DNA from: an uncultured Solirubrobacteraceae bacterium
GTDB taxonomy: Bacteria > Actinomycetota > Thermoleophilia > Solirubrobacterales > Solirubrobacteraceae
Reading direction: 5' to 3'
NCBI GenBank assembly: GCA_963739115.1
Contig: CAVTZB010000002.1
Coordinates: forward strand, 84,338-148,337
Length of the DNA stretch: 64,000 nucleotides
Positions 1-64,000 of the stretch are shown here, piece by piece; the stretch's first letter is position 1; the number at the start of each line of letters is the position of its first letter. A program made the position numbers and the translations under genes. Below the pieces are notes generated by a model. That model was given only the letters and a program-made list of their open reading frames with translations. It was not told the origin of the DNA and did not search any database.

Positions 1-168
1 TCGGGGAAGGCGAGTCGTTCGCCCCACGGGTCATCGATCAGCGCCGGACGCCCGACGCGCGTGTGCACTGCTCGCATCAGCGCCGTGCCCAGTGCCGTCG
101 CGCTCGCTTTCCCGCTGTCCACCGCGCGATTCTCTCAGACCGGCCTGCGGGCTCGCAGCGTCTCAGCG

Positions 169-837
169 CTACGACGGCGCGCCGTAGATCGCGCTGCGCC
201 ACACGTGCGTGAGCGTGGCGATCACCTCGCGTTCGCGCACCGCGGGCGTCTCTTCGATGAAGATCGAGTGCAGGACCCGCTCGTTCATCTGGACGAGCGC
301 CGTCGCGAGGTCGCGCGCGGCGATCCCCTCGGGGGCGGCCCCGCGGGCGCGCTCTGCCTCGATCAGCTCGGTCACGTTCGAGACCCAGCCGTCGATCGCC
401 GTCGACCACAGGGCGCGCGCCTCGGGGTTGCTGGCGCCGAGGTCGGTCACCGCGCGGATCACCGGACGGTGCGCGCCGAAGACCTCGTAGAAGCTCTCGA
501 TGCCCTCGCGCCACACGCCGGCGGGGTCGCCGGCCTGATGCTCGAGCGCCCGGTCGCGAGCAGCGCCGGCCTGCTCGACCACGCGATCCACGAGCGTCAG
601 CACGACCGCGTCCTTGGAGGGGAAGTAGAAGTAGAACGCCGAGCGCGAGATGCCCGCGCCCTGGGCGAGATCGTTGACCGAGATCTCGGCGAGCGAGCGC
701 TCTCCCAGCAGTTGCTCGGCGGTGCTCAGGATCGCGCGTTCGCGCTGATCGCCGGCCGCTCGCGCGCTGCGGCGTCCGCGGCTCGCGCGCGAGCGCTCGA
801 CCTCGACCTGATCGGCTGTGCTCATGACATCGATCAT
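169..837 (-). CDS. ethR: TetR-family repressor, EthR-like
   Basis: N-terminal TetR HTH (ILSTAEQLL...ISVNDLAQGAGISRSAFYFYFPSKDAV); divergent from an ethA-like gene as in mycobacteria. Start could be 825. Confidence 0.85.
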   Translation of the reverse strand: MIDVMSTADQVEVERSRASRGRRSARAAGDQRERAILSTAEQLLGERSLAEISVNDLAQGAGISRSAFYFYFPSKDAVVLTLVDRVVEQAGAARDRALEHQAGDPAGVWREGIESFYEVFGAHRPVIRAVTDLGASNPEARALWSTAIDGWVSNVTELIEAERARGAAPEGIAARDLATALVQMNERVLHSIFIEETPAVREREVIATLTHVWRSAIYGAPS

Positions 838-854
838 ACAGCCGACCGAGCTAG

Positions 855-893
855 CGTCAACAGCCCGTCTAGCATTCTCGACACGGTGTTGAT
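855..893. promoter_or_regulatory. Candidate EthR-type operator in the ethR/ethA spacer
   Basis: TCAACA (857-862) and quasi-palindrome TCGACAC-G-GTGTTGA (878-892); adjoins -10-like TAGGCT (893-898), 7 nt before the ethA ATG. Confidence 0.55.
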
Positions 894-905
894 AGGCTTG
901 CCCGG

Positions 906-2429
906 ATGAGCGTGCGCACCGAGCCCGTCGTCGTCGAGCACGTGGACGTGCTGATTCTCGGCGCCGGCCTGTCCGGGATCGGCGCCGCCTGCCACCTGCA
1001 GACGCTCTGCCCGCAGAAGAGCTTCGCGATCCTCGAGGCGCGCGAGTCGATCGGGGGCACGTGGGATCTGTTTCGCTACCCCGGCATCCGCTCGGACTCG
1101 GACATGTTCACGCTCGGCTACTCGTTTCGTCCCTGGCTCGAGACCAAGGCGCTCGCGGAGGGCGACTCGATCCTTCGCTACATCCGCGACACGGCCCGCG
1201 ATCACCACGTCGATGAGCACATCCACTTCGGCCAGCGTGCCGTCCGCGCCGAGTTCTCGAGCGCTGATGCGCGCTGGACCGTCGAGGCGCACCATCCCGA
1301 CACCGGTGCGGTCACGTTCTTCACGTGCGACTTCCTGTACGCGTGCACCGGCTACTACCGCTACGACGAAGGCTACACGCCGCGCTTTCCCGGCCTCGAG
1401 CGCTTCGCCGGGCGCTTCGTGCACGCTCAGCACTGGCCCGAGGACCTCGACTGCGCGGAGCAGCGCGTCGTGGTGATCGGCAGCGGCGCGACCGCCGTGA
1501 CGCTCGTCCCTGCACTGGCCGAGCAAGGGGCGCAGGTGACGATGCTCCAGCGCTCGCCCAGCTACGTCCTGTCGATCCCCGGCCGCGACGCGATCGCCGA
1601 CCGGCTGCGCGCCCGCCTGTCCGAGCGTCACGCCTACGCGGTGGTGCGCTGGAAGAACGTGATGCTGGCGTCGCTCAGCTTCAATCTCTGCCGCCGCGCG
1701 CCGAGGCTGATGCGCGGGCTGCTCCAGGGGCTCATACGGAGGCAGCTCCCGAGCGACTTCGACGTGCAGACGCACTTCACCCCTCGCTATGACCCCTGGG
1801 ACCAGCGACTGTGCTTCGTGCCCGACGGGGATCTGTTCGGCGCGCTCAGCGACGGAGGAGCCTCGATCGTCACCGGCACGATCGACACGTTCACCGAGCG
1901 CGGCGTGCGACTCGAGGACGGCGCGGAGCTCGACGCCGACGTGGTCGTGGCGGCCACCGGGTTGAACATGCTCGTGCTCGGCGGCCTGCAGCTGAGCGTC
2001 GACGGGGAGCCCGTGGAGGTCGCCGACACGGTCGCCTACAAGGGCATGATGCTGTCCGGCGTTCCGAACATGGCGCTCACGCTCGGCTACACGAACGCCT
2101 CGTGGACGCTGAAGGCAGACCTCGTCGCGCACTACGTCTGCCGCACGCTCAATCACATGGACGCCACGGGCACGGCCATCTGCGTCCCCCAGTCGCCCGA
2201 GCCGTCTGCGCCCACCGAGCCGATCATCGACTTGAAATCCGGTTACGTGACGCGCTCGCTGGAAGAGCTGCCGCGCCAGGGGGCAACGCCTCCGTGGCGC
2301 CTGCACCAGAACTACTTCAAGGACGTGAGGCTGCTGAAGCGCGGTTCGCTGCAGGACGCGATCGAGTTCTCCGGCCACGAGCAGTACGCCCGCCGGCGCA
2401 CGCGTGTTCCCGAGGTCGCCGGTGTCTAG
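906..2429 (+). CDS. ethA: FAD-dependent Baeyer-Villiger monooxygenase, EthA-like
   Basis: GAGLSG Rossmann motif, WDLFRYPGIRSDSD, BVMO fingerprint FAGRFVHAQHWP, second GSGATA motif. Confidence 0.9.
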   Translation: MSVRTEPVVVEHVDVLILGAGLSGIGAACHLQTLCPQKSFAILEARESIGGTWDLFRYPGIRSDSDMFTLGYSFRPWLETKALAEGDSILRYIRDTARDHHVDEHIHFGQRAVRAEFSSADARWTVEAHHPDTGAVTFFTCDFLYACTGYYRYDEGYTPRFPGLERFAGRFVHAQHWPEDLDCAEQRVVVIGSGATAVTLVPALAEQGAQVTMLQRSPSYVLSIPGRDAIADRLRARLSERHAYAVVRWKNVMLASLSFNLCRRAPRLMRGLLQGLIRRQLPSDFDVQTHFTPRYDPWDQRLCFVPDGDLFGALSDGGASIVTGTIDTFTERGVRLEDGAELDADVVVAATGLNMLVLGGLQLSVDGEPVEVADTVAYKGMMLSGVPNMALTLGYTNASWTLKADLVAHYVCRTLNHMDATGTAICVPQSPEPSAPTEPIIDLKSGYVTRSLEELPRQGATPPWRLHQNYFKDVRLLKRGSLQDAIEFSGHEQYARRRTRVPEVAGV

Positions 2430-2442
2430 CGCGCAAACGGCC

Positions 2443-3780
2443 GTGCCCAGCGCCATCGAGGGCCTGCCGCCGGGGCCGGCGGCGCCGATGGCGGTGCAGA
2501 CGCTCGCGATGCGCACACGCCAGCGTCCATATCTAGAGCGTGCGCGGCGTCGCTATGGACCGCTGTTCACCGTGCGCCTGATCGGCCTCGGCGAGACGGT
2601 GATCGTCTCGGACCCGGAGTTGATCAAGCAGACGTTCCGCGCGGACCCGACGGTGCTCCACGCCGGTACCGGCAGTCCCTTGCGCGCGCTGCTCGGCGAT
2701 AACTCGCTGCTGGGAATCGACGAGGCGCAGCACATGGAACAGCGCAAGCTGCTGCTGCCGCCGTTCAAGGGCCAGCGCATGAAGGCCTACGAGGGCATGA
2801 TCGCCGAGATCGCCGCCGAGGAGATCGACAGCTGGCCCCACGAGCAGGAGCTCGCCACGACGCGCCCGATGCAGCAGATCACGCTGCGCGCGATGTTGCG
2901 CGCGGTGTTCGGAGCCGAGGGGGAGCGACTGCAGGCGCTCGAGCAGTTGATACCCCGCTGGACGGTCCTCGGCGCGCGGCTGTCGCTCGCGCCGGAGCTG
3001 CAACGCAACCTCGGGCCGTGGAGCCCGTGGGCGAAGTTCACGAAGCTCCGTGCGCAGATCGACGCGATTCTGGACGAGCTGATCGCCACCGCGAAGGCCG
3101 ATGGAAGCCTCGAGGAGCGCGCCGACGTGCTCGCGCTGATGGTGCAGGCCCGCCACGACGACGGCAGCCCGATGAGCAACGCCGAGATCCGTGACGAGCT
3201 CGTCACGATGCTGGTCGCCGGGCACGAGACGACAGCGCACACGCTGGCGTGGGCACTCGAGCGAATAAGCCGTCACCCCGAGCTTCTGCGACGCCTCGTC
3301 GAGGAGGTCGACGAGGGCGGCAAGGCGCTGCGCGAGGCGACGATCCGCGAGGTTCAGCGCGCCCGCCCGGTGATCGCGTTCGCCGCACGTGTCGTGCGCA
3401 AGCCGTTCGCGCTCGGCGGCTATCAGCTGCCGATCGGCTCGAGGCTGCTGCTCGCCGCGTGCCTGACGCACTACGACCCCGATCTGTTCGCCCATCCCGA
3501 GCGCTTCGATCCGGACCGCTTCATCGACGTGCTTCCCGACACGTACTCGTGGATCCCCTTCGGTGGCGGCATCCGCCGCTGCATCGGCGCGACCTTCGCG
3601 CACATGGAGATGGACGTCGTCCTGCGGGTGCTGCTCGAACGCGTCGAGCTGATCCCAAGCTCGGCGCCCGCCGAGGCGTGGGCGTTTCGCGGCGTCGTGT
3701 GGGCGCCCGGCGCAGGCGGCAAAGCGGCCGTGCGTCAGCGGGTCGGGGCGCCCGCGGCGCGGACGCTCGCGGCGGCGTAG
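2443..3780 (+). CDS. Cytochrome P450
   Basis: LPPGP, AGHETT, ExxR (EVQR), heme motif FGGGIRRCIG; GTG start at 2443 chosen, downstream of the ethA stop. Confidence 0.92.
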   Translation: MPSAIEGLPPGPAAPMAVQTLAMRTRQRPYLERARRRYGPLFTVRLIGLGETVIVSDPELIKQTFRADPTVLHAGTGSPLRALLGDNSLLGIDEAQHMEQRKLLLPPFKGQRMKAYEGMIAEIAAEEIDSWPHEQELATTRPMQQITLRAMLRAVFGAEGERLQALEQLIPRWTVLGARLSLAPELQRNLGPWSPWAKFTKLRAQIDAILDELIATAKADGSLEERADVLALMVQARHDDGSPMSNAEIRDELVTMLVAGHETTAHTLAWALERISRHPELLRRLVEEVDEGGKALREATIREVQRARPVIAFAARVVRKPFALGGYQLPIGSRLLLAACLTHYDPDLFAHPERFDPDRFIDVLPDTYSWIPFGGGIRRCIGATFAHMEMDVVLRVLLERVELIPSSAPAEAWAFRGVVWAPGAGGKAAVRQRVGAPAARTLAAA

Positions 3781-3823
3781 GCGCGACTCACGCGCGGGCG
3801 TCGACCCCAGACAGCCGCGCTGA

Positions 3824-4864
3824 TCAGCCGGTGTAGGAGGGGCTGAGCGCTTCGAGTCGGCTCCACGGGACCCCGTCGAGCACGTCGTAGGGATCGGCGC
3901 CGAGCAGCGTGCGATACGGGTTCGGACGACCTTCGCTGATCAGGGGCTCGGGATCCTGCGCCTGCAGCGCCACCGAGCCAGATGTGTCACCGACGACCAT
4001 CCCATAGCGCTGGATCGCCCTCGCGATCTCCAGGGCTGCGCGCCGGAGGTGTAGCGAGTCGAGCTTCAGCTTCGGACTCAGGCGAAAGCGTGTGCCCTGC
4101 GGCACCGCGTCGGCTTCGTTGGAGACCCCGTCGGTGCGATCGGCCGGCCACACGAACTCTGAGCGAGCGGTGTCGGGCAGCGACACTTCGAGCGCATGGT
4201 TGATCGAGCCGTGCTCGAGATCTTCCAGATGGATCTGGCCCCCGAGCAGTGACAGGCCCGACGCGGCGGCGCCGAACGGGGCCGGGAAGATGCCGTCGCT
4301 GGTGTACGCGTCCGCGATCTCGCCACCCCAGCAGGCCGTCCAGTGCCCCGATTCCTCGAGCGCTCTCCAGAGCTCCCAGAGGTGTCCGGTCGACGGCTGC
4401 CACACGATCACCTCTTTGTCCGTGCCGGCGCCCGGAAGCGCGTCAGCCGGCAGTGGCACAGCAGCTATCTGTTCCTGGAAGCCCGAGAACACACCTTCGG
4501 GTCGCGGACAGACGGCGCTCGTGCCGATCAGCGTAATCGTCGGCGCATTCGGGCCCTCGACATACACCGGCGCGCTCCACTGGGTTGTGTTGATGACGAC
4601 ATGGCCTAGATGCGTCTTCACCTGCGACTCGAACGCACCCGCGAGCGCTGCGGAATCAGCTGCGAGCGGGGGCGAGGCCGGTAGCTCCCGATTGAAGAAG
4701 CTGTGCGCAGAGAACAGCCTCAACGGTTCGGCGCGGCTAGCCACGTGTCGTGCGTCAGCCGGCGCGGCGCCAGTCGCGTCAGCCTGCGTTCCAAATCTCG
4801 ATCCCATGCCGAAGCTCAGAACCGCGATAACGCACGCCAGACACATCTTTATGTAACCGTTCAC
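3824..4864 (-). CDS. Secreted protein of unknown function
   Basis: 346-aa ORF with signal-peptide-like N-terminus and globular composition (WPADRTDG, GTRFRL, IARAIQRYGMVVGD); no family assigned with confidence. Confidence 0.75.
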   Translation of the reverse strand: MNGYIKMCLACVIAVLSFGMGSRFGTQADATGAAPADARHVASRAEPLRLFSAHSFFNRELPASPPLAADSAALAGAFESQVKTHLGHVVINTTQWSAPVYVEGPNAPTITLIGTSAVCPRPEGVFSGFQEQIAAVPLPADALPGAGTDKEVIVWQPSTGHLWELWRALEESGHWTACWGGEIADAYTSDGIFPAPFGAAASGLSLLGGQIHLEDLEHGSINHALEVSLPDTARSEFVWPADRTDGVSNEADAVPQGTRFRLSPKLKLDSLHLRRAALEIARAIQRYGMVVGDTSGSVALQAQDPEPLISEGRPNPYRTLLGADPYDVLDGVPWSRLEALSPSYTG

Positions 4865-4966
4865 GCGAAGTTCACATCCATGCTCAGCTCAGATTAGGTG
4901 ATGGTGGGCTCGACAAACACAACGTCAGCCGGGCGCAGGTGGACAGGGGTCGAGTGTCGCGTGGAC

Positions 4967-5058
4967 ATTTGTAACAACTACAAATCGGCTCGCATGGTTC
5001 TTGCTATCTTCGCCGAGCCATGCGATGCGATGGCGGCATTTGTGACTTTAACTACATT
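4967..5058. promoter_or_regulatory. AT-rich divergent regulatory region with palindromes
   Basis: ATTTGT-N7-ACAAAT (4967-4985); related ATTTGTGACTTTAACTACAT (5038-5057) containing CRP/GlxR-like TGTGA-N6-CTACA; inverted pair TCGCATGG/CCATGCGA between them. Confidence 0.45.
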
Positions 5059-5114
5059 CGCCCCGCGATGACGGTGGACCATGCCGCCCGCGCCAACGAC
5101 TGCCACGCCCCGGG

Positions 5115-6683
5115 TTGGGGGTGAGTGCCGCAGCCGTCGCGACCGGACACCCGCTCTCGCACGAGCATGCGCCACGCCTCGTGGACAGGCCGCGAACGCA
5201 CTCGCGCGTGCTCGTGCTGGCGCCGTGGCTTTTGCTGGGCGGCTTTCTCGCGGCCGAGCTGGTCGTTTGCGCGTTGCGGCTCACGGGGCCGTTTCTCGAT
5301 GAGGGCGTCTACATCGTCGCCGGCCTCAGGACGCTCGGGGGTCACGGGATCAGCGATGACTACCTGTCATGGATCTCGGGCTCGCTGCTGTGGCCGCTCA
5401 TCGCCGGGATCGGCTGGAAGCTCTGGGGTCTTGCCGGCGCTCGCGCGGCGGCAGCGATTTGTGTGACAATCGGGCTCGCGGGCGCGATCAAGGCGGCTGG
5501 GAACCTCTACGGGACGCGCGTGCGCGCGGGCGCCGCTCTGGCTGCGATCACGAGCGGCCCGGTCATCGCGCTCGGCCATCTTGCGGTCTACGACACGCTG
5601 GCCGTCGCTGGCGCCGGCGGCGCGTTCTGGGCGGTGACGGAGTTTCTGCGTCGCGACGATCGCGCCTGGCTGTGCCTGGCGGCGCTGCTCTACGCGCTGG
5701 CCGGCCTGGCGAAGTATCCGGTGCTGGTGTTCATCGGGCCGCCGCTGGTCTTCTTGATACTGGCGATACGCGGACGAGGGGCGGCGATGGACATCGGCGT
5801 GTTCGGCTTCATTGCGGGCGCCGTGCTGCTCATATACCTGCTGGCCGATCGCGCTCAGCTCGCGGCGTTCGAGAGCTTTCGTCTCAGCGACAACCCGAGC
5901 TTCGACGTCAGCCGCGAACAGCTCATCGACCTGCAGGTGTACTTCACCGCGGTGCCCGCGATCCTCGCGGTGGCGGGCCTGGCGCTGGTGGAGAGGCGCA
6001 GGGTGGGGCTCGCGCTGCTCACCGGCGCGATCGGCGCTCCTGTCTACCATCTGATGACCGGGGACCCCTCGGGCGCTCAGAAGCACGTCGTCTTCGGGAT
6101 CATCTTCATGCTGCCGCTGATCGGCGTGACCGTCGCGGCAGCCCTGCGCCACATGCGCCTGCTGGCAATCCCGGCTCTGATCGGACTGACGTGCTTCGCG
6201 CTCGTCCAGGTCGTGCGCGTCGACGAGGGATGGCCTGATCTGCGTCCCTCGGCGGCGACGTTGGTCCGCGACGTTCACCCGGGGGAAAGGCTGCTGGCCA
6301 GCTCCTCCTGGGTGTACGCCGCCTACCTGTACTCAAACGGGCGCATCGAGAACCCGTACGAAGTTTACGACGTATACCGAATCCAGCACCTGCCGAGCCC
6401 TGTGAACGTCTGCGCATTTCAGTGGTTCATCGAAGTGCCCGGTGGCGAAGCGTGGCCGGCGTCGATCTGGCGCGCGGTTGCGCGCTGCGGAACCTTCCAT
6501 AGGGTTTTCTCCTCGCGGGTCAAGGTGACAGGCCTGGGAGGCAACCTGCACTTCGTCACCTATTGGGGCCCGATCGAGATCTTCAAGAACGAGCCAGAGG
6601 CTCGGGCTCGCCAGGTTGCCACCGTTCACACTCGACGCAGAGGAAGTCATAATGCAAAAGACAGTCGGCCAAAACCGCGGTAG
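5115..6683 (+). CDS. GT-C fold membrane glycosyltransferase (ArnT/PMT-like, GT39/GT83 type)
   Basis: About 10-12 hydrophobic segments, acidic loop FLDEGVY after TM1, AKYP motif, soluble C-terminal domain. Exact start uncertain. Confidence 0.75.
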   Translation: MGVSAAAVATGHPLSHEHAPRLVDRPRTHSRVLVLAPWLLLGGFLAAELVVCALRLTGPFLDEGVYIVAGLRTLGGHGISDDYLSWISGSLLWPLIAGIGWKLWGLAGARAAAAICVTIGLAGAIKAAGNLYGTRVRAGAALAAITSGPVIALGHLAVYDTLAVAGAGGAFWAVTEFLRRDDRAWLCLAALLYALAGLAKYPVLVFIGPPLVFLILAIRGRGAAMDIGVFGFIAGAVLLIYLLADRAQLAAFESFRLSDNPSFDVSREQLIDLQVYFTAVPAILAVAGLALVERRRVGLALLTGAIGAPVYHLMTGDPSGAQKHVVFGIIFMLPLIGVTVAAALRHMRLLAIPALIGLTCFALVQVVRVDEGWPDLRPSAATLVRDVHPGERLLASSSWVYAAYLYSNGRIENPYEVYDVYRIQHLPSPVNVCAFQWFIEVPGGEAWPASIWRAVARCGTFHRVFSSRVKVTGLGGNLHFVTYWGPIEIFKNEPEARARQVATVHTRRRGSHNAKDSRPKPR

Positions 6684-8793
6684 CCGAACAGAGGACGTCG
6701 CGTTGATCGTCATCGGCGCGTGGCTCGTGCCGCGGATGGCTCGCGCGCTGCAGAGCCTCCAGGGGAACGCTCTGCTCCAGGCGCGCCGTGAGGAGCTCGT
6801 CAGACAGCTTTCGCCCGGCCGTCCATTCGCGTCCGATCGCCGCCGCCAGGGGCGAGCTCAGCGAAGAGGCGTGACGGTGTCCGGGAAAGGCTCGACGGCC
6901 TCCGGTCGCTCACAGCCCGAGTACGGGGTGAGCACGCCAGCAGAGACGCTGGGTCAGAACCGAGGCGCGCGCGCGGCGGGCATAGCGCTGATCCTCAGCA
7001 TCGCCTGGTTCCTGCCCTGGATGCTTGCTCACGCGGACACGTCCAAGCTATGGATCGCGATTCCCTTCGTGCTGGCGACGGTGCTCGTGGCCACGTCATC
7101 GATGCTCTCGGTGGTCAATCGCTGGCAGCAGTCCGTGCCGGAGAAGGCGCCTGTGCCGGTCGGCCACGAGCCGAAGGTGGCCGTGCTCATACCGACTTTG
7201 GGCGAGCCTCCTTCGCTGCTCGAGAGCACGGTGCGCTCGGTGCTCGACCAGGACTGGCCGAGCGACCGGCTGTGGGTGCTGGTGAGCGACGATGCGGGCG
7301 ACCAGCGCGTGCGCGACGTGGTGAATCGCCTCGCGCTCGCATATCCGCAGGCGAGCCTGCGTTATCACAGGCCGCCGGGGCGCGATGACCCGCGCCGCCG
7401 CGGCGAGGCGAAGGCGGGGAACCTCAACTCGGCGATCGCGCTCGTGCCCGCGGATATCCGCTTCGTCGAGTCCCGCGATGCAGACGATCTGGTGGGCGAT
7501 GAGCGCTTCCTGCGCGAAGCCGTCGGTCAGCTGATGGCCAGCGAGCGGCTCGCGTTCGTGCAGACGGCCAAGGCCGGTGAGGTCTCGGCACACGACCCGT
7601 TCGACAACCAGCAGCCGCACTTCTTTCGATGCGCGATGCTCTCGCGCCACGCCGCGAACGCGGTGTTCCCGTGTGGCTCGGGACTCGTGTGGCGGCGCGC
7701 GGCGCTGCATGACATCGGCGACTTCCCCACGTGGAACCTGGTCGAGGATCTGCAGTCGGGTGTCGAGGCGCTCCGGCGCGGCTGGGACGGCTGCTACCTG
7801 CCGATCCTCGGCGCCTACGCGCAGCACTCGCCGGAGGATCTGCCCAACTTCGTCAAGCAGCGCGGCACATGGGCCCTCGACACCGTCAGGCTCAACCTAT
7901 GGGCCCCCAAGCGCGGGCTCAGTCTGCGCCAGCGCATGCAGTTCTACGAGCTCGGTCTCTTCTACATGCAGGGTCCGGCGACGCTCGTGTTCCTGCTGGT
8001 TCCGGCGCTCGGTTTCGCCCTGCACACCTATCCGGTGGTCACGAGCACGGGCGCGTTCGTTATCCACTTCTGGCCGTTTGCCGTTGCTCTCGAGCTGTAT
8101 CTGGCTGTGATCCACAGGCGAATGTCGCTCGAGCAGCTGTGGCGCGCGCGGCTGACCTGGGCAGGTCTGTCGTTCGTATACGCACGTGCCTGCATGCTCG
8201 CGATCCTCGGCGGGCGCACCCGCAAGCCTCGCTACGTGGTCACGCGCAAGGAGAACCAGTACGCCGTGCATTGGCGTCAGATCGTCCCGCACGTGGCGCT
8301 CCTGGCAGTGCTGCTGGGCTCGATGACCTGGTCGCTGGTCCACAGAGGCCTGTTCAACAGCTTCGACGTCGGCTCCGCCTACTGGGCGACGCTGTACAGC
8401 CTGCTGCTGCTGGGTTTCATCCGTTTGAGCTGGCACGGAGTGCCGACGCTCGTCCCGGGCTGGGCGAGGCACGGTCTGCGCGCGCGCGTGCGATCCTCCG
8501 CGGAGCGCCGGCCGGCGAGCAGCACGAGCTTGCAGGGCGACGGCCCGCGTCGCCTGCCCATGCCGGCACCGGCCCCGCTAGCGCGGCCGGTGCGCGCGCA
8601 CGTCTCGGCGCCTGGATCTCTGCAGAGCGCTCGGCGTGGCCCATTTCCGCGTTACGGGCTGCAGCCACTCGAGCCGCCCATCGGCAAACGCGCCGCCCAC
8701 GGCGTGGTCGTGCGGCGCGCCGTGGGCCCGCAGCCCGATCAGCCGCTGCCCGAAGTGGTCGTGGTCGAGCCGCGAGTCTTGGCTGATCGGTAG
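6652..8793 (+). CDS. Processive GT2, cellulose-synthase-like, no PilZ domain
   Basis: SDD, KAGNLN, DAD, GSG, LVED, QxxRW-position motif KQRGTWA, then multiple TMs. Start either ATG 6652 (RBS GAGGAAG) or GTG 6928. Confidence 0.85.
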   Translation: MQKTVGQNRGSRTEDVALIVIGAWLVPRMARALQSLQGNALLQARREELVRQLSPGRPFASDRRRQGRAQRRGVTVSGKGSTASGRSQPEYGVSTPAETLGQNRGARAAGIALILSIAWFLPWMLAHADTSKLWIAIPFVLATVLVATSSMLSVVNRWQQSVPEKAPVPVGHEPKVAVLIPTLGEPPSLLESTVRSVLDQDWPSDRLWVLVSDDAGDQRVRDVVNRLALAYPQASLRYHRPPGRDDPRRRGEAKAGNLNSAIALVPADIRFVESRDADDLVGDERFLREAVGQLMASERLAFVQTAKAGEVSAHDPFDNQQPHFFRCAMLSRHAANAVFPCGSGLVWRRAALHDIGDFPTWNLVEDLQSGVEALRRGWDGCYLPILGAYAQHSPEDLPNFVKQRGTWALDTVRLNLWAPKRGLSLRQRMQFYELGLFYMQGPATLVFLLVPALGFALHTYPVVTSTGAFVIHFWPFAVALELYLAVIHRRMSLEQLWRARLTWAGLSFVYARACMLAILGGRTRKPRYVVTRKENQYAVHWRQIVPHVALLAVLLGSMTWSLVHRGLFNSFDVGSAYWATLYSLLLLGFIRLSWHGVPTLVPGWARHGLRARVRSSAERRPASSTSLQGDGPRRLPMPAPAPLARPVRAHVSAPGSLQSARRGPFPRYGLQPLEPPIGKRAAHGVVVRRAVGPQPDQPLPEVVVVEPRVLADR

Positions 8794-9305
8794 CCGGACG
8801 CTCCGCGAGCGCTCAGCGCCAGGAGCGACAGCAGGCTCGCCAAGCCGATCGCGATCGCGAGCAACGGCAGGTGCTCGCCGAGTACACGTTCGACGAGATC
8901 TCGCGGCTGGGCGGTCGCCGGGTAGGGCGCTCGACCCGACGGCACGGCGATCGCCGAGATGGGCGCGGTCGGCCCGGGAGCGGAAGATGAGGGTGCCCGC
9001 AGAGATGCCTCCACCCCTTCCATCAGCGTGAGCGTCGTGGCATTTGGATAGCCGCTGGCGCTCAACCCGTACTTGCGCTGGAAGTACTCGAGTGCCCCTC
9101 TCGTGCCCACGCCGAGCTCGCCTGGTCGGTCGCGACCGAGCGGGTAGTGGAGCTCCCGGAACAGGCGCTGTGCACGCAGCACGGTCTGCTTCGGGGCGCG
9201 CTCACGTCGCGCAGCTGAAGCTGTGGAGGCTCCGGCAGCGGCGAGCGCGAGCGCCGATAGCAGCAGCGTCGCGATCCAGCCGACAGGCCTCGGAAAGACA
9301 GTCAT
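8739..9305 (-). CDS. Signal peptide + PG_binding_1-like domain + C-terminal TM anchor
   Basis: VLRAQRLFRELHY...GELGVGTRGALEYFQRKYGLSASGYPNATT fits the peptidoglycan-binding helical repeat; ATG 9305 gives a signal peptide. Confidence 0.7.
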   Translation of the reverse strand: MTVFPRPVGWIATLLLSALALAAAGASTASAARRERAPKQTVLRAQRLFRELHYPLGRDRPGELGVGTRGALEYFQRKYGLSASGYPNATTLTLMEGVEASLRAPSSSAPGPTAPISAIAVPSGRAPYPATAQPRDLVERVLGEHLPLLAIAIGLASLLSLLALSARGASGYRSAKTRGSTTTTSGSG

Positions 9306-9556
9306 CAGTCCGAACTTGGCAGCATACGCCGGTCGGGTCCCGGTAGCGCGTCCGTCCAGTCGCTCTCTGCTTTCAAACGGGGTGATGCGCGCCCTTGCCT
9401 GCGACTCGACCGGGACCCTCCCGCGATCTCGCATGCTGTTAGGACGTTCTGGGGCCGAGCCCACACCGGTGGTCTTGGTCGGATTGTCCAATCACGACGC
9501 GCTCACATTGGCCAGCGGGCCCTTGGGTTCTCGTGGGCGGCGACCATAATTACACC

Positions 9557-9856
9557 ATGACTGAGGATCCCGAGATCATCGGCGGCCCCACTCCGATTCC
9601 CGTTCCACGCGAGGGCGACCTGTACCGCTGGAAGGTGCAGAACGGGCGCGCCGAACAGCACGTGTACGTCCAGATAGCTGGCTCGCTGAGAGCGGAGAAG
9701 TTCGACGAGCCGCTGCGCTCGGGGATCGAGTCGAAGGGCGAGTCGGTTCTCGTCAAGCTGCTCGAGCGCGGCAACGTCCCCACGCGGATCAAGATCACCT
9801 CCGCGGGGATCACCGAAGTCGGCACGGACCGCCGCTCGCGTCCCTGCTCGGTCTAG
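9557..9856 (+). CDS. Small hypothetical protein (99 aa), probably leaderless
   Basis: CATAAT at 9545-9550, 6 nt before ATG 9557; protein-like composition (MTEDPEIIGG...). Confidence 0.6.
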   Translation: MTEDPEIIGGPTPIPVPREGDLYRWKVQNGRAEQHVYVQIAGSLRAEKFDEPLRSGIESKGESVLVKLLERGNVPTRIKITSAGITEVGTDRRSRPCSV

Positions 9857-10653
9857 CTCCGCGGCCGACCGGCGAGGCGTTCGAGCTGCACGTGGCGCTC
9901 GCGCTCGCGGAATCCCAGCGAGCGATAGATGTCGATCGCGTGGTAGTCGGGGTCGGCGGCGATCACGAGCGTGCTCGCGCCGAGCTCCGCCAGCGCGTAG
10001 CGGCCAGCGGCTAGCAGCAGGTTGGTGGCGAGACCCTCACGGCGGTGCGCCGGGTGGGTGTTGACGCTCTGAAACCGCGCGAGCCCCGCCCCGGCATCGA
10101 AGATCCCGAGGCTAGAGCGCATCTCACCGTGGCAGAACGCTCCGAACCAGCCGCCGTGTCCCTGCTCGCTCACACGGCGGATCGTTCGCATCTGGCGCTC
10201 GAGGTAGTCGCGATAGCCATCCTCGGGGTTCTCCTCGACCGCGTAGCGCAATGCCGTCGCCTGACGCCAGTCGGCGTCGCTCTGCACCTGTCGAAACTCC
10301 ACCGGCGGTGGCTCGCGCGCCGGCGCGCGCAGGCCGTCGGCGCTCAGCACGGCGTCGATCTCGACCGTCATGCCCGCCGCCCGTAGCTCGTCGAGCTCGC
10401 CTGGATCTCCCGCCGGGCTGTCGATGCCGATCGCGACGTAGTCCGCCGCCGGGAACGCCTCGTGGAAGCGCGCGAGCCAGCGCTCGGCATCGCCGCGCCG
10501 CGGCGGCGAGGCGAACAGCAGGAAGTTGCCCCATCGGTACGCCTGGTTCTCGGCGGTGCGCACGACGAGATGGTCCTCGTGCTCGACGACCTCCGCGCCC
10601 TCGAGCTCGCGCAGGCTCAGGTCGGTCCGCCAGCCGAGCGAGCGTACGTGCAC
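9853..10653 (-). CDS. GNAT-family acetyltransferase
   Basis: C-terminal VNTHPAHRREGLATNLL and AIDIYRSLGF motifs; GTG start at 10653 within the long track ORF. Confidence 0.85.
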   Translation of the reverse strand: MHVRSLGWRTDLSLRELEGAEVVEHEDHLVVRTAENQAYRWGNFLLFASPPRRGDAERWLARFHEAFPAADYVAIGIDSPAGDPGELDELRAAGMTVEIDAVLSADGLRAPAREPPPVEFRQVQSDADWRQATALRYAVEENPEDGYRDYLERQMRTIRRVSEQGHGGWFGAFCHGEMRSSLGIFDAGAGLARFQSVNTHPAHRREGLATNLLLAAGRYALAELGASTLVIAADPDYHAIDIYRSLGFRERERHVQLERLAGRPRS

Positions 10654-10661
10654 CGCTCGCT

Positions 10662-11894
10662 CTAGCGCGGCGCGCCGGCGCGCACGAAGCGCTCGGCGAC
10701 CGCGAACGCGCGTTGCATCGTGTCCCAGTCGAGGTTCTCGGGCGTGTCGCTCGGCCAGTGGTAGTTGGCGGGGAACTTGGTCTCGTCGATCGACGCGAGC
10801 GTCGCGGCGGCGTAGCCGCGACGCAGGGCCACGAGCGCGTCGGTCGCGGCAATCGTGCGCAGCCCACGCACGATCTCCACGTCGAGCGCCGCGGCCGCCT
10901 GCGCGAGCCGCTCGCGGGCGGCCTCGCTGTAGTAGCGCATCCGCAGCATGCCCTCGGCCTCGACCAGCGTCAGCGTCGGGCTGCCCACGCACTCGAGGCA
11001 CAGCACCGTCGTGCTCGCCGGGTCGAGGCTCGCGCGGTGGCGGCGGATGAAGCCCTGCATGCCCTCCATGAACGACTCCTCCGAGCCGGTCGAGAGCAGC
11101 AGCACGCGCACGCCCGGCGCCGGGCGCTCGGATAGCGAGCGCGCCAGCGCGAGCAGCACCGCCACTGCGCTGAGGTTGTCGTTCGCGCCGGGGACTACCT
11201 CGCTGCGGCCGATGTCGAGCATTGCGCCCGCTGCGCAGCTCGCGAGCAGCGATCCCGCCCGCACGAGGCCCGCGCGCCCGAGCAGCGACCCGAGCGCCAC
11301 CATCACCGGGCCGAGCCACGTGGCGTACATGATCGGCACGGTCTGCTCCGCGCGCTCGTGTTGTGCGGGAAAGCGCTCTGCGAACAGCCGCGGCAGCGCG
11401 GGGTGGAAGACAAGGCCGCTGTGTGCGGCGTCGTGATGCGCGACCACGACGACCGTCTCCGCGCCGTCCGGGTCGCCGGCCTCGGCGACCACGTTGAACG
11501 TGTCCCGGTGGGGGAGCGCGGCGCGGCGGAACCACAGCCGCCCGCCGCCGAGTTCGTCCCAGATCGCCGCCGCGGCGCCCGCGCCCAGTGCGGCGCTCAG
11601 CAGGCGCAGCCAGCGCGCCGGTCGGCGGCGGACCGCCCACCCCGCCATCGCCATCGAGCCGTTGAGCAGGCCCAGCGGCCACCAGTAGCCGCCATGCGCG
11701 CGCTCGACCTCGATCGTCGCTGTATGGCCGTGCCCGCGGATGCGCGTCGCGATCCACTCGGCCGCCCGGCGCTCGCCCTCAGACGCCGACGCCCGCTCGA
11801 AGCCGGTCAGCTCCTCGACCACCTCGCGCAGCTCCTGCGCGAGCCACGGCTGCGCCGCTGGCTGCGTCCCGTCTGTGGTCACGGTCGAGCTCAC
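10662..11894 (-). CDS. M28-family metallopeptidase with internal TM segments
   Basis: Zn-ligand motifs AHHDAA, GANDNLSAV, SEES, LECVG, YHWPSDT. Confidence 0.85.
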   Translation of the reverse strand: MSSTVTTDGTQPAAQPWLAQELREVVEELTGFERASASEGERRAAEWIATRIRGHGHTATIEVERAHGGYWWPLGLLNGSMAMAGWAVRRRPARWLRLLSAALGAGAAAAIWDELGGGRLWFRRAALPHRDTFNVVAEAGDPDGAETVVVVAHHDAAHSGLVFHPALPRLFAERFPAQHERAEQTVPIMYATWLGPVMVALGSLLGRAGLVRAGSLLASCAAGAMLDIGRSEVVPGANDNLSAVAVLLALARSLSERPAPGVRVLLLSTGSEESFMEGMQGFIRRHRASLDPASTTVLCLECVGSPTLTLVEAEGMLRMRYYSEAARERLAQAAAALDVEIVRGLRTIAATDALVALRRGYAAATLASIDETKFPANYHWPSDTPENLDWDTMQRAFAVAERFVRAGAPR

Positions 11895-11968
11895 GGCGCA
11901 GACGCTAGCCCAGCCGCGCCGCGCGCGCGGTCAAGGTGCCGGCGACGCGCGTCGATAAAGGCAACGCG

Positions 11969-12856
11969 ATGATGCGCCTGACGTCCCCCGCATGCCTGGC
12001 GGGCGCCCTCGCGCTGCTGCTCGCCGTCGGCGTCGGCGTCGGCGCCGAGGCGCGCGAGCTGCACCGGCCGCACGCCGTCGCCCACGCACGCGTCGCCGCC
12101 CACGTTCGCGCCCACGTGGCGATCATCGGCGGCGCGCCGGCGCCGAACGCCGGGTTTCCGTGGCTCGCGGAGGTCATCGACGTGCGCGGAAGCGAGGTCG
12201 CGCAATGCACCGGCACCGTCGTCGCTCCCCGCCTGGTCCTGACGGCGGGCCACTGCGTCGAGAACATGCGAACGGGGACGCTGCGCGATGCGTCCGGCTT
12301 CACCGTGCTGACATTCGCGGGCCTAGCGGCGACCGGCGAGCCGAACGTCTCGACGGTGAGCGGGGTGATCGCCTACGAAGGCTTCAAGCGCGGCGTTGAC
12401 GCTGGCGACGCCGCGCTGCTGGCGCTGTCCGCGCCTGTGAGTGCGCCGCCAATCGCGCTCGCCATCGGCGCCGGCGCCGGCCAGCCAACGGCCGGCACGG
12501 CCGCGACGATCGTGGGGTGGGGGAAGACCCGATTCACACAACGCGGGCCGAGCGAAGCGCTGCACTCGGCCGAGACCGCCGTGCAGGCGAGTGCCTGGTG
12601 TCACCGCTACGCGCCGCCGTTCTTCGCGCACGGTGAGCCGTGCGCGCTCGATCCCCCGAGCGACGCGACCGGCGCCTGCAACGGCGACAGCGGCGGCCCG
12701 CTGCTGACCGCCGGCGTGAACGGCGAACCCGTCGAGGTCGGCATCGCGGTTCACGTCTACGGGCGCTGCTCGACGCGCCGCCCGACGGTGTTCACGCGCG
12801 TCAGCTCTCTGGCGCCGTGGCTGGACAGCTGGATCGCCGCGTACGCCGTCCCGTAG
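11969..12856 (+). CDS. Secreted trypsin-like serine protease (S1)
   Basis: Signal peptide; triad motifs TAGHC, DAALL, GDSGGP. Confidence 0.92.
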   Translation: MMRLTSPACLAGALALLLAVGVGVGAEARELHRPHAVAHARVAAHVRAHVAIIGGAPAPNAGFPWLAEVIDVRGSEVAQCTGTVVAPRLVLTAGHCVENMRTGTLRDASGFTVLTFAGLAATGEPNVSTVSGVIAYEGFKRGVDAGDAALLALSAPVSAPPIALAIGAGAGQPTAGTAATIVGWGKTRFTQRGPSEALHSAETAVQASAWCHRYAPPFFAHGEPCALDPPSDATGACNGDSGGPLLTAGVNGEPVEVGIAVHVYGRCSTRRPTVFTRVSSLAPWLDSWIAAYAVP

Positions 12857-12866
12857 GCTTGACCGC

Positions 12867-13688
12867 GTGAGCGCCATCGCGCAAGCCGGCGGACTGGCAT
12901 ACCGGGAGGCGGGGGAGTCGGGCGCGCCGGCGGTGCTGCTCGTCCACGGCTACCCCGAGTCCTCGTACATGTGGCACCGGGCGCTGCCGGCGCTCGCGGC
13001 CGCGGGCTGGCGCGCGCTCGCGCCCGACCTGGCCGGCTACGGAGACTCCGAGCCCGACCGGGGTGGGGTTGGGCCCGGATCATGGGAGCGCCACGTGCAG
13101 GCGCTCGAGCGCTTCGTGGAGGAGCTGCAGCCGGGACCGGTGGTGCTCGTCACGCACGACTGGGGTGTGCCGATCGGGCTCAAATGGGCGTGCGATCACC
13201 CTGGCGCGACGAATGCGCTGGTGATCTCCGACGGCGGCTTCTTCGCCGACCGTCGCTGGCACGACCTGGCCAACGTGATGCGTACCCCCGGCGAGGGCGA
13301 GCGCCTGATGAGCTCCTACACGCGCGAGGGCTTCGACGCGATGATGCACGCCGTCTCCAGCGGCATGAGCGAGCAGGCGATCGCGGAGTACTGGAAGGCA
13401 TTCGCCGACGACACGCGCCGGCTCGCCCACCTCGAGCTCTACCGCTCGGGCGAGTTCGACAAGCTGATCCCCTACGAGGGCCGCGTCGCCGCGCTGGACG
13501 TGCCCGCGCTGATCGTGTGGGGCGCGGAGGACCGCTTCGCCGGGGTGCGGATGGCCGAGCGCTTCCACGAGGAGCTGCCGGGCTCGGAGCTCGTGATCCT
13601 CGACGGCGCCGGGCACTTCGTCTGGGAGGACGAGCCCGAGCGCACGACCGCGGCACTCGTGGACTTCCTCGCGCGGCGCGTCGGCTGA
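12867..13688 (+). CDS. Alpha/beta hydrolase (haloalkane dehalogenase/epoxide hydrolase-like)
   Basis: HGYPESSYMW, nucleophile elbow HDWG, C-terminal AGHF; -10-like TAGGCT 7 nt upstream. Confidence 0.88.
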   Translation: MSAIAQAGGLAYREAGESGAPAVLLVHGYPESSYMWHRALPALAAAGWRALAPDLAGYGDSEPDRGGVGPGSWERHVQALERFVEELQPGPVVLVTHDWGVPIGLKWACDHPGATNALVISDGGFFADRRWHDLANVMRTPGEGERLMSSYTREGFDAMMHAVSSGMSEQAIAEYWKAFADDTRRLAHLELYRSGEFDKLIPYEGRVAALDVPALIVWGAEDRFAGVRMAERFHEELPGSELVILDGAGHFVWEDEPERTTAALVDFLARRVG

Positions 13689-13755
13689 GCGGCGGTCGCC
13701 GGACACACCCAGGCCGCGGCGCGAGGGCGGATCGGTGCCCGCCCACGCGCTGCGT

Positions 13756-15060
13756 TCACTCGATTCGTACGGTCGGTTCGGTCGCCGAGAGCTGGTCGGG
13801 AAGGTTTATTTCAACGCCGTGCGGCGGGTCCACATGGCCGGCGAGCAGCGGGTCGTCGGTGTCGCGCATCCACGCCTCCAGGCGCCCGCGCAGGTCCGCG
13901 AGCACCGCCGCGTAGGCGGGATCGGCGAGCAGGTTGTTCGCCTCGTTAGGGTCGTACAACAGGTCGTAGAGCTGTTCTTTGGGGATCACGCGCTCGGCCC
14001 ATCCGCCCCGCAGCAGCAGGTCCTTGCTGGGGCCGTCGTCGGTGTTCGGCAACACCGGCGTCAGACGCTCGCCCCAGCGGTGGATGTACTTGTGGCGCCG
14101 GGTGCGGATCGCGCGCTGGGGCTCATACGCCGCGTGCCAGGTCGAGCCCGCGAAGATCTCCTCGCGGGCGCTCGTCGTGTGCCCGTGCAACAGCCCCATC
14201 AACGAGACCCCCTGCAGGAACGGGGGGCGCTCGATCTCCAGGTACTCGCACACCGTGGGGTACACGTCGATGTGCGATACCAGCGCATCGATCACGCGCC
14301 CGCCGTTGAACGGCTCGGGGCCGCGCAGAATCAGCATCACGCCGAGCCCGCGGTCGTACAGCGTCGCCTTGGCGCCGGGGAACGGCATCCCGTGGTCGGT
14401 GGTGAAGATGATCAGCGTGTCGTCCATCAGCCCTGAGGCGTCGAGCTGGTTGAGCACCATGCCGACGCCATGGTCGAGCGAGCGCGCGCTCGCCTTGAAC
14501 GCCGCCACGTCGGCGCGCACCTCGGGCGTGTCGGGCAGGTTGTTCGGCGGCTTGGAGTAGTGAACGTCGCGCAGCGAGCCCGGACCGAGGAATTCACGGT
14601 GGGTCTCGAAGAAGCCGACCGACAGGAACAGCGGGCGATCGCGCGGCCGGCGCAGCACCTCCATCGCCAGCGGCGCGACCGACTCGACGCGCGTCGTCGG
14701 GATCTTCATCACCTCGTCGTAGCCGATCACCTCTGGCTCCTTGGAGATGTGCTGCTCGCCGATCAGCGTCGAGGTGTACCCCACACCGTGCAGCACGTTG
14801 ACGATGTGGTGGTGGTAGTCGCGCAGCGACCACCCGCGGTGGGCGAGCCCGAGCATGCCGTTGCTCTGCCCGTACTGCCCGGTCAGCAGGCACGCGCGGC
14901 TCGCCGAGCACGTCGGGGCTGCGCAGAACGCCTCGCGGAAGAGCACCCCCTGGTCGGCCAGCGCCTGCACGTTGGGCATCGGCACCGGCTCACCGTAGGG
15001 CTGCACGTAGCGCCCGGTGTCGTGCGAGTGCAGGTAGAGGATGTTCGGACGGTTGGACAC
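13756..15060 (-). CDS. Formylglycine-dependent sulfatase (S1; sulfamidase-like)
   Basis: PNILYLHSHD, signature CSASRACLLTG (CxAxR variant), GFFETH, TTDHG, LYDLLYDPNEANNL. Confidence 0.9.
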   Translation of the reverse strand: MSNRPNILYLHSHDTGRYVQPYGEPVPMPNVQALADQGVLFREAFCAAPTCSASRACLLTGQYGQSNGMLGLAHRGWSLRDYHHHIVNVLHGVGYTSTLIGEQHISKEPEVIGYDEVMKIPTTRVESVAPLAMEVLRRPRDRPLFLSVGFFETHREFLGPGSLRDVHYSKPPNNLPDTPEVRADVAAFKASARSLDHGVGMVLNQLDASGLMDDTLIIFTTDHGMPFPGAKATLYDRGLGVMLILRGPEPFNGGRVIDALVSHIDVYPTVCEYLEIERPPFLQGVSLMGLLHGHTTSAREEIFAGSTWHAAYEPQRAIRTRRHKYIHRWGERLTPVLPNTDDGPSKDLLLRGGWAERVIPKEQLYDLLYDPNEANNLLADPAYAAVLADLRGRLEAWMRDTDDPLLAGHVDPPHGVEINLPDQLSATEPTVRIE

Positions 15061-15092
15061 GGGCTATTGTTCACCAAGGCTGTGTACTTGAC

Positions 15093-15929
15093 ATGACGCC
15101 GATGCTCTCCTACCTCGTGTGCGCCACTCCGCGAAGCGGCAGCACTCTACTGTGCCAGGCACTCAACCAGACCGGGGTCGCCGGGCATCCGGAGGAGTAC
15201 TTCGAGGCGCTGCACCGCTCGGGCCTGCCACGCCGGCCGCACGAGTACTTCGACCCCGACCGCCACGTCAACATCGTCGAACGACTCGCCTTCCGCGAGA
15301 TGCCCCACGGCGCAGCCAAGCCGAACCCGCTGTGGCATCCCGAGACCTACGACCAGTACCTCGCGTGGGCGCTACGGGAGGGAACGACTCCCAACGGCGT
15401 GTTCGGCGCGAAGATCATGTGGGGGTACCTCGGCGACTTCGCGCAGCTGCTGCGCGGGATCGAAGGGATGGGCGGTCGGCCGCTGCCGGAGCTGCTCGGT
15501 CGCGCGTTCCCCGGGCTGCGCTACATCCAGATCACGCGCGAGAACAAGATCCGCCAGGCGGTGTCGCTGTGGAAGGCCGTCCAGACGCAGGCGTGGAAGG
15601 CCGGCGACGAGGTCGAGCGCTCGGTCGAGCTCGTGTTCTCGTTTCGCGCGATCAACTACCTCGTGCGGCTGCTGACCGCGCACGACGCCTCCTGGGACGC
15701 GTACTTCCTGGGCCTCGGCTACGAGCCGCTGAAGCTCACCTACGAGGAGCTCGCCGATAGCACCGATGCGGTCATTCGCCGCGTGCTCGAGCACCTCGGG
15801 ATACCCGCGCCCGAGAACCTCGTCGTCGGTGCGCCGCAGCTCTCGGTGCAGGCGGATGAGATCTCGGAGGGTTGGGTGCGGCGCGTGGACGAGCACCTGC
15901 GCGCGCTGGAGGCGCCGGAGCCCGCGTGA
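15093..15929 (+). CDS. Stf0-family PAPS-dependent sulfotransferase
   Basis: YLVCATPRSGSTLLCQAL, GHPEEYF, TPNGVFGAKIMW, RENKIRQAVSLWKA. Confidence 0.9.
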   Translation: MTPMLSYLVCATPRSGSTLLCQALNQTGVAGHPEEYFEALHRSGLPRRPHEYFDPDRHVNIVERLAFREMPHGAAKPNPLWHPETYDQYLAWALREGTTPNGVFGAKIMWGYLGDFAQLLRGIEGMGGRPLPELLGRAFPGLRYIQITRENKIRQAVSLWKAVQTQAWKAGDEVERSVELVFSFRAINYLVRLLTAHDASWDAYFLGLGYEPLKLTYEELADSTDAVIRRVLEHLGIPAPENLVVGAPQLSVQADEISEGWVRRVDEHLRALEAPEPA

Positions 15930-15943
15930 GTCGCCTTAGGACC

Positions 15944-16198
15944 TCAGCCCCGCGGCTTTGCGCGTTCGACCGCCTCGGCGAGCGCCGCCAAGCTGATATC
16001 CAGGGCGAGCGCGATACGCCGCACGGTCGTCCACGTCGGGTTTGCGTGGCCGCGCTCGATGCGCGCGAACGCCGCCACTGTCAAGCCTGCTCGGTGCGCC
16101 AGATCCTCCTGCGTCTCGCCCCGCTCTACGCGTAAACGCCTCAGAGTGCTCGCTAGTCCGAGATCTGGCTGGTTGGGCGCCGACACAATCAGAAACAT
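15944..16198 (-). CDS. Small XRE/Cro-family HTH regulator
   Basis: LRRLRVERGETQEDLAHRAGL...ARIERGHANPTWTTVRRIALAL. Confidence 0.85.
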   Translation of the reverse strand: MFLIVSAPNQPDLGLASTLRRLRVERGETQEDLAHRAGLTVAAFARIERGHANPTWTTVRRIALALDISLAALAEAVERAKPRG

Positions 16199-16210
16199 CG
16201 CACTTCGCGA

Positions 16211-16250
16211 GTAGCAAGATCCAGACAGCCACCTGCTGGTATCTTACTGC
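16211..16250. promoter_or_regulatory. Imperfect palindrome upstream of the XRE gene (candidate operator)
   Basis: GTAGCAAGAT-CCAG...CTGG-T-ATCTTACTGC; outer arms 8/10 complementary; 12 nt from the XRE start. Confidence 0.45.
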
Positions 16251-16348
16251 CGTCGCGCCATCCCCACAGACGGCGTTGGCTCGGTCGGCATGGGCGCGCC
16301 GCGCGCGCTCGTGCCGGCCTCTGTTCGTGTCGCCGATCCCGCGTCGTC

Positions 16349-16376
16349 CGCGGCCGGCCGCTTGAAGCCGGCCGCG
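16349..16376. terminator. GC-rich hairpin downstream of the IclR-like gene
   Basis: CGCGGCCGGC-8 nt-GCCGGCCGCG, perfect 10-bp stem; no clear U-tract. Confidence 0.4.
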
Positions 16377-16409
16377 ATTTCCGCGTCTGCGCTGCCTGGG
16401 TGTCGGGCG

Positions 16410-16859
16410 CTACGCGCCGGACGGCAGCCGGTACTTGCGCGTCGTGGGGGAGCGCTCGAGCAGTCCCAGCTCGACCAGCGTGAACGCGTAGCGATGAGCC
16501 GTGCTCGGGCTCATCCCCAGCTCGTGCGCGAGCTCGACGATCCCGCGCTCGGCACCGTCGGGGCCGAAGCGCGTGAGCAGCGACAGGCCGCGCAGCAGCG
16601 ATCGCGACATGCGCGGGTCGGCGTCGTCGGCCGCCGGATGCCCGTTGTGCGCGTTGTGCGCGTTGTGCGCGTTGCGATCGTGCTCGGGCGCACCATCATC
16701 GAAGGCGGATGTCTCCCTGTCGCGCAGCGGCGCTCGCAGCGCGCTGCCGATCAGGGTGGACACGCTCGGCGCGCGGCTGTTCGCCGCCGCGCGTACGACC
16801 GCGTCGACCTGGGCGGGGGTGAGGGTGACGGAGATGGAATGCCGCTCGTCTTTTGTCAT
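16410..16859 (-). CDS. IclR-type winged HTH without effector domain; RHH-like N-terminus
   Basis: SRSLLRGLSLL...GIVELAHELGMSPSTAHRYAFTLVELGLLERSPTTRKYRL at the C-terminus; only 149 aa. Confidence 0.8.
   Translation of the reverse strand: MTKDERHSISVTLTPAQVDAVVRAAANSRAPSVSTLIGSALRAPLRDRETSAFDDGAPEHDRNAHNAHNAHNGHPAADDADPRMSRSLLRGLSLLTRFGPDGAERGIVELAHELGMSPSTAHRYAFTLVELGLLERSPTTRKYRLPSGA
16643..16674. repeat. In-frame 9-bp tandem repeat (CGTTGTGCG x3.5)
   Basis: Encodes NAHNAHNAHN in the linker of the IclR-like protein. Confidence 0.85.
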
Positions 16860-16923
16860 CGCGCGAGGTTCGCATATTCAGACGATTGTCTGCAAGCGGT
16901 GTTTCTCAGTCCGGACAGACTGC

Positions 16924-16935
16924 TTGCACGTGCAA
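16924..16935. promoter_or_regulatory. Perfect 12-bp palindrome TTGCACGTGCAA in the IclR/DsbA spacer
   Basis: 10 nt upstream of the dsbA-like GTG; CAGAC-GATT-GTCTG (16879-16892) lies in the same 86-bp spacer. Confidence 0.45.
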
Positions 16936-16945
16936 TCATTGTCGT

Positions 16946-17824
16946 GTGAGCACGATCGCCGTCACGCACTTCACAGACCCGGGCTGCCCGTTCGCCTACT
17001 CCGCCAGCCCGGCGCTGGCTGTGCTGCGCTGGCGCTACGGCGATCAGCTCGACTGGCGCCTGGTCACGATCGGGCTGGCCGAGGACCCGCAGCGCTACCT
17101 CGACGCCGGCTACACGCCCACACGCTCGACGATCGGCCAGCAGAGCTACTTCAGGCGCTTCGGCATGCCGCTGCTGATGGAGCCCCGTGCGCGAGTGACC
17201 GCCACCTCGCGCGCCTGCCGCGCGATCGTCGCCACGCGCCGGCTCTACCCCGGCCGCGAGGACGAGGTGCTGCGCGCGCTGCAACTCGCGTGGTTCACGA
17301 CCCCGCTGCTGCTCGACGAGAACGCCGACATCGCGCAGGCGCTCGCGCGTGTCGAGGGGCTCGACGTCGCGGGCGTGATCGCCGCGATCGACGACCCCGA
17401 GACGCTCGCCGCCTATGAGGACGACAAGGAGCAGACGCGCAGCGCCGAGGGCGGGCCGACCGACTTCCAGGGCAAGGCGCGCCAGACCGACGGCCCGGTG
17501 CGCTACTCAGCTCCGTCGCTCGTCTTCCAGAACGGAGCCGGGCTGCGCCTGGAGGCGGGCGGCTTTCAGACGATCGACGCATACGACGTGCTGATCGCCA
17601 ACCTCGACCCGACGCTCGAGCGTCAGGCGCCGCCCGATGAGGCGATCGAAGCGCTGCAGCGGTTCCCCGACGGGCTCGTCACCGCCGAGGTCGCCGCGAT
17701 CCTCGCGCAGAACAACCAGCTCCCCGACCGCGCAGCCGCCGAGCGCGCGCTGATCGAGCTCACCGGAGCGGGCGCCGTGCGCCGCGAAGCGCTCGCCGAC
17801 GACGCGCTCTGGCGAATCGCCTGA
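16946..17824 (+). CDS. DsbA/thioredoxin-fold protein with single Cys
   Basis: VTHFTDPGCPFAY (CxxA rather than CxxC), YSAPSL cis-Pro loop. Confidence 0.78.
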   Translation: MSTIAVTHFTDPGCPFAYSASPALAVLRWRYGDQLDWRLVTIGLAEDPQRYLDAGYTPTRSTIGQQSYFRRFGMPLLMEPRARVTATSRACRAIVATRRLYPGREDEVLRALQLAWFTTPLLLDENADIAQALARVEGLDVAGVIAAIDDPETLAAYEDDKEQTRSAEGGPTDFQGKARQTDGPVRYSAPSLVFQNGAGLRLEAGGFQTIDAYDVLIANLDPTLERQAPPDEAIEALQRFPDGLVTAEVAAILAQNNQLPDRAAAERALIELTGAGAVRREALADDALWRIA

Positions 17825-17860
17825 AAAGTCTCGCCGCGGCCGGGTAGCCTCCAGCGCTCG

Positions 17861-19882
17861 ATGTCGCTCACGGTCACACTCCCCGACGGCAACTCCCTCG
17901 AGCTGCCCGACGGCGCCACCGGCGCCGACGCCGCCGCGGCGATCGGGCCCGGTCTCGCGCGGGCGGCGCTCGCGATCGAGGTCAGGCTCGGCGCGGGGCA
18001 GGGTCACGACGGCGCCACCGGCGAGGGCACGGAGGTGCGCGACCTCGCGCGCTCACTCCCCGACGGCGCCCACATCGCGATCCTGACTAAAAATGACAGG
18101 CCGAAGGCCCTCGAGCTGATCCGTCACGACGCCGCGCACGTGCTCGCCGCGGCCGTCACCGAGCTCTACCCCGGCGTCAAGATCTCGATCGGGCCGCCGA
18201 TCGAGGACGGCTTCTACTACGACTTCGAGTTCCCCGAGGGCGCGGCGGTCTCCGAGGCGGATTTCCCGAAGGTCGAAGAGCTGATGCGCGCGCACGTGAA
18301 GGCGGCCGAGCCGTTCGAGCGCGAGGACGTGCCCGTCGGGCAGGCGCGCGAGCGCTTCCTCGCGGAGCGTCAGGACTACAAGGTCGAGCTGATCGACGAC
18401 CTCGTGACGGCGGCCGAGCAGAGCCTTCATCGCGAGCCGCTCACAACGGTCTCGCTGTACACGAACGGTCCCTTCACCGACCTCTGCCGTGGCCCGCACG
18501 CGCCCAGCACGAAGACCGTCGGCGCGTTCAAGCTGAGCTCGCTCGCGGGCGCGTACTGGCGCGGGGACTCCACCAGGACGATGCTCACGCGCATCTACGG
18601 CACGGCGTTCTTCACCAAGGCCGAGCTCGAGGAGCACCTCGAGCGGATCGAGCAGGCCAGGGCGCGCGACCACCGCAAGCTGGGGCGCGAGCTCGGGCTG
18701 TTCACCTTCTCCGACGTATCACCCGGCGCCGCCTTCTGGATGCCTGCGGGCACGACCATCTTCAACTCGCTCGTCGGCCTCTCGCGCCAGATGGGCGCCG
18801 AGCGCGGCTACTCCGAGGTGAAGACCCCGCAGATCTTCGACGCGGAGCTGTGGCGCACCTCGGGGCACTGGGACAAGTACCGAGAGAACATGTTCACGCT
18901 CGAGGTCGAGGACCGCGAGATGGCCGTCAAGCCGATGAACTGCCCCGGTCACTGCCACCTGTTCGCGCAGAGCCGGCACTCCTATCGCGACCTGCCCGTG
19001 CGCTATTTCGAGCCGGGCCTGTTGCACCGCAACGAGGCCTCCGGCGTGCTGCACGGGCTGCTGCGTGTGCGCCACTTCGCCCAGGACGACGGGCACATCT
19101 TCTGCACCGAGGAGCAGGTCCAGGGAGAGGTCACCTCGGCGCTGGAGATGGCGTTCGCGACGTATGCGCTGTTCGACTTCGACGTGCGCCTGGAGCTCTC
19201 CACACGCCCCGAGCAGCGCGTCGGCACCGACGAGATGTGGGACCGCGCCGAGGAGAAGCTCGCGCGCGCGCTCGACGCGCTCGGCCTGGCATACGAGCTG
19301 AACCCCGGTGACGGCGCGTTCTACGGCCCCAAGATCGACATGCACATGACCGACTCGCTCGGGCGCTCCTGGCAGCTCGGAACGGTCCAGCTTGACTACT
19401 CGATGCCCGCGCGCTTCGGGCTCGCCTACAGCGGCGCTGACAACCACGAGCACACGCCCGTGATGATCCACCGCGCGATGCTCGGCTCCTACGAGCGCTT
19501 CATCGGCATCATGCTCGAGCACTACGCAGGCGTTCTGCCGCTGTGGCTCGCGCCCGTGCAGGCGATCGTGCTGCCCGTCGCCGACCGCTTCAACGACCAC
19601 GCCGCCAAGGTCAGAGACACGCTCGCCGGCGAGGGGGCACGGGTCGAGCTCGACCACCGCAGCGAGTCGATCAAGCGCAAGATCCGCGACGCTGAGCTCC
19701 GGAAAGTCCCGTACATGCTGGTCGTCGGCGAGCGCGAGCAGCACGACGGCACGGTGTCGCTGCGCGAGCACGGCGGCGGGGACGCGGGCAGCGTTCCACT
19801 CGACGAGTTCACAACGCGCCTGGCAGGAGAGCTATACTCGGCCGCGTTGACGCCCCGCAAATCCTCACACAGCCACGCGTAG
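17861..19882 (+). CDS. thrS: Threonine--tRNA ligase
   Basis: TGS domain, IRHDAAH, FTDLCRGPH, KPMNCPGH, RNEASGVLHGLLRVR, FYGPKID, MIHRA. Confidence 0.98.
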   Translation: MSLTVTLPDGNSLELPDGATGADAAAAIGPGLARAALAIEVRLGAGQGHDGATGEGTEVRDLARSLPDGAHIAILTKNDRPKALELIRHDAAHVLAAAVTELYPGVKISIGPPIEDGFYYDFEFPEGAAVSEADFPKVEELMRAHVKAAEPFEREDVPVGQARERFLAERQDYKVELIDDLVTAAEQSLHREPLTTVSLYTNGPFTDLCRGPHAPSTKTVGAFKLSSLAGAYWRGDSTRTMLTRIYGTAFFTKAELEEHLERIEQARARDHRKLGRELGLFTFSDVSPGAAFWMPAGTTIFNSLVGLSRQMGAERGYSEVKTPQIFDAELWRTSGHWDKYRENMFTLEVEDREMAVKPMNCPGHCHLFAQSRHSYRDLPVRYFEPGLLHRNEASGVLHGLLRVRHFAQDDGHIFCTEEQVQGEVTSALEMAFATYALFDFDVRLELSTRPEQRVGTDEMWDRAEEKLARALDALGLAYELNPGDGAFYGPKIDMHMTDSLGRSWQLGTVQLDYSMPARFGLAYSGADNHEHTPVMIHRAMLGSYERFIGIMLEHYAGVLPLWLAPVQAIVLPVADRFNDHAAKVRDTLAGEGARVELDHRSESIKRKIRDAELRKVPYMLVVGEREQHDGTVSLREHGGGDAGSVPLDEFTTRLAGELYSAALTPRKSSHSHA

Positions 19883-19912
19883 CGATAGCTTGACGCGAGG
19901 GCACCACAGCTA

Positions 19913-20629
19913 GTGCCGGTTCCGCGCAGGTTCGACCGGCGCCCGCCCGAGCGGGACACGACGAGGATCAACGAGCGAATCCGCGTACCCGAGGTGCGCC
20001 TGATCGACGACGAGGGTCAGCAGATCGGTGTGCTGAAGACGCCCGACGCGCTCGTGTTCGCCCAGGAGAGAGAACTCGACCTGGTGGAGGTCGCCCCCGA
20101 GGCGCGCCCGCCGGTGTGCCGCGTGCTCGACTACTCCAAGTACAAGTACGAGCAGGCGCAGAAGGTCAAGCAGGCGCGCAAGCACCAGCAGCAGATAACC
20201 GTCAGGGAGATCAAGTTCCGCCCCAAGATCGCCGAGCACGACTACGACACCAAGAAGCACCACGTCGAGCGCTTCCTGCGCCACAAGGACAAGGTCAAGG
20301 TCACGATCATGTTCCGCGGACGCGAGGTCACCCACCCCGAGCGCGGCACCGCGATCCTCGACCGGCTCGCCGAGGAGCTCTCAGAGCTCGGCGTCGTCGA
20401 GCAGCGCCCCATGCAGGAAGGGCGCAACATGACCATGATGATGGCGCCCTCCAAAGCCGTGCTCGCGGGCAAGGCCGACTCGCACGAGGCCGCCGACGAG
20501 GTCTTCCCCGCCGACGCCCAGGGCGACGTCGCCGCAGAGGCGCTCGAGTCCCCGCTCGAGGACGGCAGCCGGCCGCTGACGGACGCAGTGGAGCCGGCGG
20601 ACGTGCCCACGGACTCCACCGTGTCATAA
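19913..20629 (+). CDS. infC: Translation initiation factor IF-3 with acidic C-terminal tail
   Basis: [48 protein letters not shown]. Confidence 0.97.
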
Positions 20630-20642
20630 TCAGCGGCTCGCT

Positions 20643-20843
20643 ATGCCAAAGATGAAGACACACTCCGGCGCGAAGAAGCGCTTCAAAGTCACCGCCAGCG
20701 GCAAGGTGCGCGCGCGGCACGCCTTCACGAGCCACATCCTCGAGAAGAAGTCGCCCAAACACAAGCGCCACCTCGGCCGGCCGGTGATCGTCTCCGACGA
20801 CGACGCGCCGCGGATCAAGCGCATGCTGGGAGTGGGCAAATGA
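20643..20843 (+). CDS. rpmI: 50S ribosomal protein L35
   Basis: [21 protein letters not shown]. Confidence 0.98.
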
Positions 20844-21199
20844 CCCGCGTCAAGCGCTCCGTCAGCGCTCGCAAGAAGCGCCGCTCGGTACTCGAGCAGA
20901 CGAAGGGCTTCCGCGGCGAGGCGCACTCGAACTACAAGCGCGCCAAGGAGGCGCTGCTGAAGGCCGACGCGTACGCCTACCGCGACAGGCGCAACCGCAA
21001 GCGCGACTTCCGCCGCCTGTGGATCACGCGCATCAACGCCGCCGCGCGCGTCAACGGCATGAGCTATTCGCAGCTGATGCACGGCCTGAAACTGGCCGGC
21101 GTCGAGCTCGACCGCAAGGTGCTGGCCGACATCGCAGTGCGCGACGCAGACACGTTCCGACGTTTCGCCGAGGTCGCCCGCGAGGCGTCGGCTGCCTGA
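20840..21199 (+). CDS. rplT: 50S ribosomal protein L20
   Basis: RVKRSV...[25 protein letters not shown]. Confidence 0.98.
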
Positions 21200-21242
21200 C
21201 CCCGGAGAGCCGGGGACCCGGCAAACGACAGACAGCCTCCCG

Positions 21243-21275
21243 GGCGTCGCTCCTGAAAAGGACGGCGCTTTTTTT
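21243..21275 (+). terminator. Intrinsic terminator after rplT
   Basis: GCGTCG-C-TCCT-GAAA-AGGA-CGGCGC hairpin followed by a run of 7 T. Confidence 0.8.
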
Positions 21276-21294
21276 ATGACATGAACCAGATTCA

Positions 21295-22089
21295 ATGACC
21301 CAGATCCAATCCCCCCACAATCCCCGCCTGAAGGCCGTTCGCCACCTGCACACAAAGCGCGGGCGCGCCCGCAGCGGCCTGTTCCTGGCCGAGGGCGAGG
21401 ACCTGATCGCCGCCGCCGAGCACGCCGGACGCCCGCTCGTCGAGGGCTACCGGCTGGCCGGGTCGGGCCTCGGCAACGACGACTTCCATGAAGTCGAGCG
21501 CTCCGCGCTCGCGAGCGTGTCCGCGCTCGGCTCCGGCACGCGCGTGATCGGCACCTACCAGCAGCGCTGGGACACCCCCGCGGGGCCGCTGTGCGTGTAC
21601 CTGCACCGCGTCGGCGACCCCGGCAACGTCGGCACCGTACTGCGCTCCGCGCAGGCGTTCGGCGCCTCATGCGTCGCGCTCGGCCCCGGCTGCGCCGACC
21701 CGCACGGGCCGAAGGCCGTGCGCGCGAGCATGGGCGCGATCTTCACCGTTTCGCTCGCGCACGTCAGCGACCTCGCCGACCTGCCCGGCGAGCGGATCGC
21801 GCTCGTCGCCGACGCCGGCGAGGCGCTGCGCGGGCCAGGCGACGGCGGCGCCGATACCGGCCCAGGCGACGGCGAGCGCAGCGCTGACGGCGCGGTCACG
21901 CTGATCGTCGGCTCCGAGCGCGACGGGCTCCCCGACGAGCTCGTCGCGGCGTGCGAGCGCGTCGCGAGCATCCCCATCGCCACCGACTCGCTCAACGCGG
22001 CGATGGCCGCGACGGTGGCGCTGTACGAGATGACCCGCCGACCGGATCGTTGTCCCGCCCGCCCCAACGATACGGTCCCGGCGTCATGA
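21295..22089 (+). CDS. TrmH/SpoU-family RNA 2'-O-methyltransferase
   Basis: FLAEG, DPGNVGTVLRSA, RASMG, VGSERDG, SLNAAMA. Confidence 0.92.
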   Translation: MTQIQSPHNPRLKAVRHLHTKRGRARSGLFLAEGEDLIAAAEHAGRPLVEGYRLAGSGLGNDDFHEVERSALASVSALGSGTRVIGTYQQRWDTPAGPLCVYLHRVGDPGNVGTVLRSAQAFGASCVALGPGCADPHGPKAVRASMGAIFTVSLAHVSDLADLPGERIALVADAGEALRGPGDGGADTGPGDGERSADGAVTLIVGSERDGLPDELVAACERVASIPIATDSLNAAMAATVALYEMTRRPDRCPARPNDTVPAS

Positions 22090-23201
22090 TCGATCGGATT
22101 CAGGAGCTGCGCGGCGAGGCCGAGCGTGCGATCGCGGCAGCCGGCTCGAGCGAGCAGCTCGAGGAGATGCGCGTGCGCTACCTCGGACGCAAGGCCGAGC
22201 TGCCACAGCTGCTGCGCGGGGTCGCAGAGCTCCCGCCCGAGCAGCGCGGACCCGTCGGCAAGGCCGCCAACCAGGCACGCCAGGCGCTCGAGGCGCTGAT
22301 CGGGGCGCGCACCGACGAGCTGGCGGTCGGCGAGCTCGAGCAGCGGCTGCTGGCCGACCGCGTCGACGTCACGCTGCCCGGCGCGCCGGCGCAGCCGATC
22401 GGGCGCCTGCACGTGCTCACCGCCACGCGCCGCGAGCTCGAAGACATCTTCCTCGGCCTCGGCTTCACCGTTATGGAGGGGCCTGAGATCGAGACGGTTC
22501 ACTACAACTTCGACGCGCTCAACCACAGCCCCACGCACCCCGCGCGCGCACGCACCGACACCTTCTACGTCGCGCAGGACGGGTCCGGCGAGCTCGCCCC
22601 GCAGGACGAGCTCGTGCTGCGCACGCATACCTCGCCGATGCAGGTGCGCGCGATGGAAGCTCATCCGCCGCCGCTGTACGTGGTGATCCCCGGGCGCGTC
22701 TACCGGCCCGACTCCGACGCCACGCACACGCCGCAGTTCCACCAGATCGAGGGCCTCGCCGTCGACGAGGACATCACGCTCGCCGATCTAAAGGGCACGC
22801 TGCTGGAGTTCGCGCGCGCGGTCTTCGGTGGCACCGATGGAGGCACGGGCGAGCGCGACGTGCGCCTGCGCCCGCACTTCTTCCCGTTCACCGAGCCGAG
22901 CGTCGAGGTCGACGTGTCGTGCTTCAACTGCAACGGGAAGGGCTTTCTCAGGGACGGCTCGCGCTGCCCGCTGTGCAAGGGCGAGGGCTGGCTCGAGGTG
23001 CTCGGCGCCGGCGAGGTCGACCCCAATGTGTACGCGCACGTGCCCACCACCGATGCCAACGCCCCCGGCTATGACCCCGAGAAGGTGCAGGGCTTCGCAT
23101 GGGGGCTGGGGGTCGAGCGGATCGCGATGCTCAAGCACGGCATCCCCGATTTGCGCCTTTACTACGAGAACGACCTGCGCTTCCTGGAGCAGTTCTCATG
23201 A
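22086..23201 (+). CDS. pheS: Phenylalanine--tRNA ligase alpha subunit
   Basis: YLGRK, NFDALN, LRTHTSP, THTPQFHQIEG, FFPFTEPS, GFAWGLGVERIAML; ATGA overlap with trmH. Confidence 0.97.
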   Translation: MIDRIQELRGEAERAIAAAGSSEQLEEMRVRYLGRKAELPQLLRGVAELPPEQRGPVGKAANQARQALEALIGARTDELAVGELEQRLLADRVDVTLPGAPAQPIGRLHVLTATRRELEDIFLGLGFTVMEGPEIETVHYNFDALNHSPTHPARARTDTFYVAQDGSGELAPQDELVLRTHTSPMQVRAMEAHPPPLYVVIPGRVYRPDSDATHTPQFHQIEGLAVDEDITLADLKGTLLEFARAVFGGTDGGTGERDVRLRPHFFPFTEPSVEVDVSCFNCNGKGFLRDGSRCPLCKGEGWLEVLGAGEVDPNVYAHVPTTDANAPGYDPEKVQGFAWGLGVERIAMLKHGIPDLRLYYENDLRFLEQFS

Positions 23202-23332
23202 CCACAGGCACGTATGCCGGCGCCGGATCTGCGTCCTCGGTCGCTCGCGTGCGTAGCACGCCACGCTCCCTGCGTCCTTGTCCGGCTTGGCCTACGTGCC
23301 TGTGGCGGCGCCCGGAGGTGAATCGGCCATGA
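23198..23332 (+). other. 44-aa bridging mini-ORF from pheS stop (ATGA) to pheT start (ATGA)
   Basis: MTTGTYAGAGSASSVARVRSTPRSLRPCPAWPTCLWRRPEVNRP*; translation unproven. Confidence 0.55.
23202..23305. repeat. Interspersed hairpin element, copy 1 (MIRU/REP-like), pheS-pheT spacer
   Basis: 63-bp core (23231-23293) identical to 28187-28249; perfect 13-bp terminal IR CCACAGGCACGTA/TACGTGCCTGTGG; central hairpin GCGTGC-GTA-GCACGC. Confidence 0.92.
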
Positions 23333-25830
23333 GGGTGCCGCTGCCGTGGCTGCGTGAATACTGCGACCCGCCGCTCGACGTGCGCGAGATCGAGGAGCGC
23401 CTGACGATGACCGGCACCAAGGTCGAGGCGATCCATCACCACGGCGTGCCCGCGACCGACGGCTTCGTCGTCGGTCGCGTGCTCAGCGCCGAGCAGCACC
23501 CCGACGCGGACCGCTTGAAGGTGTGCAAGGTTGACCTCGGCGCCAGCGCAGGAGACGGTGACGGCGACGGCGAGAGTGATTCGAGTCCCGCCCACCCGGC
23601 GACGATCGTGTGCGGCGCGCCGAACGTCGCGGCAGGGCAGACCGTCGCGGTGGCTCGCCCCGGCGCGGTGATGCCCGACGGGACGAAGCTCAAGCAGGCG
23701 AAGCTGCGCGGCGTGGTCTCCGAAGGGATGATCCTGTCCGAGCCCGAGCTCGAGCTCAGCACAGGCTCGGAGGGGATCCTCGTGCTCGATGGGCAACTCC
23801 TCGACGCGGAGCTGGCGCCGGGCACGCCGCTGGCGGAAGTGCTGGCGATCTCGATGGACGTGCTCGAGCTCGAGATCACACCCAACCGGCCGGACTGCCT
23901 CGGCGTCTACGGCGTCGCGCGCGAGCTGCATGCCGCCACCGGCGCTCCGCTCGCCGACGCGCCGTGGAGCGAGGACCCGGGCTCGGACGGTCCGGTGGCC
24001 GGCGCGGAGGTGATCGTCGAGTGCCTGGATCTGTGCCCGCGCTTCACCGCGCGCGTGTTCGAGGACGTCACGATCGCGCCGTCGCCGCCGTGGCTGAAGG
24101 CGCGGCTCGCCGCGGCGGGGCAGCGGCCGATCAACAACGTCGTAGACATCACCAACTACGCGATGCTGCTCAGCGGCCAGCCGCTGCACGCATTCGACCT
24201 CGACCGCGTCGTCGGCGCCCGCCTGACGGTGCGCCGCGCCCACGAGGGCGAGCAGGTGCAGACGCTCGACGGACAGACGCGTACGCTCGACCACGAGATG
24301 GTCGTGATCGAGGACGCCGACGGGCCGACGTCGATCGCCGGGCTGATGGGCGGCGCGCGCTCGGAGGTCGAGCCGGACACCAAGCGCGTGCTGATGGAGG
24401 TCGCCACCTGGAACGGTCCCAACATCCATCGCAGCTCGTGGGCGCTCGGCCTGCGCAGCGAGGCATCTGGGCGCTTCGAGAAGGGGCTGCAGCCGGAGCA
24501 GTGCCTGCACGCGCAGGCGATCGCCACGCAGCTGATGATCGAGCTGTGCGACGCGCGCGTTCTTCCTGGCACGATCGACGTGGGCCTGAAGGGATCCGGG
24601 TGGATCGCGCCGCGTCCCCAGATCGGGCTGCGCGAGGCGCGCGTGCAGGCGATCCTCGGCGTCCCCGTCGCGCGCGAGCGCCAGGCGGAGATCCTGGGCG
24701 CGCTGGACTTCGAGACCGAGCCGCGGGCGGACGGTCTGGAGGTGATCGTGCCGGCGCTCCGCCGCGACGACGTCACGCGCGAGATCGACGTGATCGAGGA
24801 GGTCGCGCGTATCGACGGCCTCGAGCGCCTGCCCGCGACGCTGCCCGCCCGGCGTGGCGCCGCCGGCAGGCTCACGCACGCCCAGCGCGTGCGTCGCGCC
24901 GCCGAGGACGCGCTGGTGGGCCGCGGGCTGTATGAGGTCGTCGGCTGGAGCTTCACCGACCCCGAGCTGCTCGACCGGCTGCTGCTCGGAGCCGAGCACC
25001 CGCTGCGGGACGTGATCGAGCTCGAGAACCCGCTGTCGGAGGGGCAGTCGATCATGCGCCCGACGCTGCTCGGGTCGCTGCTCGACGCCGCCAGGCACAA
25101 CGCCTCGCGCAACGGCCCCGACGTCGCGATCTTCGAGTCGGGCACCGTGTATCGCGCCTCGCACGACGAGCGCCCTGCCGACGAGCACCACGGCCTCGGC
25201 GTGCTGCTGAGCGGCGAGCTGGAGCCGAGCTCGTGGCGGGGCGAGCGCCGCGAGGCCGATTTCTTCGCCGCCAAGGCGCTGCTTGGAGCGCTGCTGGAGC
25301 GTTTCTCGATCGACTGGAAGGTCGAACCGGTCGAGCCGAGCGTGTGGCCGTTCCTGCACCCCGGTCGCAGCGCCGCGGTGATGGTCGACGACGTGCGCCT
25401 CGGGTTCCTCGGCGAGCTGCACCCGCTCGTGGCCGGCGCGTGGGACCTCCCTCATTCGGGGACAGGCGAGCGCACGGCGGCGTTCGCGATCGACCTCGGC
25501 AAGCTCGCCGCGTTCGCCTCGCCGCTGGTGGAGTACACGGCGTTCGGGCCGTTCCCGGCGCTGCGTCAGGACCTCGCGGTGACGCTGCCCGAATCGGTGT
25601 CCGCGGGCGAGGCGCTCGCGCGCGTGCGCTCGGCGGCGGGCGGGCTGCTCGAGGAGGTGCGCGTGTTCGATGTGTACACGGGCGAGCAGGTGGGGGAGGG
25701 CCGGCGCTCGCTCGCGCTCGCGCTGTCCTTCCGCGCGCTCGAGCGCACGCTCACCGACGAGGACGTCGAGCCGCTGCGCGCGAAGATCGTCGCGGCGCTG
25801 CAGGAGATCGGCGGTGAGCTGCGTGGCTAG
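23329..25830 (+). CDS. pheT: Phenylalanine--tRNA ligase beta subunit
   Basis: HPDADRL, IVCGAPNV, EITPNRPDC, INNVVDITNY, QPLHAFD, RFEKG, FDVYTGEQV; RBS GGAGGTG before ATG 23329. Confidence 0.97.
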   Translation: MRVPLPWLREYCDPPLDVREIEERLTMTGTKVEAIHHHGVPATDGFVVGRVLSAEQHPDADRLKVCKVDLGASAGDGDGDGESDSSPAHPATIVCGAPNVAAGQTVAVARPGAVMPDGTKLKQAKLRGVVSEGMILSEPELELSTGSEGILVLDGQLLDAELAPGTPLAEVLAISMDVLELEITPNRPDCLGVYGVARELHAATGAPLADAPWSEDPGSDGPVAGAEVIVECLDLCPRFTARVFEDVTIAPSPPWLKARLAAAGQRPINNVVDITNYAMLLSGQPLHAFDLDRVVGARLTVRRAHEGEQVQTLDGQTRTLDHEMVVIEDADGPTSIAGLMGGARSEVEPDTKRVLMEVATWNGPNIHRSSWALGLRSEASGRFEKGLQPEQCLHAQAIATQLMIELCDARVLPGTIDVGLKGSGWIAPRPQIGLREARVQAILGVPVARERQAEILGALDFETEPRADGLEVIVPALRRDDVTREIDVIEEVARIDGLERLPATLPARRGAAGRLTHAQRVRRAAEDALVGRGLYEVVGWSFTDPELLDRLLLGAEHPLRDVIELENPLSEGQSIMRPTLLGSLLDAARHNASRNGPDVAIFESGTVYRASHDERPADEHHGLGVLLSGELEPSSWRGERREADFFAAKALLGALLERFSIDWKVEPVEPSVWPFLHPGRSAAVMVDDVRLGFLGELHPLVAGAWDLPHSGTGERTAAFAIDLGKLAAFASPLVEYTAFGPFPALRQDLAVTLPESVSAGEALARVRSAAGGLLEEVRVFDVYTGEQVGEGRRSLALALSFRALERTLTDEDVEPLRAKIVAALQEIGGELRG

Positions 25831-26881
25831 CGTCTCCCCGCGGGAGGCGATCGCCTCCCAGCCGAGCGCCCCCGGCGGGCCGCGCGTGATCGTCGCCGGC
25901 GCGACCGGCTTCACCGGCGCGCTCGCCGCGCATCTGCTGTGGCGCCACCCGGACTTCGAGCTCGTGGCGGTGACCGGGCGCTCGGAGCAGGGTCGGCGAC
26001 TGCAGGACGTCTACCCGCGCTACCGCGTGCCGCTGACGATCGAGGCGCTCGAGCTCGAGCGCCTGCAGGGCATCGACGCCGCGGTCGTCGCCTACCCGCA
26101 CGCCGCCGCCGCGCCCACCGTCGCCGCGCTGCGCGAGCTCGGCGCGCGCGTATGCGACCTCAGCGCCGACTTCCGCCTGGGCTCGCAGTCGGAGTACGAG
26201 AAGTGGTACGGCGAGCACCCGCGCCCGGAGCTGCTCGAGGATGCCGTCTACGGGCTGACCGAGCTGCACCGCGAGCGGATCGCAGGCGCTGGGATCGTCG
26301 CCAACCCCGGCTGCTACCCGACCGCGTCGCTGCTCGCGCTCGCGCCGCTCGCGCGCGCCGGGCTGATCGCCGACGTGGTGATCGACGCCAAGCAGGGCAT
26401 CTCCGGCGCCGGGCGCGTGTTCGACGAGACCACGCACCTGTCGATGGCGGGCGAGAACATCGTTCCGTACAAGGTCGCCGCGCACCGGCACACGCCCGAG
26501 ATCGAGGAGCAGTTGCGCGCGCTGGACCCCGCCCACCCCGAGCTGAAGGTCCAGTTCCAGGCCCACCTCGTGCCACTCGACCAGGGCGAGATGGCGAGCT
26601 GCTACGTCACGACCACCCGTCCCGTAGCGGCCGAGGAGCTGCGCGCCATGTACACCGACGCGTACGCCGACGAGCCGTTCGTCGAGCTCGTCGAGCGCCC
26701 GCCGGGCGTGCTCGAGGTGCGCGAGACGAACTTCTGCCGCGTGTTCGCCGCCGCCGACGAGCACACCGGCAAGGTGATCGCGTTCGGGTCGATCGACAAC
26801 CTGTGGAAGGGCACCTCCTCGCAGGCGGTGCAGAACCTAAACCTGATGTTCGGCCTGCCCGAGACTCGAGGTCTGCTGTGA
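25823..26881 (+). CDS. argC: N-acetyl-gamma-glutamyl-phosphate reductase
   Basis: GATGFTG, DLSADFRL, YGLTE, NPGCYPT, SGAGR, HRHTPEI, IDNLWKG. Confidence 0.95.
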   Translation: MASVSPREAIASQPSAPGGPRVIVAGATGFTGALAAHLLWRHPDFELVAVTGRSEQGRRLQDVYPRYRVPLTIEALELERLQGIDAAVVAYPHAAAAPTVAALRELGARVCDLSADFRLGSQSEYEKWYGEHPRPELLEDAVYGLTELHRERIAGAGIVANPGCYPTASLLALAPLARAGLIADVVIDAKQGISGAGRVFDETTHLSMAGENIVPYKVAAHRHTPEIEEQLRALDPAHPELKVQFQAHLVPLDQGEMASCYVTTTRPVAAEELRAMYTDAYADEPFVELVERPPGVLEVRETNFCRVFAAADEHTGKVIAFGSIDNLWKGTSSQAVQNLNLMFGLPETRGLL

Positions 26882-28164
26882 GCACGCCCGACACCGAGAA
26901 GATCGACTCGCGGCCGTTCTTCCGCTCGCGCTGGACGCCCGCGCCGGCGCACGTGCGCGAGCTCGGCCTCGACGCCGGGCTGCCGGCGGGGTTCCGCGCG
27001 GCGGGCGTTGCCGCGGGCATCAAGCCGAGCGGCAGGCCGGACGTCGGCCTGCTCGTGTGCGACTCCCAGGCGCCCGTCAGCGCCGCGCGCTTCACCGCCA
27101 CCGCCACCCCGGCAGCGCCCGTGCTCGTCAGCCGCGAGCGCTGCCGCCTGGACGCGCTGCGCGCGGTGCTCGCGAACTCCGGCTGCGCCAACGCCGCCAC
27201 CGGCCGGCGCGGGCTCGACGACGCCGCCAAGACACAGGGCGCGGCGGCGCTCGCCGCGGGCGTCGACCCCGCCGAGGTTGCGCTCGCCTCGACCGGCGCG
27301 ATCAGCCACGAGCTGCCGGTCGACGCGGTGCTGAAGGGGATCCTCGCGGCGCGCGAGCAGCTGAGCGCCGACGGCGACACGAACTTCCAGCGGGCGATCC
27401 AGACGACCGACGCGTTCGAGAAGCGCGCCAACCTCGAGCTGCAACTGCCCTCAGGCGCGGTGCGCCTGAGCGCGCAGTGCAAGGGCGCGGGCATGATCTC
27501 GCCGCGCTTCGCCACGATGCTGTGCTTCGTCGAGACCGACGCCGCGTTGAGCGCCGAGACCGCCGACCTGCTCCTGGGCGTGTGCGTGAAGCGCTCGTTC
27601 GACCGCGCGTCCGTCGACGGGCAGCTCTCCACCAACGACACCGCGATCCTGATGTGCTCCGGCTCGAGCGGCGTGAGCGTCGCCCCCGAGAGCGAGGACG
27701 AGCTGCGCTTCGGCGAGGCGCTCGACGCGCTGCTGCGGGCGCTGGCGATCATGATGGTCGCCGACGGCGAGGGCGCGGGGCGCAGCGCGCGCGTGATCGT
27801 CCGCGGCGGTGAGGCCGACGGCGCCGAGCTGGCCGCGCGCGCTGTCGCCAACTCCCCGCTCGTGAAGGCCGCGCTGCACGGCGGCGACCCCAACTGGGGG
27901 CGGATCGTGCAGGCCGTCGGCGGCGCCCTCGGGGGGCGCCCCGGCTTCGACGCGCCGCTCGCGCTGGACGTGTCGATCGAGGGGATCCAGGTGTGCGTCG
28001 GCGGGAGCGCGATCCCCTACGACGAGGCCGCGCTCGCTCGCGCGGTGCAGGGCCAGGAGGTCGAGTACGAGGTGACGCTGGGTGGCGACGGCGCTGAGAC
28101 CGAGGTGTTCTTCTCCGATTTGTCGCACGAGTACGTCAGCGTGAACGCGGAATACACGACATGA
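26878..28164 (+). CDS. argJ: Bifunctional ornithine acetyltransferase
   Basis: NSGCANAATG, TTD, KGAGMI..FATML, STNDT, VANSPLVKAALHGGDPNWGR, DLSHEYVSVNAEYTT. Confidence 0.95.
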   Translation: MSTPDTEKIDSRPFFRSRWTPAPAHVRELGLDAGLPAGFRAAGVAAGIKPSGRPDVGLLVCDSQAPVSAARFTATATPAAPVLVSRERCRLDALRAVLANSGCANAATGRRGLDDAAKTQGAAALAAGVDPAEVALASTGAISHELPVDAVLKGILAAREQLSADGDTNFQRAIQTTDAFEKRANLELQLPSGAVRLSAQCKGAGMISPRFATMLCFVETDAALSAETADLLLGVCVKRSFDRASVDGQLSTNDTAILMCSGSSGVSVAPESEDELRFGEALDALLRALAIMMVADGEGAGRSARVIVRGGEADGAELAARAVANSPLVKAALHGGDPNWGRIVQAVGGALGGRPGFDAPLALDVSIEGIQVCVGGSAIPYDEAALARAVQGQEVEYEVTLGGDGAETEVFFSDLSHEYVSVNAEYTT

Positions 28165-28298
28165 ACGCGCATGCCGGCGCTGGACCGCGTCCTCGGTCGC
28201 TCGCGTGCGTAGCACGCCACGCTCCCTGCGTCCTTGTCCGGCTTGGCCTGCGTGTCCATGTCCATCTCGCACGAACGGAGTGCCATGTCTTCGCGTGA
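28161..28298 (+). other. 45-aa bridging mini-ORF from argJ stop (ATGA) into the argB start
   Basis: MNAHAGAGPRPRSLACVARHAPCVLVRLGLRVHVHLARTECHVFA*; stop lies 11 nt after the argB ATG. Confidence 0.45.
28165..28255. repeat. Interspersed hairpin element, copy 2, argJ-argB spacer
   Basis: Same 63-bp core; outer arms ACGCGCA/TGCGTGT differ in sequence from copy 1 but still pair. Confidence 0.92.
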
Positions 28299-29139
28299 CG
28301 TCGCAACCCTGCTCGAGGCGCTCCCGTACATCAGGGAGTTCCACGGTCGAACGGTGGTCATCAAGTACGGCGGCGCCGCGATGGAGGACGCTGCGCTGCG
28401 CGAGGAGTTCGCGCGCGACGTCGTGCTGCTCAAGTACGTCGGTCTGAACCCGATCGTCGTGCACGGCGGCGGCCCCGAGATCACCGCCTACATGGAAAGG
28501 CTGGGCCTGCCGGTGGAGTTCGTCGGCGGCCTGCGCGTGTCCGATGAGAGCACCGTGGAGGTGGCCAAGATGGTGCTCGTCGGCAAGGTCAACAAGGAGA
28601 TCGTGCTGCGCCTCAGCCGCCACGGCCAGCCGGCGGTGGGCCTGTGCGGTGACGACGGCTCGCTGTTCCGCGTCGCGCGGCGGGGTGGGCCTGACGGACA
28701 GGACATCGGCTTCGTTGGTCGCATCGAGCGCGTCAACGTCGGCGTGATCGAGCACGTCGCGAGCGACTACATCCCGGTGATCGCCTCGGTCGGCGCCGAC
28801 CGCGACGGGCACTCCTACAACGTCAACGCCGACGAGGCCGCCGGCGCCGTCGCTGGCGCGCTCGGGGCATACAAGGTGATCTTCCTGACTGACGTACCTG
28901 GGTGGCTGGAGGATCCCGCCGACACGGCGAGCCTGATCGGCCAGGCGACCGCCGAGCAGGTGCAGGCGGCGCTGCCGCAGCTCGACGGAGGCATGCGACC
29001 GAAGCTCGAGGCGTGCGTGGAGGCGATCAAGGACGGCGTCAGCGCGGCGCACATCCTCGACGGGCGCATTCCCCACTCGCTGCTGCTCGAGCTCTTCACC
29101 GACGCCGGCATAGGAACGAAGATCGAGGCTTCGCCATGA
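28285..29139 (+). CDS. argB: Acetylglutamate kinase
   Basis: VIKYGGAAM, VVHGGGPEI, GLRVSD, NVNAD, GGMRPKL; RBS GGAG before ATG 28285. Confidence 0.96.
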   Translation: MSSRDVATLLEALPYIREFHGRTVVIKYGGAAMEDAALREEFARDVVLLKYVGLNPIVVHGGGPEITAYMERLGLPVEFVGGLRVSDESTVEVAKMVLVGKVNKEIVLRLSRHGQPAVGLCGDDGSLFRVARRGGPDGQDIGFVGRIERVNVGVIEHVASDYIPVIASVGADRDGHSYNVNADEAAGAVAGALGAYKVIFLTDVPGWLEDPADTASLIGQATAEQVQAALPQLDGGMRPKLEACVEAIKDGVSAAHILDGRIPHSLLLELFTDAGIGTKIEASP

Positions 29140-29165
29140 CCCCGTCCATAGGGGAGCGGGTATGA
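29136..29165 (+). other. 9-aa bridging mini-ORF from argB stop (ATGA) to argD start (ATGA)
   Basis: ATG ACC CCG TCC ATA GGG GAG CGG GTA TGA; contains CCCC-N7-GGGG hairpin and SD GGGGAG. Confidence 0.45.
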
Positions 29166-30319
29166 GTCTCGCGGAGCTGCAGGAGCTCGAGCGCTCCAGC
29201 GTGATCGGCTCTTACGCGCGCCAGCCGGTCGAGTTCGTGCGCGGCGAGGGTGCGCGCCTGTGGGACGACGAGGGCAGCGAGTACCTCGACTTCCTGTGCG
29301 GGATCGGCGTGACGAGCCTGGGCCACTGCCACCCGCGCGTGGTGGAGGCGGTGCGCGAGCAGGTCGGACGGCTGATGCACGTGAGTAACCTGTTCTACAC
29401 CGAGCCGGCGATGCGCCTGGCCGCGCGCCTGTCGGACTCGAGCCTCGGCGGCAAGGTGTTCTTCTGCAACTCCGGTGCGGAGGCCAGCGAGGCGGCGATC
29501 AAGCTCGCGCGCAAGGCTCGCGCCGGCGGCGACATCGTGGTGCTGCACAACGCCTTCCATGGGCGCACGTTCGGCGCGCTGTCGGCGACGCCGCAGGAGG
29601 CCAAGCAGGCGCCGTTCGCGCCGCTGGTGCCGGGTTTTCGCGCGGTGGCCGCCGATCCCGAGGAGCTGCGCGCCGCGGTCGATGCGCGCACCGCGGCGGT
29701 GCTGATCGAGCCGATCCAGGGCGAGAGCGGCGTCAACGTGCTCGCAGCCGAGCTGCTGGCTGTCGCGCGCGCGGCGTGCGATGAGCATGGTGCGGCGCTG
29801 ATCTTCGACGAAGTGCAGTGCGGCATGGGCCGCACGGGCACGCTGTGGGCGTACGAGCAGACGGGCGTGCGGCCCGACGCGATGACCGTCGCGAAGGCGC
29901 TCGGTGGCGGCCTGCCGATCGGCGCGCTGATCACCGGCGAGCGGCTGGCGGACGTGCTCGCGCCGGGCGATCACGGCTCGACCTTCGCGGGCGGCCCGGT
30001 GGTCGCGAGCGCGGCGCTGGCGGCGCTCGATGTGACCGAGGACCCGGCGCTGCTCGAGCGGGTGCGCGAGCTCGGACAGCGGCTCGCCGCCGGCCTGGAG
30101 CGCCTCGCGCACGTGCGCTCGGTGCGCGGACGCGGGCTGATGCTCGCGTGCGAGCTCGATGTGCAGGCTCCGGCGCTCGTCCGCCGCGCGCTGCTCGACG
30201 AGCGGCTGGTGGTCAACGCCACTGGCCCCACCACGCTGCGGCTGCTGCCCCCGCTGATCGTCGGCGAGGCGGAGATCGACGACGCGCTGGCGCGGCTCGC
30301 GCGCGCGCTGGAGGGCTGA
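29162..30319 (+). CDS. argD: Acetylornithine aminotransferase
   Basis: YLDF..GI..LGHCHP, NSGAEA, FHGRT, EPIQGESG, FDEVQCGMGRTG, AKALGGGLPIG. Confidence 0.94.
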   Translation: MSLAELQELERSSVIGSYARQPVEFVRGEGARLWDDEGSEYLDFLCGIGVTSLGHCHPRVVEAVREQVGRLMHVSNLFYTEPAMRLAARLSDSSLGGKVFFCNSGAEASEAAIKLARKARAGGDIVVLHNAFHGRTFGALSATPQEAKQAPFAPLVPGFRAVAADPEELRAAVDARTAAVLIEPIQGESGVNVLAAELLAVARAACDEHGAALIFDEVQCGMGRTGTLWAYEQTGVRPDAMTVAKALGGGLPIGALITGERLADVLAPGDHGSTFAGGPVVASAALAALDVTEDPALLERVRELGQRLAAGLERLAHVRSVRGRGLMLACELDVQAPALVRRALLDERLVVNATGPTTLRLLPPLIVGEAEIDDALARLARALEG

Positions 30320-30321
30320 GC

Positions 30322-30786
30322 GTGCGCCGGGAGCTGGCAGGCGGCTTCGAGCTCGACGACGATCCAGGCCGCGTCGACGTGGACGCCGTGCACGCGTTCA
30401 TCAGCGGCGAGTCCTACTGGGGACAGGGACGCCCGCGCGAGCTCATCGAGCGCGCGATACGCGGATCGGCGCGCGTCGTGGGCCTCTACCAGGGCGACAC
30501 GCAGGTGGGCTTCGCGCGCGCGGTGTCCGACCGCGTGATCGTCGCCTATCTCGCCGACGTGTACGTGCTCGCCGAGTGCCGCGGCCGCGGGCTCGGCGTG
30601 GAGCTCGTGCGCGAGATACTCGAAGGAGGCTTCGGCCCGGACGTTCGCTGGCTGCTGCACACGGCCGACGCCCAGGGCCTGTACGCGAAGCTGGGCTTCG
30701 ACGAAGCCGCATCTACCTACCGGCTGATGGAACGCGCACGCGTCCGGGGCCCGCGTGAAGGCGCGAACGCCGCGCAGCCCGAGTAG
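30322..30786 (+). CDS. GNAT acetyltransferase within the arg operon
   Basis: QVGFARAVSD, YLADVYVLAECRGRGLG, AQGLYAKLGF. Confidence 0.85.
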   Translation: MRRELAGGFELDDDPGRVDVDAVHAFISGESYWGQGRPRELIERAIRGSARVVGLYQGDTQVGFARAVSDRVIVAYLADVYVLAECRGRGLGVELVREILEGGFGPDVRWLLHTADAQGLYAKLGFDEAASTYRLMERARVRGPREGANAAQPE

Positions 30787-30797
30787 CCTACGCCGCC

Positions 30798-32060
30798 GTG
30801 AGCCGCGAGACCGAGATCCCCACGCTGCGCAGCGCCTCCTACGAGGCCGATCCCGCGCAGGTCCACCGCGTGCTGCTGCTGTACTCCGGCGGCCTCGACA
30901 CGAGCGTGATGCTCAAGTGGATCCAGGACTCCTACGGCGCGGAGGTCGTGTGCCTGACGGTGAACCTCGGGCAGCCGGGCGAGGACTACGCGGTGATCGA
31001 GGGCAAGGCGCTCGCGCTCGGCGCGCTGGAGTGCCACGTGGTCGACGCGCGCGAGCAGTTCGTGCATGAGTACGTGCTGCCGGCGATCAAGGCCAACGCG
31101 CTGTACGGCGGGGGCTACCCGCTGTTCACCGCGCTCGGGCGCCCGCTGATCGCGAAGCTCGCGGTCGAGCAGGCGCGCGCCTCGGGCTGCGACACGATCG
31201 CCCACGGCTGCACCGGCAAGGGCAACGACCAGGTGCGGATCGAGGCGACGATCGCGACTCTGGCCCCCGAGCTGAAGGTGATCGCGCCGGTGCGCTCGTG
31301 GCAGATGGGCCGCGAGGAGGAGATCGCCTACGCGCGCGAGCACGGCATACCGATCAAGGGCGGGGCGGAGGCGACGCCGTACTCGATCGACGACAACCTC
31401 TGGGGTCGCTCATCGGAGGGTCGCTGGATCGAGGATCTCGAGCACGCCCCCGACGATGACGTCTTCCAGCTGGTGACCCCCCCGGAGCGGGCCCCCGACG
31501 AGCCACAGCAGCTCGAGCTGAGCTTCGAGCGCGGCGTCCCGGTCGCCCTCGACGGCGAGCGCCTGGAGCCCGTCGCGCTGATCGAACGCGTCGCGGAGAT
31601 CGGAGCGCGCCACGGCGTCGGCATCGTCGACCACATCGAGGACCGCATCGTCGGGCTGAAGGTTCGCGACATCTACGAGGTCCCGGCCGCGGCGATCGTG
31701 CTGCTCGCCCATCAGGAGCTCGAGCGCCTCGTGTGCACGATCCATCAGAACCAGTTCAAGCCCGAGCTCGACCGCCAGTGGGCCTACCTCGTCTACGCGG
31801 GCCTGTGGTGGGAGCCACTGCGCGAGGACCTCGACGCGTACATGGAGCGCGTCAACGAGCGCGCCACGGGGACGATCGGCGTCAAGCTGTACAAGGGCCA
31901 CGCGCGCGTGGTCACACGCTCGTCCCCCAACGCCGTCTACGACGCGAGCCTGGCATCGTTCTCGCAGTCCGGCGGGCTGTTCTCGCAGTCCGCGGCGCCG
32001 GGCTTCATCGAGCTGTGGTCGCTGCAGTCGCGGATGGCCTGGCGCCTGCGTAACAGCTGA
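30798..32060 (+). CDS. argG: Argininosuccinate synthase
   Basis: LLYSGGLDTS, AHGCTGKGNDQVR, YSIDDNLWGRSSEG, RDIYEVPAA. Confidence 0.96.
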   Translation: MSRETEIPTLRSASYEADPAQVHRVLLLYSGGLDTSVMLKWIQDSYGAEVVCLTVNLGQPGEDYAVIEGKALALGALECHVVDAREQFVHEYVLPAIKANALYGGGYPLFTALGRPLIAKLAVEQARASGCDTIAHGCTGKGNDQVRIEATIATLAPELKVIAPVRSWQMGREEEIAYAREHGIPIKGGAEATPYSIDDNLWGRSSEGRWIEDLEHAPDDDVFQLVTPPERAPDEPQQLELSFERGVPVALDGERLEPVALIERVAEIGARHGVGIVDHIEDRIVGLKVRDIYEVPAAAIVLLAHQELERLVCTIHQNQFKPELDRQWAYLVYAGLWWEPLREDLDAYMERVNERATGTIGVKLYKGHARVVTRSSPNAVYDASLASFSQSGGLFSQSAAPGFIELWSLQSRMAWRLRNS

Positions 32061-32115
32061 CCCGCACGGATCGCGCTGACCGTCCGGCGCGACCCATAAG
32101 TTGGCCGGCAGCGTG

Positions 32116-33207
32116 ATGGCCGAAGGCAGCGAGACACCGAACGGCGAACAGGGCCCTGGGCCCGAGGGTCGCCCGCGCCGCAACGAGGGTGACCTGCTGT
32201 CCGAACGCCGTGCCCGCCGTGCCGCCGAGAGCGGCGAGGCCGCGCTGATGCGCCGCGCGGAGGCGGCCGAAGCCACGGTGCAGACGCTCGAACGCCACGT
32301 GGCCAGCCTGCAGCAGCGGCTGCGCGAGGCCGAGGACGATCGTCTGCGGATCGACGAGCTGCTCGAGGTCGAGCGCGCGGCGGCGCTCGAGCGCGAGCAC
32401 GAGCTGCGGCGCGTCAAGCAGCGCGAGTACGCCGAGCAGCAGCTGCGCGTCGAGGCTGAGGAGCGGATGCTGAGCGTCGACCGCGAGAGCCGCGTCGAGA
32501 TCGAGCGGCTCGAGGTGCGCCTGAGTGCCAGCGAGCTCGACGCTCGCGAGCTCGGGCGGCGCATCGAGGACCTGCAGCGCCAGCTCGCTGAGGCCGAGCA
32601 GGAGGTGGCGGCGGAGCGCGCGACGGTGCGTCGCGCCGAGCAGGGCCTGCAGGTGCGACTGACCGAGCTCGAGCGCCAGGTGCTGGAGATCCAGCGCGGG
32701 CTCGACGCCGAGCGCTCGGCGCGTGAGCGCTCGGAGCGTCTGCTCGAGCGCATGCGCGAAGGTCACCGGCGCCTGGAGGCGCTGCTGGGAGAGATGAACG
32801 GCATCGTGGCGCGGGTCACAGCCGCGCTCGCGGGCGGCGGGCGAACCGCGCTCGCGCGCCAGTCGCCGCCGACCAACGCCCCGGAGACCCGAGGCGCCGA
32901 GATGGCCGACGCCCTGGCGGCAGCCGTCGAGCGCCTGCGCGCGCGCGCCGAGGCCGCGCCGCCGGTCGGCGACGCATCGGTCGAGCCGGCGGACGCACCA
33001 GCCGAGCAGGCCGCGCCGGCGGACGCACCAGTTGCGCAGGCCGAGCCGAGCGCCCCCGAGGGCTTTGCCCCGCCGGCCCGCCAGACGGCCGCTCAGGGCC
33101 CGCGCGTCGTGTTCCGCGAGCCCGTCGCGCGGCCTTCCGTGCACAAGCACAGCCTGTCGTGGTTCGCGCGCCGACGGATCAAGCGCAAACAGCGGCGCGG
33201 GCAGTGA
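32116..33207 (+). CDS. Coiled-coil hypothetical protein with Pro/Ala-rich linker and basic tail
   Basis: About 230 aa of E/R/L/A heptad-like sequence; tail HKHSLSWFARRRIKRKQRRGQ. Confidence 0.7.
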   Translation: MAEGSETPNGEQGPGPEGRPRRNEGDLLSERRARRAAESGEAALMRRAEAAEATVQTLERHVASLQQRLREAEDDRLRIDELLEVERAAALEREHELRRVKQREYAEQQLRVEAEERMLSVDRESRVEIERLEVRLSASELDARELGRRIEDLQRQLAEAEQEVAAERATVRRAEQGLQVRLTELERQVLEIQRGLDAERSARERSERLLERMREGHRRLEALLGEMNGIVARVTAALAGGGRTALARQSPPTNAPETRGAEMADALAAAVERLRARAEAAPPVGDASVEPADAPAEQAAPADAPVAQAEPSAPEGFAPPARQTAAQGPRVVFREPVARPSVHKHSLSWFARRRIKRKQRRGQ

Positions 33208-33241
33208 TCTCCGCCGCGCCGACGCCTAGCATGCAGTCCCA

Positions 33242-36200
33242 GTGAGCAGCATCTCCTGCGCCCATCTCCACGTCCACTCCGAGTACTCGCTGCTCGACGG
33301 CGCTTGCAAGATCGAAGCGCTGGCTGAGCGCGCGGCGAAGTTCGACCAGCCGGCCCTGGCGCTGACCGACCACGGCGTGATGAACGGCGCGGTCGAGCTG
33401 TACAAGGCGTGCAAGAAGCACGACGTCAAGCCGATCGTCGGCTGCGAGATCTACCTGGTCGACGACCACACCGCCACCGGCAAGGTCGAGCGCAACCACC
33501 TGACGCTGCTCGCCGCCGACGACGCGGGCTATCGCAACCTCGTCAAGCTCTCCTCGGCCGGCTTCCTGGAGGGCTTGCAGCGGGGCAAGCCGACCGTCGA
33601 CCTCGCCCAGGTCGAGCGCCACTCGCAGGGCGTGATCGCGCTCACGGGCTGCCTGGCCTCGCGCTTCTGCCAGCGCCTGCTCGATGATCGCGAGCAGGAG
33701 GCGCGGGCGCACGCTGACGAGCTTCTACGCGTGTTCGGCTCAGAGAACGTGTACTTCGAGGTCCAGAAGAACGGCCTCGCGCCGCAGGACAAGTGCAACG
33801 AGGGGATCGTCAGGATCGCGCGCGAGATGGGGGGCAGCCTCGTGGGCACCGGCGACGTCCACTACCTGCGCCGCGAGGACTACGACCACCACACGGCGCT
33901 CCTGTGCGTGCAGACGAAGAGCACGATTGCGGCGCCGAAGCTGACGTTCGACACGAACGAGTTCTACCTGCGCGACAGCGAGGAAATGTCGCGCGCGTTC
34001 GCCGAGTGGCCGGAGGCGATCGCGAGCACGCTCGAGATCGCCGAGCGCTGCTCGGTCGAGCTCGAGCTCGGCAAGCAGCTGATCCCGAGCTACCCGACGC
34101 CCGACGGAAGCGACGAGCGCTCCTACCTGCGTGCGCGCGTGCAGGAGGGTCTGCGTCTGCGCTATGGCGACCCGCCGCCGGCCGCCGCGCTCGAGCGCAT
34201 GGAGATGGAGCTCGACGTGATCGACCGCATGGGCTTCAACGCGTACTTCCTGATCGTGTGGGACTTCGTCAAGTTCGCCAAGGAGAACGGCATCGCCGTC
34301 GGGCCCGGCCGTGGCTCAGCGGCGGGGTCGATCGTCTCCTACTGCCTGGCGATCACTGACGTCGACCCGTTGCGCTACGATCTGCTGTTCGAGCGCTTCC
34401 TGAACCCCGAGCGCGTGTCGATGCCGGACATCGACATCGACTTCTCGGTGCGCGGGCGCGAGCGGGTGATGAAGTACGTGACGGAGAAGTACGGGCGCGA
34501 GTCGGTCGCGCAGATCGTCACCTTCGGCAAGATGTTCCCGCGCGCGGCCACGCGCGACGCGGCACGGGTGCTGGGCTTCGACTATGGCGCGGGCGATCGC
34601 CTCGCGAAGCTGATCCCTGACCCGATCATGGGCCGCTCGCCGTCGTTCGAGGACTGCCTGAAGCCCGGCCAGCCGCTGCGCAAGGCCTGCGACGAAGACC
34701 CGACGGCGAAGCAGATCGTCGACGTCGCGCAGGGCCTGGAGGGGATCGTGCGCAACTCATCGATCCACGCCGCGGCGGTCGTGATCGCCGACCGGCCGCT
34801 GACGGACATCGTGCCGCTGCAGCTGGCCGACGCGGGCACCGACGAGAACGGCGAGCGTGCGTTCCGCACCGTGACCCAGTTCTCGATGAAGCCAATCGAG
34901 GAAATCGGCATCCTCAAGATGGATTTCCTGGGGCTGCGCAACCTCGACGTGATCGAGGATGCGCTCGACATCATCGAGCGCTCCACCGGCGAGCGCCCGG
35001 ACATGACGACGCTGCCGCTCGACGACGCCAAGACCTTTGAGATGCTCTCGCGCGGGGACTCCACCGGGGTCTTCCAGTTCGAGTCCGATGGCATGCGCGA
35101 GGCGCTCAAGAAGGTGCGCCCGGACGAGTTCGAAGACCTCGTCGCGCTCAACGCGCTGTACCGCCCCGGCGCGATGGACCAGATCCCGGTGTACGCCAAG
35201 GGCAAGCTCCACCCCGAGTCGATCGCCTACCCCGACGAGCGCCTGCGCCACATCCTCGAGTCCTCCAAGGGCGTGATCCTCTACCAGGAGCAGGCGATGC
35301 AGATCTCCAAGGAGCTCGCGGGCTTCTCGGGGGCCAAGGCGGATGACCTGCGCAAGGCGATCGGCAAGAAGAACCGCCAGGCGATGGCGGCGCTGAAGCC
35401 GGAGTTCGTCGAGGGGTGCCGCGCGTCGGGCACCAGGCCAGACGTGATCGAGTTCCTGTGGAACACCAACGAGCGGTCCGCCGACTACTCGTTCAACAAG
35501 AGCCACGCGGCTTGCTACGGGCTGATCGGCTACCGCACGGCGTGGCTGAAGGCCAACCACACCGCCGAGTACATGGCGGCGCTGATCTCCTCGGTGATGT
35601 CCACGAAGGACAAGGTCCCGTACTTCGTCGCGCGCTGCGAGGACATGGGCATCGAGATCCTGCCGCCCGACGTCAACCTCTCAGACCACGAGTTCACGGT
35701 CGGCGCGCCGTCCGAGGAGGGTGGCCTCGGCAGCATCCGCTTCGGCCTGGACGCCGTCAAGGGCGTGGGCTACCAGGCGGTCGAGGCGATCAAGCGGGCG
35801 CGGGAGGAGGGCGGGGAGCTCGCCTCGATCTGGGACTTCTGCGAGCGCGTCGACGGGCGCACCGTCAACAAGAAGGCGATCGAGGCGCTCGTCAAGTGCG
35901 GCGCGTTCGGCTCGACTGGAGCCACCCGCAAGGGGATGCTCGAAGTGCTCGAGAAGGCGCAGGCCAAAGGCCAGCAGGTCCAGCAGGACGCGCAGATCGG
36001 TCAGGGCTCGATCTTCGATCTGCAGGAAGACGGCGCGAGCGCCGGCGCTCAAACGGCCTCTGGCTCGGCGATGAGCGCGTTCGCCGCGCCCGTGCACCCG
36101 CCGATACCGGCGGAGGAGTTCGACCAGCCGGAGCTGCTGGCGGCGGAGAAGGAAGCGATCGGGCTGTTCGTGTCCGCGCACCCGCTGAAGCCGCTGCGCG

Positions 36201-36856
36201 ACGCGCTGCGAGCACGGGTCGACTGCCCGATCTCGGCGCTCGAGGACCGTCGCGACAAGGACTGGGTGACGGTCGGCGGGATCATCACCGAGGCCAAGCG
36301 CATCCGCACGCGCAACGGCGATCACATGATGTTCGCGACCCTCGACGACCTCGCGGGGGCGGTCGAGATGCTCGTCTTCGGCAAGGCGCTGGTCGAGCAC
36401 GAGGCGGCGCTGACGGTCGATGCGGTGGTGATCGTGAAGGGGCGCGTCGACCACAAGGAAGCCGGCAAGACGTGCCTGGTGGTGCAGAGCGTCGAAGCGT
36501 TCACACCCTCGCAGGAGGAGATCGCGCGGGCGAGCGACCAGGCGCGCGCGGCCGCGCGTAGCGCCACCGCGCTCGCCGAGCCTGTCGAGCTGCGCATCGC
36601 AGCGGCGGATCTCAGCGAGGGCACGATCGACGAGCTCAGGGAGCGACTCGAGGAATGCCGGGGCCAGGCCGAGGTGATCGTCGAGATCGAGGCCAGCGAC
36701 GGCCGCACGCGCCGCCTGCGTCTCGGCGAGGACTACCGCGTGCGCCACACGCCGACGCTGCTCTCCGAACTGCACGCCGCGGTGGGAGCGCGGACCACGG
36801 TCGCCGCCGTGCCCTCCCCGACCACAGCGCCGCTAGCCGCCGTCGCGAGCGCCTGA
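33242..36856 (+). CDS. dnaE: DNA polymerase III alpha subunit
   Basis: HLHVHSEYSLLDG, GPGRGSAAGS, SMPDIDIDF, KMDFLGLRNL, FNKSH; no intein. Confidence 0.98.
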   Translation: MSSISCAHLHVHSEYSLLDGACKIEALAERAAKFDQPALALTDHGVMNGAVELYKACKKHDVKPIVGCEIYLVDDHTATGKVERNHLTLLAADDAGYRNLVKLSSAGFLEGLQRGKPTVDLAQVERHSQGVIALTGCLASRFCQRLLDDREQEARAHADELLRVFGSENVYFEVQKNGLAPQDKCNEGIVRIAREMGGSLVGTGDVHYLRREDYDHHTALLCVQTKSTIAAPKLTFDTNEFYLRDSEEMSRAFAEWPEAIASTLEIAERCSVELELGKQLIPSYPTPDGSDERSYLRARVQEGLRLRYGDPPPAAALERMEMELDVIDRMGFNAYFLIVWDFVKFAKENGIAVGPGRGSAAGSIVSYCLAITDVDPLRYDLLFERFLNPERVSMPDIDIDFSVRGRERVMKYVTEKYGRESVAQIVTFGKMFPRAATRDAARVLGFDYGAGDRLAKLIPDPIMGRSPSFEDCLKPGQPLRKACDEDPTAKQIVDVAQGLEGIVRNSSIHAAAVVIADRPLTDIVPLQLADAGTDENGERAFRTVTQFSMKPIEEIGILKMDFLGLRNLDVIEDALDIIERSTGERPDMTTLPLDDAKTFEMLSRGDSTGVFQFESDGMREALKKVRPDEFEDLVALNALYRPGAMDQIPVYAKGKLHPESIAYPDERLRHILESSKGVILYQEQAMQISKELAGFSGAKADDLRKAIGKKNRQAMAALKPEFVEGCRASGTRPDVIEFLWNTNERSADYSFNKSHAACYGLIGYRTAWLKANHTAEYMAALISSVMSTKDKVPYFVARCEDMGIEILPPDVNLSDHEFTVGAPSEEGGLGSIRFGLDAVKGVGYQAVEAIKRAREEGGELASIWDFCERVDGRTVNKKAIEALVKCGAFGSTGATRKGMLEVLEKAQAKGQQVQQDAQIGQGSIFDLQEDGASAGAQTASGSAMSAFAAPVHPPIPAEEFDQPELLAAEKEAIGLFVSAHPLKPLRDALRARVDCPISALEDRRDKDWVTVGGIITEAKRIRTRNGDHMMFATLDDLAGAVEMLVFGKALVEHEAALTVDAVVIVKGRVDHKEAGKTCLVVQSVEAFTPSQEEIARASDQARAAARSATALAEPVELRIAAADLSEGTIDELRERLEECRGQAEVIVEIEASDGRTRRLRLGEDYRVRHTPTLLSELHAAVGARTTVAAVPSPTTAPLAAVASA

Positions 36857-36865
36857 GCGCCCGCA

Positions 36866-37726
36866 TCAGCCGCGGGCGGCGATCCCCCGCTCGCGCAGCG
36901 CCACCGCGAACGCGACTTCCTGCGCGGAGGCGCCGCTGCGGTTCTCGCCTGGGGTCTCGAGCACGCATGGCAGCTTCTGCAGCGCGGGAGCGGACAGGAA
37001 CGCGCTGCATCCGTCCTCGCCGAGCTCGCCCTCGCCGAGGTTGGCGTGGCGGTCGCGGTTGGAGCCGAGCGGGGTCTGGGAGTCGTTGAGATGCAGCGAG
37101 CGGACACGTCCGCGACCGAGCTTGCGCGTGCACTGGCGCAGCACGCTCGCCATCCCGCCGGGGGTGCGGATGTCATAGCCGGAGGCGAACAGGTGGCAGG
37201 AGTCCAGGCACACGCCGAGGCGTGCGTCCCCGCCGGCGCCGTCCACCAGGGCCGCCAGCTCCTCGAACGAGCGCCCGAGCGTGCCGCCCGCTCCGGCGGT
37301 GTTCTCGAGATGCAGCTCGCAGCCCTCGCTTTCCTGCAGCGCCTCGCGGATCGTCGCGGCCGCCCGCTCGATCGCCTCGCCCACGTGCCCGGTCTTGGCC
37401 GAGCCCGGATGCAGCACCACCCCGGCGGCGCCGATCGCGTGACCCGCGCGCAGCGAGTGAGTCAGAGACGCGAGCGATTTCGAGCGGATGTCTGGATCCT
37501 CGCTGGCGCAGTTGAGCAGATACACCGCGTGGATCAGCACGGCGTCGATCGGGCTGTCGCTCATCGCCTCGCGGAACGCGGCTACATCCTCGTCGCGGTA
37601 GACCGTCGCCCTCCACATCCGCGGCGACTGGTTGAAGATCTGGATCGCGCGGCAGCCACGCTCGACACCGCGCGCGATCGCCTTCGGCAGGCCGCCCGCG
37701 GGCGAGACGTGCGCTCCGATCAGCAT
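36866..37726 (-). CDS. nfo: Endonuclease IV
   Basis: IGAHVS..GG, IHAVYLLN, VLHPGS, LENTAG, CLDSCH, HLNDS, DRHA. Confidence 0.93.
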   Translation of the reverse strand: MLIGAHVSPAGGLPKAIARGVERGCRAIQIFNQSPRMWRATVYRDEDVAAFREAMSDSPIDAVLIHAVYLLNCASEDPDIRSKSLASLTHSLRAGHAIGAAGVVLHPGSAKTGHVGEAIERAAATIREALQESEGCELHLENTAGAGGTLGRSFEELAALVDGAGGDARLGVCLDSCHLFASGYDIRTPGGMASVLRQCTRKLGRGRVRSLHLNDSQTPLGSNRDRHANLGEGELGEDGCSAFLSAPALQKLPCVLETPGENRSGASAQEVAFAVALRERGIAARG

Positions 37727-37770
37727 GACGTGTGGCTCGGGACGGCTGCGACTAGCATGCGGCGCATCCT

Positions 37771-39123
37771 ATGAGGGTTCGCTTCGCACCATCTCCTACT
37801 GGGGCGCTGCACATCGGCGGTGCGCGCACGGCGCTGTTCAACTGGCTGCTGGCTCGCCACAACGGCGGTGAGCTGGTGCTGCGCATCGAGGACACCGACC
37901 GTGAGCGCTCCACTCCGGAGAACATCGAGCAGATCCTCGACGCGCTGCGCTGGCTGGAGCTGGACTGGGACGAGGGCCCGATCCTGCAGACCGCGCGCTC
38001 CGAGCGCCACGGCGAGGCGCTGCAGGCGCTGCTCGAGTCCGGCCATGCGTACCGCTCGCGCGCGACCGCCGAGGACGTGAAGGCGTTCAAGGAGCTCTAC
38101 GGGGCCGACCGCGGCTTTCGCGGCGAGCCGGAGGATGAGGGTGCGGTGCGCCTGCGCGTGCCCGCTGACGGCGCGACGGTGGTGCACGACGTGATCCGCG
38201 GAGACACGCGCTTCGAGCACGTCCACCTCGACGATCCGGTGATCGCGCGCGCGGACGGGTCGGTGCTCTACAACTTCGCGGTCGCGATCGACGATCTCGA
38301 CGCGGGCATCACGCACGTGGTGCGCGGCGAGGATCACCTGTCGAACACGCCCAAGCAGCTGCTCGTGCTCGACGCCGCACGGGCCGCTGGCTTTGGCCCG
38401 GACGTGCCGCCGCCGATCTACGCGCATCTGCCGCTGCTGCACGGACCGGATGGCAAGAAGCTCTCCAAGCGCCATGGCGCGGCCTCGGTGCAGGAGCTCA
38501 GGGACGCGGGCTATCTGCCGGAGGCGGTGCGCAACTACCTCGCGCTGCTCGGCTGGGGTGCGGGCGACGACGCGACGGTGCTCTCGACGGACGAGCTCGT
38601 GGAGCGCTTCACGCTGGAGCGCGTCAGCCGCAACCCCGCGCGCTTCGACGAGGTCAAGCTGCGCTGGCTGGACGGGCTGTACATACGCAAACTGCCGGTC
38701 GCAGAGCTGGCTCGCCGCCTGGAAGCGTTCACGGGGCGCGAGGGGCTCGAGGACGCGGCGCGGATCAGCCAGGAGAAGATCCAGACGCTCGCGGACTTCC
38801 TGCCGCTCGCGGGCACGTTGCTCGACGGTCCGGCCGACGACGCGAAGGCGCGCGAGCGCTGGCTGGACGAGGACGGCCGTGCGGCGCTCGGCGACGTGCG
38901 CGCGGCGCTCACCGGCCTGGAGAGCTTCGACGAGGCGAGCGTCGAGCAGGCGCTGTCCGCGGTGATTGAGCGTCGCGGGGTCAAGCCGCGCGAGGTTTAC
39001 CAGCCGCTGCGCGTGGCGCTCACCGGCGGCACCGTGTCGCCGGGCATCTTCGAGAGCGTCGTGCTGCTCGGGCGCGAGGAGACAGTGCGCCGGATTGACC
39101 GCGTGCCAGCGGTCACTCGCTGA
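37771..39123 (+). CDS. gltX: Glutamate--tRNA ligase
   Basis: RFAPSPTGALHIGG, LRIEDTD, HVVRGEDH, KLSKR. Confidence 0.96.
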   Translation: MRVRFAPSPTGALHIGGARTALFNWLLARHNGGELVLRIEDTDRERSTPENIEQILDALRWLELDWDEGPILQTARSERHGEALQALLESGHAYRSRATAEDVKAFKELYGADRGFRGEPEDEGAVRLRVPADGATVVHDVIRGDTRFEHVHLDDPVIARADGSVLYNFAVAIDDLDAGITHVVRGEDHLSNTPKQLLVLDAARAAGFGPDVPPPIYAHLPLLHGPDGKKLSKRHGAASVQELRDAGYLPEAVRNYLALLGWGAGDDATVLSTDELVERFTLERVSRNPARFDEVKLRWLDGLYIRKLPVAELARRLEAFTGREGLEDAARISQEKIQTLADFLPLAGTLLDGPADDAKARERWLDEDGRAALGDVRAALTGLESFDEASVEQALSAVIERRGVKPREVYQPLRVALTGGTVSPGIFESVVLLGREETVRRIDRVPAVTR

Positions 39124-39142
39124 TCGGCTAACGACCGACCCC

Positions 39143-39171
39143 CTAAATGCTTTGCCCGCGGCTGCCGATAT
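39143..39171 (+). promoter_or_regulatory. sigma28 (FliA/SigD/WhiG)-type promoter
   Basis: CTAAA (39143-39147)-16 nt-GCCGATAT (39164-39171), matching the TAAA-N15/16-GCCGATAW consensus. Confidence 0.75.
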
Positions 39172-39236
39172 GACAGCAACGTCGGAACCATTTGGACCGA
39201 GGCATTGGCGAACCCAAGGAAGGGGTCGAGAAAAGC

Positions 39237-40430
39237 ATGCAAGCTACCGCCGCAGCACAGAAAGCGAGCGCACCAAAGAGGCTCACCACCGCGAAGAAGC
39301 GCACGGTGAAGTCCTCTGCGCCGGCAAAGCAGTTGACCAAAGCGAGCGTAGACCCAAACACTCCTGCCCAGCGGCGCGCGACCGCGCCCGGCTCGGGGTC
39401 TGGCGAGCGCCACCAGAACGAGGGCCACGGCCGACGTCTGACGATGGCGTTCGAGGCGCTCGAGGCGTTCCCGGCGCTCGCCGAGTCACGCGACCGGCTG
39501 CTTGCGGTGGTCTCCAAGGATCACGTCGCGACCGCTGATGTGGTCGCTGCGGTCGAGTCCGATGTCGCGCTGCTGATCGCGGTCCTGCGCCTGGCCAACC
39601 GCGCCCTCGACGGCCGCGCTCGCGTCAACACGGCGGTGGCGGCGGTCGAGCTGCTGAGCCCGCAGACCGTGCGAGCGGTCGCCAACCGCGTACGCACGTT
39701 CGACTTCTTCGAGCGCGCCAGCGTGTGGGACGCGGCGCCGGAGCGCTTCCGGCTGCACGCGCTCGCCACCCAGCATGCGGCCGACCGCATCGCGATGGAG
39801 GTGGGCTACGAGAACCGCGACCGCCTGACGGTCACGAGCCTGATGCACGACGTCGGCAAGCTGGTGCTGCTGCACGCCTACCCCGGCTACCCCTCACAGG
39901 TGCACCGCGGCGCGAGGACGCCCGAGGAGCGCATCCACCAGGAGCGCCGCGAGCTCGGCGTCGACCACGCGCTGGTCGGTGGCGTGCTGATCCGCCGCTG
40001 GGGGCTGCCGGCGTCGCTGGCGACGCCGATCGAGCGCCACCACAACCCCGATGTCGAAGGCGAGGCCGCGTTCATCCGCCTGGCGGACATGCTCGCCCAC
40101 TACGAGCAGGGCGCGCGCGTGTCCCCCGCGGAAATGCTCCATACCGCCCGCGCCGTCGGGCTCGGACCGGACGAGCTCAGGCGCGTGATGTACGAACTGC
40201 CGAGCCCCTCCAGCCAGCGCCAGCGCCACGTCAACCCGTGCCCGCTGTCGGGCAGGGAGCTCGGCGTGCTGCAGCGGTTGGCCGAAGGCAAGGTCTACAA
40301 GCAGATCGCCCACGAGCTGACGCTGTGAACGAGCACCGTGCGCACGCACCTTCACAACATCTACGGCAAGCTCGGCGCGGTCGATCGCGCGCAGGCGGTG
40401 CTCATTGCGACCGAGCGCGGCTGGCTGTAG
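39237..40430 (+). pseudogene. HDOD + LuxR-HTH regulator interrupted by in-frame TGA at 40326-40328
   Basis: HDOD motifs (LMHDVGKLVL, DHALVGG..IRRWGLP, IERHH); HTH LSGRELGVL...IAHELTL*TSTVRTHLHNIYGKL...GWL continues in frame for 33 codons. Confidence 0.7.
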
Positions 40431-40461
40431 GCGTTAGCATCGCGCGCACGGTGCAGGCGCG

Positions 40462-40854
40462 ATGATCTCGATCACCAGCAAGTCCCCGTACGCCGTGCTC
40501 GCGCTGGCTGAGCTGGCGCGCACCGGCGGCACCGAGCCGGTGCCGATCGGCGAGCTGGCGCGCCGACGCGACGTGCCGGTGCAGTTCCTGGAGCAGCTGT
40601 TCGCCGTCCTGCGCCGTGGCGGCGTGATCAGCTCACAGCGCGGCGTCAAGGGTGGCTACCGCTTCGCGCGCGAGCCCTCGACGATCACCGTGCTGGAGGT
40701 CGTCGAGCTGCTCGACGGCCCGATCGGCCGTGACGCGCAGGGTGTGTTCGACCAGGCAGCGGAGGCGGCACGCAAGGTGTTGGGCGAGACGACGATCGCC
40801 GACGTGCTCGAGCGCGAGATGCGCGACGCGGGCGCGAGCATGTACCACATCTGA
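40462..40854 (+). CDS. Rrf2-family regulator lacking Fe-S cysteines (CymR-like)
   Basis: YAVLALAELA, FLEQLF..LRRGG..SSQRGVKGGY, ITVLEVVELLDG; no Cys; directly upstream of cysK. Confidence 0.88.
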   Translation: MISITSKSPYAVLALAELARTGGTEPVPIGELARRRDVPVQFLEQLFAVLRRGGVISSQRGVKGGYRFAREPSTITVLEVVELLDGPIGRDAQGVFDQAAEAARKVLGETTIADVLEREMRDAGASMYHI

Positions 40855-40928
40855 GTATCCGTCAGGCCGCTGGACGAGGCCGCCCGGAGAGCCGGGCATC
40901 TGGTCGCCTCCACTATTGTCGTGGCCGC

Positions 40929-41873
40929 ATGCCACGAATCCCGATCAACATTGCGGAGTTGGTGGGCGGCACGCCGCTGGTCGGCCTCCCGCGCATGCTT
41001 GAAGGGACGCCGGCGGCTGAGAACGGCGTGGAGCTGTTCGCGAAGCTCGAGGCGTTCAACCCGGGCGGGAGCGTGAAGGACCGCATCGGCGTCGCGATGA
41101 TCGAGGCGGCGGAGGCGGAAGGCAGGATCGAGCCGGGACGTACGACGATCGTGGAGGCGACGAGCGGCAACACGGGCATAGCGCTGGCGTTCGTGTGCGC
41201 GGCGAAGGGCTACGAGCTGGTGCTGACGTTGCCGCAGGGCATGAGCCGCGAGCGCGAGAGCCTGCTGCGTCTGTATGGCGCGCGTGTGGAGATAACTGAG
41301 TCGCTGGGGGGGATGGGCGAGGCGGTGGCGGCGGCGCGCGCGATGGCGCGCGACGACGACGTGTTCCTGCCCGACCAGTTCTCCAACCCCGCCAACCCGG
41401 AGATCCACCGTCGCACGACCGGCCCGGAGATCGAGCGGGCGCTCGACGGTCGCGTGGACGTGCTGGTGGCGGGCGTGGGGACGGGGGGCACGATCACGGG
41501 CGTGGGCGAGTACCTGCGCGAGCACGCCAACCCGAACCTGCACGTGGTGGCGGTCGAGCCTCGCGGCTCGGCGGTGCTGTCGGGCGCCGCGCCTGGGCCG
41601 CACCGCATTCAGGGGATCGGCGCGGGCTTCGTGCCGCCGGTGCTCAACCGCGAGCTGCTCGACGAGGTCATTCCCGTTAGCGACGACGACGCGATCCAGA
41701 CCGCGTGGACGTGCGCCAAACGCGCGGGCGTGCTCGCGGGCATCTCCTGCGGCGCCGCGCTGTGGGCCGCCGTGCAGGTCGCCGCCCGCCCGGATTCGCG
41801 AGGCAAGCGGATCGTGGTGGTGATGCCCGACTCGGGCGAGCGCTATATATCGCAGGCTTTTTTCGCGCCGTAG
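40929..41873 (+). CDS. cysK: Cysteine synthase A
   Basis: NPGGSVKDR (PLP Lys), EATSGNTG, GVGTGGT, HRIQGIG, PDSGERY. Confidence 0.95.
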   Translation: MPRIPINIAELVGGTPLVGLPRMLEGTPAAENGVELFAKLEAFNPGGSVKDRIGVAMIEAAEAEGRIEPGRTTIVEATSGNTGIALAFVCAAKGYELVLTLPQGMSRERESLLRLYGARVEITESLGGMGEAVAAARAMARDDDVFLPDQFSNPANPEIHRRTTGPEIERALDGRVDVLVAGVGTGGTITGVGEYLREHANPNLHVVAVEPRGSAVLSGAAPGPHRIQGIGAGFVPPVLNRELLDEVIPVSDDDAIQTAWTCAKRAGVLAGISCGAALWAAVQVAARPDSRGKRIVVVMPDSGERYISQAFFAP

Positions 41874-41881
41874 CCGATCTT

Positions 41882-43027
41882 TTATGGGCGCCCCTCATGG
41901 GGGCGCTCGCGGGGTCGCGGGGTGGAGAGGAGACGCTGGGTGCTCAGCGCGAGCAATGCGGCGAACACGGCGGTCGCGAGCACGTTGGCGAATAGCGTGT
42001 AGTCAACCTTGACGGGGGTGAAGATCTGCGCATGGGTGGGGCGGAAGGTGGGGATCAGGCCGGCGGCGCTGAACAGGCCGTTGACGACAAGCGCGGCGAG
42101 CACCATCGCTATGAACATCAGCGCGATGGTCCGCAGCGCGTAGGCGTCGCCGTAGTACTTGCGGTAGATGAGGATGATCGGGATGATGATCAGGTCGGCG
42201 AAGATGAACGCGATCACGCCCGCGAAGCCGATGCCGCCCGACCACAGCACGGCGGCCAGTGGCACGTTGCCGACCGAGCAGACGAAGCTGAGCGCGGCCA
42301 CCACTGGCCCGACGATCGCGTTCTCGACGAGCTTCACGCCGGCGGGCGCGTGCGTGATGAACAGCGCGTTGAAGAAGCTACCGGGGAGCTGCCCGATGAA
42401 GCCTGCGAGCAGGAAGCCGATCGCGACGTCTTTCCACACCATCGACCAGTCGCTTCGGAAGTTCTGCGCGACCTCCGTCCACGCGCTCGCGCTGGTCAGA
42501 CGCCGGCGCAGCGGCATCGACCCATCGGCGCCGGCGCCGTGGTCGTGATGGTGGTGGCCGCCGTCCGCCTCTTCGGCGTGGGTTCGCGCCTGCGCCTCCA
42601 GGCGCTTTGACACGAACAGCCGCAGCAGCACGGTCATGATCGCGATCAGCACGAACCCACCGACGAACTCGGCGAGCGTGAACTGCCAGCCGAGCAGAAT
42701 CCAGATCACGATCCCGAGCTCGAACACGAGGTTCGTCGAGGCGAACTGGAACGCGAGCGCCGACGCCGCGCTGGCGCCCTTGGCGAACAGGCTCCTGGCG
42801 ATCGCGATCGCGGCGTAGCTGCACGAGGAGGACGCCGCGCCCAGTCCGGTCGCGAGCGCCACCGGGCGCAGGCCCGAGCCGCCGAGGGCGTCCTGGATGC
42901 GCTGGCGGGGAACCCACGCCTGCACCACGCCTGAGATCGCGAAGCCGAGGACCAGCGCCCACCACACCTGCCACGCCATCAGGAATGAGTCTTCCAGGCC
43001 GTCGCCGATGGTCGTGAGCACGCCCAT
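41882..43027 (-). CDS. Predicted permease (DUF318-like) with His-rich loop
   Basis: Multi-TM; [34 protein letters not shown] loop. Confidence 0.82.
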
Positions 43028-43103
43028 GGCGGTCAAGTATGCGCATGGGGTGCGCGTCCCACGGCGTGGTCGAGGTCGCGGATCTGCCCGCTACGCTGTT
43101 GCG

Positions 43104-43844
43104 ATGGCCCGATTCGAGGCGTTCGCAGGGGTGGCCAAGGAGTTGCGGCGCGACGTGCTGGCGGCGCGCGACCGCGATCCAGCCGCGCGCGGAGTCTCGC
43201 CCGCCGAGATCCTTGCCACCTGGCCAGGGATCCACGCGCTGCTCGCCTACCGCGTCGCTCACGCGCTGCACCTGGCGGGCGTGCCGCTGCTGCCGCGGCT
43301 GATCTCGATGCTCACGCGCGCGCTCACCGGCATCGAGATCCACCCCGCCGCGCAGATCGGGCAGGGGCTGTTCATCGACCATGGCGCCGGCGTGGTGATC
43401 GGCGAGACGGCGGACATCGGCAACGACGTGACGCTGTACCAGGGCGTCACGCTGGGCGGCACGGGCTTCGCGACCGGCAAGCGCCATCCGACGGTGCAGG
43501 ACAACGTGACGATCGGCTCCGGCGCGAAGCTGCTGGGTCCGATCACGATCGGCCACGGTGCGAAGATCGGCGCCAACAGCGTCGTCATCACCGACGTGCC
43601 CGCCAACTCGACCGTCGTCGGCAACCCGGGTCACCCGGTGCGCGTCGACGGGCGCCGCGTGGAGGGCCCCGACGCCGACTGGATCCACCTGCCCGACCCG
43701 ATCGCCGAGGCGATCCAGGCGCTCTCCAGCCGCATCGTCGCGCTAGAACGCCAGCTCGCCGAGCGCTCGGACGGCGAGCCCGAGACGATCGCCGAGGTCA
43801 GGCCGCTGCGCACGGTCAAGGGCCCCAACCCCGCCGGGGGCTGA
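43104..43844 (+). CDS. cysE: Serine O-acetyltransferase
   Basis: [36 protein letters not shown]; TACGCT 6 nt upstream of ATG. Confidence 0.95.
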
Positions 43845-43861
43845 CCTATGCTGGGGATTCG

Positions 43862-46264
43862 ATGTCTGAGAACCCCCACGCCGCGCACATCCAGGAGCTC
43901 CTGGAGGACCTGAACGAGCCTCAGCGCGAGGCGGTCACGCATGGCGAGGGGCCGCTGCTGATCCTGGCGGGGGCGGGGAGTGGCAAGACGCGCGTGCTCG
44001 CGCACCGGATCGCATTCCTGATCTACACCGACCAGGCACAGGCGGGGGAGATCCTGGCGATCACGTTCACGAACAAGGCCGCCAACGAGATGCGGGAGCG
44101 GGTCGAGCGCGTGCTCGGCCACGGCACGCGCGCGATGTGGGTGATGACCTTCCACGCCGCCTGCGCGCGGATCCTGCGCGCGGAGGCGCAGCGGCTCGGC
44201 TACACGCGCCAGTTCACGATCTACGACCAGGCGGACGCGCGGCGGCTGACCAAGCGCTCGGCCGACGCCGTGGGGGTGGACCCCAAGCGCTTCACGCCGG
44301 CGGCGATCCACAACCAGATCTCCGCCGCCAAGAACCAGCTGATCGATGCCGAGACCTACCGCCAGCGCGTCGGCTCGCAGTTCGAGGAGATGATCGCGGA
44401 CGTCTACGACATCTACGAGCGCGACCTGCACCGCATGAACGCGATGGACTTCGACGACCTGCTGTTCCGGGTCGTCAACCTACTGGAGCTGTTCGAGGAC
44501 GTCCGCGAGCGCTACCGAAACACGTTCCGTCACGTGCTCGTCAACGAGTACCAGGACACCAACCACGCCCAGTACCGGATGCTGCAGCTGCTCGTCGGCG
44601 GCGGCCGACCGCCGCAGCGCGGCGAGAGCCAGCCGGGCGATCGCCCGACCTACAGCGGCCCCGTCGGGCATCGCAACCTGGCGGTGGTAGGGGATGACAG
44701 TCAATCGGTCTATTCATTTCGTGGGGCTGACATTAGAAACATCCTTGATTTCCAGGAAGACTTCCCCGACGCGCGCGTGGTGAAGCTCGAGCAGAACTAC
44801 CGCTCGACCGAGACGATCCTGCGGGCGGCCAACGCGGTGATCGCGAACAACCGCGGCGGCATCGCCAAGCGGCTGTGGAGCGAACTGGGACAGGGCGAGC
44901 AGATCCAGCTGCGCGTACTCGACGACGAGTACGCGGAGGCGCGGTTCATCGTGGGAGAGATACAGCGGCTGATCGACGAGGGCGCCTCGCGCGCGGAGAT
45001 CGCGGTGCTGTACCGCACGAACGCGCTGTCGCGGGTGCTCGAGGAAACGCTCACCCGCCAGGACATCGCCTACCAGGTGATCGGCGGCACGAAGTTCTTC
45101 GAACGCGCGGAGATCAAGGACGCGATCGCGTACCTGTCGCTGATCGCCAACCCCGCCGACGTGGTGAGCTTCACCCGCGTGGTCAACTCGCCGCGGCGCG
45201 GCATCGGGCAGACCTCGCTCGGGCGCGTGCTCGCCCACTCCGACTCGCAGGGCATCCCCGTGTGGGAGGCCGCCGCCCAGCCCGAGCAGGTTCCCGGGCT
45301 CGGCGCCGCGGCGGTGAAGGCGCTACGGCGGTTCATGGACACGATGGAGGAGCTGCGTAGCCTCGCGGGCATGCCCGCGGTCGGGGCGCAGGCGGACGCG
45401 GCCGACGGCGCCACGCGCGACGAGGGCGAGGGCGAGGCGGTCGGGCCGGGCGTGCCGGTCGGCGATCTGCTGGAGGCGCTGCTCTCGCAGACCGGCTACA
45501 CCGAAGCGCTCGAGGCGGAGCACACGATCGAGTCGCAGGGACGCATCGAGAACCTCGATCAGCTCGTCGAGGGTGCGCGCACGTTCGACGCGCTGGCGGG
45601 TGAGGGGCAGGACACGCTCGCCGCCTACCTGCAGGAGGTCGCGCTGGTGGCCGACGCCGACAGCCGCAGCGACGAGGGCCTCGTGACGCTGATGACGCTG
45701 CACAACGCCAAGGGCCTCGAGTACCCGACGGTGTTCATCGCCGGCTGCGAGGACGGCGTGTTCCCGCACTCGCGCGCGATCGAGGAGGGCTCGCTCGAGG
45801 AGGAGCGGCGCCTGTTCTACGTAGGGGTCACGCGTGCGATGCGCCAGCTGTACCTCACCCATGCCCGCCGGCGAGCGGTGTTCGGCGCGCAGAGCTACGG
45901 CATGCGCAGCCGCTTCCTCGACGAGATTCCCGCCGACCTGCTCGAGGAGCCCCGGCAGACCGCGTTCCGCCCAGGCGCCGGCTGGTCGGCCGGCGGCGGC
46001 ACGCCCACCGTGACCGCACGCCGCGGCACCGCCAACGGCAGCTGGGCCGCGCCGTCCGGCGCCGAGCGCGCGGCGGTCGCAGCCGGGCAGGGGGGCGTCT
46101 CGGTCGCAAACCAGTTCCGTCTCGGCGAGGACGTCGTGCACGCCGCCTTCGGCGATGGCGTCGTCACCGGCGTCGAGCCTGGCGGGGTGATCGTCGTGCG
46201 CTTCGCCGGCGACGGCTCGGAACGCAAGCTCATGGCTGAGTATGCCCCCGTTAGCCGGCGCTGA
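43862..46264 (+). CDS. pcrA: SF1 DNA helicase PcrA/UvrD (motif II reads NEYQD)
   Basis: AGAGSGKT, TFTNKAA, GDDSQSVYSFRGA, LEQNYRS, MTLHNAKGLE, EERRLFYVGVTRA, C-terminal Tudor-like domain. Confidence 0.95.
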   Translation: MSENPHAAHIQELLEDLNEPQREAVTHGEGPLLILAGAGSGKTRVLAHRIAFLIYTDQAQAGEILAITFTNKAANEMRERVERVLGHGTRAMWVMTFHAACARILRAEAQRLGYTRQFTIYDQADARRLTKRSADAVGVDPKRFTPAAIHNQISAAKNQLIDAETYRQRVGSQFEEMIADVYDIYERDLHRMNAMDFDDLLFRVVNLLELFEDVRERYRNTFRHVLVNEYQDTNHAQYRMLQLLVGGGRPPQRGESQPGDRPTYSGPVGHRNLAVVGDDSQSVYSFRGADIRNILDFQEDFPDARVVKLEQNYRSTETILRAANAVIANNRGGIAKRLWSELGQGEQIQLRVLDDEYAEARFIVGEIQRLIDEGASRAEIAVLYRTNALSRVLEETLTRQDIAYQVIGGTKFFERAEIKDAIAYLSLIANPADVVSFTRVVNSPRRGIGQTSLGRVLAHSDSQGIPVWEAAAQPEQVPGLGAAAVKALRRFMDTMEELRSLAGMPAVGAQADAADGATRDEGEGEAVGPGVPVGDLLEALLSQTGYTEALEAEHTIESQGRIENLDQLVEGARTFDALAGEGQDTLAAYLQEVALVADADSRSDEGLVTLMTLHNAKGLEYPTVFIAGCEDGVFPHSRAIEEGSLEEERRLFYVGVTRAMRQLYLTHARRRAVFGAQSYGMRSRFLDEIPADLLEEPRQTAFRPGAGWSAGGGTPTVTARRGTANGSWAAPSGAERAAVAAGQGGVSVANQFRLGEDVVHAAFGDGVVTGVEPGGVIVVRFAGDGSERKLMAEYAPVSRR

Positions 46265-46309
46265 CGCGCGCGTTCCCCGGCGGCGGCAAACGCATAGCAT
46301 CTGCTGGGC

Positions 46310-47221
46310 ATGAGCGCCACGATCATCGACGGCAAAGCGATCGCCGCGCGGGTGCGAGCCGATGTGGCGCGCGACGTCGAGGCGTTCGTCCGTGAGAGCG
46401 GGCGCCCGCCCGGGCTCGCGACCGTGCTCGTCGGCGACGACCCCGCGTCCGCGGTGTACGTCGGCGGCAAGCAGCGCGCGTGCGTGGAGGTCGGGATGGT
46501 GCCGTTCGACCGGCGGCTGCCCGCGGACGCGTCGTTCGAGCAGGTCGCCGAGGAGCTACAGCGCCTGAACGACGACCGCGCCGTCAGCGGCGTGCTGCTG
46601 CAGCTGCCCGTGCCGGAGCATCTCGACGGGCCCACGCTGACGGGCATGATCAGCCCGGACAAGGACGTCGACGGTCTCACCCCCGTCAACGCCGGGCTGC
46701 TGTCGCTCGGGCGCCGGGGGCTGCGCCCGGCCACCCCCTCGGGGGTGATGGTGATGCTCGACGACATCGGCGTCGCGCTCGAGGGCGCCGAGGCGGTCGT
46801 CGTCGGGCGCTCCAACCTGTTCGGCAAGCCGATGGCGCAGATGCTGCTCGAGCGCAACGCCACCGTGACCGTCTGCCACTCGCGCACGCGCGACCTGCGC
46901 GAAGTGTGCTCACGGGCCGACGTGCTGATCGTCGCCGTCGGCCGCGCGCGCATCGTGCAGCGAGACTTCGTGCGCCCGGGCGCCGTCGTGATCGACGTCG
47001 GCATGAACCGGCTCACGCCGGAGGAGGCGGGCAATAAGAGCGGCCTCGTCGGTGACGTCAACTATGCCGCCGTCGTCGATGTCGCCTCCGCCATCACCCC
47101 CGTGCCCGGCGGCGTCGGTCCGATGACGATCGCGCTGCTGCTGCGCAACACGCTGCAGGCCGCCCGCTACCACGCCGAGCTCGAGTCGCTGCTCGGCGAC
47201 GTCGACAAGGACATGGTGTGA
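46310..47221 (+). CDS. folD: Methylenetetrahydrofolate dehydrogenase/cyclohydrolase
   Basis: VGDDPASAVYV..K, QLP, KDVDG, VGRSNLFGKP, TPVPGGVGPMT. Confidence 0.96.
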   Translation: MSATIIDGKAIAARVRADVARDVEAFVRESGRPPGLATVLVGDDPASAVYVGGKQRACVEVGMVPFDRRLPADASFEQVAEELQRLNDDRAVSGVLLQLPVPEHLDGPTLTGMISPDKDVDGLTPVNAGLLSLGRRGLRPATPSGVMVMLDDIGVALEGAEAVVVGRSNLFGKPMAQMLLERNATVTVCHSRTRDLREVCSRADVLIVAVGRARIVQRDFVRPGAVVIDVGMNRLTPEEAGNKSGLVGDVNYAAVVDVASAITPVPGGVGPMTIALLLRNTLQAARYHAELESLLGDVDKDMV

Positions 47222-47649
47222 AGCGCCTACGGTTCGGCGAGCTCCTCGCGCTCGTCGGCGCGATCTGCGTGATCGTCTCGCTGTTCGAGCGCTCCTATGA
47301 AGCGCCCGTCGGCAACCTCGACGCGTGGGACACGTTCGGACCCGCCGTCGTGCTGCTGCTGGCGGCGGTGTGCGCCGCGCTCGCGATGGTCGTAAGCGCG
47401 CTCACCGAGCGCAGCCCCGCGCTGCCGGTGTCAACGGCCGTGTGGTGCGTGCTGCTCGGGCTGATCGCCGTGATCGCCGCGATCGTCCGCGTGCTCGAGC
47501 GCCCCGACCACGCCACGGAGGTCTGCTTCGGCGCGTGGCTGGCGCTCGCCGGCGCGGCCCTGATCCTCGCCGGGGCATGGCAGGCGCTGCGCGACGAACG
47601 GCCGTCGCTCTACAAACCCGCGCAGCCAGAGCCACGCCCACGACCCTAG
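47218..47649 (+). CDS. Small 4-TM membrane protein
   Basis: Four hydrophobic segments; GTGA overlap with folD. Confidence 0.7.
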   Translation: MKRLRFGELLALVGAICVIVSLFERSYEAPVGNLDAWDTFGPAVVLLLAAVCAALAMVVSALTERSPALPVSTAVWCVLLGLIAVIAAIVRVLERPDHATEVCFGAWLALAGAALILAGAWQALRDERPSLYKPAQPEPRPRP

Positions 47650-47691
47650 CTGTAGAAGCTGAGCGCGCGCGGGCGCCTCAGAGCGGTGCGC

Positions 47692-48609
47692 TCAGCCCGC
47701 CCCGTTGAGGCGGCCGGCGAGCTCGATCACGATCTCCGCCAGGCGCGGGCCGCCATCCTCCTGACAGAAGTGGGCAACCCCCGGCAGCGTCTCGTGTGGC
47801 TGTCCAGCCGCGCCCGGGATCAGCTTCTCGAGCACCGCGTCCGCCCCGCGCGTGACCGGGTCGGAGTCGCCGAAGGCGCACACGAATGGCCCATCGAAGC
47901 CTTTCAGCACCTCCCAGGCAGCGCGGTTGGCGGGCGCCGCCGGGTCGTCCGGTGTGATCGGGACGAGCGTCGGGAACTGCCGTGCGCCGGCCTTGAAGCT
48001 CGCGTCGGGAAAGGGCGCATCGTAGGCGGCGATCTCCTGCTCTGACAGCTCCCGGTGGGTGCCGCCGTTGACGATTTTCCCGATCGGCAGGTCCTCGGTG
48101 CTCTGGGAGTAATCGCGCCACGCGCGGAACGCGTCGCCGGGATCGTGATCGCCCGTGGGCAGCATCGTGTTCGATGCCACCGCCCCGGCGAAGCGCTCGG
48201 GGTGCTCTCCCAGCAGACGCAGCCCGAGCAGCCCGCCCCAGTCCTGGCAGAACAGCACCATGCCCTGCAGGTTCAGGCGGTCCACCACCAGACCCGCCAG
48301 CCATTGCATGTGGCGGTCGTAGCTGTAGTCCTCGCGCTCGCTCGGCTTGTCCGATCGCCCGAAGCCGATCAGGTCCGGTGCGATCACGCGCATCCCAGCG
48401 GCCAGCAGCGGCGGGATCATGTGCCGGTAGAGGTATGACCACGACGGCTCGCCGTGCAGCAGCAGCGCCACGCGCCCGTCGCGCGGCCCCTCATCGACGT
48501 ACGCCATGCGCACCGTGTCCCCGTCTGCGCTCACCTGCGCGTACTGCGAGTCCCAGCTCCAATCGGGCAGATCTGTGAAGCGCTCATCAGGGGTGCGGAC
48601 AGCTTGCAT
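47692..48609 (-). CDS. Haloalkane dehalogenase (DhmA/DhlA-like)
   Basis: RTPDERF, LLHGEPSWSYLYR, PDLIGFGRSDKP, QDWGG, AYDAPFP, HFCQED; RBS GAGGAG before ATG 48609. Confidence 0.9.
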   Translation of the reverse strand: MQAVRTPDERFTDLPDWSWDSQYAQVSADGDTVRMAYVDEGPRDGRVALLLHGEPSWSYLYRHMIPPLLAAGMRVIAPDLIGFGRSDKPSEREDYSYDRHMQWLAGLVVDRLNLQGMVLFCQDWGGLLGLRLLGEHPERFAGAVASNTMLPTGDHDPGDAFRAWRDYSQSTEDLPIGKIVNGGTHRELSEQEIAAYDAPFPDASFKAGARQFPTLVPITPDDPAAPANRAAWEVLKGFDGPFVCAFGDSDPVTRGADAVLEKLIPGAAGQPHETLPGVAHFCQEDGGPRLAEIVIELAGRLNGAG

Positions 48610-48715
48610 CTTCTCTCTCCTCGGCAGTTGACGCCTGGTTCGGGCTGATTCTGATGCCCGGCCGCCGCGCGTGCTCCGCGGTGGGCCCGACGGCTCCTCG
48701 TACAATGCCCGCACT

Positions 48716-49000
48716 GTGATCGCACGCGAGGAGGTTCTGCACGTGGCGCGACTTGCGCGGCTCGCGCTCGGCGAGGATGAGATCGAGCCGATGGCGCGCG
48801 AGCTCTCCGCCGTGCTCGACCACGTCGCGCGGATCGGCGAGCTCGACCTCGACGGCGTCCCGCCGACCTCTCACGTCGTCGACGTCACCGGAGCGCTGCG
48901 CCCCGACGAGCCGCGTCCCTGCCTGCCGCGTGAGGTCGCGCTCGCTCAGGCGCCCGCCGTCAGCGACGACGGTTTCCTGGTCCCGAGCCCCCAGGCATGA
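48716..49000 (+). CDS. gatC: Asp/Glu-tRNA amidotransferase subunit C
   Basis: [19 protein letters not shown]; TACAAT 9 nt upstream. Confidence 0.93.
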
Positions 49001-50446
49001 GCGCCGCCGACGTGCTCGAGCTGTCGGCCGCGCAGGCGGCCGACGCGATCGCCGCGGGGTCGCTGTCCGCGGGCGAGCTGTTCGACGCCTATCGCTCGCG
49101 CGCGGCGGCCGATCGCGCCGCCGGCGATGACGGGCTGAACTGCTTCACCTGGGTCGCCGAGGACGCTCCCGAGGCGGGCTCGCCCGCCGCCGGCCTTGAC
49201 GGTGCGCCGCTCGGCGGCGTGCCGCTCGCCGTCAAGGATCTGTTCTGCACCGAGGGCGTGCCCAGCCAGTCGGGGTCGCGCATCCTCGAGGGCTATCTGC
49301 CGCCGTACACCGCCAGCGTCGTGCGTCGGCTCTACGGCGCCGGCGCGAGCCTCTTGGCGAAGACCAACCAGGACGAGTTCGCCATGGGCTCCTCAAACGA
49401 GAACTCCGCGTTCGGCGCCGTGCGCAACCCGTGGGATCGCGAGCGCGTCCCCGGCGGCTCCTCCGGGGGCAGCGCCGCCGCCGTCGCCGCCGGCCTCGCG
49501 CCGTGGGCGCTCGGCACCGACACCGGCGGCTCGATCCGCCAGCCGGCCGCGCTATGTGGGATCGTCGGCATGAAACCCACCTACGGCTCGGTGTCGCGCT
49601 ACGGCATGATCGCCTTCGCCTCCTCGCTCGACCAGGCGGGTCCGCTCACGCGCGACGTGCGCGACGCTGCGCTGCTGCTGCGCCACATGGTTGGCCGCGA
49701 CGAGTGTGACGCCACCTCGCTCGAGCTCCCGCACACGATCGAGCTGCCAACCGCCGAGCGTCTCGACGGGATACGGCTGGGCGTGCCCGAGGAGCTTGCC
49801 GGCGAGGGCATCGAAGCGGGCGTGCTCGACGCCTTCCGCGCCGCGCTCGCGCAGGCCGAGCAGCTCGGCGCGCACGTCAGCGAGGTGCGCCTGCCGCACG
49901 CTCCGCACGCGCTGTCCGCCTACTACGTGATCGCGCCCGCCGAGGCCTCCTCCAACCTCGCGCGCTTCGACGGCGTGCGCTACGGGCTACGTGCGGAGGA
50001 CTCCTCGGACCTGCTCGACATGTACACGCGCACGCGCCACGACGGCTTCGGCGCCGAGGTCAAGCGACGCATCATGCTCGGAACCTACGCGCTCTCATCT
50101 GGCTACTACGACGCCTACTACGGACGTGCGCAGCGCGTGCGCACGAAGATCTCAGACGACTTCCGCGCCGCCTTCGGCGAGGTGGATCTGATCGTCACGC
50201 CCACCGCGCCCTCGGTCGCCTTCAAGCTCGGCGAGAAGACCGCCGACCCGCTGTCGATGTACCTCAACGACTTCTGCACCGTGCCCATGTCCCTCGCCGG
50301 CATCCCAGCCATCTCGATTCCCTGCGGGCTCAGCCAGGGGCTGCCCGTCGGCTTGCAGATCGCCGGCCCCGCGTTCAGCGAGAACCGCCTGCTCGACGCC
50401 GCGCACGCGCTCGAGCGGAGCCTCGGCTTCGATGGAGCCTCAGCCC

Positions 50447-50454
<8 letters not shown>
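48997..50454 (+). CDS. gatA: Amidotransferase subunit A
   Basis: [43 protein letters not shown]. Confidence 0.97.
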
Positions 50455-51940
<1,486 letters not shown>

Positions 51941-52012
51941 CAGAGCGCCCCGCGCCACATTTTGGACTTCGGGCCAAAGGCAAGGAGAGCGCGCCGCGCC
52001 AATATGCTCACC

Positions 52013-52222
52013 ATGAACCGGTCAGCAGCCAACACAAGCGTTTCATCTCCTCGGCGGTTCATCCTGCTGCCCGAGGAACCGGTGGATGCACCGCACAACG
52101 GGCCGCGTATCCGCCGCTACCAGCTCTCGAGCATGGGGCAGGGTGCGGGGCGCCGGCGGGCGGGCATCAGCAATGTCAACATCTCTACGGCAAGGATCGC
52201 CCGCGGGGCACCGCACCGATAG
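52013..52222 (+). CDS. Putative 69-aa basic small protein
   Basis: TATGCT immediately upstream; MNRSAANTSVSSPRRFILLPEEPVDAPHNGPRIRRYQLSSMGQGAGRRR...; lower GC3 than shadow ORFs. Confidence 0.45.
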   Translation: MNRSAANTSVSSPRRFILLPEEPVDAPHNGPRIRRYQLSSMGQGAGRRRAGISNVNISTARIARGAPHR

Positions 52223-52239
52223 GTGTGGTCCGTCGGCTG

Positions 52240-52348
52240 GGTCGCATGTAGTTGATCCCTCCGCAGCGACCAACGCCGGCTTCCCTCGGCCGGCGTTTTC
52301 GGTAGAGCGGCCGGGCAGGGGTAGGAGTTCCTGCCCGGCCGCGCTACC
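52240..52348. ncRNA. Three-hairpin structured segment (possible sRNA/3' UTR and terminator)
   Basis: GGTCGC/GCGACC stem with CCCTCC in the loop; AACGCCGGC/GCCGGCGTT stem with TTCCCTCG loop then TTTT; 18-bp GGTAG...CTACC hairpin with GTAGGAG loop. Confidence 0.45.
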
Positions 52349-52403
52349 AACCCGGCCCGCGCCCAAGCACCGCTGGTCGCGCTACCATGGGTCCTAGATC
52401 GAG

Positions 52404-52598
52404 ATGAACGATTCATCCGCCAGCTCCAGTTCGAGCTCCCGCTCCATCGGCAAGACAGTGCTCGCCGGACTGGTAGTCCTGGTCGCCGGCTACATCCTGC
52501 TGAAGATCGTCATCGGCATCGCCGTCGCGATCGCAGGCACGGTCGCCGTGATCCTCGCCATCGTCGCGATCATCTGGGCCGTACGCGTACTGCTCTGA
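52404..52598 (+). CDS. Small 2-TM membrane protein
   Basis: Ser-rich start followed by two hydrophobic helices. Confidence 0.65.
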   Translation: MNDSSASSSSSSRSIGKTVLAGLVVLVAGYILLKIVIGIAVAIAGTVAVILAIVAIIWAVRVLL

Positions 52599-52608
52599 GC
52601 CTGCGGCG

Positions 52609-52908
52609 ATGGCCTACGTCATCATCGCCACCTGCTTCGGACTCTCCGGCGGGATCGTCGGCAAGTACAAGGGCAGCTCGTTCATCCTGTGGTTCCTGAT
52701 CTCCGGGGCGATCCCGTTTTTCGGCCTGCTCGCCGCGATCGCCTACCGCTCCGAGCGCGACGAGCTGCGCCGCCAGTGCCCGCAGTGCGGGCGCGTCACC
52801 AAGATCTACGACGCGCTCTGCACGCGCTGCGGGACTGAGTTCGACTTCCCCGACGTCGCGATCGCGCCCGAATCCTGGGAGCGCGCGCCGGCCGGCAGCT
52901 CACGCTGA
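52609..52908 (+). CDS. Small membrane protein with C-terminal zinc ribbon
   Basis: Two TMs, then CPQC...CTRC. Confidence 0.72.
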   Translation: MAYVIIATCFGLSGGIVGKYKGSSFILWFLISGAIPFFGLLAAIAYRSERDELRRQCPQCGRVTKIYDALCTRCGTEFDFPDVAIAPESWERAPAGSSR

Positions 52909-52909
52909 T

Positions 52910-52948
52910 TTCGGCTGCCCTAAGCCAAATTCGGCCGCCCTAAGCCGG
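52910..52948. promoter_or_regulatory. Tandem direct repeat, IdeR/DtxR-box-like
   Basis: TTCGGC(T/C)GCCCTAAGCC twice with a 20-bp period (16/17 identical); first 19-mer matches TWAGGTWAGSCTWACCTWA at 13/19 by hand count. Confidence 0.55.
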
Positions 52949-52973
52949 CCTCTCGCGTACGCTGTCGCTTGAC

Positions 52974-53513
52974 ATGAGCACCGTCAAGACAGCGCCCCCA
53001 ATCCACGACACGTTGCTGGCCCGCTGGATCCACCGAGCCGGCTTCGACCACGAGCGCGACTTCGTGCTGCGCGTCGTGCAGCCTGCGCTCGTCGGCATGA
53101 TCGACGGCACCGTCTCCTCGCTCGCGCCGATCTTTGCCGCAGCCGTCGCGGCCAACTCCCACACCGCGCTGCTCGTCGGCTTCTCCACCGCGCTCGGCGC
53201 CGGCGTCAGCATGGGCTGGTCGGAGGCCCTATCGGACACCGGCGAGCAGACCGGACGCGGCTCCGGTCTCGTGCGCGGCGCCATCACAGGCGGCATGACC
53301 ACGCTCGGCGGCATCTTCCACACGCTTCCCTTCCTCATCTCCAACGTTCACAAAGCGCTGCTCGTCGCCGGCTGCGTCGTCGCCGTCGAGCTGTTCGCCA
53401 TCGCCTGGGTGCGCAAACGCTTTCTCGAGGTCTCGCTGCGCTCCTCGCTGCTCGTCGTCACCGTCGGCGGGGCAATTGTCTTGGCGATCGGCGTCGGCAT
53501 CGGCTCCTCCTAG
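52974..53513 (+). CDS. VIT1/CCC1-family Fe/Mn transporter (MbfA membrane-domain-like)
   Basis: VQPALVGMIDGTVSSLAPIFAAA, GAGVSMGWSEALSD.G..TGRG, MTTLGGIFHTLPFL; no N-terminal ferritin-like domain. Confidence 0.85.
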   Translation: MSTVKTAPPIHDTLLARWIHRAGFDHERDFVLRVVQPALVGMIDGTVSSLAPIFAAAVAANSHTALLVGFSTALGAGVSMGWSEALSDTGEQTGRGSGLVRGAITGGMTTLGGIFHTLPFLISNVHKALLVAGCVVAVELFAIAWVRKRFLEVSLRSSLLVVTVGGAIVLAIGVGIGSS

Positions 53514-53560
53514 CGGTCGCCGGCACCGCACCGGGCCGCTGGTGGCGGTGCTAAAGCCGC

Positions 53561-53659
53561 TGGTACACTGGCTTTTTGCCCACTAGAGGGTGGCGCAGTC
53601 GGCCGCAGGCCGACCAGCCGGGCCCCTCTTCACCAATCAAAAGGAAGGGAGGCGACGAC
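53561..53659 (+). promoter_or_regulatory. ilvB promoter and structured 5' leader
   Basis: Extended -10 TG-G-TACACT (53561-53569); nested hairpin AGAGGG...GTCGGCC-GCA-GGCCGAC...CCCTCT (53585-53629); SD GGAAGGGAGG. Confidence 0.55.
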
Positions 53660-55336
53660 ATGCGCGCAGTTGATGCGTTGATGGAATGTTTGAAGGCGGA
53701 GGGCGTGGACGTCGTCTTCGGCCTGCCCGGCGGCGCCAACCTTCCAACCTACGATGCGTTCGTCACCGGCGGCATCCGTCACATCCTCGTCCGGCACGAG
53801 GCCGGCGGCGGGCACGCGGCCGAGGGCTACGCCAAGGCCACCGGCAAGGTCGGCGTGGCGTTCGCGACCAGCGGCCCCGGCGCGACGAACCTGATCACCC
53901 CGATCACCGACGCGATGATGGACTCCGTGCCGGTGGTGTTCATCACCGGCCAGGTGCGCACCGACCTGCTCGGCACCGACGGCTTCCAGGAGGCCGACAC
54001 GATCGGCATCACCATGCCCGTCGTCAAGCACTCGTTCATGATCCAGCACCCCCAGGAACTGCCGCGCGCGATCCACGAGGCCTTCCACATCGCCCGCAGC
54101 GGGCGTCCCGGTCCGGTGCTCGTGGACATGCCGCAGGACCTGTCGCGAGCGGAGATCGACTACGAGCCGGTCACCGACCTGCACCTGCCCGGCTACCAGC
54201 CGAAGGTCAACGGCAACCAGAAGCAGATTCGTCAGGCCGCCAAGGCGCTCGCCGCCGCGCAGCGCCCGGTGATCTACGCCGGCGGCGGCGTCGTCAACGC
54301 GAACGCCGCCGCGGAGCTGACCGAGTTCGCGCGCAGCGACCGCTTCCCCGTGACGTGCACGCTGATGGGGCTCGGGGCGTTTCCTGCGCCTGATCCCCAG
54401 TGGTTGGGAATGCTCGGCATGCACGGCACCCGCGCGGCCAACTACGCGATGGACGAGGCCGACCTGATCTGCGCCGTCGGCGCTCGCTTCGACGATCGCA
54501 TCACCGGCAAGCTCTCCGAGTTCGCGCCGCGCGCGAAGTTCATCCACATCGACGTCGACCCCGCCGAGATCTCCAAGAACGTGCCCGCGCATATCCCGAT
54601 CGTCGGCGACGCCAAGAACGTGCTCGCCAAGCTCGTCATCGAGTACCGCGCGATCGGCGCCGACCCCGCGCGGTTGGACGCGTGGTGGAGCAGGATCGAG
54701 GGCTGGAAAGCCAAGTACCCGCTCGCCTACGAGGACACGGTCGATGCCGAGATCAAGCCGCAGTTCATGATCCAGGCGCTGTACGAGGCCACCGGCGGCG
54801 AGGCGATCATCACCTCAGACGTCGGTCAGCACCAGATGTGGACGGCGCAGTTCTACGACTTCCCCGCGCCGCGACGCTGGATCAACTCCGGCGGCCTCGG
54901 CACGATGGGCTTCGGGCTGCCCGCCGCGATGGGCGCCGCCGTCGGCTGTCCCGATCGCGTCGTGTGCTGTGTCGCCGGCGACGGCTCCGTGCAGATGAAC
55001 GCGCAGGAGCTCGCCACGTGCGCGCAGAACGAGATCCCCATCAAGGTGTTCATCATGAACAACGGCTATCTCGGCATGGTGCGCCAGTGGCAGGAGCTGT
55101 TCTGGGACGGCAAATACAGCCACGTCGACATGGGCGAGTTCCCCGACTTCGTCAAGCTCGCCGAGGCCTACGGCGTCACCGGTATGCGCTTCTCCGACAA
55201 GACCACGCTCGTCGAGGACATGAAGCGCGCGATCGCCACCGACGGGCCGGTGCTCGTCGACGTGCGCGTCACGCGCGAGGAGAACACCTACCCGATGATC
55301 CCCGCCGGGCAGGCCGCACGCGAGATGGTGGGGTGA
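53660..55336 (+). CDS. ilvB: Acetolactate synthase large subunit
   Basis: FGLPGG, VRHEAG, TSGPGATN, FQEAD, DVGQHQMW, GGLGTMGFG, GDGS...NN. Confidence 0.97.
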   Translation: MRAVDALMECLKAEGVDVVFGLPGGANLPTYDAFVTGGIRHILVRHEAGGGHAAEGYAKATGKVGVAFATSGPGATNLITPITDAMMDSVPVVFITGQVRTDLLGTDGFQEADTIGITMPVVKHSFMIQHPQELPRAIHEAFHIARSGRPGPVLVDMPQDLSRAEIDYEPVTDLHLPGYQPKVNGNQKQIRQAAKALAAAQRPVIYAGGGVVNANAAAELTEFARSDRFPVTCTLMGLGAFPAPDPQWLGMLGMHGTRAANYAMDEADLICAVGARFDDRITGKLSEFAPRAKFIHIDVDPAEISKNVPAHIPIVGDAKNVLAKLVIEYRAIGADPARLDAWWSRIEGWKAKYPLAYEDTVDAEIKPQFMIQALYEATGGEAIITSDVGQHQMWTAQFYDFPAPRRWINSGGLGTMGFGLPAAMGAAVGCPDRVVCCVAGDGSVQMNAQELATCAQNEIPIKVFIMNNGYLGMVRQWQELFWDGKYSHVDMGEFPDFVKLAEAYGVTGMRFSDKTTLVEDMKRAIATDGPVLVDVRVTREENTYPMIPAGQAAREMVG

Positions 55337-55338
55337 GG

Positions 55339-55431
55339 ATGATGAGAATGCAGACATTCTCATCAGGTCACGAACGCCCGGAGGGCGGGCGTTCCAATCA
55401 GGCGAGCCGGCTGGATGCCGGTTCGAGGTGA
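55339..55431 (+). other. ilvB-ilvN spacer with two perfect hairpins and a 30-aa bridging mini-ORF
   Basis: GATGAGAATG-CAGA-CATTCTCATC and GAACGCCCG-GAGGG-CGGGCGTTC; MMRMQTFSSGHERPEGGRSNQASRLDAGSR* ends in the ilvN SD. Confidence 0.5.
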
Positions 55432-55436
55432 CTGTC

Positions 55437-55994
55437 ATGGGTGAACCAGGAACCAAGGAACCGCTCAGCCTCGAGGAGCTCGAAGCCTCGACCAACATGC
55501 GCACGGGCCGCAAGCACGTGCTGTCGATCCTCGTCGAAAACAAGTCCGGTGTCTTGACAAGGATCGCGGGCCTGTTCGCCAGGCGCGGCTTCAACATCGA
55601 CACGCTCACAGTCGGCCCCACCGAGGACGCGCAGATCTCGCGCGTGACGCTGACGGTCGACGGCGCGCTGCATCCGATCGACCAGGTCACCAAGCAGTTG
55701 CACAAGCTCATCAACGTGCTGAAGATCCGCGACCTCGAGCCGGCGGACACCGTCGCGCGCGAGCTCGCGCTGTTCAAGGTGTCCGCTGACGGCACGCAGC
55801 GCGGCGAGCTGATGCAGATCGCCGAGATCTTTCGCGGCAAGGTCGTCAACGTCACCAAGCGCGCCGTCATCGTCGAGGTCACCGGCACGACCGACAAGAT
55901 CGAGGCGTTCGAGACGATGGTGCGCCCGTTCGGGCTGATCGAGATGATGCGCACGGGCGAGATCGCGATCTCGCGAGGGCGCACCGAGACCTGA
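55437..55994 (+). CDS. ilvN: Acetolactate synthase small (regulatory) subunit
   Basis: LSILVENKSGVLTRIAGLFARRGFNIDTL, KQLHKLINV, RELAL; RBS GAGGTG. Confidence 0.96.
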   Translation: MGEPGTKEPLSLEELEASTNMRTGRKHVLSILVENKSGVLTRIAGLFARRGFNIDTLTVGPTEDAQISRVTLTVDGALHPIDQVTKQLHKLINVLKIRDLEPADTVARELALFKVSADGTQRGELMQIAEIFRGKVVNVTKRAVIVEVTGTTDKIEAFETMVRPFGLIEMMRTGEIAISRGRTET

Positions 55995-57511
55995 TGTCGC
56001 GGATCACGCTCGCTCGGCACGCGCTGGCGCTGGGCGAGCAGGATCGCGAGCGGCTCGCCGCGCGGCTCGCGCTGGCGGTCAGGCGCGCGCGGCGCAGCGG
56101 CGGCGAGGTGCTGGCGACGCTGTCGCTGTCGCTGGACGCCGACGTGGATCCCTCGGCGGTGGCGTGTGCCTCGCGCCGCGCCGGCGAGCCGTGGTTCGTG
56201 TTCGAGCAGCCCGACCGCGGCCGCGCGGCGCTGGCGGCGCTCGGCGAGGTCACGAGCCTGCACGCGTCCGGCGCGACGCGCTTTGCCAGCGTCGCCGATC
56301 GCTGGCGCGCGCTGTCCGCCGCCGCCGTCAGCGATCCCGCTGACGAGCCCGCCGGCGGCGGGGTGGGTGGAGGTCCGATCGCCATCGGAGGCTTCGCGTT
56401 CGCGCCCGAGGGCGGAGCCGCGCCGCACTGGCAGGGCTTCCAGCCGGCATCGCTGACGGTGCCAGAGGTGGCGCTGTCGCGCAGCGAGCGCGGGGGGAAG
56501 GCGCTCGGCGGGCGGGCGATGCCGGCTCGGTCGCGCTGGCCCGGCCGCGCCGACCCGGTCGTGCGTCTCACGCTGGCGGCGCTGGCGTGCCCCGACGACG
56601 TCCCCGAGGAGCTGCTGGCGCGCCTGGAGCAGCGTGTGGCGGAGCTGCGCACACAGCCACTGCCGCTGCTGGACCCGGCGCCGACGGGGCGTTTCCAGGT
56701 CGCGAGCGCGATGCCGCCCGAGCACTACGAACAGGCGGTCGCGCGCGCGCGCGAGCTGATCGCCTCGCGCGAGCTGGAGAAGATCGTGCTCGCGCGCGAA
56801 GTCCAGGTGCACGCTCCGCGCGCGTATGACCCTGCGGCGGTGTTCGGAGTGCTGCGCGAGGAGTTCCCGTCGTGCTTCGTGTTCTGCGTCGGGCGCGGCG
56901 CGAGCACCTTGATCGCGGCGAGCCCCGAGCTGCTGGTACGTCGCGAGGGCCACCGCGTCAGCACAGTGGCGCTCGCGGGCTCCACCCGACGCAGCGCCGA
57001 CCCTGCGGTCGACGCGCACCTCGGCGAGCAGCTGCTGCGCGACGAGAGCTACCGCGAGGAGCACGACATCGTCGCGCGGCGGATCGAGCGCACGCTGCGC
57101 CCGCACGCGATCTGGGTGACAGCCGCGCCCGAGCCCGAGCTGGTGAGGATCGCCAACATCCAGCACCTCGCCACGCCGATCCGCGCGCAGCTCGCCGCGC
57201 CGATGGAGGCGCTCGAGCTCGCCGGGCTGATGCACCCCACGCCCGCCGTCGGCGGCGAGCCGCGCTCGGTCGCCACGCCGCTGATTCCCGCGCTCGAGGG
57301 GTTGGACCGCGGCTGGTACACCGGGCCCGTCGGCTGGACCGACGCCACCGGCGACGGCGAATTCTGCGTCGCGCTGCGCTGCGCGCTGCTGCACGAGAAC
57401 GTTGCCCGCTGCTACGCCGGGAACGGGATCGTGCGCGACTCCGATCCGGCCAGCGAGCTGGCCGAGACCGAGGTCAAGCTGCAGGCGCTGCTGCCGCTGC
57501 TCGCGGGCTGA
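55994..57511 (+). CDS. menF: Isochorismate synthase
   Basis: KIVLAR, ASPELL, ALAGS, EEH, QHLAT, HPTPAVGG, RGWYTGPVG, LRC, AGNGIV..S...E..ET..K; men gene context. Confidence 0.88.
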   Translation: MSRITLARHALALGEQDRERLAARLALAVRRARRSGGEVLATLSLSLDADVDPSAVACASRRAGEPWFVFEQPDRGRAALAALGEVTSLHASGATRFASVADRWRALSAAAVSDPADEPAGGGVGGGPIAIGGFAFAPEGGAAPHWQGFQPASLTVPEVALSRSERGGKALGGRAMPARSRWPGRADPVVRLTLAALACPDDVPEELLARLEQRVAELRTQPLPLLDPAPTGRFQVASAMPPEHYEQAVARARELIASRELEKIVLAREVQVHAPRAYDPAAVFGVLREEFPSCFVFCVGRGASTLIAASPELLVRREGHRVSTVALAGSTRRSADPAVDAHLGEQLLRDESYREEHDIVARRIERTLRPHAIWVTAAPEPELVRIANIQHLATPIRAQLAAPMEALELAGLMHPTPAVGGEPRSVATPLIPALEGLDRGWYTGPVGWTDATGDGEFCVALRCALLHENVARCYAGNGIVRDSDPASELAETEVKLQALLPLLAG

Positions 57512-57647
57512 GCCGCGCTGTCTTCTCACCCGGCGCCTCGCGCGACGGTGCCGATTCTGCATCGCTAAAGCAGGTCGCCCGTGGGGACGATTTGGACGTC
57601 GGAGCGCGGCACATCGCGCGCCGTCCACAGAGACCCGCTAGCGCCAG

Positions 57648-58994
57648 ATGCCAATCCGCCGAGCCCTCATTGCACTCTTCGTAGCCGCAGCCACGCTGCT
57701 CGCCCCGAGCGTCGCAGCAGCCTCGAACCGCGACGGTGCGCTGCGCGCCTGCGCCGCCGGCAAGCTGAAGCTGCACCTGAACGTCTCACGCGCCGAGACA
57801 TCCGCCGCCGGAGGGCCCGCGGGCACCGCTGCCACGGTCGTCAAAGCCGAGCTCGCGGAACTGCAGGCCGCGGCAAACGGCGTCTGCCCCAGCAGCGCGT
57901 CAGCGTCGGTGCGTGCGCAGGCCAAGCACCTGCTGTCGCTGTACCGGCACGGCTCGCGCGCGAACGCTCATCGCACCCTTAGACGTCTGCTCGCGGCGTT
58001 CCGCACACACGCGCGCAAGAGCTCGAGAGGTCCACGCGCCCGCGTAGCGATGGGAGGCTGCGAATTCGAAGGCTCGGTGCACGTCCACCCAGGGGAAGCC
58101 CCCGGCGTCGCCGCCGACCTCGCGGCCGCGCGCGCGGCGCAGCAGGGAGGCGACGCCGCCGGCGCCCGCGAAGCGCTGAGCGCCGCCGATCGCGCATACG
58201 AAAAGTGGGTGCAAGCGGGCGCAGGGGGAGCGCAGAGCGCCGGGGACTGGCTCGCGATCGCCGCCGCGGCTCAGATGCTCGGGCTGGAAGGGGTCGCCAA
58301 CAACGCCATCGCCCACGCCGATCGGATCGGCACCGAAGCGCTCGAACAGTGCGAGAAGCTCGACCCGTGCTCGCTCACACCGACCAGCGCACGGGGGCTG
58401 CTGCGCACGGTCACGTTCGCGATGCTGCTCGGCATCGAGACGCCGGGCGACGAACAGGCGCTTTCCCCCCTGCTCGAAGCGGCGCAGGAAGTTCTGAACG
58501 GCCGGACGCCCAACGGCTGCGAGCAGTGGTCGCTCACGGCCAGGCTCACGGCATCCGACGGCTGGAGCTTCAACTGGGGCCCCGGGGCGTTCCGCGTCAA
58601 TCGCAAGACGGGCGTGATCGCAGATGCGCCCGGCGCCGGCGCGGGCTGGCCGGGCGAAGTGGCCGCGTTCTCGGGCCCGTGCACAGAAAACGGCGCGGTC
58701 GTCGGAAGCGGCACCGTGCCGGCGGTTCCGTTTCACTTCAACATCTCCGGAAGCGTCACCGCCAGCGGCTTCTCACTGGCGATGCAGAGCAGCGACGCCC
58801 ACATAGCGGTCAGTGTCATCGGCCCGCCTGGGTGCCACTTCCTGGGAGAACTTGGCGAAGAGTTCGTCAACGCGTTCCTGACCTCACCGTTCCCGGTGGA
58901 GCTGAGCGTGTCACCCGGTCAGACGAGCGCCTCGCTCGTGCTGCCGCTCGAAGAAAACGCCGCGATCACGGTCACCGCGACCCGCACGAGCTAG
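57648..58994 (+). CDS. Secreted 8-Cys protein of unknown function
   Basis: Signal peptide MPIRRALIALFVAAATLLAPSVAAA; helical N-half, beta-rich C-half. Confidence 0.72.
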   Translation: MPIRRALIALFVAAATLLAPSVAAASNRDGALRACAAGKLKLHLNVSRAETSAAGGPAGTAATVVKAELAELQAAANGVCPSSASASVRAQAKHLLSLYRHGSRANAHRTLRRLLAAFRTHARKSSRGPRARVAMGGCEFEGSVHVHPGEAPGVAADLAAARAAQQGGDAAGAREALSAADRAYEKWVQAGAGGAQSAGDWLAIAAAAQMLGLEGVANNAIAHADRIGTEALEQCEKLDPCSLTPTSARGLLRTVTFAMLLGIETPGDEQALSPLLEAAQEVLNGRTPNGCEQWSLTARLTASDGWSFNWGPGAFRVNRKTGVIADAPGAGAGWPGEVAAFSGPCTENGAVVGSGTVPAVPFHFNISGSVTASGFSLAMQSSDAHIAVSVIGPPGCHFLGELGEEFVNAFLTSPFPVELSVSPGQTSASLVLPLEENAAITVTATRTS

Positions 58995-59043
58995 ACGCGC
59001 GGACGGAGGCGAGGGCGATGGCGAGGCCGGGGGATCGCCTGCG

Positions 59044-60873
59044 TCACGTCGCGGTCGCGTCTGCGACGGCGCTCCACACGCGGCGATGCATCCGCACGTT
59101 CTCGGCGCGGTCGCTCTGAACCTGCACGATCGTCGAGCCGACGTCGGGCGAGAGCGCGTGCTCCAGCGCGGCACGGAGCTCGCCGGTCGTGGCGACCGCG
59201 CGATGCTCCAGGCCGTACAGCGCCGCCGCCCGCGTGAAGTCCAGGCCGGTGGGCGTGGCGATGTGGCGCGTGTAGATGTCTTCATCGTCGTCCGCGCGCT
59301 CAGGTGCGCCAGCCGTGTCCCGCTCGTCGGAGCTGGCCGAGGAGCGTGCGACGCTCGCGCCGGACACCGGCAGGAAGTCGAAGATCCCGCCGCCGCCGTT
59401 GTCCACCAGCACGATCGTCAGCTTCAGGCCCGGCCGGGTCGCGGCGAGCAGGCCGCCGATGTCATATGCCAGCGCCACGTCGCCGATCAGCAGCACGGTC
59501 GGACCGTCGCCGTGTGCCGCCGCCCCGAATGCCGAGGAGACGGTCCCGTCAATGCCGTTCGCGCCGCGGTTGCACAGCACGCGTGGCGGGTCCGCGCGGA
59601 CCGGCCAGAACGTCTCGATGTCGCGCACGGGCATTGACGATGCGACGAACAGCGTCGCCTCCGCCGGCAGCAGCACGCCGAGCTCGGCCGCCACTCGTGG
59701 CTCGCTCAGCTGATCACCGTCGAGTGCGCCGACGATCGCCTCTGCGGCGCGCTCGTCGGCGCTGCGCCAGCTCGCGAGCCAGTCCTCTTCGGGGCGCGCG
59801 CCCTCGCCGGGGTGCTCCGCAAGCGACTCGGCCAGCTGGAAGAGCGCGCTCGCCGGCTCGAGCGCGAGGGACTCGTGCAGCACCGACGCGGGATCCTGCC
59901 ACGCGCCCTCCGGATCGAACGCCATCTGGCGCACGCCATCGAGGCCCGCGAGCCACGTTCGCAGCGGCTTGGACACCGGGAGATCGCCCACGCGCAGCAC
60001 GAGGTCCGGTCTCAGCGACGCGGCGAGTCGCTCGTCGCGTAGCAGCGCGTCGTAATGGGCGATCGCCGCTTCTCCTCGCCGCGCACCCGACAGCGGATCG
60101 GCCAGCAGCGGCCAGCCAGATGCAACGGCGAACTTGGCCGCCGCACGACCGAGGTCCGTGTCACGCTCGTGGCGTCCGGCGACGAGCACACCCCGGCGCG
60201 AGCCGGCCACCAGCTCGCTGAGGTGCGCGTCCGAGGCGTCCTTGCCGGCCCATCCCGGTCGGGAGGGGAACCGGCGCACCACGTACGGCCCGCCGTCGCC
60301 GCGGCCGCTCGTGTCCTCAGGCAGCTCGTCCTCGCTCACCAGCGGCTCGCGCAGCGGGAAGTTCAGGTGCACCGCGCCCGGGCGGCCCTCTAGCGCGGTC
60401 CAGTACGCGCGGCACGCGAGCGTGCGCATCCAGCGCAACTGCTCGGCGCCCGCCTCGTGCACGCCGACCTCGAAGAACCACTTGGCCGCGCCGCCGAACA
60501 GCTTCAGCTGGTCGATCGCCTGTCCGGCGCCATTCTCGCGCAGCTCCGCCGGGCGGTCGGCGGTGAGCAGCAGCAGCGGCACGCGCGCCTCGCGCGCCTC
60601 GACCGCCGCGGGAAGCAGCTCCGCGGCGGCGGTGCCCGACGTGCACGCCACGGCCACCGGCAAGCCCGACGCCTTCGCCAGCCCCAGCGCGAAGAAGCCC
60701 GCGCAGCGCTCGTCCACGTGCGAGTAGGAGCGCACGCGCGGCTCACGCGCGAGCGACAGCACCAGCGGCGCGCTGCGCGAGCCCGGCGAGGTGCACGCCG
60801 CGCGCATCCCGCAGCGCGCGAGCTCGTCGACGAACGCCCGCAGCAGTGTGTACATGTCGGTGGTCGGGGTCAT
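59044..60873 (-). CDS. menD: SEPHCHC synthase
   Basis: SPGSRSAPL, DERCAGFFALG, CTSGTA, TADRP, QAIDQ, NRGANGIDG, GDVALAYD, NGGGGIF. Confidence 0.95.
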   Translation of the reverse strand: MTPTTDMYTLLRAFVDELARCGMRAACTSPGSRSAPLVLSLAREPRVRSYSHVDERCAGFFALGLAKASGLPVAVACTSGTAAAELLPAAVEAREARVPLLLLTADRPAELRENGAGQAIDQLKLFGGAAKWFFEVGVHEAGAEQLRWMRTLACRAYWTALEGRPGAVHLNFPLREPLVSEDELPEDTSGRGDGGPYVVRRFPSRPGWAGKDASDAHLSELVAGSRRGVLVAGRHERDTDLGRAAAKFAVASGWPLLADPLSGARRGEAAIAHYDALLRDERLAASLRPDLVLRVGDLPVSKPLRTWLAGLDGVRQMAFDPEGAWQDPASVLHESLALEPASALFQLAESLAEHPGEGARPEEDWLASWRSADERAAEAIVGALDGDQLSEPRVAAELGVLLPAEATLFVASSMPVRDIETFWPVRADPPRVLCNRGANGIDGTVSSAFGAAAHGDGPTVLLIGDVALAYDIGGLLAATRPGLKLTIVLVDNGGGGIFDFLPVSGASVARSSASSDERDTAGAPERADDDEDIYTRHIATPTGLDFTRAAALYGLEHRAVATTGELRAALEHALSPDVGSTIVQVQSDRAENVRMHRRVWSAVADATAT

Positions 60874-60884
60874 AGGATCCTCAG

Positions 60885-61631
60885 ATGCCAGAGAGCGTCG
60901 TGTTGCTGCACGGATTCGGCGGCACGCACCGGGTGTGGGACGCCGTCGGCGCGGTGCTAGATGGGGAACGCTACCGGCCGCTGGCGTTCGACCTGCCCGG
61001 GCACGGCGAGGCGGCCGACGCGGCGCGCCCGATCACCGTCGGCGCGTGCGTCACGCACGTGCTAGCGCACAGCCCCGAGCGCTTCATCCTGTGCGGCTAC
61101 TCGCTGGGCGGGCGCGTTGCGCTGCACGTCGCGCTCGCCGCGCCCGAGCGCGTCTCGCGGCTCGTGCTCGTCTCGAGCACCGCCGGCATCGAGAACGAGG
61201 ACGAGCGCGCCGAACGCCGCCGCGCTGACCACGAGCTCGCCGATCAGCTCGAACGCATCCCATACGAGCGGTTCATCGAGCGCTGGCGCGCGCAGCCGCT
61301 GTTCGCACAGGACCCCCCCGAGGTGCGCGCGCTCGCCCGCGAGGACCAGCGGCGCAACCGCCCCGACGCGCTTGCCGCAGTGCTGCGCGGCATCGGCACT
61401 GGGGAGATGCAGCCGCTGTGGGACCGGCTGGGCGAGCTGCGCATGCCGGTGACGGTGATCGCCGGTGAGCGCGATGCGAAGTTCCGCGCGCTCGGTGCGC
61501 GGATGGTGGAGCTGGCGCCCGTCGCCAAGCTGGTCGTCGTGCCCGGCGGCCACGGTCTGGCGCTGGAGAGCCCCGTGGCGGTCGCGAGCGTGCTCGCGCT
61601 TGAGGCCGAGGACGCTCCCGAGCCCCGCTAG
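60885..61631 (+). CDS. menH: SHCHC synthase (alpha/beta hydrolase)
   Basis: LLHGF, DLPGHG, GYSLGGRVAL, W..QPLF, GERDAKF, GH; adjacent to menD. Confidence 0.85.
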   Translation: MPESVVLLHGFGGTHRVWDAVGAVLDGERYRPLAFDLPGHGEAADAARPITVGACVTHVLAHSPERFILCGYSLGGRVALHVALAAPERVSRLVLVSSTAGIENEDERAERRRADHELADQLERIPYERFIERWRAQPLFAQDPPEVRALAREDQRRNRPDALAAVLRGIGTGEMQPLWDRLGELRMPVTVIAGERDAKFRALGARMVELAPVAKLVVVPGGHGLALESPVAVASVLALEAEDAPEPR

Positions 61632-62221
61632 GCCGACTGGCGCTGGGGAAGCTCGACCGCCGGCAGCCCGTCGAGGCTCGTGCTGTTCTTCTCGCGCTGG
61701 TAGTCGAGCAGCGCCTCGGTGCCGCCGACGCGCACCTTCTTCTCCGCCCACGCGTCCGCGTGCGGGCGCAGGCCCTCGAAGCTCATCAACGGCACCCCGT
61801 ACCCGCACGAGTCCGCCACGCGCGTCACATCCATCAGCACGATCGCGCGGCGCGCGGCGGCGACGCGCGGCTCCTGAAATGCGCACCGGGCGGCGAGCAC
61901 GTCGAAGCGCGCGTCGCTCGCGAGGATCGTCTCGCCGTGTCCGTGCAGGCGCACGATCCGCGGAGGCCCCGAGAAGGCGCACAGCATGATCACCAGGCGT
62001 CCGTTCTCGCGCAGGTGCGCGATCGTCTCAGCACCGCTCCCGACGACGTCGAGGTACGCGACCGTCCGCTCGTCGAGCACCCGCAGCGTGTCGATCGGGC
62101 CCTTCGGGGAGACGTTCACGTGCCCGTCAGGATCGAGCGGCGCGCTGGCGACGAAGAACAGCGCCTGTGCGCCGATCCACTCCGACAGACGCGCGTCGAT
62201 CCCGTCGAAGACCTTGCCCAT
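61628..62221 (-). CDS. Pyridoxamine-5'-phosphate-oxidase-like FMN-binding protein
   Basis: FFVASAP...HVNVSPKG, YLDVVGSGAETIAHLRENGRLVIMLCAFSGPPRIVRLHG, SCGYGVP. Confidence 0.85.
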   Translation of the reverse strand: MGKVFDGIDARLSEWIGAQALFFVASAPLDPDGHVNVSPKGPIDTLRVLDERTVAYLDVVGSGAETIAHLRENGRLVIMLCAFSGPPRIVRLHGHGETILASDARFDVLAARCAFQEPRVAAARRAIVLMDVTRVADSCGYGVPLMSFEGLRPHADAWAEKKVRVGGTEALLDYQREKNSTSLDGLPAVELPQRQSA

Positions 62222-62298
62222 CTGGGGAGGATATCGGCGTCGCCAGGCTTGCCTCGAAGGCGCGCCCGCGAACGGCGCCCGTGTGTGGGCGGCGCTCG

Positions 62299-63366
62299 CT
62301 ACCGGGCGACGGCCTTCGCGATCGACGACAGCGTGTTGAATGACGGGCGCGGCCGGCTGCTGCTGTCCATGAACCCGAAGTCGCCGGTGCCGTCGTCGTG
62401 GGACTGGTACCACCAGATGCCACCGACGTGCGGGTCGGCGAGCAGAGCGCTGTAAGCCGCCTGCATCTTGCTCGCCTGCTGGCGCTCCGAGCAGGCGCCC
62501 AGGGTTGCGCCGCAGCGCGACAGGTCGAAGCCGATCTCGGTCACGTAGAACGGCGGGATCGACCCGAGCACCGCCTTGGCGACCGATTCCTCGGCGGCGA
62601 CAGCCGCGCTTCCCGAGTCGTCGTGGGAGTTTTCTCCCACAGCGCCGTATGGGTGCACGGAGATGCCGTTGGTGAGGATCGCGGCGGCGAGCCCGGGCAC
62701 GCCGGTGACGGCGTCGCGCAGCCAGCCGCCGCCCTTCGCGTCTTCAGACCAGCCGCCCGGGTCGGCCCAGCTCCCCAGCGGAATGTCGCCGGTCATGTCG
62801 AAGAGCAGCGGAACGTGGAGGCCGGCAGCGTGCATGTCCTCGACGGCGGCCAGGTACATGAGCCCGTACTGGATCGGTTCGGCCACGTTGCCCTTCAGGT
62901 AGACCTCGTTTCCGGCTTCGGCGATGCTCACGCCGCGATCGGACTCGAGCTCGGAGACGACTTCCGCGCCCCACCTGCTGGGGTTGACGGCGCTGAGCGG
63001 CGTCGCGTCGTCCGGGTTACCGACGATCCCAAGCACTTTGAAGCCCTCGCGCAGCGAGATCCCGAGCATGTTGTAGCGATGGCCGAGTTCGACACGATTC
63101 CAGGTGATGTGCCCGTGGAGGATCGTGCGGGCGGCGCGTGGACCCCAGCCCGCGGCGTCGTTGGTCCCGATGATCACCTTGTGGATGTTGGGCAGGACCG
63201 AGCGTGGGTCTCGCCCGCGCTGTACCGCGCTCGCGCCGGGTAGCTGGGTGGCAACTTGTGGCGCCACCCGGCGCTCCATCTGCAATCCGTCTGCGGGCAG
63301 CTTCGAGCTCGAGCTCGGCAGCGCCAGCGCGAGCAGACCGAAGAGCACGATGACGCGAGCGCTCAG
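62299..63366 (-). CDS. Secreted clan GH-A-like glycoside hydrolase
   Basis: Hydrophobic N-terminus; acid/base-like AGNE, HPY, nucleophile-like VTEIG, WWY, FG. Start uncertain (63366 or 63348). Confidence 0.7.
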   Translation of the reverse strand: MSARVIVLFGLLALALPSSSSKLPADGLQMERRVAPQVATQLPGASAVQRGRDPRSVLPNIHKVIIGTNDAAGWGPRAARTILHGHITWNRVELGHRYNMLGISLREGFKVLGIVGNPDDATPLSAVNPSRWGAEVVSELESDRGVSIAEAGNEVYLKGNVAEPIQYGLMYLAAVEDMHAAGLHVPLLFDMTGDIPLGSWADPGGWSEDAKGGGWLRDAVTGVPGLAAAILTNGISVHPYGAVGENSHDDSGSAAVAAEESVAKAVLGSIPPFYVTEIGFDLSRCGATLGACSERQQASKMQAAYSALLADPHVGGIWWYQSHDDGTGDFGFMDSSSRPRPSFNTLSSIAKAVAR

Positions 63367-64000
63367 AACGCCGCGACCCCCAGCCCGGGCTCGCTCGGAA
63401 GCGCGATCCGTCCGTCGTATGCCGGCAGCGGATTCTCGAGCTCCGAGAACAGCTCGAGCGTCGCGAGGCCGCAGTGCGGCATCGGCCCGCGCGAGGCGAG
63501 CGCGGCGGCGGCGTGCAGCGCCGCGGCCACGCCCAGCGGTCCGTCGAGCGTCGAGGCGAGGTACACCTCCGCGCCGTGGGCGCGCACGAGCGTGGCCGCG
63601 ACCAGCAGGCTCGCGATCCCGCCGCAGCGGGAGATCTTCAGGCACACCGCGTCTGCGACCCCGGCGCCGAGCGCGCCCGGCTCGCCCGCCGTCTCGTCGA
63701 TCGCAACCCTGACCGCGACCCGTTCGCGCACCGCCCGCATACCTTCGAGACCGTGCGTCGGCTCCTCGACGAGCTCGAGGCCCGCTGGGGACAGCGCGTC
63801 GATCGCCCTGACGGCCTGCTCCACGCTCCACGCACCGTTGGCGTCCAGGCGCAGCTTCGCAGCGGATCCCGCCGCGGCGCGCGCGGCGGCGACTCGGCCC
63901 GCGTCGTCGCCTACGCCGACCTTGAGCTTCAGACACTCGAAGCCGTCGTGCACCGCGCGCGCGGCCTGCTCGGCCACGCCCGCGCGGTCGAGCGCGGAAA
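63363..64000 (-). CDS. menC: o-Succinylbenzoate synthase / enolase superfamily (5' end beyond window)
   Basis: KLKVG, LRLDANG, VEEP, IDE, CLK, ASTLD; men context. Confidence 0.8.
   Translation of the reverse strand, partial: SALDRAGVAEQAARAVHDGFECLKLKVGVGDDAGRVAAARAAAGSAAKLRLDANGAWSVEQAVRAIDALSPAGLELVEEPTHGLEGMRAVRERVAVRVAIDETAGEPGALGAGVADAVCLKISRCGGIASLLVAATLVRAHGAEVYLASTLDGPLGVAAALHAAAALASRGPMPHCGLATLELFSELENPLPAYDGRIALPSEPGLGVAAF

Follow-up and report, generated by a model that had tools for sequence, protein, structure and literature searches.

In the window, a 64,000-nt stretch of a contig from an uncultured Solirubrobacteraceae bacterium, two operon junctions, pheS–pheT and argJ–argB, hold spacers that look alike, which raises the question of what these spacers are and how they came to lie inside operons. 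The original prediction, made from the letters alone, took them for two copies of a structured repeat inserted into ancestral gene overlaps.

Two related hairpins in the window

Both copies are present on the plus strand as claimed. They have an identical run of 63 nt in common (23231–23293 and 28187–28249), which gave 2 matches in the window vs 0 in 100 shuffles; across 68 nt they differ by 1 mismatch (window repeat family D10), and the similarity reaches left to ATGCCGGCGC if one indel is allowed. Copy 1 forms a hairpin at 23202–23305 with a perfect outer inverted repeat of 13 bp, CCACAGGCACGTA/TACGTGCCTGTGG, and copy 2 forms one at 28160–28260, with folding energies of −71.4 and −58.5 kcal/mol, respectively (z about −2.8). 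The predicted relation between the outer arms, unlike in sequence between the copies yet paired in each, was borne out, including a switch from U-A to C-G. The pheS stop codon TGA lies at 23199–23201 and the pheT ATG at 23329–23331 (not 23330); the corresponding positions for argJ and argB are 28162–28164 and 28285–28287. Copy 1 is bracketed by CATGA on both sides, copy 2 by CATGA (28160–28164) and CATGT (28284–28288). The parts of the two copies are as follows.

23197–23201, plus strand: left CATGA direct repeat with the pheS stop TGA; in the empty allele these 5 letters can be placed on either edge of the 131-nt gap
23202–23229, plus strand: copy 1 left arm: outer variable stem P1, ATGCC, semi-conserved CGGCGC, variable part of P2 (4 nt)
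23230–23238, plus strand: copy 1 conserved 5′ junction strand TGCGTCCTC; columns invariant or nearly so
23239–23270, plus strand: copy 1 apical domain, P3 (GGTCGC/GCTCCC) around P4 (GCGTGC-GTA-GCACGC); based on covariation
23271–23279, plus strand: copy 1 conserved 3′ junction strand TGCGTCCTT; columns invariant or nearly so
23280–23305, plus strand: copy 1 right arm, with GCTTGG (alignment columns 22/91 and 23/90)
23306–23327, plus strand: copy 1 tail, specific to this locus; holds SD-like GGAGG (23314–23318) and is missing, like the hairpin, from the empty allele
23328–23332, plus strand: right CATGA direct repeat with the pheT ATG; fits the gap edge of the empty allele
28160–28185, plus strand: copy 2 left arm, whose first bases CATGA hold the argJ stop TGA
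28186–28235, plus strand: copy 2 conserved core (5′ junction, P3, P4, 3′ junction); same as copy 1 from 28187
28236–28260, plus strand: copy 2 right arm, whose terminal CATG pairs with the CATG of the left end
28261–28287, plus strand: copy 2 tail with SD-like GGAG (28277–28280) and the argB ATG; kept in the orthologous copy at locus L201

Scanning the window with a covariance model built from relatives gave scores of 116.8 bits for copy 1 and 114 bits for copy 2. The next match (9896–10001, minus strand) scored 26 bits and was taken as chance.

A large family in soil Solirubrobacterales

Using 21 nt out of the core as bait, we found at least 119 matching stretches in about 75 assemblies, all except one titled Solirubrobacterales or Solirubrobacteraceae. 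These stretches fall into 84 distinct clusters by their upstream flanks, 21 of them common to 2–6 genomes, so that family copies occupy at least 84 distinct loci; about 12 further copies without the exact bait were found within 0.93 Mb. The carriers are soil Solirubrobacterales. The two window copies are therefore no chance pair, as had been predicted, and belong to a large, apparently undescribed family of hairpin-forming repeats of about 105 bases. Two unrelated loci, L054 and L066, carry the same variant (CTGAGCCCGCATGGC...CTCAG), and decay forms occur as well, one truncated (L146) and one without the core (L167). Nearly all copies, those of the window included, are single; L080 is a tandem array of 8 units of 94 nt.

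Searches against Rfam 15 returned no match in the window at the gathering score and, on either strand with E up to 10, nothing but sub-threshold miRNA noise. No family match was found in phage contigs or plasmids, and no earlier account turned up in the literature on the core sequence and on repeats of Solirubrobacterales.

An invariant apex on a covarying stem

Copies are about 100–110 nt long and consist of a nearly invariant apical domain of ~50 nt atop an irregular stem of ~27 bp. In the apical domain, two junction strands, each containing GCGTCCT, flank a 6-bp helix (P3) with a tandem pyrimidine mismatch, which encloses a GC hairpin (P4) that is invariant except for its loop. This core is nearly unchanged over dozens of species; compensatory changes in P3 occur in L017, L094, L099, L128 and L205. 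The stem sequence is specific to each copy and its pairing is kept, with 86% of cells in the stem alignment paired and 491 cells changed on both sides. Such two-sided changes affect 20 of the 25 outer-helix pairs, and the outermost columns show 4–5 pair types each. Stem covariation amounted to 0.448, compared with at most 0.08 in slid controls and reached in 0 of 500 shuffles. With more copies at hand, the predicted covariation of the stem is borne out, and it is strong. GCTTGG in the right arm makes two conserved G.U pairs with the GG of CGGCGC (columns 22/91, 23/90).

That the fold is one of the mRNA, as the first reading had assumed, fared less well, since the shared mismatches and the folding energies lean slightly towards the opposite strand. 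There, the mismatches turn into G.T and G.A and P3 acquires a tandem G.A/A.G; the mean folding energy of this bottom strand is −61.9 kcal/mol vs −57.1 for the sense strand, which is the more stable in just 12 of 69 copies. Rare, presumably recent mismatches showed no strand bias (10 of G.U type vs 12 of A.C type), and we lowered our rating of selection on the bottom strand to suggestive.

Placement directly behind stop codons

In 42 of the 43 scorable copies a co-oriented gene ends at the 5′ side of the element, the last base of its stop codon falling between −3 and +15 relative to where the stem starts. The host genes are housekeeping genes, and the upstream proteins retain their native C-termini: the Pfam profiles of 10 run to the C-terminal end. 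Stop codon and complement are often among the outermost stem pairs (CTAG/CTAG, CTGA/TCAG, CATGA/TCATG); copy 1 is among those whose stem excludes it. Where genes had overlapped, tails with an SD-like motif precede the restored start. In the window, 2 of about 50 gene ends carry the element.

Open reading frames bridging the upstream stop and the downstream start, proposed as a shared feature, are indeed present in the window (23214–23321 and 28161–28298). Family-wide, the claimed frame is open in 38 of 69 copies vs 40 of 69 for the other stop-free frame. As there is no preferred open frame and the left arm varies in length by 1 nt, bridging ORFs are no family property, and we rejected them as coding or coupling devices.

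Empty alleles, flanking repeats and tails

The comparison of relatives set beforehand yielded empty alleles at both junctions. A bare overlap is found between pheS and pheT in 62 of about 78 PheS relatives (34 with ATGA, 26 with TGATG and 2 similar), and the occupied taxa are scattered over the PheS tree. One soil strain, ~98% identical, lacks exactly 131 nt at this junction, the gap being bounded by the 5-bp CATGA; contigs with the precise gap show 4 differences in 215 and 3 in 117 positions. At argJ–argB, L200, L202 and L203 are empty and L201 and L205 occupied. Judged from these sequence comparisons, the element is gained or lost among close relatives with the operons left intact. The bare overlaps and the CATGA-bounded allele corroborate, as proposed, an insertion into an ancestral ATGA overlap. 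The A-ending last codons are leftovers of this overlap. Because the ATGA overlap stands on both sides of the occupied allele, stop and start both survive. The 131-nt polymorphism could be a recent loss instead of a recent gain.

The postulated CATG(A) duplication finds support at copy 1, where CATGA fits both sides of the gap; for copy 2, CATGA...CATGT stays unconfirmed, since junctions are laid out differently in the empty relatives and CATG also lies within the stem. Across the family, flank repeats are barely above the null (mean 6.27 vs 5.59) and most copies have none; where present, at operon junctions only, their length varies between 4 nt and 18 nt or more. Given this weak, confined signal, we rejected a general target duplication of fixed length.

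The tail is common to orthologous loci only, which argues against its having been brought from a donor copy. Its similarity to the upstream 24 nt is not significant, and we dismissed the notion of a decayed copy. Conceivably, the indel might comprise the hairpin alone, beside an older spacer; tail-like spacers of L122 and L200 are only weakly similar to the tail (p 0.018–0.1), the ~98%-identical empty allele lacks hairpin and tail together, and we did not adopt this reading.

Comparison with known repeats

In a REPIN, two inverted REP sequences are conserved and the spacer that separates them is less so (PMC3116915). Like the REP/REPIN elements of Pseudomonas and enterobacteria, the Solirubrobacterales element is short, non-coding, multi-copy and located at gene ends; REPINs also share with it the ~100-nt hairpin with common compensatory changes, the lack of autonomy and a long persistence with mostly vertical inheritance. 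It differs in its invariant apex and variable arms, in place of paired REPs, in GCGTCCT motifs that are direct rather than inverted repeats, and in its strict orientation to the upstream gene. A gene for RAYT, the transposase that mobilises REPINs, was not matched by a single approximate query in about 1.3 Mb around copies. Membership among the REPINs is not supported.

MIRUs are units of 40–100 nt that lie in operons, along the direction of transcription, at stop/start overlaps, can form tandem arrays and have as their hallmark a short ORF bridging the flanking stop and start. The parallel drawn to them is sound as an analogy: the intercistronic position in operons and the orientation with transcription apply to both window copies and to the family, and one locus, L080, forms a tandem array, nearly all other copies being single. 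Membership is a different matter, since the family has no stop-to-start ORF and is a long covarying hairpin, usually single at its locus and from another taxon.

ERIC/IRU and the Correia elements of Neisseria are likewise imperfect palindromes of ~100–150 nt in transcribed intergenic regions, co-transcribed and variably present among strains. They have conserved terminal inverted repeats, in the case of Correia a fixed TA duplication, and both orientations, whereas here the termini and the flank-repeat length vary and the orientation is polar. A MITE of the DDE type was rejected on similar grounds: we saw neither the conserved terminal inverted repeats of an autonomous IS, nor an IS in the window or between paired copies, nor a fixed-length target duplication. 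An intrinsic terminator does not fit, as neither window copy is followed by a T-run and both lie in operons, upstream of an SD-like motif and a start codon.

The attC sites of integrons also lie directly 3′ of an ORF in ORF orientation, and their structure, with conserved imperfections, outlasts the stem sequence; the hint of a better bottom-strand fold adds to the likeness. However, the conserved part is the apex here and the base in attC, the hosts are core housekeeping operons, and the R′′/R′ core sites (RYYYAAC/GTTRRRY) that would identify an integron attC are replaced by termini reading CTAG, CTGAG, CATGA and similar.

Mobile element, mRNA module or small RNA

In our view, the spacers are probably copies of a new type of hairpin element, non-autonomous, polymorphic for insertion/deletion and distributed across Solirubrobacterales. 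Such an element may spread with the help of an enzyme acting in trans, which would recognise the conserved apex in a folded single strand instead of terminal repeats, and it may be lost by precise deletion between short flanking repeats. What would let it survive in essential operons is where it sits, the SD-bearing tail and the stop triplets that many termini contain, and constraint or gene conversion acting on the core could help it persist. The orientation rule could reflect selection, not targeting. A mobilising gene was sought without success: in agreement with the original prediction, no transposase or recombinase family was detected in the 50 window ORFs with Pfam, only ordinary genes lie between paired copies, a single approximate query matched no IS200-like ORF in about 1.3 Mb around copies, and neither an integrase nor cassette arrays were found beside the copies.

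The constancy of the core is a point against this reading. In two comparisons of orthologous argJ–argB copies, the 47 non-loop core bases had 0 and 4 changes (2 compensatory), against differences of 27% and 33% at 4-fold codon sites; a purely selfish, decaying insertion would not be predicted to remain this constant. It is possible, if rather doubtful, that the spacers are a cis-acting mRNA module of the host, perhaps an exapted mobile element. Transcribed together with the upstream gene, a hairpin next to its stop codon would serve as a barrier to 3′ exonucleases, a processing site or a platform for a conserved RNA-binding factor and set the relative expression of the neighbouring cistrons, with re-initiation allowed at the restored start. 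REP sequences in E. coli stabilise upstream mRNA and, near a stop codon, affect translation. The near-invariance of the core, its constancy relative to 4-fold sites, the strict sense orientation beside the stop codon and the two G.U pairs conserved on the sense strand are consistent with such a role, and the core is represented in RNA-derived sequence: in assembled, undirected contigs of four soil metatranscriptome runs, its depth was 47–119 vs about 10 in the flanks, and it was joined to many different flanks. Against it, the same junctions are bare in most relatives, few window gene ends carry the element, the shared A.C and U.C positions and the tandem U.C/C.U of P3 weaken the sense RNA, and the sense fold is seldom the more stable one. 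The RNA-derived contigs, the covarying stem and the structured, strongly conserved core would also suit a separate gene for a small RNA, sense or antisense, lying at gene ends by chance. We hold this to be very improbable: the core-to-flank depth ratio in RNA runs is not above that in DNA runs, no promoter- or terminator-like conservation was seen outside the hairpin, there is no T-run, and Rfam gave no match on either strand.

The bottom-strand energies, the conserved mismatches and bulge, which resemble strand-selective features, and the position 3′ of ORFs would fit a site for single-stranded-DNA recombination or transposition on the bottom (template) strand, following a logic like that of attC or of HUH systems (IS200/IS605, RAYT); as the outermost pairs often comprise stop codon and complement, the end of the right arm could then act as a guide through its complementarity to the target's stop-codon region. 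This is distinctly unlikely in our view, given the unbiased rare mismatches, the missing R boxes, cassette arrays and integrase, the housekeeping neighbours and stems that, as in copy 1, exclude the stop codon; an IS200-like HUH gene was not matched among 10066 ORFs (~1.3 Mb around copies) by a single approximate query. Also unlikely is a combined scenario, in which the apex would be a factor-binding or catalytic module, as RNA or folded DNA, under order-wide purifying selection, and pairing of the 3′ arm with the stop-codon region would direct targeting. If true, a guide-directed mobile element targeting stop codons would be of a kind not described so far.

Implications for Solirubrobacterales

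Much work has gone into the small interspersed repeats of proteobacteria, mycobacteria and pathogens; those of the mostly uncultured Actinomycetota of soil are hardly known. The probable hairpin element reverses their usual layout, having an invariant apex and ends that are free to vary while paired. Its placement rule is unusually strict: it lies in sense orientation directly 3′ of a stop codon, even in essential operons with overlapping genes. Since neither a known transposase signature nor terminal repeats nor a target duplication of fixed size go with it, it is a candidate for a new mechanism of mobilisation or of RNA/DNA recognition. Translationally coupled genes that tolerate a 130-nt insertion constitute a natural experiment, and the element offers a ready marker for strain typing and for the study of populations of Solirubrobacterales MAGs.

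Two hairpin copies in the pheS-pheT and argJ-argB spacers

The element is present twice on the plus strand of the window. Positions 23231-23293 and 28187-28249 are identical over 63 nt, copies 1 and 2 differ by one mismatch over 68 nt (repeat family D10), and the likeness reaches leftward through ATGCCGGCGC if one indel is allowed. Two matches to the 62-nt core lie in the window, none in 100 dinucleotide shuffles. Sequence comparison and folding thus bear out the original prediction of two copies with an identical 63-nt core and outer arms that differ in sequence between the copies yet pair in each. Directly upstream of both the pheT and argB starts lies a tail of 22-24 nt that includes an SD-like GGAG(G); gene identities are based on translations and Pfam.

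Features of the two junctions (window positions)
23199-23201 (+), pheS stop codon TGA; copy 1 begins at the next base
23202-23305 (+), copy 1 hairpin with a perfect 13-bp outer inverted repeat
23329-23331 (+), ATG of pheT, downstream of copy 1
28160-28260 (+), copy 2 hairpin, from the fold
28162-28164 (+), argJ stop codon, inside the CATGA within which copy 2 begins
28285-28287 (+), ATG of argB, downstream of copy 2

The gene order across 17825-37000 is thrS, infC, rpmI, SpoU-type methylase, pheS, pheT, argC, argJ, argB, argD, argG and dnaE; the ORFs at 16829-17821, 32080-33204 and 57642-58991 had no Pfam match. With a covariance model built on 69 canonical copies, copy 1 scored 116.8 bits and copy 2 114 bits, their reverse strands about 22 bits. 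A third, weak match at 9896-10001 (-) (26 bits, E 0.003) contains many mismatched pairs and is probably due to chance.

Family size and position behind stop codons

The original prediction called for a core search beyond the window, and this returned far more than two copies: a 21-nt apex bait, CGCGTGCGTAGCACGCCACGC, matched at least 119 stretches in a species-representative genome collection. Among the matches listed, all record titles but one named Solirubrobacterales or Solirubrobacteraceae, the exception being locus L050 ("uncultured Actinomycetes bacterium"); these matches came from about 75 assemblies, with at most 6 per chromosome, and the 118 copies with enough flank formed 84 distinct upstream-flank clusters, 21 of them common to 2-6 genomes. 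About 12 more copies lacking the exact bait were picked up by the covariance model in 0.93 Mb of loci fetched from relatives (L handles). Rfam 15, phage contigs and plasmids yielded no match to the element, and the searchable literature nothing on it.

On the 5′ side, 42 of the 43 genes callable at up to 60 nt distance were co-oriented and ended there, the stop codon end lying at -3 to +15 of the first stem base; on the 3′ side, gene distance and orientation were both variable. Hosts are ordinary housekeeping genes (gyrB, atpG, rpoZ, citrate synthase, ychF, csrA, ETF-QO, carboxyltransferase, ABC ATPase and RNase H), whose products are not truncated, because their Pfam matches extend to the C-terminal end of the profile. 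In many termini, each strand has stop triplets (CTAG...CTAG, CTGAG...CTCAG, CATGA...TCATG). CsrA is uncommon in Actinomycetota; one copy lies directly behind a csrA homologue (L073). Read on the opposite strand, the junction strands give AAGGACGC and GAGGACGC, which contain GGA motifs.

Anatomy and covariation

Segments of the element, from the outside inward
Outer stem: outermost part, sequence specific to each copy
Semi-conserved segment: N-ATG-S-C / G-S-C-C-T-N, with a recurrent U.C mismatch
CGGCGC opposite GCTTG: two conserved G.U pairs and a bulged C
Variable stem: 4-5 bp
5′ junction strand: GCGTCCTC
Helix P3, within the apical domain: GGTCGC/GCTCCC, tandem U.C/C.U mismatch
Hairpin P4, within the apical domain: GCGTGC-loop-GCACGC
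3′ junction strand, after P4/P3: TGCGTCCTTG

In an alignment of 69 sequences, 86% of the cells held standard pairs and both sides had changed in 491. The covariation score was 0.448 vs 0.041-0.080 when partners were slid by 1-3 columns, so the predicted covariation of the stems holds; none of 500 shuffles reached it, and figures from a 77-sequence alignment were similar. P3 is supported by compensatory changes.

P3 variants at loci of relatives
L017: GGCGGC/GCCGCC
L094, L099: GGCCGC/GCGGCC
L016: ACTCGC/GCTCGT
L128: CCTCGC/GCTCGG
L205: GCTCGC/GCTCGC

Among copies located via proteins rather than the bait, the P4 stem and both junction strands were fixed and the P4 loop was variable (GTA, ACA, AAA, TGA, CACTC). 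Additional hairpins occur in some copies, at two fixed positions in the apical domain. In a subset of copies a small nested palindrome, CCGATCG-N-CGATCGG followed by CCAGC, is inserted at constant positions within the element or immediately upstream of it. Another optional block, GGGGTGGGTGGGC... or GAACTGCCTGTGCCC..., takes the place of the apical domain's 3′ portion or lengthens it (copies with either: L001, L008, L010, L019, L038, L052, L053, L060, L077, L105, L113, L119). L080:2894-3640 is a VNTR-like array of eight tandem 94-nt units of 98% identity, each consisting of an 18-nt spacer and a copy that lacks its left outer arm. Two copies about 300 nt apart at L054:7207-7619, with the 26-nt flank CCTGCTCGGCGTGCTTCTTGCTTTTG repeated, suggest a tandem segmental duplication that took in both element and flank.

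Filled and empty junctions

A metagenome scan anchored on PheS covered 80 relatives (75-88% amino-acid identity). A single overlap without spacer, as the original prediction expected of empty sites, was found at 62 of about 78 informative pheS-pheT junctions (34 ATGA, 26 TGATG, 2 near-equivalent). The element occupies this junction in the window, L016, L096 and L128, is truncated in L146 and a variant in L163; L167 retains the outer stem alone, GCACGGTCACGTAT|ACGTGCCCATGC, the inner ~75 nt having gone by symmetric core deletion. The L167 tail is homologous to that of L096. In the PheS tree, occupied taxa are scattered and the nearest neighbours of the window are empty. The strongest evidence of insertion or deletion is a contig in two soil metagenomes that matches 22982-23196 (4/215 differences) and 23328-23444 (3/117) and omits exactly the 131 nt between, the five letters CATGA fitting either side; metatranscriptome contigs of more distant relatives have a gap of 131-133 nt there as well. 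What was gained or lost at pheS-pheT is therefore hairpin and tail together, bounded by a 5-bp direct repeat, and the proposed doubling of an ancestral ATGA overlap is confirmed for copy 1. The pheS-pheT spacers of L142, L150, L182 and L127 contain another repeat, a run of three GC-rich perfect palindromes around GCATGC (e.g., GGCGCATGCGCC, GGCCGCATGCGGCC), of which the window has none.

At argJ-argB, compared in six relatives of 86-91% identity, the corresponding CATGA/CATGT duplication around copy 2 was not demonstrated: the empty junctions of L200, L202 and L203 have three layouts. L201 and L205 are occupied at orthologous sites with conserved tail, and L204 (88% identical) holds an unrelated 145-nt insert; the same junctions seem to draw different insertions. 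Compared with the window, fourfold degenerate sites diverge by 27% in L201 and by 33% in L205, vs 0 and 4 changes in the 47 non-loop core bases, two of the four being a compensatory pair in P3. The core thus changes at a far lower rate than silent sites nearby, which could be due to purifying selection or to conversion from other copies.

Direct repeats holding the stop/start overlap also flank hairpin and tail at other operon junctions, with varying lengths.

Flanking direct repeats at loci of relatives
L098: 4 nt
L116: 5 nt
L022, L089: 6 nt
L006: 7 nt
L118, L128: 10 nt
L037: at least 18 nt

Origin, strand and class

The recurrence of inner arms, including termini such as CTGAG...CTCAG, at unrelated loci of different genomes (e.g., L054, L066) is how a transposed unit would look in sequence. 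The variable repeat lengths and their small excess over a permuted null across all copies (6.27 vs 5.59) are a poor fit to a transposase with fixed stagger. As predicted, none of the 50 window ORFs belongs to a transposase, integrase or recombinase family; ORFs between paired copies at the fetched loci are ordinary genes, and a search of these loci for IS200 TnpA, with one query sequence, gave no match. Tails are locus-specific, common only to orthologous copies, and show only weak similarity to the spacers of L122 and L200, which lack the hairpin; they bear no recognisable likeness to the upstream 24 nt, of which they might have been copies.

Judged by its orientation and the two fixed G.U columns, the element would fold on the mRNA strand. 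With those two columns excluded, the sense strand has 10 G.U, 94 A.C and 73 U.C cells; read from the other strand, its non-standard positions become G.U and G.A, and the P3 mismatch a tandem G.A/A.G. The mean fold is -61.9 kcal/mol on the opposite vs -57.1 on the sense strand, which is the better folder in only 12 of 69 copies. We treat opposite-strand folding as a lead rather than a result, since rare mismatches are unbiased between strands (10 vs 12). Core depth in four soil metatranscriptome runs was 47-119-fold vs about 10-fold for pheS/pheT (contigs are strandless and DNA carry-over is possible), and the contigs link the core to a wide variety of flanks, among them upstream coding ends. 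The core-to-flank ratio was no higher in RNA than in DNA runs, which is evidence against a separate, abundant small RNA.

The proposed bridging ORFs are not a family feature: the core lacks stops in two of three frames in every copy, these frames are open through the whole element in a near-equal 38 and 40 of 69 copies, and left arm length differs by one base among copies. The suggested parallel to MIRUs stands insofar as the element is short, multi-copy, hairpin-forming and located in operons, and fails on their hallmark, a unit ORF, which this family does not have. More broadly, the element is short, non-coding and multi-copy, forms hairpins, and is co-transcribed and polymorphic, as are REP/REPIN, MIRU, ERIC and Correia elements, but it departs from each of these in defining traits: conservation lies in the apex and not in the ends, target duplications are not fixed, orientation is strictly polar, and no cognate transposase was seen among window ORFs or fetched loci. 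These hairpin repeats are a real family, apparently undescribed, that is tolerated in operons.
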